From positions 1,680,001 to 1,712,000 of the forward strand of contig NZ_CP045650.1 of the NCBI RefSeq assembly GCF_009557235.1: DNA of 32,000 nucleotides, written 5' to 3'. This document shows positions 1 through 32,000 of the stretch, one piece after another. The translations under genes and the position numbers were made by a program. This stretch comes from Acinetobacter wanghuae (GTDB lineage: Bacteria; Pseudomonadota; Gammaproteobacteria; Pseudomonadales; Moraxellaceae). Numbering within the stretch: the stretch's first letter is position 1; the number at the start of each line of letters is the position of its first letter. The notes below the pieces were generated by a model. That model was not told the DNA's origin. It saw nothing but the letters and a program-made list of their open reading frames with translations, and did no database searches.

Positions 1-20
1 TAATCGCGGGCTTTCGTCTC

Positions 21-828
21 TTTCTAAGCTGCCTATATGGCAGTGAACAGGTGGGGTTTATGATTGATGAAGATTATCAGTTTCTAAGCTGCCTATATGG
101 CAGTGAACAACCACGCTGAACGCATGTTTGATATGTATAATTTCTAAGCTGCCTATATGGCAGTGAACCATTATGGGTATTCATAAGCTTTTAGATGATT
201 TTTCTAAGCTGCCTATATGGCAGTGAACCCAAGGCTGACAAACAAGGGTGGTGGAAACATTTTCTAAGCTGCCTATATGGCAGTGAACTCGATCATCCCA
301 GTCATTCGTTAATTCTATCGTTTCTAAGCTGCCTATATGGCAGTGAACTACTTTGTAGGTTTCTTATCTTTCCCTTGAAATTTCTAAGCTGCCTATATGG
401 CAGTGAACTTGTGTGTCTGATTTTCCGACAGCATCTTAGCTTTCTAAGCTGCCTATATGGCAGTGAACGGCGTGATGTTTAAAACACCACCCTCAACTTT
501 TTTCTAAGCTGCCTATATGGCAGTGAACTTTGATGCATTTACGTTTAAAGAAATTGTTAATTTCTAAGCTGCCTATATGGCAGTGAACTAACAATCCGAA
601 CTTGTGAACCACTTCTAATATTTCTAAGCTGCCTATATGGCAGTGAACCATCAACATAGTAGCAAAACAACCCACGCACATTTCTAAGCTGCCTATATGG
701 CAGTGAACACATCACTGATTCAAGCTTACACCCAAATTTATTTCTAAGCTGCCTATATGGCAGTGAACTAAAATTAAAATCATCAGTACCTTTTGAAATA
801 TTTCTAAGCTGCCTATATGGCAGTGAAC
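21..828 (-). repeat. Block of 14 trailer-side repeats carrying loop variant A13 (GTTCACTGCCATATAGGCAGCTTAGAAA). All 134 later repeats have G13.
   Basis: Read directly. Repeats starting at 21, 81 ... 801 have gcctatatgg, and repeats from 861 onward have gcctacatgg. Confidence 0.95.
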
Positions 829-3563
829 GTTCCGTATTTTTATCGTCACGTAGATCTTCATTTCTAAGCTGCCTACATGGCAGTGAACGAATCAACAATG
901 ATTGAACAGATTGATGCGATTTTCTAAGCTGCCTACATGGCAGTGAACACCATGAAGCGAAAAGCTACCAACTTATAAAATTTCTAAGCTGCCTACATGG
1001 CAGTGAACACACCACAGACACCTTGTAAACGTCTTTGGTTTTTCTAAGCTGCCTACATGGCAGTGAACATTCTGTGATTGGGCTGCAATTGTCTGTGATT
1101 TTTCTAAGCTGCCTACATGGCAGTGAACGTGCTGCGTGGTGAAGAATTCAACTCCGTCATTTTCTAAGCTGCCTACATGGCAGTGAACTCATAACCATTT
1201 TTTGGTTGTCGAGCTTCCGATTTCTAAGCTGCCTACATGGCAGTGAACGGATTGAATGACACCACGCGAGCGGGCAATGATTTCTAAGCTGCCTACATGG
1301 CAGTGAACATTTCTCATTGTTATCTCCAGTGATCGTTACATTTCTAAGCTGCCTACATGGCAGTGAACTTTGGCTTCTCGGAGAGTCCACGTCTTCTAAT
1401 TTTCTAAGCTGCCTACATGGCAGTGAACGTTCCGTATTTTTATCGTCACGTAGATCTTCATTTCTAAGCTGCCTACATGGCAGTGAACTCTTTCCAAAAG
1501 ATCAAGAACTCATTGCATAATTTCTAAGCTGCCTACATGGCAGTGAACTTAGGGGGTAAATAATATGTATTTTTCAGATTTTTCTAAGCTGCCTACATGG
1601 CAGTGAACTGGAAAGTGGCATATTTCCTTTTAAGCATTCATTTCTAAGCTGCCTACATGGCAGTGAACGTAAACCATACGAAATTGAACGTGCAGGCACA
1701 TTTCTAAGCTGCCTACATGGCAGTGAACCCTCGACGCTCTTAACGTCTGGCGATTCATCATTTCTAAGCTGCCTACATGGCAGTGAACTGTTTGATCCAT
1801 CCTCAAGCGTTGCCTTGACTTTTCTAAGCTGCCTACATGGCAGTGAACCCGTGTGCTATGAAGTCGATGAGCCACAGCCTTTTCTAAGCTGCCTACATGG
1901 CAGTGAACAAGTTATCGTTTATCTACCCCGTCCTTCCCCAATTTCTAAGCTGCCTACATGGCAGTGAACTTATACGATGCCTAAGGCTGATAAACAGGGA
2001 TTTTCTAAGCTGCCTACATGGCAGTGAACCAAGAAGGATTTAAAAAAGCAAAAGTAAAGAATTTCTAAGCTGCCTACATGGCAGTGAACATTTTTAATAG
2101 CGGCTTTTTATCGGTTACATATTTCTAAGCTGCCTACATGGCAGTGAACACAAGCTCATCAGTTACCCGATGATTGTACTTTTTCTAAGCTGCCTACATG
2201 GCAGTGAACCAGTGATGTACACCAAATCGGCAGTGCATTTCTTTCTAAGCTGCCTACATGGCAGTGAACTTATACGATGCCTAAGGCTGATAAACAGGGA
2301 TTTTCTAAGCTGCCTACATGGCAGTGAACGAACAACTGGCTTTTTCCACCCGTTTTCCTTGTTTCTAAGCTGCCTACATGGCAGTGAACTATTTGTTGTA
2401 ATCTTGGGTATTGGAGCATCATTTCTAAGCTGCCTACATGGCAGTGAACCAAAAAACCATTAATGAAATTCGTCGTGAAGATTTCTAAGCTGCCTACATG
2501 GCAGTGAACGGCATACAGTCTTTTTTTAAGGATGACCGCATTTTCTAAGCTGCCTACATGGCAGTGAACTTTTAGCAATATCAGCGCTTGAAGTTGCGGA
2601 CTTTCTAAGCTGCCTACATGGCAGTGAACTAGCAGGGGATAGATTGAATCCATACATACCTTTTCTAAGCTGCCTACATGGCAGTGAACGTTGTATAAGA
2701 CTCTTTGCCAGATCGGGTGTATTTCTAAGCTGCCTACATGGCAGTGAACATACGATCGTTTAGGATCTTGACGCGATGCAATTTCTAAGCTGCCTACATG
2801 GCAGTGAACGGGAGTCTTAGAAATGCGTGTTCTCTTTACTTTTTCTAAGCTGCCTACATGGCAGTGAACGGGAGTCTTAGAAATGCGTGTTCTCTTTACT
2901 TTTTCTAAGCTGCCTACATGGCAGTGAACAGCAATACATTGATTTTCTTATCCTTGCCTGTTTTCTAAGCTGCCTACATGGCAGTGAACATATCCATTTT
3001 GTCTTTATAAGAATCAGTAATATTTCTAAGCTGCCTACATGGCAGTGAACCAGCTCAGGCGCGCCGTAGCTCAGGTGTAAGCTTTCTAAGCTGCCTACAT
3101 GGCAGTGAACAACAACCAAGCAATCCCGATAGGGTTGCGTATTTTCTAAGCTGCCTACATGGCAGTGAACAGCACGTTACCAATGCCGCCAAGCCCAGCT
3201 TTGTTTCTAAGCTGCCTACATGGCAGTGAACTGCGCATCGCATTAGAACGTGGATATATCGGATTTCTAAGCTGCCTACATGGCAGTGAACATCTACTAT
3301 GTACGTTGGCGCCAGTTCAAGAATTTCTAAGCTGCCTACATGGCAGTGAACCAGACGCACTACAAGCTCAGTGACTTAAGAACTTTCTAAGCTGCCTACA
3401 TGGCAGTGAACAAAGTACCGCCTTGCTGTTGACTCTCGTCTTGTTTCTAAGCTGCCTACATGGCAGTGAACTTTCGGCAATACACTTCTCGCGGACTTGG
3501 GGATTTCTAAGCTGCCTACATGGCAGTGAACTTGTTGACTGTCCTGTACAGATGTTTTCTTAT

Positions 3564-3591
3564 TTTCTAAGATGCCTACATGGCAGTGAAC
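3564..3591 (-). repeat. Single aberrant repeat with c>a at 3572, which is G20>T in crRNA orientation, the last stem base at the Cas6f cleavage site.
   Basis: Sequence reads tttctaagAtgcctacatggcagtgaac. It is the only repeat seen with this change, and the ORF track shows FLRCLHGSE instead of FLSCLHGSE. Confidence 0.9.
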
Positions 3592-6500
3592 GGTTCGGTC
3601 TAACTGCTTCTGTATCCGATGTGTTTCTAAGCTGCCTACATGGCAGTGAACATGACACGGTATTATTATTTGGATTTATTAGCTTTCTAAGCTGCCTACA
3701 TGGCAGTGAACAACCATCCCTTCATGCAGAACTTCAAGCCAAATTTCTAAGCTGCCTACATGGCAGTGAACATTTTGAGCGGTTAACGGCTATCAAGTAA
3801 TATTTTCTAAGCTGCCTACATGGCAGTGAACAAGACGGTTTAAACTGCTATAACTGGACCGTTTTTCTAAGCTGCCTACATGGCAGTGAACTTATATCTA
3901 AGCAACACAATTGTTTAGCTATATTTCTAAGCTGCCTACATGGCAGTGAACCATTCATGCTTCCAAACGACCTAATTGATAAATTTCTAAGCTGCCTACA
4001 TGGCAGTGAACACTGAGGAGGAGGCAACGACCGACCGAAAGGATTTCTAAGCTGCCTACATGGCAGTGAACAGTTAATAGACATATTTTCAGAAGATTGG
4101 AAATTTCTAAGCTGCCTACATGGCAGTGAACTGCATGGGGGCGCAATGAAAGATTTAATAACATTTCTAAGCTGCCTACATGGCAGTGAACCAAACCATC
4201 GACAATAAGCTCTCTGTTGTTATTTTCTAAGCTGCCTACATGGCAGTGAACTATGTTTTTACCTAAAAAGCTAAATTCAACACTTTCTAAGCTGCCTACA
4301 TGGCAGTGAACCACCTTTGTGCGCATTCATCCACACATGAAGCTTTCTAAGCTGCCTACATGGCAGTGAACCAGCTCAATGGCAGCCCTGAAGCGATCGA
4401 TACTTTCTAAGCTGCCTACATGGCAGTGAACCAAAACGCATTATTGAACTTCATCACTTGCTTTTTCTAAGCTGCCTACATGGCAGTGAACCTATAACGT
4501 CTGCAGGGTTGGCATCCGGTTTATTTCTAAGCTGCCTACATGGCAGTGAACGAGAAATCCTGAACGATGCATACGCTGTACGTTTTCTAAGCTGCCTACA
4601 TGGCAGTGAACGAGTGGCTACTTTATCAGATTTGTAATTTTGTTTTCTAAGCTGCCTACATGGCAGTGAACCATAAACCTGTTCGCCCTTTTTATCTTTA
4701 ACATTTCTAAGCTGCCTACATGGCAGTGAACTTAAATAAAAATGGCAGAACTACGTATTTTTTTTTCTAAGCTGCCTACATGGCAGTGAACCCAAAGCCA
4801 GCTCAAGACGTACCGCACCCAATTTTCTAAGCTGCCTACATGGCAGTGAACAGGTATAGTCGTACATTCGACCGAATCAGCTATTTCTAAGCTGCCTACA
4901 TGGCAGTGAACATAAAATATCAATAATTGTTACGGGTGTTACGTTTCTAAGCTGCCTACATGGCAGTGAACACGGCATGATAAAATCTAAAAATTGCTTC
5001 ATTTTTCTAAGCTGCCTACATGGCAGTGAACAACCAAATCAAAAATTAGGTGATGACCTAAAATTTCTAAGCTGCCTACATGGCAGTGAACTGAACCACA
5101 CTGATTGGACCTTAAATTTATTTTTTCTAAGCTGCCTACATGGCAGTGAACCAACACCTGCGTCAATTTTTCGTGCTTTATCATTTCTAAGCTGCCTACA
5201 TGGCAGTGAACTTTTCCACTTCAAGCGAAGCCATGTAGCAAGATTTCTAAGCTGCCTACATGGCAGTGAACAAGCATATAAGCGCTGCCATATTTCAAAC
5301 GGTTTTCTAAGCTGCCTACATGGCAGTGAACTAAAGAGAAGATTGAGCACACAGGCGCAGATGTTTCTAAGCTGCCTACATGGCAGTGAACGCGTGCTTG
5401 ATAGTTTAAAGGAGGTGTCGTGATTTTCTAAGCTGCCTACATGGCAGTGAACAAAATGGCATTGAGCTTGCCCGTGACTACCTATTTCTAAGCTGCCTAC
5501 ATGGCAGTGAACATAAAAAACACTTGGCCCGTTTACGTGCGCATTTTCTAAGCTGCCTACATGGCAGTGAACACTAAAGCTGCTGTAAATCTTGGGCTTA
5601 GTTGGTTTCTAAGCTGCCTACATGGCAGTGAACGATTATGAATATCAACCAAGGCAACAACCTTTTTTCTAAGCTGCCTACATGGCAGTGAACTTTTACC
5701 AGCAGGATTTACACATTTTCCTGACTTTCTAAGCTGCCTACATGGCAGTGAACAATTACTTTAGTGGGTGCAAAAACGACTGATTTTTCTAAGCTGCCTA
5801 CATGGCAGTGAACAGACGCGGAATTAGAAGATGCTTTTTCTAATTTTTCTAAGCTGCCTACATGGCAGTGAACAGCTTGTGCTTGTTCAAGTGCTGCATG
5901 CCTGCTTTCTAAGCTGCCTACATGGCAGTGAACAGATAGCGAAATCTCATATTTCGGCACAGCTTTTTCTAAGCTGCCTACATGGCAGTGAACTTCCAAA
6001 GGAAGGAACATGGCTGCTCGATGGTTTTCTAAGCTGCCTACATGGCAGTGAACATAATTTTAACATTGGTACGGGGATTGCTTCGTTTCTAAGCTGCCTA
6101 CATGGCAGTGAACCTGCTATGGCATCCTCTGCTGTGATGAAGCTTTTTCTAAGCTGCCTACATGGCAGTGAACAAGGAAAACGGGTGGAAAAAGCCAGTT
6201 GTTCATTTCTAAGCTGCCTACATGGCAGTGAACAATCAAACATCGATATTATCCTTTAAAATGGTTTTCTAAGCTGCCTACATGGCAGTGAACACCGTCC
6301 TGCTTGATCGACTAGGTGGCAACAATTTCTAAGCTGCCTACATGGCAGTGAACTCGCCCGCGCAGAAGCCATCGACGAAATGACATTTCTAAGCTGCCTA
6401 CATGGCAGTGAACGCGAAAGGCTGATCCCTTCGCGTGAAATGATTTTTCTAAGCTGCCTACATGGCAGTGAACGCTGTATCACTAAATCCGCTCCAAATA

Positions 6501-8877
6501 TCCTTTTTCTAAGCTGCCTACATGGCAGTGAACTCTCATGCGTTAGTTTGATTTCTCAAGATATTTTTTCTAAGCTGCCTACATGGCAGTGAACTCTACA
6601 ACAGCGAACTGACCAAAATATTCTTTTTTCTAAGCTGCCTACATGGCAGTGAACCCTTAATGCGTATTCGCGTCTCTACGTTGTCATTTCTAAGCTGCCT
6701 ACATGGCAGTGAACATTGGATCGTGTTCGTTCTCTTATCCGTGACTTTTTCTAAGCTGCCTACATGGCAGTGAACAAGATGTTTTGAGATATAGAAGCGA
6801 AGTTCTATTTCTAAGCTGCCTACATGGCAGTGAACCGGTTTGTGTTCCCAATGTCGGTGATCTTGAATTTCTAAGCTGCCTACATGGCAGTGAACTGTCT
6901 TTCACATTTTAAAGTTGGGATTTTGTCTTTCTAAGCTGCCTACATGGCAGTGAACAAAAATTAGTCAATGTGGGTGGTGCTGCTTCATTTCTAAGCTGCC
7001 TACATGGCAGTGAACTGAACTCATACACACACAACGTGCTATCAAGTTTTCTAAGCTGCCTACATGGCAGTGAACGTAGTTCAAATGTGAGTGGTGTGAA
7101 AGCACCGTTTCTAAGCTGCCTACATGGCAGTGAACTCGTGTACGATCTCTTCGTCGTAAGTAACGATTTTCTAAGCTGCCTACATGGCAGTGAACTCATT
7201 TCCACACAAGCAATTGAACTCTATAAATTTCTAAGCTGCCTACATGGCAGTGAACAGTTGCCCTTCGGATTCACGCAACACAGGAATTTTCTAAGCTGCC
7301 TACATGGCAGTGAACATTGCAGATATTTTAGATCTGCCTTTGCCGGCTTTCTAAGCTGCCTACATGGCAGTGAACCAATGAAAGAGCTTGTCGCAGCGAT
7401 TGCTTCGTTTCTAAGCTGCCTACATGGCAGTGAACACGTCAGCACGGATTTTTTGATAACGGGCCAATTTCTAAGCTGCCTACATGGCAGTGAACAAGAC
7501 TTTTGCCCGAACCAGGTGTTGCAGATATTTCTAAGCTGCCTACATGGCAGTGAACTGGAAAAAGAAAACGCCATGTCCCGCTTGTGGTTTTCTAAGCTGC
7601 CTACATGGCAGTGAACCAGAAACCCAAGAACATCAAGACGATGTTGAATTTCTAAGCTGCCTACATGGCAGTGAACTTCTTGAATGCGTTCCATTTCTGC
7701 ATGTCTGCTTTCTAAGCTGCCTACATGGCAGTGAACCCAGACTACACAATCAAGCCGTATGATCGAACTTTCTAAGCTGCCTACATGGCAGTGAACGAGA
7801 AGCGGTTTGAGAATTATCAAGTTGATTATTTCTAAGCTGCCTACATGGCAGTGAACAAAAAGGTCAGTTGGCTGATCTTGCGGAAAGTTTTCTAAGCTGC
7901 CTACATGGCAGTGAACCGTCACGAATATCTAAACCATATTCCATTGTATTTCTAAGCTGCCTACATGGCAGTGAACAGAATGCCTTCTTCATATAAACGC
8001 GCCCATACATTTCTAAGCTGCCTACATGGCAGTGAACACAAGTCCGTACTTTGCCTAAAAATTGCGATTTTTCTAAGCTGCCTACATGGCAGTGAACGAG
8101 TGATTGTTTGCCCCACATCTTTACCACTCTTTCTAAGCTGCCTACATGGCAGTGAACCTCTTTACACTCATGTTGTTAAAACTGCTCAATTTCTAAGCTG
8201 CCTACATGGCAGTGAACTGTATTGACAGCTCGGAAAGACGGCATGTTCATTTCTAAGCTGCCTACATGGCAGTGAACAATTTACCGTTGAAGAGGTCTGC
8301 CGTTATTACTTTCTAAGCTGCCTACATGGCAGTGAACGCAACGTTGGCATCTGGCACAATCACACCACCTTTCTAAGCTGCCTACATGGCAGTGAACTGT
8401 ATTGACAGCTCGGAAAGACGGCATGTTCATTTCTAAGCTGCCTACATGGCAGTGAACGAATTACAGAAGCGGATTGATGATGCTTTAGATTTCTAAGCTG
8501 CCTACATGGCAGTGAACAATATCAAGTTCGTGCTTTTGAAGTTACTCACTTTCTAAGCTGCCTACATGGCAGTGAACCTAGAATGTCCGGAGTGATTAAA
8601 CTCTCCAGTTTTCTAAGCTGCCTACATGGCAGTGAACATTCGTTCAATTCGCAGACATAACAAAAATGTTTTCTAAGCTGCCTACATGGCAGTGAACCTT
8701 TCAGTGCTGCATTAATTGTCATTGGCGTTTTTCTAAGCTGCCTACATGGCAGTGAACCAAAAGCAACCTGTTTCAGATGCTGAAATGGATTTCTAAGCTG
8801 CCTACATGGCAGTGAACATTAAATAATTCAGGTTCTTCAATTTTCTTCTTTTCTAAGCTGCCTACATGGCAGTGAAC

Positions 8878-9008
8878 TGTGATTTTAATGCAAAAAATAA
8901 AGCTATAACAGTGATTTAACCCTTAAATCTTTTACAAGACCCAAGTTTTAAACCACTATCATAACCTATTGATTTTATTAAGCTGTTAAAGAGTATAAAA
9001 ATGTTGGG
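8878..9008 (-). promoter_or_regulatory. CRISPR leader: AT-rich 131 bp between the cas6f stop and the first repeat, with the presumed array promoter.
   Basis: Position between cas6f and the leader-proximal canonical repeat. It is AT-rich and non-coding. No promoter hexamers could be assigned confidently. Confidence 0.7.
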
Positions 9009-9623
9009 TTAAAATTCAGGTATAGAAGATACCGAACTTAATCCATAAGTACTAAAAACCTGAGTTCCAGATTTTTCAGCAGGTTGCTTTTCTATAAATA
9101 ATTTAAACCTTTTTTCACTTTGCTGATCTGAAGTGCTTAGACTTTTCATTTCGACATAAGGCAAATTCGTTATGGTGACTACAATATTATATCGTGCTAA
9201 TGCTTCATCAAAGCCAATATCGCCACGCTTTACACGATGACGTGCCAAACGCTGGGCATTGGTTTTGACTTGTTTTCGCTTATAAATTGCATAACCCTTG
9301 ATATCACTAGGTACTTCACGGATAGAGGTAATATGTACATAATCTTCTAAACGCTCCAACCAACGTCGAATATCCAATTTTTTTAAATCATCTTCAGATT
9401 GTGCAAATAAACGCAGTTTTCTTCCTAAATTGATCTTTGCTTTTTGGTTATCTACTTTTTCCTCAAAAATATATTGGGGAAAAGAAACACCTATGCTCAC
9501 CTTATCTGATTCATCTTTTATTTCAGCCAATGCGATATGCAGTTGTGTATAGAGCTTAGACCAAATGAAATAAGGGGAAATTTCAGCTTGATCAATCAAG
9601 GTAATTTCCTGATAAAATTTCAT
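9009..9623 (-). CDS. cas6f: Cas6f (Csy4) crRNA endoribonuclease
   Basis: 204-aa ORF, last gene of the csy operon, directly upstream of the leader and array. Size and N-terminal pattern (MKFYQEITLI...LYTQLHIALAE) are typical of Csy4. Confidence 0.9.
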   Translation of the reverse strand: MKFYQEITLIDQAEISPYFIWSKLYTQLHIALAEIKDESDKVSIGVSFPQYIFEEKVDNQKAKINLGRKLRLFAQSEDDLKKLDIRRWLERLEDYVHITSIREVPSDIKGYAIYKRKQVKTNAQRLARHRVKRGDIGFDEALARYNIVVTITNLPYVEMKSLSTSDQQSEKRFKLFIEKQPAEKSGTQVFSTYGLSSVSSIPEF

Positions 9624-9625
9624 AA

Positions 9626-10636
9626 TTAATCCTTAGAGCTTTGACCAAAGACACCACCACGCACAAGCACAGCCATTACATAATGTTCTTGCTCTGTATT
9701 TTCCAAGCTTTCGCCTAAAGCATATTTATCAAATAAGCTAAAAAAGTCTTGTTTAGCTTTTGGTGTACGATAGGCTTTACCTAAATTAGTAACAGCACCA
9801 TAAGGTTCAATTGCAATGGCTGATTTTTGCTCTTCAAACTCTGGATACCACGTATCAATGGTACGTAATGCATTACCTATTTTTTGAGAATGCATAGCAG
9901 CGACGCTATTCACTTGATAGAGGATTTTACTCTTATCTCCCTTACCCTTATCCAAAACCAGTTCTTCACTTGGGTAAACTTCTTGAGCTTTACCGACTAA
10001 AGCATAGGCTTCAACTTTGATTAATAAGTAAGGTAGTTCACCTTTAAAAGCTTGTGCAATTTGATCTGCAAGATTCTGCACCTTAGCATCTACGCTATCA
10101 AAATCATGTAATTTATAATCAAAGGCATTAAACGTAACAGATTCTTGATCATTCACCGTCACGACGACTTCAATTTTTTCTGCACCAACACGGTTACGCC
10201 ATAAAAAGCGGGCATTGGCAATATTTAAAGCATAGCGTTTAGCTAACTCAGCAAAACCATGAGTTTGAATATAGTTTTTTGCTACTTCTTTGTATGAATT
10301 TAGAAATGTTTCATTATTACATGCTGAAGGTTGTTCAATACCACCTAAAACTTTTAACGTGAATGCAACTTTTAATGTATCTTGATGCTCTGCTAATGCA
10401 CATGCATCAACAATTTGAAGATTAGCATTTTCCACTTTCGCATCTAATTTTAATGGATCAGCATCAGCAGCCTTTAAACGGTTTGAGATTGTGCCACGCA
10501 CTGACTTTTCAATCAGCTTTAAAGCCGATTGTTCTGTACGATTTTCCCATGTTGTCCCATAAAAATAACCATCTGATGGAACAAGTTTTTTTTCAAATGC
10601 AAGAACGCTTGCAACTGCTTTTTCATTTTTAGCCAT
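9626..10636 (-). CDS. csy3: Cas7f (Csy3) Cascade backbone subunit
   Basis: 336 aa. The N-terminal SVLAFEKKLVPSDG motif is characteristic of Csy3. Operon position is between csy2 and cas6f. Confidence 0.9.
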   Translation of the reverse strand: MAKNEKAVASVLAFEKKLVPSDGYFYGTTWENRTEQSALKLIEKSVRGTISNRLKAADADPLKLDAKVENANLQIVDACALAEHQDTLKVAFTLKVLGGIEQPSACNNETFLNSYKEVAKNYIQTHGFAELAKRYALNIANARFLWRNRVGAEKIEVVVTVNDQESVTFNAFDYKLHDFDSVDAKVQNLADQIAQAFKGELPYLLIKVEAYALVGKAQEVYPSEELVLDKGKGDKSKILYQVNSVAAMHSQKIGNALRTIDTWYPEFEEQKSAIAIEPYGAVTNLGKAYRTPKAKQDFFSLFDKYALGESLENTEQEHYVMAVLVRGGVFGQSSKD

Positions 10637-10664
10637 GAGTATTTTTCCTTTTATAAAGTTTCAA

Positions 10665-11549
10665 TTAATGTATATTTTGGTTTTGACACAGATATAAGTT
10701 ATTTTCTAAATCAACATGGTATTGCCATAAAAGCTGGTCAATACTTTCAATCCGATATGGCATCACAAATTCACCTAGGGTCAGCACACTTTCTGCAAAA
10801 CGGTGTGGTGTATTGACATCCCGTTGGTTTTTTGCTTTTCCAAGTTCAGAAATCCCCTGAAAACCCACTGCAATAGGAACAAGCCAGCCTTGTGCTTTAC
10901 GTTTTGATATCCAAGCCACTTTTCCATCTTCATCTTGAGTTGAACTATGTGTGACTTTGAGATAATCCAAGACGCTATCTAAAGCATCTTTGCCCTCTTG
11001 CATGCTTTGCATCACTAAATCACGACGCTCAATCAGCACATGCCCAAGCATCAACTTATTTAAAATTGGACGTAGTTGCTGTGACTGATCTTCATCATCA
11101 TCAAAATTTAAGATTGTGCATGGCTTTGCTGAAAGAACATCACCACTCGCAAATTTCATACTTGCCACAATGCCCTTAACAAGGTCTAAAAGTTGATCTC
11201 TCTGTCTTTTAGATGAACTTTCAATTTCAACCAATAAAGATACTTCTAAATGACAACGTGCTTCTTCAATAAAAGCTGGTCGATTACCATCTTTATCTAA
11301 AGGATTAGCCGTACCAACGATTGAATGTACAAAATCGCCACGCCCCTTATAGGTTTGCAAATTAAAATCATGGCAACTTACAGCCACTTTATTCAAGTGA
11401 AGATCACAGCCTTGTTGCTTAAGTTTACGTTGGAGTGCATGAACTGCACCCAACCATGCGGTCATTGCAGGAAAACCAATCGTATAAGGACTGCTCATCG
11501 CATTGGCATTATGAAGTTTAAGATGCGGAATGAGTAAAAAATGGCGCAT
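10665..11549 (-). CDS. csy2: Cas5f (Csy2)
   Basis: 294 aa with the conserved position between csy1 and csy3. Its start overlaps the csy1 stop by 1 nt (TAATG). Confidence 0.85.
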   Translation of the reverse strand: MRHFLLIPHLKLHNANAMSSPYTIGFPAMTAWLGAVHALQRKLKQQGCDLHLNKVAVSCHDFNLQTYKGRGDFVHSIVGTANPLDKDGNRPAFIEEARCHLEVSLLVEIESSSKRQRDQLLDLVKGIVASMKFASGDVLSAKPCTILNFDDDEDQSQQLRPILNKLMLGHVLIERRDLVMQSMQEGKDALDSVLDYLKVTHSSTQDEDGKVAWISKRKAQGWLVPIAVGFQGISELGKAKNQRDVNTPHRFAESVLTLGEFVMPYRIESIDQLLWQYHVDLENNLYLCQNQNIH

Positions 11550-12799
11550 TAGAAAAACTCCTTGGCTTGTCGTAATGATTCTTCAACGCGCTGTTTCACG
11601 TCATTGATTTCAGCGGTTCCTAGCATTTCGGATTCACTAATGACTTTTTCATAACTACGTAAAATCCAACGAGCAATGTCTTCACTTAATTCATGACGCC
11701 ATTCACTGTCATTTTCACGTTCTTCTATGTACATTGAATCAAGCCAAATACGCTGTAATTTAGGTAAACTTGCATAATATTCTTGTTGTGACCAACCTTC
11801 AGGATAAGATTCTCGAATTTTTAGCCCCTGCAATATGACTTGATCAATCACAAATTGCAGGATGTTTCGAATTGCAGTTCTTATATCAGTATTATTTAAA
11901 TCTAACTGCATAAATTTATGCAATTGCACAAAACTGTCCTGATAATTCTTTCTATACAAACATTGCGTAAAAAAATCATTTCTTGGCAATCGTACTTTAC
12001 GTTTTTCTAAAGTAGGCGGACAACTTGAAAGTAAATAAGCCCGACCAGCATTTTGACTATTTAATACACTGACATTTTGCGGTTGTGTGCCACCATAAGC
12101 AGTGACTGTTAAATCAAAAATATCAGCATAACCTATTTCATCATGCTCATTTTTTTTACGCTTCTCTTTCGCTTCTTTAGTAGCTTCTGAAAAACGTAAT
12201 TGATCAATCGCTTGTTTCAAGCGTGTGATTAAACCTGAAGGTGTCAAAATAGAAAGTAAGTGATATTCAGTATCTTCTATTGGAAAATATACTTGTTTGA
12301 CCAAGTGATCTGTTTTGCTCGAAGCATCATCATTTTTAATCACTAAAAAAGCTTGTTTTAAACTTGCAAAATCCAATGAAGATTTTTCAATCAGACTTTT
12401 TAAATCCTCATCATCATTTTCAAAACCAGTTAAAACTGTGTAGTCTTCTGCTAAATTCACGGATAAAAACTTATAAACATCCATTGCAGCTGCATTACCA
12501 AATACATCTAATGGGTAATGCACGTTACCACTGCGCAAATACCCATCTTGTGCAGATTTAACCTGAGCAATTACACTCGATGTTTTAGCACTTGGATGAC
12601 TAAATTTACTCGGATGACTCACCATCGAGAGCTGAGATACACGTTTAGCTGCATCAGGCAGCCATTCCTTCAAACTAAATCTATCATCAGCTTGTTGATT
12701 TAATTCTGCTACTTCTACGTCATTCGCAGCTTTTTTTACACGATCTTTTAACCAAAGTTCTTTTCTTTCATTTAAAAATGTCTGGATATTTTGTATCAT
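11549..12799 (-). CDS. csy1: Cas8f (Csy1) large subunit
   Basis: 416 aa, immediately downstream of cas2-3 in I-F order. Size fits Cas8f. Confidence 0.85.
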   Translation of the reverse strand: MIQNIQTFLNERKELWLKDRVKKAANDVEVAELNQQADDRFSLKEWLPDAAKRVSQLSMVSHPSKFSHPSAKTSSVIAQVKSAQDGYLRSGNVHYPLDVFGNAAAMDVYKFLSVNLAEDYTVLTGFENDDEDLKSLIEKSSLDFASLKQAFLVIKNDDASSKTDHLVKQVYFPIEDTEYHLLSILTPSGLITRLKQAIDQLRFSEATKEAKEKRKKNEHDEIGYADIFDLTVTAYGGTQPQNVSVLNSQNAGRAYLLSSCPPTLEKRKVRLPRNDFFTQCLYRKNYQDSFVQLHKFMQLDLNNTDIRTAIRNILQFVIDQVILQGLKIRESYPEGWSQQEYYASLPKLQRIWLDSMYIEERENDSEWRHELSEDIARWILRSYEKVISESEMLGTAEINDVKQRVEESLRQAKEFF

Positions 12800-12811
12800 T
12801 TCAACCTCCCT

Positions 12812-15800
12812 TTATTTTGAATGTTGAACCACTAAACCAAATTGGTCTGAATACATCAGTGTTTTATTCTCATCATATTGTGGCAACATGATTTCACCAT
12901 AACGTTTTGATAATTTTTCTATTTCATCTTCAATATGCTGATTTTCTGAAACTTTCTCAATAGCCATACGACATAAAATGTCGCCATAGTTTCGATTAAG
13001 CCATAAACGCTGCTGCTCTAAAGCCTTCAGTTCAGGATATTGAATTTTGTAAAAACCATTACGATCAATATAGTTTCCAAAATCATCTTTTTCAGAAAAC
13101 ACAAGCTTATTATCCTTCCAAACAGCAAAGAGCTGAATATTCGCTGAGCTTTGTCTAAAAGGTGTAAAACGCTGTGGTAAAGCTGTTAAAAACCAATACT
13201 GCGTCAACCAAGCATTTAATGGCTTTGCTCCAACCTGCTTATAATTGGTGAGACTATGTGCTAAAACAGCATGTTCTAAATCAGCCAATTTTTCAGTAGC
13301 TTTTAAAGGGACATTGGCTTGAATTCGTGGAATCGCATTAATTCCAGCCTCTTCCTGCAAATCAATTAAGTCAGATAAGTTTTTGGTCTTTAATTTGAAC
13401 TTATCATTATTAAGTTCAAAACCAGGCTTTTCAAAAGCCACTTTCGCACCACGAAGCCCTTTTAAATTGTATTGCAACAACCCAATATTCGGCTGTTCTA
13501 TATCTTTTTCTAAACTACGATGACGTAAAACCCGCCCTGCCAACTGAATAATTGAACGATAAGAAGAAGGTTCAACAATTGCCCAATCAAAATCGTGATC
13601 ACGCCCGACTTCTTCCACAGGTGTTGCCACAAGAATAAAAATCACATGCTCGCTATCACTACAATCCAAATGCTGACGAATAACATCATTTGAAAATGCA
13701 ATAGGTTGTTCATTTTGTTTTTCTTTACGCTTAAGCACAGCATCCAAATGGCGTTCTTGCTCACTACGGAGCAATAAAACCTGCCGACTGTGATATGCCA
13801 TCGCACGTGGGGCAATATTTTGTGACCACTCAGCATTGAGTAAATATTGTGTGAGTGCAACACAAGGTGGAATATTGGCAACGCGTACCACTCCAAATGA
13901 CACTTTTTTCCCTGTTTTCTCATCAATGGTATGATGGTGATGATGCAATTTTTCTATATGCTGACGAATACGATCAAAATATTGTTGTTGCAGACTTTCC
14001 TCAAGTTGCTTCTGTTCTTTCGGTACCACTAAATCATTGCATTCAATGATATAAGCTTTATGTTTAATCACTTGTTCTGCTAAAGCTTTTGACCGAATTT
14101 CAACAAAGGCTTCATGACCGTTTTTATACTGCTGAATCGTGGTGTCTGATGTTAAATCAATACATTGTGTTTTTGACTTAAACTCATCTACCCACATGCC
14201 GACTGTTTGAACTTGTTTGAGCTTTTTAAAAGCACAATATAATCGCCATCCTTGCTGATATACATTGAAAAAACCTTCTGCCAACGCTGGTGGAATCGTT
14301 GCCGATGAGATCATCACCTTACGACCTAACATGGCAGTAAGATGAATTAAACGAGCAATTGCAATTAAATCCTGTCCATTAAAGTCATCTACTTCATCAA
14401 TCACTAAATCTGAAGAAGACAGACGTAAACTTGGCAAAATATACTTTCCACCACGTTTGGTTTCAGTTGCCGACATGATGTGATCAATCGTACAGGCTAA
14501 AACCGGCTTATATAAAAAGGCTTTATTACGTTCGGCTTGAGCTTGTGGAAATAGAACATTCATAAAATCAGCTTGAGGCATTTCTGCATAATCAAGCTCA
14601 TTGTCTAAAAGCTGTTCTAAAGATTCCGAACCGATTTCATCCAATGTATTCTCATCTTGATTATTCTGTTTGTGATGCTGTTGCTGATGTAATTCTTGTA
14701 CGGCTTTCGAACCAATTAATACTGCGAGTTCATCATTACTTAGACCAATATCTTTACGATATGAATCTCCAGTTTGTAAAGTTAAAGTCCGTAGTCCCAA
14801 TGCCAACACATAACGTAGAGATTGCCCATCTTTAGATAAGGCTTGCATAATTTTGGCATTAGCAATGGTTTTACCTTTGCCTGTACTTGCCATATTGACA
14901 ATAAACCAGCCCTGCTCGATGTCATCGTCATGCTTTTGTCGAAATTGTTTGATCTCTTTAACGGCATGATCTTGCCATTCAAAACCTTGTGGGCTTTTCT
15001 TTTTCAGCTTATGAATATCATAGGCAGGCTCCATTTCATCAGCCAAACGACTTAAAGACTGTGCAACACGCATCGCATTTTTACTGACATGTACTAAATG
15101 CTCATCTAAAAATTGCTTCGGCTGTTTGGTTTTATGATCAGTATTAGCAATTAAGCTCAAATTGGTTTTCCACGTTTTATCCGCATTACAAGATGAATAA
15201 TAATGATCACCTAACATCAAACATAAACGTGCATGGTGTAAAACTACACGCCAACTGCCATCTTTTAAGACCTGTGCAATATTTTCTTGCTCTTGTAACA
15301 AACGCCTAGACCATTTTTGAATTTCTTTTGTCCATGATTGAGCTTGGCTTAATAAACCTTGTGGAAATTCAAAACACTGTTTTAGGCGTTGCTGATATTC
15401 TTTTTCATCAAATTTGTTTTGATAACCCCATTCAGCTTGAATATAAGAAAATAATGAAGAGAAACTTTTTACATCTTCATCTATAAAATCTTCTAAATAA
15501 TCTTTTGACTTTGTATTTTCATCTTTAGATTTTAATGTGGGTAATCGATGGTGTGACACAATTAACCATGCCACCAACTGAGCTAAAGGTGGTAAATGAT
15601 CCAAAGCTTTTGTTTTGTCTAAATTCTTTAGGACCGTTGCTTTAAGTTTGTCTTCATCCCATGATTGATGAATGAATAAATTCAACCATGCCTCATCATT
15701 TTTTGGATTTTCTGAAGAATGTACTAAGGCATTGAGCAATAAACAGGATACCCATTCATGGCGTAATGGATCACCCTTTACACCCTGTTTATTCTTTAGT

Positions 15801-16210
15801 TGCAGTTTTTCTTGAAATAAAACTGTGGCTTTTCCCCAATCATGTAATAGGGCTGAAATAGCCACTAATGCTTTAATAAGAGGTAAATAATGCCAATCAT
15901 TTTCCCATTTATTTTGATCTAAATTTTTCTGTGTCGTATTAACTGGCACCACACCCTCGCTGTTAAATTTATTCCGATTCCCCACAATCCACAGCAACTC
16001 ACTTCTACGCCGTCCCCGAATCCAATGACAGCTCACCGCTGTACTCTTGGTCACCGTTTTACGTAATAATTTTTTTACCGCTATTAAACCATCTTCAGTA
16101 ATAATCGTTTGCCATGTGTTATCCCCAATCCGATCAGCAAAAGCATCCAAGACTCGACGTGTTCTAGGAATAGCTTTCTTTTCACATTGACTAATAAAGG
16201 TCACAATCAT
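12812..16210 (-). CDS. cas3: Cas2-Cas3 fusion (Cas2/3) nuclease-helicase
   Basis: 1132 aa. It has an N-terminal Cas2-like ~90 aa, HD nuclease motifs (LHDWGKA, HEW, VSHH) and an SF2 helicase Walker A (MASTGKGKT) and DEVD box. The fusion is diagnostic of type I-F. Confidence 0.95.
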   Translation of the reverse strand: MIVTFISQCEKKAIPRTRRVLDAFADRIGDNTWQTIITEDGLIAVKKLLRKTVTKSTAVSCHWIRGRRRSELLWIVGNRNKFNSEGVVPVNTTQKNLDQNKWENDWHYLPLIKALVAISALLHDWGKATVLFQEKLQLKNKQGVKGDPLRHEWVSCLLLNALVHSSENPKNDEAWLNLFIHQSWDEDKLKATVLKNLDKTKALDHLPPLAQLVAWLIVSHHRLPTLKSKDENTKSKDYLEDFIDEDVKSFSSLFSYIQAEWGYQNKFDEKEYQQRLKQCFEFPQGLLSQAQSWTKEIQKWSRRLLQEQENIAQVLKDGSWRVVLHHARLCLMLGDHYYSSCNADKTWKTNLSLIANTDHKTKQPKQFLDEHLVHVSKNAMRVAQSLSRLADEMEPAYDIHKLKKKSPQGFEWQDHAVKEIKQFRQKHDDDIEQGWFIVNMASTGKGKTIANAKIMQALSKDGQSLRYVLALGLRTLTLQTGDSYRKDIGLSNDELAVLIGSKAVQELHQQQHHKQNNQDENTLDEIGSESLEQLLDNELDYAEMPQADFMNVLFPQAQAERNKAFLYKPVLACTIDHIMSATETKRGGKYILPSLRLSSSDLVIDEVDDFNGQDLIAIARLIHLTAMLGRKVMISSATIPPALAEGFFNVYQQGWRLYCAFKKLKQVQTVGMWVDEFKSKTQCIDLTSDTTIQQYKNGHEAFVEIRSKALAEQVIKHKAYIIECNDLVVPKEQKQLEESLQQQYFDRIRQHIEKLHHHHHTIDEKTGKKVSFGVVRVANIPPCVALTQYLLNAEWSQNIAPRAMAYHSRQVLLLRSEQERHLDAVLKRKEKQNEQPIAFSNDVIRQHLDCSDSEHVIFILVATPVEEVGRDHDFDWAIVEPSSYRSIIQLAGRVLRHRSLEKDIEQPNIGLLQYNLKGLRGAKVAFEKPGFELNNDKFKLKTKNLSDLIDLQEEAGINAIPRIQANVPLKATEKLADLEHAVLAHSLTNYKQVGAKPLNAWLTQYWFLTALPQRFTPFRQSSANIQLFAVWKDNKLVFSEKDDFGNYIDRNGFYKIQYPELKALEQQRLWLNRNYGDILCRMAIEKVSENQHIEDEIEKLSKRYGEIMLPQYDENKTLMYSDQFGLVVQHSK

Positions 16211-16215
16211 AATGC

Positions 16216-17175
16216 TTACTCCTCCACATCATGATCTTTACAAGCTTGTGTTTTGACTTGATCAAACATAAAGTCCAAACACTTATGCTCAGTAAATTTC
16301 TGCAAGATCTGCTGACGGAATTCTTGTTCAGTCATTTTCTCTTTGGCACAAATAAAGGCATACGGTAAAACCACTGCATCTTTAATTAGATCAGCAACAT
16401 CAAAGACCAAAGCACCTCGACGGGTTTTACCATGCATTACTGCAAAACCATGGGGAATACCCAAAACCCAAAGTGTCGTAGCTGCTAATCCATACGCTAA
16501 ATAATTACCATGATTCAAAAAATCATTGGCTAAGTCTCCTTGCTCAGGGTTACGACTAAAATTTTTAAGTCCAGTCCGAGTCGCTGCAATTTTATAAAGC
16601 AGTTTCGTTGTGGCAGCTTCAGCCAACAATAAATCACCGACCCTACTTTGCAATGGAACTTTTGCACTATAGCCATTGAGCGCTTGTTGAATATCTAAAT
16701 CATCAAGATAAAAACCATAGTCTTTTAAATCTCGGTCTTTAGACCAAATTTTTCTTATAAATTCAACTCGTGCCAGTTGAAATTGTTTAGCTACATCTAG
16801 ACGTTTAGCTTCATTAAACCAAAACTGCATCCAACCTTGCATATATTCAGTCGGACGGTATTCACTTTGTGGTGTCATCCACTCAATTTCACATCCCATA
16901 AATAAAGGTGTTCCACCACCACCCGTAAAACCAACGAGTACTCCAGCACTGGCCAACATTCGCATGGCAGCTTGAGTAATGGATGTCCCTGTTCCAAGCA
17001 TAAGAACTGTGGTATTGGCTATCGGGATATTCCAATACTGATTTTCATTTTTAGCTTCTGTTAAATACAAAACACGCCCATCTTTTTGCATCACCCGGCA
17101 ATGCTCAAGATAGTAAAGATTTGCACGCTTAGAATGTAAAATCGCCTTTAAATCTGAAGGATTTAGCTGTTCCAT
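16216..17175 (-). CDS. cas1: Cas1 integrase
   Basis: 319 aa, first gene of the operon, directly upstream of cas2-3. Size and position are typical of I-F Cas1. Confidence 0.9.
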   Translation of the reverse strand: MEQLNPSDLKAILHSKRANLYYLEHCRVMQKDGRVLYLTEAKNENQYWNIPIANTTVLMLGTGTSITQAAMRMLASAGVLVGFTGGGGTPLFMGCEIEWMTPQSEYRPTEYMQGWMQFWFNEAKRLDVAKQFQLARVEFIRKIWSKDRDLKDYGFYLDDLDIQQALNGYSAKVPLQSRVGDLLLAEAATTKLLYKIAATRTGLKNFSRNPEQGDLANDFLNHGNYLAYGLAATTLWVLGIPHGFAVMHGKTRRGALVFDVADLIKDAVVLPYAFICAKEKMTEQEFRQQILQKFTEHKCLDFMFDQVKTQACKDHDVEE

Positions 17176-17300
17176 TTTATTGATCTAATTATCTTTTAAA
17201 GTAATGTATACAATACAATTTAAGCAATCTAGTCTTTTTTAATTTTAGTGACAAGTGTGCTTATAATTATTATAAAATACGGAGTTCGAAATTCGCTATA

Positions 17301-17329
17301 TATGTAATGATCCACAAAATATAGGTCAA
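17301..17329 (-). promoter_or_regulatory. Candidate sigma70 promoter for the cas operon (TTGACC, 17 nt, TACATA on the minus strand)
   Basis: ggtcaa at 17324-17329 and tatgta at 17301-17306 on the plus strand, 17-nt spacing, ~125 nt upstream of the cas1 ATG. Hexamer match only. Confidence 0.3.
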
Positions 17330-17411
17330 AGCTTTAAGTTTATTATCAATTTAACCAGCACACAAAAGTCATAATTTTATTCCTTTTATTTAATGGTTCC
17401 TAATCATAATT

Positions 17412-18399
17412 TTAATTAACCCGAATCCTGTTTAAGCCGATGACTCCATAATTTGAATTGTTGGCTTATTTTTATGGATCAATTGATATGCACACAAGGA
17501 CGCGTAAATCCCTCCTAGAAATCCATGAACACTACGTGCTTTGCTTGTCACTAAATTGTACTGACCTTTCAACAAACTGAATAAAGTCTCTATCTTATTA
17601 CGCTGTTTTAAGTGATATTTATCTGACTCAGAAAGTTGTGTAGCCTGCATATTTTTTCGATGATAGGTAATTAAATCAATGCCTTGCTCTTTTAATCTAA
17701 TCTTCAGTTCTTGACTAATATAGCCACGATCTCCATACAGCTTTGCTTCCATCTCTTTAACGAGTCTCTCAACCATTTTTATGTCAGCAACATGTCCATT
17801 CGATAAAGCAGAACAAGCAATTTCACCAAATTGGTTCATTGCAATGTGCAATTTACAGCCATAAAACCAGCCCATTGAACTTTTACCACGAGATGTAATT
17901 TTAGCTAAAGATTTATGGCGTTGAATACGTTGATTTTTACAAACTGGCAAAGTCGTTGAATCAATCCATAAATATTGTGTACCTTGGTCTTTCATCAGCA
18001 CCACATGTAAAGCGTGTAGAGCCAATTGGTGCATATTGATCAGATGAATCATCCTTTGATAGCAAGGCAAATACTTAAATAAATGGTTTTTATCTTCTTT
18101 TAACCAAATGAAAAATGCTTTGAAATTATTGAAATGAGAACATTTGTACCAGATCGCGATAAAACAGATTTCTGAAATGGTTAAATGAGCAGTTCTGATT
18201 CTTAAGGAACGATTACTTTGCTTAAGAAAATTCCAATAGGTTGCTTCAAATTTGAGAAAGAAATCATCAATTAAGCAGAATAATTCGGTACTATTAAACA
18301 TCGGGACTAGAGTTGTGAGTTTTGTGTGGTAACTCAACTGATGGCTCTAGTCCTTCTATTTTTCAAGTTAATTTCTTATCCGCGATTCAGGTTAATTAA
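17412..18399 (-). mobile_element. IS982-family insertion sequence, copy 1 (988 bp)
   Basis: Terminal inverted repeats: TTAATTAACCCGAATCCTG at 17412 and TTAATTAACCTGAATCGCG as the reverse complement at 18399. It has a single transposase ORF. Confidence 0.8.
17432..18337 (-). CDS. IS982-family DDE transposase (TTG start as drawn)
   Basis: 301 aa with the N-terminal LIDDFF motif, YGDRGYIS and RNKIETLFSLLKGQ motifs typical of IS982-family transposases. Family assignment is from memory of these motifs. Confidence 0.75.
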   Translation of the reverse strand: MSYHTKLTTLVPMFNSTELFCLIDDFFLKFEATYWNFLKQSNRSLRIRTAHLTISEICFIAIWYKCSHFNNFKAFFIWLKEDKNHLFKYLPCYQRMIHLINMHQLALHALHVVLMKDQGTQYLWIDSTTLPVCKNQRIQRHKSLAKITSRGKSSMGWFYGCKLHIAMNQFGEIACSALSNGHVADIKMVERLVKEMEAKLYGDRGYISQELKIRLKEQGIDLITYHRKNMQATQLSESDKYHLKQRNKIETLFSLLKGQYNLVTSKARSVHGFLGGIYASLCAYQLIHKNKPTIQIMESSA

Positions 18400-18758
18400 T
18401 GTATTTTTAGTTCTACTTTAAGCAACATATCGATAACTACTTAAGTAACACTGTCACAACTGAAGGCTATAACCTCCCTGTGTTTTAAAGTAGATTTCTG
18501 ATCTAAGATTTGCATTAAAATATTTCTGAAACTGATACAAGAATTTCAATTTTCCTGAATGACGCACCGTTAAAATCAGTCTGACAAAAATCAGCCGCTG
18601 CGACAAATCAGGTGCGACAATAAAGTTTAAGCTATTGTTTATATTTAAATAAAAAAAATTCAATAAATATAAAATCGAAAAATATTGCTCGATTTTTCGG
18701 GAAACGATTTCCTTAGTGGGAGTCTTAGTAAATTTATACATTTTTTTATGAGAACAAA

Positions 18759-18941
18759 GGTAACTTAGGTAACATCCGTGCCATTAGTGTGTTTTAGATG
18801 TTCCCCTTTAAAAGCTACAATATTATTAGGGTAACATTTTAAATCACATTAAAATGTTACCCAGATTTCTTAGTCGATCCGTTAAGGTAACAGGCTATAA
18901 CTGTTCATTTTCAATACTGTTACCCAAGTTACCTATGTTAC
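18759..18941. repeat. Iteron cluster (RGGTAAC core, 7 full and 1 partial copies on both strands), including a perfect 14-bp inverted repeat at 18829-18862. Candidate replication origin.
   Basis: GGTAAC at 18759, 18768, 18830 and 18886. GTTACC at 18856, 18919 and 18928. GTTAC at 18937. GGGTAACATTTTAA-6 nt-TTAAAATGTTACCC at 18829-18862. The cluster straddles the 3' end of the helicase gene. Confidence 0.6.
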
Positions 18942-21354
18942 TTTCTGATTCAGGAGGATTCCAATTCAAGATTGATGCTTTAATGACATACATTTTCGTT
19001 GTTTTATCATTAATATTTGGCAATCTAATAGTTTTGAGATGCTTCTTACCAGAATCACATATTAAAAAGTTATACTCAGACAAGAGCTCTAATACTCTTC
19101 GGGTGATTAAACCTTTACAGAACTTATTATCAAAATCTTCAGGCAGGATGCAGAAGACTTTTTCACCATCGTGTATTTTATGATAACCAAGCTTATTCGA
19201 AACACGTTCATTCTTGGTATGAGCACTATCGACTTTTTCAAACCCTACACTCTCACTAAGCATCAATTTAAGACGTGTAAATATTTCTTTGATTTCAGTC
19301 CTACTGTCATATTCAAAATGGTATAGCCAGCGATCAAATACTTCTAGCACAGCATTAAGTGCTGTGCCTTCTTTCCAACCTGTAATTCCTGCAATGGTTG
19401 CCGCTTCTCCAGCTGCAGCAACAAGAGCAAAGTTATTTGCCACGCGTTGAATATGGCCTTTTTTTGATTTGTTAGTGAATAAAGGTCTATGTATCTCTAA
19501 GAAGTCATTTAATTCTTTGAATCTCTCTAAGTGTTCAGTCGTTAAATACTCTAACCACGCATCACCTGCAACACCGTAGTTTTGAGTAATGCGTTTTTTT
19601 AAATCAACCGCTTGCTTAGTAGCATCTTCAGCGAAGTCTATTGTTGAAAAAATCCCATAATGCGAACAATCAATATCGATTTCCGCCAAACGAATCTCTT
19701 GTCCCAATTTCACCTCTTGCCCTTGTTCTCTCATTATTTCTTTTAGGCTTTTTTCACCACTTGATAAGAATATTAGATTCCATATACGCGAAGATTCAGT
19801 TGTTAATTTCTTATTCATACGTGATTTCCCCGCACCATTGGCAAGCATATAGATGATATCGCCTAATTCTTTTGCATCCGCAATCTCACCTATTTCATCC
19901 AATGCTAAAAGGCCATCATTGTGCATATAAGCTGTATGCTCTAATGCATTACCAGTAGATTTCCATGAACAATTAAAGTCATTAGGATTTCCCCATACTG
20001 AGCATGCCAAGTTGAGCGCTGTACTTTTTCCTTTTGAGGACGCACCTTTAAAATGGAATCCAAATCCTTTTTGGTTCAGTGGGGCTATAACCTGACCTGA
20101 AAATGCGGTACATAATGCAAAAACTAAGTAACTATGCGGTTCAATGCATCTAGACACTTGCTCCCGCCATTGATCAAGTGTTCCCTTAGACTTATACCTA
20201 TTGTCTAATCCAACTGTCGCTTGATATACAATGAGATCTTGAGAAACACCAAAAGTTTTATGAGGTAAGACATAACATTCATCATTCCAACCCACTCGAT
20301 TTACACATAGTGCATATCTTTCAGTTTGGTAATTTCCAAGATAGCATTGAAATAATTCACGCCCTCTCTTATCAGTCGCGATACTTACGCCTTTATTGGC
20401 TAAAAGTTTACGCAAATCAGCTCCATCGGTTTGGAATAATTCTTTCGAGAAAGCCTGTGAATGGTTGACATGATTTAGATCATGCCAATCAAGTAATATC
20501 CCCCAATTATTACTTGACGTATCACGGGTATGCGCTTTAACGAGAATTGGACTGCAAATGTATTTATAATTATCATCTTTATTATTATTATCTAAAAAAA
20601 ACACACCGTCTTTCCTGATATAAAATAAACCATTCTCCCATTTCATAGGCTTTGCTATGTGACCTTTAGATAAAATACCCTGATCACTCAGATTGTTAAT
20701 TGAATTATATAAAAAACACTCCACCTCACCTAAAGAAGCGTATTGTGTCAAATCGCAGTCAAAACCATTTTCGTAAGGAACCAACAATCTGACATCTGTA
20801 TTTTGCTCTAATTTTGAAAATTTAAACTTATATTCGGGTCTAACGGGTAAATAGAGCTTCTTATATCCCGCTTGAGTTAATTGACCTATTACATTATCAA
20901 TTTTCTCAATTTCATATTTTTTCAGGTCTCTCACATCGGTATTAAAGCTTTGAGGGATAACTAAAACCACAGTAAAGCTAGTTTGAGAAATTTTAAAAAA
21001 AGTTTCAAAACAATATGTTATGACTACAGGCTGATCTTTTTCGAGTTTTCCACTATAAGCAAACCCATTGATATATCCTTCTGGAGACAAATCAATTTGT
21101 TTTCCCTTTTGTAATTTTACACATTGCAATAACTCTGAATAAATATTGAAAATCGGTAAAATTATAGGACTATTCTCAGATATCTCAGATGGATCATCAA
21201 AGAGATTCAAAATCTGATTTGGACTTCCTATTTGTTGGATCACTTCCAATTTTCCATACAAAGGATCCGTCATTTCTAATTTAGTGCAACGTGAAAGAAT
21301 GTCATGCGGATCAATGGTGGAAAATTTTTGATTGTAGAACTCTTTCATTTGCAT
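18895..21354 (-). CDS. Large replication protein with an SF3/P-loop helicase domain (DUF927 / P4-alpha / D5-like primase-helicase class)
   Basis: 819 aa. Walker A GASSKGKST, Walker B LLALDEIGE, then LIFLSSGE. Its start overlaps the stop of the upstream AlpA-like gene by 10 nt. The context is typical of integrative satellites and islands. A primase domain could not be recognised by eye. Confidence 0.65.
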   Translation of the reverse strand: MQMKEFYNQKFSTIDPHDILSRCTKLEMTDPLYGKLEVIQQIGSPNQILNLFDDPSEISENSPIILPIFNIYSELLQCVKLQKGKQIDLSPEGYINGFAYSGKLEKDQPVVITYCFETFFKISQTSFTVVLVIPQSFNTDVRDLKKYEIEKIDNVIGQLTQAGYKKLYLPVRPEYKFKFSKLEQNTDVRLLVPYENGFDCDLTQYASLGEVECFLYNSINNLSDQGILSKGHIAKPMKWENGLFYIRKDGVFFLDNNNKDDNYKYICSPILVKAHTRDTSSNNWGILLDWHDLNHVNHSQAFSKELFQTDGADLRKLLANKGVSIATDKRGRELFQCYLGNYQTERYALCVNRVGWNDECYVLPHKTFGVSQDLIVYQATVGLDNRYKSKGTLDQWREQVSRCIEPHSYLVFALCTAFSGQVIAPLNQKGFGFHFKGASSKGKSTALNLACSVWGNPNDFNCSWKSTGNALEHTAYMHNDGLLALDEIGEIADAKELGDIIYMLANGAGKSRMNKKLTTESSRIWNLIFLSSGEKSLKEIMREQGQEVKLGQEIRLAEIDIDCSHYGIFSTIDFAEDATKQAVDLKKRITQNYGVAGDAWLEYLTTEHLERFKELNDFLEIHRPLFTNKSKKGHIQRVANNFALVAAAGEAATIAGITGWKEGTALNAVLEVFDRWLYHFEYDSRTEIKEIFTRLKLMLSESVGFEKVDSAHTKNERVSNKLGYHKIHDGEKVFCILPEDFDNKFCKGLITRRVLELLSEYNFLICDSGKKHLKTIRLPNINDKTTKMYVIKASILNWNPPESESNIGNLGNSIENEQL

Positions 21355-21530
21355 AACTCCTCAATATCAATAAAACGCCAGCGAAGACGATTACCAATTT
21401 TGATCGGTTGTATGGGACCACTCCCATCCATTGCCCACTTACGCAACGTTTGTGGACGTAAACAAAGCAGCCTTGCTGCCTCATTCGTTGAAACCAATAA
21501 AAGGTTTTTCTGAGATGTATTTTTCAACAT
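21345..21530 (-). CDS. AlpA/excisionase-family helix-turn-helix protein. The likely ATG is at 21530. The ORF track extends to a TTG at 21596.
   Basis: Sequence STNEAARLLCLRPQTLRKWAMDGSGPIQPIKIGNRLRWRFIDIEE matches the AlpA/Xis-type MerR-like HTH pattern. The ~61-aa size is typical, and the gene is coupled to the helicase gene. Confidence 0.7.
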   Translation of the reverse strand: MLKNTSQKNLLLVSTNEAARLLCLRPQTLRKWAMDGSGPIQPIKIGNRLRWRFIDIEELCK

Positions 21531-21624
21531 AGCGCATTTCCAATATATTCTTGTCAACCACAATGACTGACTGAATTTATTCTTCAATGGAAACAAATAT
21601 AGAGTAAAACACAGCTTTTCATTA

Positions 21625-21701
21625 TTTTTATACTACTATTATTTCATTAATTTCAATTACATAATTATTTTTATACTAGTTTAGTTTTTTATACTAGTTT
21701 A
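21625..21701 (-). promoter_or_regulatory. Three copies of TAGTATAAAAA (minus-strand orientation) upstream of the AlpA-like gene. Two are a perfect 16-bp direct repeat. Candidate operator/promoter.
   Basis: tttttatactagttta at 21668-21683 and 21686-21701, and tttttatacta at 21625-21635. Each full copy contains the palindrome ACTAGT. Confidence 0.4.
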
Positions 21702-22387
21702 TTTATAGCACCCATCTTTCTGACTTCATCCCAACGGTTTTTAAAAGTGATCCTATTAGATTCGAAGTATTTATGATAATCACTTGAATCTAATTTCTCA
21801 AAAACTGCATTTTTCAATCCCTTACTACCTCTTCCTTCTTTATTAAGAATTTCTATTTCATCTTGACTGAAACTTGATAGGATTAATTGAATAATCCTTC
21901 TAGCCTCTGCGACCTGCTCTTTCTTATTTGAAATCGATAAATCTCTCTCAACTAAATTCAAGTCCCTAGCTAACTTATTCAAATGACGATATTGAATAAA
22001 ATAAAGACTCATATGAGTCATAAGTAAATTCCATTCTGATAAGAACGATATTTTCTTATAATCATATTTATCAATATCATTCAAAAACTCATCGCTATCG
22101 ATTTCTCCGAGAGTTTCAAAAGCTATCTTGAATGAACTTTTAGGCCGTTTTAGCTCACTTCTAATTTTTATCAATATTGTGATATACATTTTTGTTAGAT
22201 CTTTTTCTTTTATTGAATTCAAGCCTTCTAATTCATTAATATGAAGCATATGAGATGCAATTAAACAAATTGCCTCCTGAAGTGAGTAAAGTACTTGCCT
22301 TTTTCCTCGAATTTCCAAAATTTTTCTTTTATGTGATTCTAAAATCTGACCAGATTGATGTATTGAATCAAGTAATTCATTAAACAT
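21689..22387 (-). CDS. Hypothetical protein, 232 aa, predicted helical, no recognisable motifs
   Basis: Long ORF in an AT-rich island with AGGA ~13 nt upstream of the ATG. No family recognised. Confidence 0.55.
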   Translation of the reverse strand: MFNELLDSIHQSGQILESHKRKILEIRGKRQVLYSLQEAICLIASHMLHINELEGLNSIKEKDLTKMYITILIKIRSELKRPKSSFKIAFETLGEIDSDEFLNDIDKYDYKKISFLSEWNLLMTHMSLYFIQYRHLNKLARDLNLVERDLSISNKKEQVAEARRIIQLILSSFSQDEIEILNKEGRGSKGLKNAVFEKLDSSDYHKYFESNRITFKNRWDEVRKMGAINKLV

Positions 22388-22401
22388 AATAATTAGTATC
22401 C

Positions 22402-22423
22402 TGCTACCTATTTGCTACCTATT
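22402..22423. repeat. Perfect tandem 11-bp repeat TGCTACCTATT x2, between the terminator and the RBS of the 232-aa gene
   Basis: Read directly at 22402-22412 and 22413-22423. Confidence 0.8.
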
Positions 22424-22438
22424 ATTTTTTTATTAAAA

Positions 22439-22469
22439 AACCCCTTAGGATAAAAACTCCTAAGGGGTT
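22439..22469 (-). terminator. Rho-independent terminator immediately 3' of the tRNA fragment
   Basis: CCCCTTAGGA (22441-22450) pairs with TCCTAAGGGG (22458-22467) around a 7-nt loop. The stem is followed by a T-run on the minus strand. Confidence 0.75.
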
Positions 22470-22477
22470 GATTTATT

Positions 22478-22522
22478 TGGTGGGCCCACACAGACTTGAA
22501 CTGTGGACCAACGGATTATGAG
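22478..22522 (-). pseudogene. 3' 45 nt of a tRNA with a CAU anticodon (Met, or Ile2-lysidine type) lacking its 5' half. Recombination att core of the integrase.
   Basis: Minus strand reads CTCATAA-TCCGT-TGGTC-CACAG-TTCAAGT-CTGTG-TGGGCCC-A-CCA: anticodon loop, 3' anticodon stem, variable loop, T arm, acceptor 3' strand and CCA. The upstream TAGAA cannot pair with TCCGT, and no GGGCCCA 5' acceptor is present. Confidence 0.8.
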
Positions 22523-22674
22523 TTCTACAACCTACACAATGACACACAAGAAAAAAATCAAATATATTTTTATATACAATAAGATACGAAACCGTATTTT
22601 TCAACCATTGGCCTTTAAAGTTGATTATAGTATCTTAAATATGCTTACTAATTGCTTATTTTTTTGGTATCTAT

Positions 22675-23919
22675 ATGAATTTTACAAAACCAGCAATTGA
22701 AAAACTAGAATGCCGATCTGACTCAAAGCCTTCTTTCTATTGGGATAGCTCTACCAGTGGTTTTGGGGTAAAAGTAACCCCAAACAATAAAAAGACATAT
22801 ATCTTTCAGGGACGTGTAGGGTCTACAACACGACGTATAACTATTGGGAATATTAAAGATTGGCGACTAACTGAAGCTCGTGAAAAAGCTAAAGAGCTTG
22901 CTGTAATGTGTACGCAAGGGATCGACCCCAAAGTTGAAAAAAATAAACGCATTCAATCAGACCAAGAATATCTTAAGACTGAAAAACGAAAAGAAACTTT
23001 ATTCAAAGAAGCTTGGAATATTTATCTTGAAGAAAATAAAGAAAGATGGAGAGAACGCACCTACCTCGATCATTTATTACTATCAAAAGGTGGATTTGAT
23101 GAAATCAAAAAATTTCACTATAAACCTCAGCCTATTTTTGAATTATTAGAAAAAAGGTTATCAGATCTTGATAACAACTTTTTTTCTGAATGGCTTCAGA
23201 ATAATAATTACCGAGAAACTACAGCTAGTAAAGCTTTCCGTCTCGTTAGAGCCTTTTTAAATTGGTGTGAAGAAGATGATAGATTCCAAGGAATAGCACC
23301 TACAAATGCAATTAAATCTAAAAAAGTAAGATCCAAAGTAAAGCCAGTTCAAGCAAGAAAAGATTGCCTCCTAAGAGAACAGTTAGACATATGGTTCTCT
23401 ACCGTTCTCAATTCTCAAAATAAGGCCTTGGCTACATTTTATATTTGTTGTCTATTAACTGGGGCCAGAAAAGATGAGTTTCTATCACTTACATGGGAAG
23501 ACTTAGATTTTAGGTGGAAAACGATCCATCTGAAGGATAAAGTTGAAGATAATGGGCGTATTATACCTATGACCAAATACGTAGAAAAATTACTACGTGA
23601 CTTAAAAAAAACCAGCGATTCATCTTATATATTTAGCAGTAATACCTCTGCGACGGGATACATCGTTAATCCTTACAAAGAGTTTAAGAAAATCTGTAAT
23701 GAAATAGATATTCAGCTAACAATACATGGTCTTAGACGTTCATTTAAATCATTGGCAGAATGGGTAGATATTCCTGTAGGTGTCACTGCACAAATATCTG
23801 GACATAAACCAAGTGCTTTAGCTGAAAAGCACTATACCGTTCGCCCCATGGATATGTTGCGAGGGCATCTACAGAAGTATGAAAACTGGGTATTAGAACA
23901 AGCTAAAATTAGTTTTTAA
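22675..23919 (+). CDS. int: P4-type tyrosine integrase
   Basis: 414 aa. N-terminal arm-binding (DUF4102-like) pattern SGFGVKVTPNNKKTYIFQGRVG...LTEAREKAKE. Catalytic residues TGARKDE (R), HGLRRS (HxxR), GH and Y in EKHYT. It lies adjacent to the tRNA fragment. Confidence 0.9.
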   Translation: MNFTKPAIEKLECRSDSKPSFYWDSSTSGFGVKVTPNNKKTYIFQGRVGSTTRRITIGNIKDWRLTEAREKAKELAVMCTQGIDPKVEKNKRIQSDQEYLKTEKRKETLFKEAWNIYLEENKERWRERTYLDHLLLSKGGFDEIKKFHYKPQPIFELLEKRLSDLDNNFFSEWLQNNNYRETTASKAFRLVRAFLNWCEEDDRFQGIAPTNAIKSKKVRSKVKPVQARKDCLLREQLDIWFSTVLNSQNKALATFYICCLLTGARKDEFLSLTWEDLDFRWKTIHLKDKVEDNGRIIPMTKYVEKLLRDLKKTSDSSYIFSSNTSATGYIVNPYKEFKKICNEIDIQLTIHGLRRSFKSLAEWVDIPVGVTAQISGHKPSALAEKHYTVRPMDMLRGHLQKYENWVLEQAKISF

Positions 23920-24014
23920 AAATTAAACTCCATTCTCTCAGAGGAAGAAAATCTTGCATTTCTATATTCTTCGATTCATAGCAATTTCGCTATGCACGCG
24001 AAGGATAATACTTC

Positions 24015-24122
24015 ATGCACATTCAATACAACCGCCCACCATCATCCCATCCTGGCCCTGGTGGCAATTGGCCAAGTACAACAGGTCGCCCATCAGGTGG
24101 TGGTCGTGGTAATGCCAAATAA
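24015..24122 (+). CDS. Possible 35-aa Gly/Pro/Ser-rich micro-ORF (MHIQYNRPPSSHPGPGGNWPSTTGRPSGGGRGNAK) in a ~61% GC patch
   Basis: ATG at 24015 with AAGGA 9-10 nt upstream, and TAA at 24120. The local GC spike sits in ~30-35% GC surroundings. It could instead be a structured RNA. Confidence 0.3.
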   Translation: MHIQYNRPPSSHPGPGGNWPSTTGRPSGGGRGNAK

Positions 24123-24125
24123 TCA

Positions 24126-24147
24126 TTAAGGGGAGCAATCCCCTTAA
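24126..24147 (+). other. Stable hairpin: 9-bp stem TTAAGGGGA/TCCCCTTAA with a GCAA tetraloop, no T-tract
   Basis: Read directly. It lies between the micro-ORF stop and the ATG of the 75-aa gene. Confidence 0.6.
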
Positions 24148-24160
24148 TCCAGGATTACCG

Positions 24161-24388
24161 ATGAAAAAGTACAGTAATGACAAAGAGCTGAACAAATTTA
24201 TTCGGCAACTTATTAAGGATGGTGTCGCATCTTTTAGACCTGGTAAAAAACATGATTTTTTGCTTGTAAACCAAATACAGAAGATTACGATACCAGGTAC
24301 ACCTAGTGACCGAAAAGCCTATTTAAACTTTAAGACAGATATACGCAGAGCTTTACAATGCCAAAGAATACCTTTCCAACAACTATAG
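24161..24388 (+). CDS. 75-aa protein with a HicA/YcfA-like pattern (tentative)
   Basis: Helix KELNKFIRQLIKDGV, then GKKHDFLLV, KITIPGTPSD and the YLNFKTDIRRAL helix, mirroring the HicA layout (helix, GSHxxF strand, TVPxH strand, helix). By-eye comparison only. Confidence 0.35.
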   Translation: MKKYSNDKELNKFIRQLIKDGVASFRPGKKHDFLLVNQIQKITIPGTPSDRKAYLNFKTDIRRALQCQRIPFQQL

Positions 24389-26625
24389 AAATTGTTCGTG
24401 ATTTATTTAGTCACATGGATACCAAGAGCCAACTCTCGGAGACAGACTCTAAACACTTAGATGGTTCATCAAACAAACTATTCACTTCACACTATGATGT
24501 AGACTTATTTTTGGAGCAGTTGTGCCCAAAAGAGTTTTCAGAACGTACAAATTTGCAATTTATAACATTGCTTAAACGCAATGTGTTAGAGCGTTATAAT
24601 GCAATGCTATTACATGCTCGCTTAACTGCCTTGATGAATGTTGATTCTATCCGAAATTCACTATGGTCGAATTACTTAGTTCCATCTCTTCATCAACTCA
24701 TAAGCTTTTGTATTACACAAATGGGGATCACTAAGCACTGGAAAGGAGAAAACTTTATTCAAGAAAGCTTAAGCTATCTAAAAAATAATGATGAAAACTT
24801 TGCTAATTTTTGGAAAAGTGATGATTTAAATCCTGATGAGAAAAATTACATCAGCAAATTTGGTCGTCCAGATGCCTTACCTACGCCGTCGACCTTAAAA
24901 CGCCTATTTTTGACCAATACGGAATCATCGCAGACGCATTATGAATTGTTGTGTTTTGCACGCTTGCTACAAGCCTTAAAAATTAAATATGGGTTCTCAT
25001 TGCAACATGGAAACTTTATTCAGTTTTTAGCGGAACAACATAATCAAAAATTGAAATCACACCGTATTTCGGAACACGATATACAAGCATTGACATTTAG
25101 AGCCATGGCTATTGCCAATGCACAAACACATTTTCCTTTTCTGATGGAGATCCCATTTTCATATCAGAAGTTAACTCAGGTGTTTTTTGATAGCACGCAC
25201 GTCAAACGTATTGATCAAACTGATACTCGTTTAGCATCAATGGTATATAGCTCAACAGGTGAAACAACGTTTCAACTAAATATATTGATGATAAACCAAA
25301 TCGAAAAGTACCTTACCGAGCACCAAGAAGTAGCTCACTTACTGCCATATATTCATTGGGCTAAAGCGATTAATTTGGTATATCAATATCAATTTAAGGA
25401 AGCACTCGCTGAATATGAACTATGCTTGGATGGTTTATTATATCGTGATATGCGTTATTTAGAAGTACTACTAAATGAGATGCTTTGCACTGCTTCACTC
25501 GTGGAGAGCCAAAACAAACTCATTGGAAAGATTTCAAATTTAGCGATCCAATTTGACCTCAAAGTTGGAATATTTGATCCAATTGAGCGCCCTGACCGTT
25601 TCAAAACAGAATTTGTATTTAAAGAATGGGAAAAAGAAGCAACCCTAGTTGGCTTCTTTAAATATTTTACTGCCGATACTTTTAGCGACAAAGGTACCGA
25701 AATTAAGAAATTAATTCCTAAAATCGGCAACCTTACAGTTCCCATGGATATTAGCCCTGACTTTAAAAAAGTGAATGCAAGCATTTACATTGATATTGAA
25801 CAAAGACGTAAATGGCCTCAACTTCACTACTTTGTCGCTATCGGAGATTTTTCTACGGCTAGAAAGCTCATTGAAGCTGGTGCAAACATAAATGCATTAA
25901 CTTCAAATAAAGAAAGTATTGTACTTTTGGCATTGAACCACATTGCCGCTAAATCCGATGGAACGTACGCATTCATCCAATATGTATTCGAATGTGGTTT
26001 TGATAAAGAACTTTTAAATGAGCGTACAGCGAAAAAGCAGACTTGCCCTTTAAACCACGCTATTGAGGAAAATCTACCAAAACTTGCAAAATTGTTATTA
26101 GAGAATGAGGCTAATCCTAATGTTACAGGTCTCTATGGTATTTCCATGCTTTACCAGAATTTAGGTGTGATCGGCCTATTGAATGGTCATAAAGTTGAGC
26201 AAGCAAATGATAAATATCTTGCAGATTCGATTAGACGTCATTCTAACGGTGGTAGCGATATTGAAAGTTATAAGCAACTCCAGAGCCTACCAAGCCATGA
26301 GCCTAGAAAGGTATTATTTGAGGAGGTGAAGCGAATCTCTCTTGGAGACAAGAAGGTTTGCGATGCCTACGAGATTTTCGAGTTACTTTTACAATATGGT
26401 GCCGATCCAAATCAAAATACAGCTCAGTATCCAATAAAAGGCTATACACCCTTCATGCTAGCTGTTGAAAAAGATAATGCTTATGCTGTCGATCTTATGC
26501 TCAAGCATGGGGCTCAATTGGAACAAAGCTATGTAAAAGCAGATGAAGGACGTCGTGTGTTTTTACAGGAAATAGCTGAGTATTCTAAAGCTAATCAAGT
26601 TAAAACATTAATTGGAATTTGTTAA
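24358..26625 (+). CDS. 755-aa protein: unknown helical N-terminal ~480 aa plus C-terminal ankyrin repeats
   Basis: Ankyrin-like units: LHYFVAIGDFSTARKLIEAGANINA, PLNHAIEENLPKLAKLLLENEANPN and YTPFMLAVEKDNAYAVDLMLKHGAQLE. It overlaps the 75-aa ORF by 31 nt. The start is uncertain, with an alternative ATG near 24415. Confidence 0.7.
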   Translation: MPKNTFPTTIEIVRDLFSHMDTKSQLSETDSKHLDGSSNKLFTSHYDVDLFLEQLCPKEFSERTNLQFITLLKRNVLERYNAMLLHARLTALMNVDSIRNSLWSNYLVPSLHQLISFCITQMGITKHWKGENFIQESLSYLKNNDENFANFWKSDDLNPDEKNYISKFGRPDALPTPSTLKRLFLTNTESSQTHYELLCFARLLQALKIKYGFSLQHGNFIQFLAEQHNQKLKSHRISEHDIQALTFRAMAIANAQTHFPFLMEIPFSYQKLTQVFFDSTHVKRIDQTDTRLASMVYSSTGETTFQLNILMINQIEKYLTEHQEVAHLLPYIHWAKAINLVYQYQFKEALAEYELCLDGLLYRDMRYLEVLLNEMLCTASLVESQNKLIGKISNLAIQFDLKVGIFDPIERPDRFKTEFVFKEWEKEATLVGFFKYFTADTFSDKGTEIKKLIPKIGNLTVPMDISPDFKKVNASIYIDIEQRRKWPQLHYFVAIGDFSTARKLIEAGANINALTSNKESIVLLALNHIAAKSDGTYAFIQYVFECGFDKELLNERTAKKQTCPLNHAIEENLPKLAKLLLENEANPNVTGLYGISMLYQNLGVIGLLNGHKVEQANDKYLADSIRRHSNGGSDIESYKQLQSLPSHEPRKVLFEEVKRISLGDKKVCDAYEIFELLLQYGADPNQNTAQYPIKGYTPFMLAVEKDNAYAVDLMLKHGAQLEQSYVKADEGRRVFLQEIAEYSKANQVKTLIGIC

Positions 26626-26635
26626 AATAAGTCTC

Positions 26636-26661
26636 CCCCCTTTAGCTTAAACTTAAGGGGG
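26636..26661. terminator. Hairpin between convergent genes (CCCCCTTTAG / CTTAAGGGGG, one mismatch)
   Basis: Read directly. It sits between the stop of the ankyrin gene and the stop of the 476-aa gene. There is no strong T-tract. Confidence 0.45.
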
Positions 26662-26736
26662 CATTTAGTAAAAAAACTATCATTTTTTACTATCCTTATA
26701 AAACATTCTCACATCACACAATCAACTAATTAAAGT

Positions 26737-28167
26737 TTACTTTTTCAATTTATTGATCTCTCTACTAAAAGTTGATCCAGGTAATCTTAGAAAATGATCA
26801 ACCTGAAAATACATATCCTCTAACCATTTTAAATTTTCATCTGGTTTGTCATGTCTATATTTCCTAACCATAGTTTGAAAAATTTGCTGTGCTAAGCGTT
26901 CATTTTTATTTTTATCTAAATTTTCCATAGTTTTTAAGACTATTTCTAAATAATAAGTTTTTTGGCGTGTATCTATATTATTAGATTGAAGGATTTTTCT
27001 TGTTAAACAACCTAAACAATAACTTGCCTCTTCTACTGCTAATATACTCTTATCGCTATCATATAAATAATTTGAAGCAATAACCCAATCAGAACAATTA
27101 GACACTATATTGTAGACTAGGTAATCAAATTTTAATGGGAACTCTTGCCAAACTTCTGAATTTTGACTTCTGTCAATATTTAGCAAAATCTCGTCAAGAA
27201 AATATTCATAATACATCAACCACATGTGATCATCTATTTTGTTGTATATAGCACTTTTAACCATTACATCAAAAAATTGCAACCCTACAAAGATTGGACA
27301 TTCCCATGGCTCATCTGTGTAACTGAAAGATTCACAATAATTATTATAAAAATTATCTTTCCCTTTTTGGTCTTTTATAAAAGCACATATATAATCTCCT
27401 ATAGGTTTCCAAATATTAGCTTTTACAGCATTTTTAGGATTAGAGAAATAATAATCCAATATAACATTTTCTGGCTCTATACGATAACCAGTTGAATACA
27501 TGAAATGTTGATTATCCTTGAGTTCTCGATATAGTTGACTATTTTCTTTAGCGATAAGATTCTTAAAAAAGTTATCTGTAAACTCATCGATGCGCAACAA
27601 AATTGGGCTAGAAGTTAATTTAAGTGGAATTTGAGGATGTATTTCTACTAAATAAATCATGAATCCTGATGATTTAACTATTTTCTCGATCGATTTATAA
27701 ACTATAGGTTTATAGCCAATTTCTCTAGGTAGAACCGACAAGACCTTTTTTAATAAGTAAAATTTTATTTTACGACACTTTCCAATTTTAATTGGAGGAA
27801 ATTTAAGCATCTCATCAATACTTGGCATTGATTTTTCTTGAATATAGTTATAAAAATTTTCGTATATTGTTACCTTATTAATAATCTTGATAAATTGGTC
27901 TAAATATTTTTCAATCAAATAGCTTAAGATATGATATTTTCTTTCTCTCAATAAACGAGACGACAATTCACTCCATTTTCTATATTGGCTTTTAGGCAAT
28001 CTTTTTCCAAAAATTTTATAACTAAAACCTACTATCATTAAAATAACAAATGTTAATACAGTAGTTTTCTCATCAAAACCCCATAAATATGTAAACGGTT
28101 TAAATCCGAAAACAGTAATTATAATGCTTGAGTAGATTAAAACTAACGCCATTAAAATTAAAAACAA
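26737..28167 (-). CDS. Very AT-rich membrane-anchored protein of unknown function. 476 aa as drawn, possibly extended to 28288 if a frameshift is corrected.
   Basis: N-terminal hydrophobic helices (LILMALVLIYSSIIITVFGF, TTVLTFVILMIVGFSY) followed by a ~400-aa soluble region with no recognised motifs. The drawn start is TTG. The upstream ORF 28100-28288 encodes another TM helix one frame away. Confidence 0.6.
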   Translation of the reverse strand: MFLILMALVLIYSSIIITVFGFKPFTYLWGFDEKTTVLTFVILMIVGFSYKIFGKRLPKSQYRKWSELSSRLLRERKYHILSYLIEKYLDQFIKIINKVTIYENFYNYIQEKSMPSIDEMLKFPPIKIGKCRKIKFYLLKKVLSVLPREIGYKPIVYKSIEKIVKSSGFMIYLVEIHPQIPLKLTSSPILLRIDEFTDNFFKNLIAKENSQLYRELKDNQHFMYSTGYRIEPENVILDYYFSNPKNAVKANIWKPIGDYICAFIKDQKGKDNFYNNYCESFSYTDEPWECPIFVGLQFFDVMVKSAIYNKIDDHMWLMYYEYFLDEILLNIDRSQNSEVWQEFPLKFDYLVYNIVSNCSDWVIASNYLYDSDKSILAVEEASYCLGCLTRKILQSNNIDTRQKTYYLEIVLKTMENLDKNKNERLAQQIFQTMVRKYRHDKPDENLKWLEDMYFQVDHFLRLPGSTFSREINKLKK

Positions 28168-28395
28168 AAAATATAACCAAAAAAAAAATAGAGGCTCTAA
28201 TAAAAAAATCTTGTCTTTTTTCTTCAGACATCAATGTAATTATCGCCACAAAAATCCCTAATACTGTAAATAATCCACTAGCATCCATATTTAAAATCTT
28301 AAAATTAAATCAATAAACTTAAAAAAAATTAATTTGCATATAAAATGATTCAGAACCAGCCCAAATTATATGATTTTTAGGTCAACTTCATATTC

Positions 28396-29383
28396 GTAAT
28401 CAACCCGAATCGCGGATAAGAAATTGACTTGAAAAATAGAAGGACTAGAGCCATCAGTTGAGTTACCACACCAAACTCACAACCCTAGTCCTAATGTTCA
28501 ATAGTACCGAATTGTTCTGCTTAATTGATGACTTTTTTCTACAATTTGAAGCAACTTATTGGAAATTCCTCAAGCAAGATGGCCAACTTTCAAGAATCCG
28601 AGTTGCTCAACTCAGTCTTTCAGAAATTATCTTTATTGCTATTTGGTATAAATCCTCTCATTTCACTAATTTCAAAGCCTTTTTCACTTGGTTAAAAGAA
28701 GATAAAAGCTATTTATTTAAGTACTTGCCTTGCTATCAAAGGATGATTCATCTGATCAATATGCACCAATTGGCTCTACACGCTTTGCATGTGGCGCTGA
28801 TGAAAGGTCAAGAAACACAATATTTATGGATTGACTCAACGACTCTGCCAGTTTGTAAAAATCAACGTATTCAACGCCATAAATCATTAGTCCAAATTGC
28901 ATCACGTGGTAGGAGCTCAATGGGCTGGTTCTATGGCTGTAAATTACATATTGCGATGAATCAATTTGGTGAAATTACCTGTTCTGCTTTATCGAATGGA
29001 CATGTTGCTGACATAAAAATGGTTGAGCAATTAGTTGATGGCCTAAAAGGAAAACTTTACGGGGATCGAGGCTACATCAGCCAAGAATTAAAGCGCAGGC
29101 TGCAAGTTGAAGGTATTGATTTAATTACTTATCATCGGAGGAATATGGAATCTTTTCAACTCAGTGCACCAGATGAATATCACCTAAGGCAACGCAATAA
29201 GATAGAAACATTATTCAGCTTATTGAAAGGGCAATATCATTTAGTGACGAGTAAAGCACGTAGTACTTATGGATTTCTCAGCGGAATTTATGCTTCGTTA
29301 TGTGCATATCAATTAACCCATCGAAACAAGCCAACGATTCAAATTATGGAATCATCGGCTTAAGCAGGATTCGGGTTAATCAA
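28396..29383 (+). mobile_element. IS982-family insertion sequence, copy 2, inverted relative to copy 1 and diverged (~85% aa identity)
   Basis: The ends TAATCAACCCGAATCGCGG (left) and TTGATTAACCCGAATCCTG (reverse complement at 29383) align with the copy 1 ends. It has a single transposase ORF. Confidence 0.8.
28458..29363 (+). CDS. IS982-family DDE transposase (TTG start as drawn)
   Basis: 301 aa, collinear with the copy 1 transposase, with the same LIDDFF, YGDRGYIS and RNKIETLFSLLKGQ motifs. Confidence 0.75.
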   Translation: MSYHTKLTTLVLMFNSTELFCLIDDFFLQFEATYWKFLKQDGQLSRIRVAQLSLSEIIFIAIWYKSSHFTNFKAFFTWLKEDKSYLFKYLPCYQRMIHLINMHQLALHALHVALMKGQETQYLWIDSTTLPVCKNQRIQRHKSLVQIASRGRSSMGWFYGCKLHIAMNQFGEITCSALSNGHVADIKMVEQLVDGLKGKLYGDRGYISQELKRRLQVEGIDLITYHRRNMESFQLSAPDEYHLRQRNKIETLFSLLKGQYHLVTSKARSTYGFLSGIYASLCAYQLTHRNKPTIQIMESSA

Positions 29384-29388
29384 TATAA

Positions 29389-32000
29389 TTAACTCACCCA
29401 CTTATCATCATTCATAGCTAAATTTTTAACTAGCTCAAAAACTGTTGAAACTTTTTCCTGAAATTGTGTCACGTCATAACTTACAGGCAGGTCTTTATCC
29501 AATACTTTTTCAATTTCATCTTTCACTAATGCTTGGGTCTGCCCATCTTTCCACCAGTCTTGAACCAAAACTTTTGGTGTTGTATTGATAAGTGATGTGA
29601 TCAAGTCTTTCGCTGCTAACTTGACCTGCTGTTGCTCATCTTTTGTGAGTTTGTCTTTTAAGAGTAGGTCATAGATTTCTAACTCATCTTCAGTTAAACC
29701 TTCTCTGATATGACGTTGGTCTTCTTCCTGCAACCCTTTTGTGAACTTTTGAATTTCTTCAAACAGTTGTTCAGTCGCCGTAGCACCAGAGTTATAACGA
29801 TCAATCATTTGCTGATAGCGCTCGGCAAAATTAATACGTCCACCATTTTGCTTCAGCATTTGAATGATTTTCTTTTCAAGAAAAGCTCGCATATCCGCAA
29901 TAGCAATGTTCTTGTGCTTGGTTTCTTTAAACTGTTCTTTCAGTTTGTCAAAATCAACTGTGCTTAAATCCCATTTTTGACCATGGATCAAACTATAGCT
30001 TTGCTTAAAATCCTTAACCGACTTCGCTGTATCTGCATCTATAATCACACTTCGATCTAAGAGATCCACAACTGCTACACCTGTTGTTTCAAGATCTTGC
30101 TGTTCAATGGTGGCTTCAATAAATCCATGTAAAAATTGAATTACAGATACTATCGGGCGAGGCTTAGCTAAGATATTAGGCTTACATGCCTCATATAAGG
30201 CAGCAACGGTATTAAAGTGAACATTGAATGTTTTTCGATATTCATCTTTTTCTAGTAACCGATCGGCATATTCACCAAATAAAGTATTCTCTTTAAACGT
30301 ACCGCCATTCTTATTACGAGTTTCTAAGATTTTGTTTAGATTAATATCCTTAGACTCACAATATTCTAGGGTCTTCGTAATCGCTTCATCCAGCATATCG
30401 AAAAGTACGGTTTTATCCTGGACGGGCGCATCTATTTCTCCATCTTCACCAGTGCCTTGGCCGTAATCTTTTAAAGCTGTTTTTAGATTCCTAAATACGT
30501 TGTAGTAATCAATAACTTCACCATTTCTTTTCTCTACAAGCTCGCCGTCGGTATTCTGAATACGATATGACGTTACTCGGTTGGCACGAGCAATGGTTTG
30601 CATCAAGGTATGACCTTTCATTGGCTTGTCTAAGTACAGCGTAGATACCGTTGGCGCATCAAAACCTGTCAGCCACATTGCACAGACGAAAACAAGTTGT
30701 AGCGGATGCGCTGGATCTTTAAAGTTATCCTCAATATCAGCCCCATTCGTATCAACTTTACTCAGGCGGTCAATATGTGTCTGAATATCTAGACCTTGTT
30801 TATCAAAGCGTTCTTTTTCTGCACTCGGATCACTAATGACCACCGCCATTTGCACCGTGCTCATATACTTTTGGCGTTGCTTTAAACGATGTTTTTCAAC
30901 ATCATTTTTAGAGTTATGAATACGTGTTTGTAAATGTTTAAGCTCTTCTTTCCAAAGTTTTGAAACTTTTTCATACATTCGTACAGCCGTAAACTGATCT
31001 ACGGCGACCATCATGCCCTTACCCAAATATCCACGGCGTGGGAAATGGTAGACAATATCTTGGGCAATACGATCTAGACGATCATCTCGTTTAATAACTT
31101 CAAGTTCCGTAGAATACTTCCGCTCAAGCTTTTCTTTTTGTGCTTCGTTTAACTCTTCGTCTTCTAAAATTTCAGCAAGCTCTTCATTCAGATCATCATT
31201 TTGAAGTAATACTTCTGGAACTCGTTTTTCATAGAACAGTGGCAGCGTTGCTTTATCTTCAATTGCCTGTTGGAAGGTATATTCCGAAACATACTCACCA
31301 AACCATTGCTTGGTCTTTTTCTGTTTAAGGATCGGTGTACCCGTAAAAGCAAGAAAATGTGCGCCGTCTAAACCTTTACGCATGTTCTCGGCAAGAGATT
31401 CATATTGTGTACGATGCGCTTCATCGACAATGACAATCACTTCACGCTCAGCAGGATTGAATAGCTGTGGATACTCTTGACCTTTCTCGTATCTGAACTT
31501 TTGAATTAGGGTAAATACAATTTTGGTATTTTGACTGAGTAAGGTGCGAAGATGGGTACTGTTTTTCGGTTGTGCTGCTTCTTTTTCTAAAACTGCTTTG
31601 GTCTGTATAAAGTTTTTATAAATCTGTGAATCCAAGTCTTCACGATCCGTAATCACCACAAAGCTAAAATTACCTGTGACTTTACGATAAATCTTTCTGA
31701 CATAAAAAATCATCGAGAAACTTTTACCAGAGCCTTGAGTATGCCAAAACACACCCAGACGACCTTGTAACTCATCACGCTTTAAAAAGTTTTGAAAGGC
31801 ATGATTAACCCCCAAGAACTGATGGTTCTGAGCGATAATTTTATGTTTTTCATTTTGGAATAAAATAAAGTTTTCAATATAGTCTAATAGTCGCTCAGGA
31901 CGGCAAAGACCACGTAGCAAGTATTCAATACTTGTGCCTTGTTCCTCAATTTCTTCTTTGTTGACCTTTTCTTTTTCTTGATCTACACGCAACCAGTTAA
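29389..32000 (-). CDS. hsdR: Type I restriction enzyme R subunit (HsdR). The N-terminal part lies beyond the right window edge.
   Basis: Helicase motifs HTQGSGKS (I), VDEAHR (II, DEAH), FTGTP (III) and QTIARANR (VI), with a long C-terminal helical region typical of HsdR. The ORF is open to the window end. Confidence 0.9.
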   Translation of the reverse strand, partial: NWLRVDQEKEKVNKEEIEEQGTSIEYLLRGLCRPERLLDYIENFILFQNEKHKIIAQNHQFLGVNHAFQNFLKRDELQGRLGVFWHTQGSGKSFSMIFYVRKIYRKVTGNFSFVVITDREDLDSQIYKNFIQTKAVLEKEAAQPKNSTHLRTLLSQNTKIVFTLIQKFRYEKGQEYPQLFNPAEREVIVIVDEAHRTQYESLAENMRKGLDGAHFLAFTGTPILKQKKTKQWFGEYVSEYTFQQAIEDKATLPLFYEKRVPEVLLQNDDLNEELAEILEDEELNEAQKEKLERKYSTELEVIKRDDRLDRIAQDIVYHFPRRGYLGKGMMVAVDQFTAVRMYEKVSKLWKEELKHLQTRIHNSKNDVEKHRLKQRQKYMSTVQMAVVISDPSAEKERFDKQGLDIQTHIDRLSKVDTNGADIEDNFKDPAHPLQLVFVCAMWLTGFDAPTVSTLYLDKPMKGHTLMQTIARANRVTSYRIQNTDGELVEKRNGEVIDYYNVFRNLKTALKDYGQGTGEDGEIDAPVQDKTVLFDMLDEAITKTLEYCESKDINLNKILETRNKNGGTFKENTLFGEYADRLLEKDEYRKTFNVHFNTVAALYEACKPNILAKPRPIVSVIQFLHGFIEATIEQQDLETTGVAVVDLLDRSVIIDADTAKSVKDFKQSYSLIHGQKWDLSTVDFDKLKEQFKETKHKNIAIADMRAFLEKKIIQMLKQNGGRINFAERYQQMIDRYNSGATATEQLFEEIQKFTKGLQEEDQRHIREGLTEDELEIYDLLLKDKLTKDEQQQVKLAAKDLITSLINTTPKVLVQDWWKDGQTQALVKDEIEKVLDKDLPVSYDVTQFQEKVSTVFELVKNLAMNDDKWVS

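Follow-up and report, generated by a model that had tools for sequence, protein, structure and literature searches.

The integrase-proximal block of an Acinetobacter wanghuae integrative island is probably a mosaic of two independent accessory modules

Do the four genes that separate an integrase gene from an insertion sequence (IS copy 2) in the genome of Acinetobacter wanghuae belong to one and the same defence system? The question concerns a block of 4.5 kb within a window of 32,000 nucleotides, i.e. the whole stretch of DNA analysed here, to which all coordinates refer. A first, sequence-only reading had proposed a single defence module combining a membrane effector, a repeat-protein sensor and a small nuclease. 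The genes that it described are real: an integrase, a micro-ORF, an ORF encoding a HicA-like protein, an ankyrin protein gene (Ank) and a convergent gene encoding a membrane protein. The four genes of the block are also uncharacterised, as stated there, PADLOC v2 giving single-protein matches only and no complete known defence system. We consider it probable (about 0.6) that the block is a mosaic: two accessory modules, independent of one another, lie in the variable arm of an integrative island (Table 1). The first module is a trio formed by the micro-ORF, the HicA-like gene and Ank, and the second is the membrane-protein gene.

Table 1. Features of the block and of the surrounding island (window coordinates)
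Feature	Position	Strand	Evidence or remark
tRNA-like 3' fragment	22478..22522	-	read directly from sequence
Tyrosine integrase, 414 aa	22675..23919	+	Arm-DNA-bind_3 1e-13, Phage_integrase 7.5e-13
Module 1 (micro-ORF, HicA-like, Ank)	23917-26625	+	
Conserved trio cassette (nucleotide similarity)	23917..26618	+	blastn
Palindrome CATAGC-N6-GCTATG	23977..23994	+	conserved leader 5' of micro-ORF (alignment)
Micro-ORF, 35 aa	24015..24122	+	AAGGA Shine-Dalgarno; pI 11.7
10-bp stem-loop between micro-ORF and HicA-like gene	24125..24148	+	-15.9 kcal/mol, z = -2.85
HicA-like protein, 75 aa	24161..24388	+	PADLOC PDLC02910 E=1.5e-21; pI 10.3
Ankyrin protein, 755 aa	24358..26625	+	Ank_2 1.2e-13, Ank 1.4e-13, Ank_3 1.8e-9
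Two stem-loops between convergent genes	26635-26661 (G/C-rich), 26667-26691 (A/T)	.	z = -3.1
Module 2 (membrane-protein gene, phrog_13820)	26737-28288	-	
Membrane-protein gene	26737..28288	-	ORFs 28288-28100 and 28167-26737, split by +1 frameshift
Homopolymer T10 (A10 on + strand)	28179..28188	-	causes frameshift
IS copy 2, 301-aa transposase	28403..29376	+	DDE_Tnp_1_3
hsdR, type I R-M	29389..31992	-	C-terminally complete; ORF extends beyond window edge

The island is ordered as a tRNA-like att remnant, int, the trio, a variable slot and hsdRSM. The block does lie directly 3' of the integrase, with the island continuing into the type I R-M genes. At the left, the tRNA-like fragment comprises a CCA end, an acceptor strand, a T-arm and a partial anticodon loop reading CAT, and a terminator hairpin lies leftward of it. 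A homologous fragment was found in two other loci (L007 and L010), whose nucleotide homology to the A. wanghuae island begins at 22474/5. The fragment is probably what remains of an att site, and it would mark the left end of the island that runs from int through the trio to hsdR, a status that we infer since neither ARAGORN nor Rfam calls it. The integrase copies adjoining the trio in other loci are 99% (L007), 93% (L010) and 50% (L009) identical to this one. On the other side, hsdR shares 98% and 92% identity with its 1096-aa counterparts in L007 and L010, respectively, and L039 has hsdM-hsdS-hsdR upstream; hsdR is the conserved right-hand anchor of the variable slot. Of the two defence flanks initially attributed to the block, hsdR was retained, but the I-F cas1 gene ends 6.7 kb away, with an IS, a DUF927/AlpA element and the tRNA-like att remnant in between.

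IS copy 2 had been taken as the right-hand limit of the block. It is bordered by a 6-bp target-site duplication (TAATCA, at 28397-28402 and 29377-29382), and locus L020 represents its empty site, since the 3' end of hsdR there directly meets the upstream region of the membrane gene. By these junctions, IS copy 2 is a later, unrelated simple insertion and not an element boundary. A composite transposon or an IS-mediated inversion between the two IS copies of the window was rejected on account of this empty site, of the identity between the copies (83-91% only) and of their separate target-site duplications, that of IS copy 1 being a 6-bp direct repeat, TAATTA.

The single-module proposal was confronted with the synteny of the genes in other genomes. 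Using tblastn/blastn of the window genes against at least 12 trio loci, we found the micro-ORF, the HicA-like gene and Ank together, while the membrane gene lies beside the trio only in the near-identical L020/L021/L039 and in the window. These loci represent one closely related island arm, with at least 96% identity. Elsewhere, there are at least 9 arrangements of the trio without the membrane protein, and the membrane protein is found without the trio in at least 5 types of context. In five other settings, the membrane-gene homologues had no detected trio gene beside them, as judged by tblastn on L005/L006 and, elsewhere, by Pfam-annotated gene tables and neighbour comparisons. The GC content also differs by 10 points between the trio (0.369) and the membrane gene (0.273), the window as a whole having 0.374, int 0.349 and hsdR 0.382. 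The low GC first attributed to the entire block is thus a property of the membrane gene but not of the trio. Moreover, two genomes combine an intact trio with a frameshifted membrane gene, and the homology borders of the trio end at the Ank stop codon. It is therefore very improbable that the four genes constitute one abortive-infection system with an Ank sensor, a HicA-like nuclease and a membrane effector. Their adjacency and convergence in the window, repeated in L039 and L020/L021, and their location in a defence-island slot would fit such a system, but the three adjacency loci belong to a single lineage, and the one-system reading is contradicted because synteny separates the trio from the membrane gene. 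The proposed architecture was abandoned, its genes not co-localising in other genomes. By their distribution, the trio and the membrane gene appear to be unrelated modules.

About 12 Moraxellaceae contexts contain the trio, as a sharply bordered cassette. The blastn borders fall at 23913-23918 on the left and at 26613-26618 on the right, i.e. within the last ~4 codons of Ank (L001, L008, L009, L011, L022, L036 and L039). Its upstream neighbours vary (an integrase or the methyltransferase cluster MTase-341-370), as do its downstream neighbours (GmrSD-572, a GmrSD pair, Lamassu or the membrane gene), and most of the possible combinations of the two occur. Across these exchanges, the trio behaves as a constant anchor between two slots with shuffled contents. 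The slot 3' of Ank holds Lamassu, GmrSD variants or a PDC-M01/PtuA-like pair in related islands; judged by this content, it is a genuine defence hotspot, as the sequence-only reading had anticipated. At greater distances, the full trio is kept with 43% Ank identity (L012 and L034), the HicA-like gene abuts an Ank gene of 29% identity in L033, and the micro-ORF and Ank persist without the HicA-like gene at 35% Ank identity in L030. Since L030 keeps both, the core pair micro-ORF/Ank may function without the toxin. The trio is one conserved and probably co-transcribed unit. The palindrome of its leader reads CGCAGC-N6-GCTGTG in the distant L012, with a paired T>C / A>G change, and is a candidate operator or 5'-UTR stem.

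The micro-ORF encodes a Gly/Pro-rich protein (MHIQYNRPPSSHPGPGGNWPSTTGRPSGGGRGNAK), and it is GC-rich (0.528) because Gly and Pro are encoded. The variable columns of its alignment are distributed as 5/4/25 over codon positions 1/2/3. In comparison with L012, 13 codon changes are synonymous and 8 non-synonymous; the corresponding counts are 2/21 and 1/22 when either of the other frames is read. The micro-protein retains 77% identity at an Ank identity of only 43%. In L030, the Ank gene (35% identity) is preceded by a micro-ORF homologue, also of 35 aa, that carries the motif NWPS-x(5-6)-SGGGR-x-N. This pattern of substitutions indicates a real protein-coding gene under clear purifying selection, for which no match was found in Pfam, PHROG or PADLOC. 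The stem-loop that follows has no T-run 3' of it on the + strand; it is invariant in the Acinetobacter loci and kept in L012 with altered stem and loop sequences.

The HicA-like protein is a putative RNase toxin. Its match to the PADLOC model PDLC02910 ('HicA-like') is full length (residues 2-64 vs positions 1-61 of 61), and its relatives score from 9.8e-18 to 5.1e-28 with the same model, which barely sees canonical HicA (E=0.04). Conversely, no match to Pfam HicA_toxin (PF07927) was obtained for this protein even at E<=10, and only one of nine relatives matches this family (E=0.031). The invariant residues are G28, H31 and P45-T47-P48-S49, with H31 present in 9/9 relatives; the conserved His of HicA toxins is catalytic. 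The AlphaFold2 model (pLDDT 78.8) displays an alpha-beta-beta-beta-alpha topology, and its Foldseek matches, non-significant with E above 1, include the HicA proteins of E. coli (6hpb_A) and S. pneumoniae (5yrz_B). In hhalign, GKKH pairs with GSNH of E. coli HicA, with a probability of 15% only. A UniRef entry with an identical sequence is named as a HicA family toxin. The HicA membership of the 75-aa protein is consequently not secure.

Ank and the HicA-like gene share a conserved overlap of 31 nt; Ank therefore occupies the position of HicB. The overlapping start is supported by the conservation of residues 7-16 down to 26% identity. The protein comprises an all-helical N-terminal region (residues 1 to ~470) followed by ~5-6 ankyrin repeats (~474-755), with Ank-family Pfam matches at residues 489-721. 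Its model has a pLDDT of 66.6, high for residues 50-240, and the structural matches are DARPins and ankyrins only, with RNase L chains among those of the repeat region. The N-terminal domain is novel: among 1.84 billion proteins, its full-length occurrences are restricted to 4 cluster representatives. No HicB Pfam match was found. The PADLOC candidate PDC-M72 was rejected: PDC-M72A matches the ankyrin repeats only (1.9e-13; residues 472-598 vs 217-333 of 392), and no other PDC-M72 component was found among the proteins of the window and its neighbours scanned with PADLOC. An Ank protein secreted as an effector against eukaryotic cells, as in Legionella or Coxiella, with the two small genes as unrelated neighbours, is extremely improbable. 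Ankyrin repeats are frequent in effectors of this type and NCBIfam gives matches to the Dot/Icm proteins AnkH and AnkY, but these are weak (34.7 and 17.3 bits vs a cut-off of 600) and restricted to the repeats. Furthermore, hydropathy reveals no signal-like hydrophobic segment in the protein, no secretion-system genes were found in ~14 contexts, and the gene is tightly linked, in a conserved operon, with the micro-ORF and the HicA-like gene.

We propose that the trio would act as a HicA-type toxin-antitoxin-like module. The HicA-like protein, with its invariant His31, would be an RNA-cleaving toxin that the Ank protein, in the HicB position, would neutralise, possibly releasing it when a ligand binds to the ankyrin repeats. 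Ank is a putative antitoxin only; it is predicted to be all-helical, unlike HicB, whose fold is partly RNase-H-like and which usually carries an HTH/RHH domain for DNA binding. The 35-aa peptide, basic, disordered and presumably abundant, would modulate the toxin/Ank complex, maybe as a groove-binding pseudo-ligand or as an RNA-binding competitor, and the hairpin after the micro-ORF would lower downstream expression. The module would then either stabilise the island or plasmid post-segregationally or cause abortive infection, and we regard addiction and an anti-phage role as about equally likely.

A primarily selfish addiction or stabilisation TA that senses no phage is possible. In favour of this reading, the trio is the only component that stays the same while the contents of the slots on either side are exchanged. 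It immediately adjoins int in four loci, with two different int alleles, and it is also found on 220-kb A. soli plasmids and, as with selfish TAs, alone among housekeeping genes without defence neighbours in L012 and L034. The gene order with its overlap is also hicAB-like. However, the identity of the toxin is putative, L030 keeps the micro-ORF and Ank without the toxin gene, a 755-aa repeat protein is far larger than a simple antitoxin requires and, unlike successful selfish TAs, the family is very rare (the 4 clusters mentioned above). An anti-phage sensor-effector, in which recognition of a phage protein or small ligand by the ankyrin repeats would free or activate the HicA-like RNase, may likewise be entertained, tentatively. 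Every Acinetobacter trio locus lies among type I R-M, GmrSD, Lamassu, DarTG, McrBC or PDC-M01 genes, and the HicA-like subfamily is included in the PADLOC library. HicA domains have been predicted to be defensive, and one HicA-containing system has been validated (Gerdes, 10.1101/2023.12.08.570793; DefensePredictor, PMC13092281). On the other hand, the trio was not found in IMG/VR, its distant members stand in housekeeping contexts and the PDC-M72A match spans the repeats only.

The second module encodes a protein of 515-516 aa in its intact relatives, and of 509-535 aa in homologues with 34-98% identity. It had been described as multi-TM, which holds for its first ~95 residues (three hydrophobic segments, i.e. 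3-4 TM helices) but not for the remaining ~420 aa, predicted as soluble, in which no fold or motif was recognised. An intact 98%-identical relative (P0001) matches phrog_13820, of unknown function (1.3e-42; residues 1-462 vs 7-445 of 505). No match was found in Pfam, NCBIfam or PDB, nor in PADLOC v2 for the membrane ORFs of the window, P0011 or P0035, even at E<=1. Between this gene and Ank, a hairpin had been noted; there are two stem-loops, which fall outside the conserved trio cassette and are a probable bidirectional terminator.

The suspicion expressed about the T-tract of the membrane gene was well founded. The window has T10; in contigs L020/L021 (99% identical), the tract is T9 and the ORF, of 516 aa, is intact. 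Acinetobacter sp. YH12100 (L039), with 96.8% identity over 4.5 kb, has T10 as well. More distant homologues lack the tract, L005 and L017 reading ATTAAATATTGG and ATTAAATTTTGG there, respectively. A programmed frameshift or a designed phase-variable tract was rejected, the tract (T9 or T10) being restricted to the closest clade; given the recurrence of T10 in two genomes, lineage-specific ON/OFF switching is possible. A frameshift in two genomes could also mean that the gene is dispensable or costly.

It is unlikely that the membrane gene is merely a decaying, functionless pseudogene whose hotspot position marks a site where foreign DNA is tolerated. Such a decay would account for the frameshift in the window and in L039 and for the fragmented copies (306+162+175 aa) of Acinetobacter sp. 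YH01004, but the family is well conserved at full length across Acinetobacter, Enterobacter, Pantoea, Klebsiella and E. coli, and 47 columns are invariant among members of 34-72% identity. Intact copies are carried by 35 complete E. coli genomes as well as by the close T9 relatives. Its contexts are diverse: the tail-region moron cluster of a P2-like prophage (L005), a P4-like satellite, just 3' of the alpha primase and beside a retron RT+TIR (L013), an A. baumannii islet beside an SRA-HNH gene (L017), Stx prophages of E. coli, where it is next to int in the lambdoid int-proximal region (L038), and IMG/VR contigs. By these contexts, the gene is a solo element with no conserved partner that moves among the moron slots of prophages, satellites and islands. 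An anti-phage role is plausible by this context, i.e. by guilt by association only. Anchored in the inner membrane, the phrog_13820 protein would act against superinfecting phages by exclusion or abortive infection, and in the A. wanghuae genome the T9>T10 homopolymer slip has switched the gene off.

Taken further, two new immune modules would adjoin in this block, namely a HicA-type RNase restrained by Ank and tuned by the micro-protein, and an anti-phage or exclusion gene of the phrog_13820 family. This extension is doubtful. If it were true, an Ank protein with a novel helical domain would fire a divergent HicA-type RNase upon a phage cue, in a HicA context beyond the 14 described. The phrog_13820 protein would be a new single-gene anti-phage or exclusion determinant, homopolymer-switched in this lineage and spread via P2-like and lambdoid (including Stx-converting) prophages, P4-like satellites and Acinetobacter islands.

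Among known systems, the trio resembles the hicAB type II toxin-antitoxin systems, such as HicA/HicB of E. coli, in several respects. Both have a small basic protein (~60-75 aa) and a G-x-x-H motif with an invariant His, the alpha-beta-beta-beta-alpha topology predicted for the trio protein may correspond to the dsRBD-like fold of HicA, and in both the toxin-like gene comes first, overlaps its downstream partner and is found in mobile or defence islands. The trio differs by its HicA-like protein, which falls short of Pfam HicA_toxin and represents a separate subfamily (PDLC02910), by its partner, a 755-aa helical and ankyrin protein instead of HicB, and by the micro-protein gene and hairpin that precede the toxin-like gene. 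None of the 14 catalogued HicA contexts has an ankyrin partner (Gerdes, 10.1101/2023.12.08.570793).

The logic of a sensor-effector trio would resemble, by analogy only, that of RNase L: in the trio, too, an ankyrin-repeat module is coupled, genetically, to a putative RNase. The ankyrin domain of RNase L senses 2-5A. Here, the structural match is limited to generic ankyrin repeats, the RNase would be a separate small protein of a different fold and there are no 2-5A-like signalling genes.

The membrane protein has no PADLOC v2 match and a PHROG family of 'unknown function', in contrast to the membrane-anchored defence and exclusion proteins, single-gene or small, of P2/P4 hotspots and lambdoid prophages, with which it shares an N-terminal TM anchor, the lack of a conserved partner and the same types of carriers. 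Its slot in the island holds Lamassu or GmrSD elsewhere. Hotspot systems such as Rst_Hydrolase-3Tm were reportedly described by Rousset et al. in 2022, and superinfection-exclusion (Sie) proteins include P22 SieA and T4 Imm.

Finally, the island as a whole is comparable to integrative defence islands with anchor genes: a tyrosine integrase lies by a tRNA-like att remnant, type I R-M genes stand on the far side, and the variable cargo between the anchors is exchanged among species. Here, however, the middle anchor is an uncharacterised three-gene operon instead of a housekeeping or element-core gene, and this anchor also moves without the integrase, to a plasmid and to housekeeping loci.

The block between the integrase gene (int) and the second insertion sequence (IS copy 2), positions 23920-28395, had been read from the sequence alone as one four-gene candidate anti-phage system acting by abortive infection. 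All the ORFs named in this sequence-only reading are present in the window and its observations are largely correct; the single-system interpretation fails on synteny, the test that the reading itself had proposed, as the modules occur apart in other genomes. At the non-trio membrane-gene loci examined, none of the genes of the trio (a 35-aa micro-ORF, a 75-aa HicA-like gene and the gene of a 755-aa ankyrin protein, Ank) was detected or called, nor does IMG/VR contain the trio. The block is therefore composed of two independent modules, the trio and a convergent membrane-protein gene. That genes lie side by side in a defence island says little about whether they form one system: here the conserved unit serves as the anchor, with exchangeable cargo around it. 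The low GC content that had been attributed to the whole block is restricted to the membrane gene (0.273), the trio having a GC content of 0.369 for a window mean of 0.374. Two hairpins were found between the convergent genes, where one had been described.

Coordinates of the features in the window and at other loci
Locus	Feature	Position	Strand
Window	I-F CRISPR array, very long (at least 147 repeats, reaching the left end of the window)	21-8877	
Window	I-F cas genes	9009-17175	-
Window	IS copy 1	about 17406-18398	
Window	Satellite-like block without integrase, between IS copy 1 and the att remnant	18399-22470	
Window	DUF927 primase-helicase, AlpA-HTH and 232-aa genes of this block	18454-22387	-
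Window	Terminator hairpin and tRNA-like 3' fragment (read from sequence)	22440-22470; 22478-22522	-
Window	Tyrosine integrase (int)	22675-23919	+
Window	Leader palindrome	23977-23994	
Window	Micro-ORF	24015-24122	
Window	Hairpin 3' of the micro-ORF	24125-24148	
Window	HicA-like gene	24161-24388	
Window	Ank gene	24358-26625	
Window	Membrane-protein gene	26737-28288	-
Window	Homopolymer (T10)	28179-28188	
Window	IS copy 2	28403-29376	
Window	hsdR	29389-31992	-
L001	Divergent methyltransferase cluster	3924-6733	
L008	Divergent methyltransferase cluster	2298-5110	
L022	Divergent methyltransferase cluster	7055-8693	
L039	Divergent methyltransferase cluster	11096-12733	
L039	Homopolymer (T10)	5940-5960	
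L007	443-aa protein gene	12319-13650	
L030	Micro-ORF homologue	394-500	
L030	Ank homologue	565-2913	
L038	WP_000501170.1 gene	6001-7548	

IS copy 2 had been taken as a boundary of the block; it is a simple insertion, bounded by a direct TAATCA duplication. In L020, a metagenomic contig close to the window, the 3' end of hsdR is joined straight to the upstream region of the membrane gene, which therefore represents the empty site. IS copy 1 possesses its own TAATTA duplication. The two copies are inverted and encode DDE_Tnp_1_3 transposases (301 aa), with only 83-91% identity between them. These separate 6-bp AT-rich target duplications, the empty site and the low identity rule out a composite transposon or an inversion. 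IS copy 1 lies just after cas1, and IS copy 2 lies 6-12 bp past the hsdR stop codon.

Then, we retrieved related loci with the Ank protein (QGA11341.1 / WP_153371733.1 by exact protein look-up). By tblastn, the micro-ORF, the HicA-like gene and the Ank gene occur together in every one of them: A. pittii (L001-L004), Acinetobacter sp. NPDC052428, YH16052, Marseille-Q1618, A. silvestris, Acinetobacter sp. A2, a Moraxellaceae MAG (L012), a Logan contig (L022), 220-kb plasmids of A. soli (L036) and YH12100 (L039). In all loci, similarity begins at 23913-23918, no more than a few bases away from the stop codon of int, and ends at 26613-26618, within the last Ank codons. The trio is thus a cohesive unit. 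We compared the flanks among loci over 4 kb 5' and 5 kb 3' of the trio. Two types were found upstream, int or a cluster encoding a TehB-like methyltransferase with 341-aa and 370-aa proteins, and at least four downstream: GmrSD-572, a GmrSD-like pair (640 and 576 aa), Lamassu LmuACB with a 443-aa protein, and the membrane gene. Most of the possible combinations were observed. With int upstream, the downstream type is the membrane gene in the window, Lamassu in NPDC052428 (L007) and the GmrSD pair in A. silvestris (L010); with the methyltransferase cluster upstream, it is the membrane gene in L039, the GmrSD pair in locus L008 and GmrSD-572 in L001 and L022. An int remnant precedes the trio in L036, with GmrSD-572 downstream. 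The trio is therefore an anchor and not cargo, the conserved pivot of the shuffling of its flanks. Because the downstream types vary in most combinations, the slot of the membrane gene is a true defence hotspot; this location had been suspected, and the slot 3' of Ank indeed holds Lamassu or GmrSD types in related loci. We also considered whether GmrSD belongs with the trio as a fourth partner. In 6 contexts it is convergent downstream, but in three or more different types, and the window, L007, L012, L039 and two further loci (L009 and L034) lack it; it is cargo of the same slot. The recurrent divergent neighbour encodes the TehB-like SAM methyltransferase (191-204 aa), a 341-353-aa protein with a faint HNH_4 match and, in some loci, a 369-370-aa protein; this cluster could be an uncharacterised modification-dependent system. 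In L007, the 443-aa protein is encoded between the Ank gene and the Lamassu operon and matches nothing in Pfam, PADLOC or PHROG.

The Ank ORF of 755 aa carries its ankyrin repeats at residues 489-721, in agreement with the sequence-only reading. Its gene overlaps the HicA-like gene by 31 nt, a conserved overlap, and the conservation of Ank residues 7-16 down to 26% identity supports this overlapping start. When residues 1-470 were searched exhaustively with phmmer against 1.84 billion cluster representatives, no more than four full-length clusters were recovered, at 99%, 44%, 35% and 29% identity; their proteins all measure 737-782 aa and carry C-terminal ankyrin repeats. For these residues, Pfam, NCBIfam, PHROG and PADLOC match nothing outside the repeats, and phmmer against the PDB found nothing for the N-domain. 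The fold search with full-length Ank was swamped by DARPins. Around the distant homologue P0102 (L034), as in L012, the full trio lies between msrA and exbD-exbB-tonB, in housekeeping surroundings. A HicA-like gene is directly 5' of the homologue P0110 (L033). The homologue P0103 (L030), downstream of metH, is preceded by a 35-aa ORF with the common motif NWPS-x(5-6)-SGGGR-x-N, and the HicA-like gene is absent from this locus. From the contexts of L034, L033 and L030, the linkages of the micro-protein and of the HicA-like protein with Ank are both ancient, and the toxin-like gene can be missing from the locus. L030, the most informative outlier, belongs to a GC-rich genome; its Ank gene product shares 35% identity with that of the window, and a hairpin with a T-run separates it from the micro-ORF homologue.

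The micro-ORF had been described as an ORF or an RNA. Its variable alignment columns are distributed as 5/4/25 over codon positions 1/2/3, a coding pattern that rules out a non-coding RNA. Compared with the distant L012, in-frame codon differences are 13 synonymous and 8 non-synonymous, while the counts for the two alternative frames, which contain stops, are 2/21 and 1/22. In addition, the micro-peptide is 77% identical where Ank is merely 43%, its ribosome-binding site is AAGGA, and Rfam gave no match, whether at the gathering threshold or with the cut-off relaxed to E<=1. These patterns of substitution indicate a protein-coding gene, a conserved one of fewer than 40 codons that annotation pipelines call intermittently. 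The predicted protein is basic (pI 11.7) and disordered. The 10-bp hairpin 3' of the micro-ORF (z = -2.85) is kept in L012 with changed stem and loop sequences. In the invariant leader 5' of the micro-ORF, we found the perfect palindrome CATAGC-N6-GCTATG, whose two arms show a paired change in L012 (CGCAGC-N6-GCTGTG) and which may serve as an operator or an RNA stem. A search of the leader for a consensus sigma-70 promoter was negative.

The HicA-like protein, previously flagged as uncharacterised, matches the PADLOC 'HicA-like' model over its full length (1.5e-21), a model that scores bona fide HicA at only 0.04. The UniRef entry for the exact sequence is named HicA family toxin. The window protein has no Pfam HicA_toxin match, and one relative matches at 0.031. 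Its AF2 model (pLDDT 78.8) has an alpha-beta-beta-beta-alpha topology, and Foldseek placed E. coli and S. pneumoniae HicA chains in the top 40 of 350,542 PDB chains, with E-values >1. His31 is invariant, and hhalign aligned GKKH with GSNH of E. coli HicA at a probability of 15%. The protein is probably a divergent HicA-like subfamily. Gerdes's survey (10.1101/2023.12.08.570793) describes 14 HicA contexts, none with an ankyrin partner, and we found in the literature no paper joining HicA with ankyrin and no ankyrin-repeat phage-defence system of this kind.

Nucleotide homology with L007 and L010 starts at 22474/5, which coincides with the CCA end of the tRNA-like fragment, continues across int and the trio as far as the stop codon of Ank, and restarts at hsdR. 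The fragment lies between the divergent int and 232-aa ORF and comprises CCA, acceptor, T-arm and an anticodon loop with CAT. As neither ARAGORN nor Rfam calls it, its tRNA identity is inferred from the sequence. We read the region as an integrative island made of an att remnant, int, the trio, a variable slot and hsdRSM. The DNA to the left of the fragment differs in each genome (a DUF927 element in the window, a second integrase and HipBA in L007), which, with the homology starting at the CCA end, suggests that elements have accreted in tandem at one tRNA site. The satellite-like block in the window, adjoining cas1 through IS copy 1, encodes a 95-aa ORF, the DUF927 primase-helicase (819 aa, 2.9e-76), an AlpA-type HTH protein (83 aa) and the 232-aa ORF, none of which was found in L007 or L010. 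In the CRISPR array, the first 14 repeats score 44.8 vs 41.6 bits and therefore form a repeat variant at one end.

The membrane protein had been described as a multi-TM protein; three hydrophobic segments were confirmed in its first 95 residues, but the remainder is soluble. Its 41 homologues (34-98% identity; all full-length ones of 509-535 aa), from Acinetobacter, Enterobacter, Pantoea and Klebsiella, are all 'hypothetical' and belong to phrog_13820, annotated in PHROG as function unknown. The protein has no match in PADLOC, Pfam, NCBIfam or the PDB, the family profile giving a single chance PDB match (E=0.59). Its gene was found in a P2-like A. ursingii prophage, within a moron cluster flanked by the genes of the tail assembly chaperone and the tape measure, together with SNIPE/T5orf172, DUF4236, Bro-N and HicAB; in a P4-like satellite of Enterobacter, directly 3' of the alpha primase and beside a retron RT and TIR pair; in an A. 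baumannii islet with SRA-HNH and NUDIX; in seven IMG/VR contigs; and in lambdoid Stx1a/Stx2c prophages, between early-left genes and integrase. The last homologue, WP_000501170.1 (515 aa, 37% identity), is present in 35 of 5,426 complete E. coli genomes and lies directly beside the integrase in E. coli 2011C-4251 (L038). It also occurs in LC7278xx Stx phages, unannotated in the deposited records, and no mention of WP_000501170 was found in the literature. The location beside the integrase of Stx-type prophages gives the family relevance for medical microbiology. The neighbouring small ORFs (183, 225 and 224 aa; convergent or downstream) are not homologous to each other; no conserved partner is retained and the membrane protein is therefore a solo gene.

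In the window, the membrane gene is frameshifted: the suspected T-tract defect was confirmed by T10 vs T9 with an intact 516-aa ORF in the 99%-identical metagenomic contigs L020 and L021. T10 is also found in a second isolate, YH12100 (96.8% identical over 4.5 kb), so the slip recurs or is inherited and a sequencing error is unlikely. A programmed frameshift was rejected, the tract not being conserved. The gene is thus off with T10 in two isolate genomes and on with T9 in metagenomic relatives; T9 is deduced in A. towneri from the length of 516 aa, and in YH01004 the gene is in three fragments. Such a distribution suggests that the gene is either switched ON and OFF in a lineage-specific manner or lost repeatedly. 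The protein may be an inner-membrane-anchored exclusion or abortive-infection factor, which would currently be off in the window strain.

The trio would be a HicA-type toxin module, in which the large Ank protein, occupying the place of HicB, may restrain a His31-dependent putative RNase, and the basic disordered micro-protein may modulate the complex. Element stabilisation and abortive infection are about equally probable outcomes. If functional, such a module would extend the HicA contexts by one in which the partner is a large repeat protein and a micro-protein is obligatory, and would offer a tractable case of repeat domains gating small toxins. Two uncharacterised candidates thus remain: a rare HicA-like/ankyrin/micro-protein operon and a widely mobile membrane protein, which as a single gene is a cheap, high-yield candidate. 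Both are of kinds already known, the former a TA-like module and the latter a hotspot-borne single-gene factor.

Follow-up and report, generated by a model that had tools for sequence, protein, structure and literature searches.

A HicA-like gene of Acinetobacter wanghuae in a candidate three-gene module with a conserved micropeptide gene and a helical/ankyrin-repeat gene

What kind of module is formed by a HicA-like gene whose downstream partner is an ankyrin-repeat gene in place of hicB? HicA toxins are among the less understood toxin families, and this question is raised by a locus of Acinetobacter wanghuae (contig NZ_CP045650.1) within the 32,000-nucleotide stretch of DNA that was analyzed, hereafter called the window. 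Two ORFs, both on the plus strand and both starting with ATG, lie at 24161..24388 (75 aa) and 24358..26625 (755 aa), coordinates that agree with the original prediction and with the 31-nt overlap described there. The same prediction placed the large gene in the antitoxin position, and it does occupy the downstream slot where a hicAB operon would have hicB. The proposal of a two-gene module did not survive, since three genes were found: every locus with an ankyrin partner also has a gene for a basic micropeptide ahead of the HicA-like gene. The names of the closest homologs agree with an Acinetobacter origin. This HicA-like/ankyrin/micropeptide arrangement is a HicA context absent from the 14 classes listed in a 2024 survey of the genetic contexts of HicA (Gerdes 2024, mBio, PMC10865869).

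The description of the 75-aa product (pI 10.3) as HicA-like holds at the superfamily level. The protein matches the PADLOC model PDLC02910 'HicA-like' over its full length (E=1.5e-21), and its AlphaFold2 (AF2) model (pLDDT 84.5) has the elements of the HicA fold in the right order, with helices at residues 8-19 and 51-67 on either side of strands at 23-26, 33-36, and 40-43 (alpha-beta-beta-beta-alpha). The helix/strand/helix layout noticed earlier is reproduced by this model, and only the histidine motif has to be reread, as G-K-K-H (G-x-x-H, residues 28-31) rather than G-x-H. Its histidine, H31, sits between strands 1 and 2, as does the catalytic histidine of HicA (G-x-H or G-S-H). At least 90% of 47 family members retain H31, and a subset of 12 members has it without exception. 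The family signature further comprises Y4 and the block P45-x-T47-P48-S49-D50 ... N56-F57. A weak hhalign alignment (P=0.03) sets GKKH on GSNH of E. coli HicA.

Comparisons with known structures and curated families define how far this relationship extends. Matches of the 75-aa model in BFVD are small phage proteins, including entries annotated as 'HicA-like toxin' (probability 0.96-1.0, TM 0.53-0.75), and the best full-length PDB superposition found by Foldseek is with E. coli HicA 6hpb_A (TM 0.50, rmsd 3.7 A, 24% identity), at a nonsignificant E of 0.95. PDB sequence searches with the 75-aa protein and with its family profile gave no match. Membership in the Pfam HicA_toxin family (PF07927) is decided by the curated gathering score of 27 bits. 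The window protein has no match to this model even at E<=10, and 22 of the 47 family members match at that threshold (best E=2.5e-5). Relatives score 14-23 bits, and their alignments keep the register of the profile over positions 4-42 of 58. Given these below-cutoff scores of the relatives and the lack of any for the window protein, the 75-aa protein is best placed, by sequence and predicted fold, in the HicA superfamily as a divergent subfamily rather than as a curated HicA member.

The 755-aa partner is an entirely different protein from HicB: family searches, the AF2 model, and Foldseek gave no HicB, HTH, or RHH match, no DNA-binding domain, and no HicB fold. An unrecognizable helical N terminus of ~480 aa had been foreseen, and residues 1-485 (24358..25812, plus strand) are indeed all-helical, with no match in Pfam, NCBIfam, PHROGs, or PADLOC. 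The AF2 model of this region has pLDDT values of 80-91 over residues 50-240, and its best conserved stretch, residues ~300-480, is TPR-like in appearance. The region stays colinear with that of distant partners at 20-23% identity and defines a rare family of its own. A profile search for the large-protein family yielded 47 matches at E<=1e-3 among 1.84 billion cluster representatives, and nearly all full-length matches measure 703-796 aa, with a fixed architecture. When compared with the distant partners, the invariant positions of the large protein form no catalytic-looking motif.

The remainder of the protein (residues ~488-755; 25819..26625, plus strand, with the stop codon) is an ankyrin-repeat solenoid. 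Ankyrin repeats had been anticipated and are found both by Pfam (Ank_2, 51.8 bits against a cutoff of 27.3; Ank, 50.6 against 21.1; Ank_3, 37.4 against 22.3) and by Foldseek, and they number about six to seven, where at least three had been noted. The Pfam matches cover residues 489-599 and 672-724, and the AF2 model has a low-confidence insertion in the solenoid at residues ~612-662. In Foldseek superpositions, ~265 columns align to ankyrin proteins with 6-7 repeats, such as gankyrin (TM 0.69, rmsd 3.4). There were 139 PDB matches at E<=1e-3 for the 755-aa model; among the matches listed, all are ankyrin or designed-ankyrin proteins (E about 1e-5) and none informs on the N-terminal region. 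PADLOC has two ankyrin models that touch on this family. PDC-M72A matches the large protein only at residues 472-598 instead of over the full length, and 'Ankyrin' PDLC02908 has no match in the window protein and aligns with distant partners only over the last repeats (E 1e-3 to 1e-6).

On the evidence of sequence, the 75-aa and 755-aa ORFs are genuine genes rather than chance ORFs. The 75-aa ORF has a dN/dS of ~0.07-0.19 (unsaturated pairs against orthologous loci) and is kept beside large partners that are only 43%, or even 20-23%, identical. Conservation of the gene pair across genomes had been proposed as a check, and the pair recurs, closely linked or overlapping and co-oriented as in hicAB, in at least eight divergent lineages. 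Within this family, the large gene is invariably accompanied by the HicA-like gene. The complete trio is likewise present in at least eight divergent lineages, from Acinetobacter, one Rhodocyclaceae genome, and metagenomes (the window; L001/L002/L046; L032-36; L037/38; L039/40; L041/42; L043; L052; L053/54). A contig profile search with the large-protein alignment caught mostly unrelated ankyrin proteins, with only L001 and L002 relevant. That the pairing of HicA-like and ankyrin genes is kept across such divergent lineages argues that it is a functional unit. The stop of the HicA-like gene and the start of its partner overlap by 31 nt in the window and by 4-13 nt in L032, L039, L042, L052, and L053, which suggests translational coupling of the two proteins. 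Because flanking neighborhoods differ among lineages, we read the trio of micropeptide, HicA-like, and helical/ankyrin genes, in that order, as a self-contained and horizontally mobile three-gene operon. Six of seven lineages have the same charge pattern of two very basic small proteins and one mildly acidic large protein.

The resemblance to HicAB type II toxin-antitoxin (TA) systems (Gerdes 2024 classes 1-8; E. coli HicAB, PDB 6HPB) lies in organization, with the gene in toxin position coming first and a closely linked or overlapping partner, and in the frequent location on mobile elements and in defense islands. In contrast to HicAB, the module lacks HicB, with neither a partial RNase-H/DUF1902 fold nor an HTH/RHH DNA-binding domain, and has instead a helical and ankyrin partner that, at 755 aa, is 10 times larger. 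Other departures are the third gene and a HicA-like protein that falls below the Pfam HicA_toxin threshold and carries its own PxTPSD...NF block.

The micropeptide gene lies at 24015..24122 on the plus strand and is preceded by a good Shine-Dalgarno (SD) sequence (AAGGA). Its 35-aa product, MHIQYNRPPSSHPGPGGNWPSTTGRPSGGGRGNAK, is basic (pI 11.7), rich in Gly, Pro, Ser, and Thr, and probably disordered; this 'class 1' peptide has no Pfam match. The gene is under purifying selection (dN/dS 0.09-0.18 for informative pairs), and the peptide core PSSHPGxGGNWPSTTGxPSGGxRGN persists even in loci whose large proteins share just 23-43% identity, which makes the micropeptide the best conserved component of the module. 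In other loci, the same upstream slot is occupied by a second, unrelated-looking class that scores 23.8 bits (cutoff, 22) with the Pfam family SMP (seed maturation protein). All upstream peptides are highly hydrophilic, and the peptide class follows the HicA-like clade. Gene calling had overlooked the peptide at several examined loci, and even the HicA-like gene.

A well-conserved peptide core and a gene order running from short peptide through small protein to large protein might recall a RiPP-like cluster whose downstream proteins modify or process a ribosomally made peptide precursor. This is highly improbable, since no enzyme, protease, or transporter domain is found in the three genes or their conserved neighbors, the invariant positions of the large protein are not catalytic-looking, the small protein has a HicA fold rather than that of a PqqD-like RiPP recognition element, and two dissimilar peptide classes share the slot. 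A lasso-peptide reading was rejected for lack of an enzyme domain and of an acidic residue for the macrolactam.

Two RNA hairpins flank the peptide gene. A leader stem-loop at 23965..24007 (plus strand; MFE -17.5 kcal/mol, z = -4.8 against 200 shuffles) combines an inner stem, CATAGC/GCTATG (23977..23994), with an outer stem in which TTCTTCG pairs with CGAAGGA and which takes in the SD sequence of the peptide gene. Analogous nested hairpins with the SD in the outer stem precede the peptide genes of L001 (z -6.1), L034 (-4.1), L037 (-4.0), and L043 (-3.8); L042, L052, and L053 have a weaker version and L032 a marginal one (z -1.3), and L039 has none. Such a structure could act as a translational control element or an operator. 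The second hairpin, ATTAAGGGGAGCAATCCCCTTAAT (24125..24148, plus strand; -15.9 kcal/mol, z = -3.7), separates the stop codon of the peptide gene from the start codon of the HicA-like gene, and has no T-run on the plus strand in the window. A stable hairpin occupies this intercistronic position in nine of nine loci tested (z -1.95 to -6.1). Distant lineages have unrelated stem sequences, which means that conservation is at the level of structure and not of sequence. The hairpin may be an attenuator, a processing site, or a stability element. No known Rfam family was found in the leader or intercistronic region. Together, the conserved hairpins hint at layered control of expression.

This arrangement allows for a different assignment of roles, in which the micropeptide and the HicA-like protein are the true TA pair. 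The peptide would be a small labile antitoxin, the intercistronic hairpin 3' of its gene would let it outnumber the HicA-like protein, as an antitoxin should, and the ankyrin protein would be an exchangeable accessory sensor or regulator. The exceptional conservation of the peptide and the agreement between peptide class and HicA-like clade are consistent with such a pair, and an IMG/VR contig (L050) carries a class 1 peptide gene and a HicA-like gene without any ankyrin gene. However, the association breaks down in the other direction, as class 1 peptides stand alone on Cronobacter plasmids where the HicA-like gene is missing, and no peptide is found at the viperin-linked HicA-like genes or at those of L044 and L048. 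Two unrelated-looking peptide classes in one slot also fit poorly with a dedicated antitoxin. Moreover, the peptide (pI ~12) and the HicA-like protein (pI ~10-11) are both strongly basic, and the idea of an acidic RNA-mimic antitoxin was rejected on these charges. A peptide antitoxin is thus rather unlikely.

Useful hints come from other members of the HicA-like subfamily. Genes of the same subfamily also have viperin, a 229-aa protein, or nothing but an upstream HTH protein as neighbors, without the peptide or the ankyrin partner; for this reason, the HicA-like protein may not be intrinsically toxic, or it may need no ankyrin partner. Among the loci, pVip was found only in L047 and L051. Their HicA-like proteins and that of the window all match PDLC02910 (E 1e-21 to 1e-24), have the signature motifs in common, and are intermixed in a weak tree. 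Judging by neighboring numbers (pVip, PDLC02903-05; HicA-like, PDLC02910) and not by PADLOC metadata, PDLC02910 is most likely a pVip accessory model. It has been reported that hicA genes adjoin pVip genes, and a defense role has been argued for HicA; the same survey asks how a HicA without a HicB partner, such as one adjacent to viperin, is controlled (Gerdes 2024, PMC10865869).

The module shares its HicA-like subfamily with these viperin-adjacent genes (Gerdes 2024 classes 9 and 10; PDLC02910) but differs in having a downstream helical/ankyrin protein as neighbor instead of a radical-SAM enzyme, and the micropeptide and hairpins occur only in the ankyrin context and in one HTH context. No pVip was found beside the HicA-like gene of the window when the ORFs of 18895-22387 and 24161-28167 were compared with PADLOC and the integrase with Pfam, nor was viperin seen in the scanned flanking genes of any ankyrin-type locus. 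A confident match to a described system exists only in part: the HicA-like subfamily is already known beside prokaryotic viperins, but its pairing with an ankyrin protein is not described there. Literature searches found no HicA/ankyrin system, and PADLOC defines no system with the HicA-like/ankyrin/micropeptide trio.

The diversity of partners, sometimes including none that is antitoxin-like, could also mean that the HicA-like protein is a nontoxic, dsRBD-type RNA-binding adaptor or post-transcriptional regulator. It might act on the hairpins of the operon itself, as a dsRBD-like protein could bind the two structure-conserved hairpins that flank the peptide gene, and the activity would then reside in the large protein and the peptide, for example in stress protection or scaffolding. 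Hydrophilin-like upstream peptides, as judged from the SMP match of class 2 and the hydrophilicity of all, would suit such a role, as would the core-genome contexts of some loci. Yet both the near-invariant histidine and the PxTPSD...NF block speak for a conserved site of catalysis or binding, as is typical of HicA RNases, a patchy mobile distribution with integrase adjacency and plasmid carriage fits selfish or defense modules better, and the published viperin link points to defense. This alternative is considered fairly unlikely.

The surroundings of the module vary widely. In the window, it directly follows an integrase gene, with hsdR within ~3 kb and a type I-F CRISPR-Cas locus within ~7 kb. 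It lies beside DUF262/SspE-like genes in L001 and L046. It is also carried on mobilizable plasmids of A. soli, and its neighbors are DUF932, YqaJ, and Gp3-like genes in L041/L042 and a DarA_N gene in L037. L039 and L043 have housekeeping surroundings with neither mobile nor defense neighbors. The 476-aa, 232-aa, and 819-aa proteins encoded next to the module in the window were considered as members and rejected, as they do not co-occur with it elsewhere. Among 50,697 phage genomes, no match was found to the 75-aa protein, to the N-terminal domain of the large protein, or to a central family member.

Secreted effectors are the best-known ankyrin proteins of bacteria. By analogy with these and with anti-restriction cargo, the module might serve the mobile element rather than the host, as anti-defense or host-manipulation cargo in which, for example, the ankyrin protein would block a host or competitor protein. 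The integrase that immediately precedes the module in Acinetobacter and the typical accessory or anti-restriction neighborhoods of L041/L042 and L037 are in keeping with cargo of this kind, and the C-terminal solenoid, presumably a protein- or peptide-binding surface, has weak similarity to the NCBIfam models for the Legionella Dot/Icm effectors AnkH and AnkY. However, these matches are confined to the repeats and reach 34.7 and 17.3 bits, respectively, against an equivalog cutoff of 600, and the N-terminal 485 residues form a separate rare family not shared with AnkH, AnkY, or the PADLOC ankyrin models. There is no linked secretion system, the hosts include free-living environmental bacteria, some loci lie in the core chromosome, and the HicA-like partner would be left unexplained. 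For these reasons, a role for the mobile element is very unlikely.

The preferred reading, held tentatively at a little short of an even chance, is a TA-like or defense module in which the HicA-like protein would be an RNA-targeting effector, the ankyrin protein would control it, and the peptide would be a third component. Such a module would probably serve abortive infection or phage defense. An antiviral role is proposed because the HicA-like subfamily adjoins prokaryotic viperins and because some loci lie in defense-rich or mobile regions. With its predicted HicA dsRBD-like fold and with H31 where HicA has its catalytic histidine, the effector would bind or cleave RNA and arrest growth. Translational coupling would supply it and the large protein in a fixed ratio, and, in a complex of the two, the large protein would keep its partner inactive. 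A sensor surface for protein recognition might then be provided by the ankyrin groove together with the helical region, such that a phage or stress signal frees the effector. Expression of the micropeptide would be uncoupled from, and probably higher than, that of the other two genes, and the peptide could bind the ankyrin groove as an extended-peptide ligand or be a cofactor directed at RNA or the ribosome.

One specific form of this control is distinctly doubtful but would have consequences beyond this locus. The micropeptide might be a built-in pseudo-ligand that occupies the ankyrin groove until, on a cue from phage or stress, it is displaced or destroyed or its translation changes through the SD-occluding leader hairpin, whereupon the HicA-family RNase would be released and translation stopped. 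If this is true, ankyrin repeats would be a bona fide sensor domain in bacterial immunity, and the module would offer a model for the control of the so far 'antitoxin-less' HicA proteins linked to viperins. If it is a defense or addiction module in the more general sense, it would still show ankyrin repeats in use for recognition in prokaryotic conflict, along with a functional micropeptide of the sort that gene callers routinely overlook. Here, a HicA-like subfamily is tied to a rare protein of ~750 aa and a highly conserved peptide.

Parallels with established systems are limited to outline. Tripartite TAs, such as HigBA with its SecB-like chaperone ('TAC') and the retron TAs cited in PMC10865869, also have three co-encoded components, and by analogy a small toxin would be regulated by a large accessory protein together with a peptide or disordered segment, but the module is not homologous to any component of the TAC or retron systems. 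Avs/STAND-type systems, with TPR or other repeats, similarly place a nuclease-type effector under a repeat-domain recognition module. Again this is an analogy only, as the module lacks an NTPase/STAND domain and would have its sensor and effector on separate polypeptides.

A third hairpin, CCCCCCTTTAGCTTAAACTTAAGGGGG (26636..26661; -14.0 kcal/mol for a 55-nt stretch), lies between the convergent 755-aa and 476-aa genes. It was not called by a terminator scan because its loop exceeds 8 nt and it has no clean T-run; it is nonetheless a possible terminator. The module as a whole measures 2.7 kb, and the trio is rare and spread across Proteobacteria.

The locus is richer than the two-gene module of the original prediction, since it comprises three genes and two RNA structures. 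The two overlapping ORFs at the center of that prediction are both present on the + strand with ATG starts, a HicA-like ORF of 75 aa (24161..24388) and a large ORF of 755 aa (24358..26625) that share 31 nt. Both are genuine genes as judged by sequence comparison: dN/dS for the 75-aa ORF is ~0.07-0.19 versus orthologous loci (pairs with unsaturated dS), and the HicA-like gene is still present where its partner is only 43% identical (compared loci L032 and L034) or is reduced to 20-27% identity (L039, L042, L043, L052 and L053). The third gene encodes a basic, Gly/Pro-rich micropeptide of 35 aa (24015..24122, + strand; MHIQYNRPPSSHPGPGGNWPSTTGRPSGGGRGNAK) directly upstream of the HicA-like gene, preceded by a good Shine-Dalgarno sequence, and a small peptide gene lies upstream in every locus with an ankyrin partner.

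The earlier description of the 75-aa protein as HicA-like holds at the level of the superfamily, not at that of the curated family PF07927. The window protein is undetected by Pfam HicA_toxin, and sequence searches of the PDB found nothing. Over its full length it matches the PADLOC 'HicA-like' model PDLC02910 (E=1.5e-21), and this model is specific to the present subfamily because E. coli HicA does not match it. When 47 family members gathered by profile search were compared individually with HicA_toxin, 22 matched (best E=2.5e-5), all in register, with family residues ~12-49 falling on profile positions 4-42 of 58 and with scores of 14-23 bits, under the 27-bit curated cutoff. An AlphaFold2 model with the family alignment as input gives a confident alpha-beta-beta-beta-alpha fold (pLDDT 84.5). 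In a Foldseek comparison with predicted structures of viruses, the matches are small proteins of phages (probability 0.96-1.0, TM 0.53-0.75, rmsd 1.7-3.8 Å), and two among those listed are annotated 'HicA-like toxin'. No significant Foldseek match was obtained in the PDB, where the best full-length superposition is E. coli HicA (6hpb_A; TM 0.50, rmsd 3.7 Å, 24% identity, non-significant E=0.95). Taken together, the PADLOC model, the sub-threshold Pfam matches, the predicted fold and the structural matches place the protein in the HicA superfamily, outside curated PF07927. His31 of the G-K-K-H motif, between strands 1 and 2, is near-invariant in the family, and a weak hhalign alignment places this motif on GSNH of E. 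coli HicA; the family also carries its own signature, P45-x-T-P-S-D ... N56-F57. The protein would presumably be an RNase.

The large protein was correctly anticipated to combine an unrecognizable N-terminal region with at least three C-terminal ankyrin repeats. Pfam Ank_2 scores 51.8 bits (cutoff 27.3), with ankyrin stretches at residues 489-599 and 672-724, and in the all-helical AlphaFold2 model (pLDDT 67.9) the C-terminal ~265 residues superpose on ankyrin proteins with 6-7 repeats. The N-terminal ~485 residues have no match in Pfam, NCBIfam, PHROGs, PADLOC or the PDB. A profile of this domain finds 47 proteins at E<=1e-3 among 1.84 billion cluster representatives, and nearly all full-length matches are 703-796 aa, which points to a rare family with a fixed architecture.

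No other part of the locus is as well conserved as the micropeptide, which retains ~77% identity where the large protein is down to 43%, and whose dN/dS is 0.09-0.18 in informative pairs. Its core, PSSHPGxGGNWPSTTGxPSGGxRGN, is kept in L039 and L042, where HicA-like identity to the window protein is only 40-50%. Across loci the peptides are either Gly-rich like that of the window (class 1) or Ala-rich (class 2, as in L043, L052 and L053; example MSKTSSTSSRSPMSSAAAARIQSAAAKANGG...), and class 2 scores 23.8 bits against Pfam SMP (cutoff 22). Outside Acinetobacter, an N-terminal MSKSxSxS motif is common to both classes, and all the peptides are very hydrophilic and basic, with a net charge of +3 to +9. 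That the locus is a RiPP-like cluster seems very improbable indeed. The window ORF lies under the ORF-length cutoff, and gene callers leave the peptide unannotated in several loci. On an A. soli plasmid (CP119217.1, L046 8452..8619), an in-frame fusion joins the peptide ORF to sequence upstream of it, and the product is annotated as a hypothetical protein of 55 aa; an indel relative to the window alters the N-terminus and leaves the conserved core intact. A class 1 peptide ORF (...MSKSGNSGTTKTGGRGPSSHPGQGGNWPSTTGNPSGRDRGNAPPKRK) stands alone and unannotated on Cronobacter turicensis pCTU3 (FN543096.1, L055 3962..4144) and on five other Cronobacter plasmids, where no HicA-like or ankyrin gene is nearby, so this peptide family also exists outside the module.

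Two RNA hairpins accompany these genes, and neither matches Rfam. A stem-loop between the peptide stop and the HicA-like start (24125..24148, + strand; -15.9 kcal/mol, z -3.7) has a stable G+C-rich counterpart in all nine loci tested (z -1.95 to -6.1). Because the stem sequences are unrelated among distant lineages, it is the structure that is conserved. Upstream of the peptide, a nested leader hairpin (23965..24007, + strand; z -4.8) pairs, and so occludes, the peptide Shine-Dalgarno sequence in its outer stem. Such a hairpin is present in most lineages and absent in L039, and is likewise conserved by structure, not sequence, among distant loci.

The HicA-like and ankyrin genes stay paired across divergent genomes, as the original prediction proposed to check. 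In the ankyrin-linked family the HicA-like gene overlaps the large gene and strictly co-occurs with it, as judged from some dozen independent loci and not from co-occurrence statistics. The trio is found in many Acinetobacter species, on three mobilizable A. soli plasmids, and, in a second Acinetobacter clade, on the chromosome at an msrA / exbBD-tonB site. It also occurs on a metagenomic scaffold of 648 kb, flanked by genes for acyl-CoA dehydrogenase and transketolase (L039), in an accessory-gene region with DUF932, YqaJ, Gp3-like and CsrA genes (L041/L042), adjoining flhBA in a Rhodocyclaceae genome (L043), and on two more metagenomic contigs (L052 and L053). The window's 476-aa phrog_13820 protein, 232-aa protein and 819-aa helicase-like protein were not found with the module elsewhere, so the module is self-contained and mobile; the sole recurring neighbor is an integrase or its remnant, in some Acinetobacter loci. 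The distribution is patchy and partly in regions rich in defense genes, such as the window with its type I-F CRISPR-Cas locus and hsdR, or L001 and L046 with their DUF262/SspE-like genes. No match was found in 50,697 phage genomes. Carriage as cargo for anti-defense or host manipulation is quite improbable. In L034, msrA and the module are closely preceded by a TerD / vWA / TerY_C / PP2C / Ser-Thr kinase cluster (1..6830), whose proteins do not match the PADLOC TerY-P models.

Other members of the HicA-like subfamily have different partners. On a Sulfitobacter sp. SK025 conjugative plasmid (NZ_CP025811.1, L047 6001..6219) and an IMG/VR contig (L051 ~3995..4219), the HicA-like ORF begins at the viperin stop codon; both ORFs are unannotated, the record listing viperin alone. 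Elsewhere the gene lies 3' of a gene for a 425-441-aa HTH protein (L048 and L050, the latter also with a class 1-like peptide) or is followed by a 229-aa protein gene (L044). These proteins all match PDLC02910 (E 1e-23 to 1e-28), and a weak neighbor-joining tree (~70 aligned positions) intermixes viperin-, HTH- and ankyrin-linked proteins, which suggests partner swapping inside one subfamily. The rival reading in which peptide and HicA-like protein form the real pair, with a swappable accessory protein, is unlikely. The strongest argument against intrinsic HicA-like toxicity is that close relatives sit beside viperin, or have almost no partner at all, and lack a plausible antitoxin; that the protein is a non-toxic RNA-binding regulator, with the module's activity elsewhere, carries a modest probability.

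Viperin-adjacent HicA was known before. The genetic contexts of HicA domains have been sorted into 14 classes, of which classes 9 and 10 place hicA upstream or downstream of prokaryotic viperin (pVip) genes, an association also seen by Bernheim et al. 2021, and a defense role is argued for these proteins along with the question of how such RNases are regulated (Gerdes, mBio 2024, PMC10865869). In none of the 14 classes is hicA accompanied by a helical/ankyrin protein of ~750 aa or preceded by a micropeptide gene, as it is in the present module, and that paper (PMC10865869) does not contain the word ankyrin. Other full-text literature searches likewise found no description of a HicA/ankyrin/micropeptide module. 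The PADLOC pVip models are PDLC02903-05, and the adjacent numbering makes 'Ankyrin' PDLC02908 and 'HicA-like' PDLC02910 most likely models for accessories of viperin; the window's large protein falls outside PDLC02908. The HicA-like/ankyrin pairing is conserved and undescribed in the sources searched, and what is new is the HicA-like gene in the context of an ankyrin protein and a micropeptide. The module, whose function is putative, belongs among HicA-based modules and is no categorically new system.

A toxin-antitoxin-like or defense module is the reading we tentatively adopt, at a little short of an even chance. The HicA-like protein would be the RNA-targeting effector, and the large protein would bind and restrain it, with the ankyrin and helical surfaces serving to detect a trigger. 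The peptide would be a third component, made separately and probably in excess. The large protein fits as the binder because of the charge pattern: its pI is 5.6-6.4 in six of seven lineages, against ~12 for the peptide and 10-11.5 for the HicA-like protein. The same values for the two small proteins argue against the peptide as an RNA-mimic antitoxin.

The surroundings in the window include a very large CRISPR array (21..8877), in which a 28-nt repeat (TTTCTAAGCTGCCTACATGGCAGTGAAC, + strand) occurs 148 times at 60-61-nt spacing and which probably runs past the window start. Within it, a 37-nt inverted repeat (2327..2363 and 6171..6207, 97% complementary) means that two spacers are identical in sequence but oppositely oriented. 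Next to the array lies a complete type I-F cas operon (9009..17175, minus strand), including Cas1, Cas2-3 and Cas8f. Two diverged, inverted IS982-family copies (17406..18398 and 28397..29389; transposases 83% identical, arms 83-91% complementary) bracket a ~10-kb segment with the helicase-like gene, the 232-aa gene, an integrase, the module and the 476-aa gene; lying between cas1 and hsdR, this arrangement may represent a mobile structure of composite or nested type. The type I restriction gene hsdR (29389..31992, minus strand; TIGR00348, E=3e-105) adjoins one IS982 copy; because its match begins at profile position 203, it is either truncated or extends past the window end. The 476-aa ORF (26737..28167, minus strand), convergent with the ankyrin gene, has PHROG 13820 (unknown function, E=4e-38) as its sole match. 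The 819-aa protein, weakly similar to the SCCmec Cch1 replicative helicase (62.9 bits, cutoff 700), and the 232-aa unknown protein (together 18895..22387, minus strand) are encoded divergently from a tyrosine integrase (22675..23919, + strand), a layout that recalls a small island or satellite able to integrate and to replicate itself.
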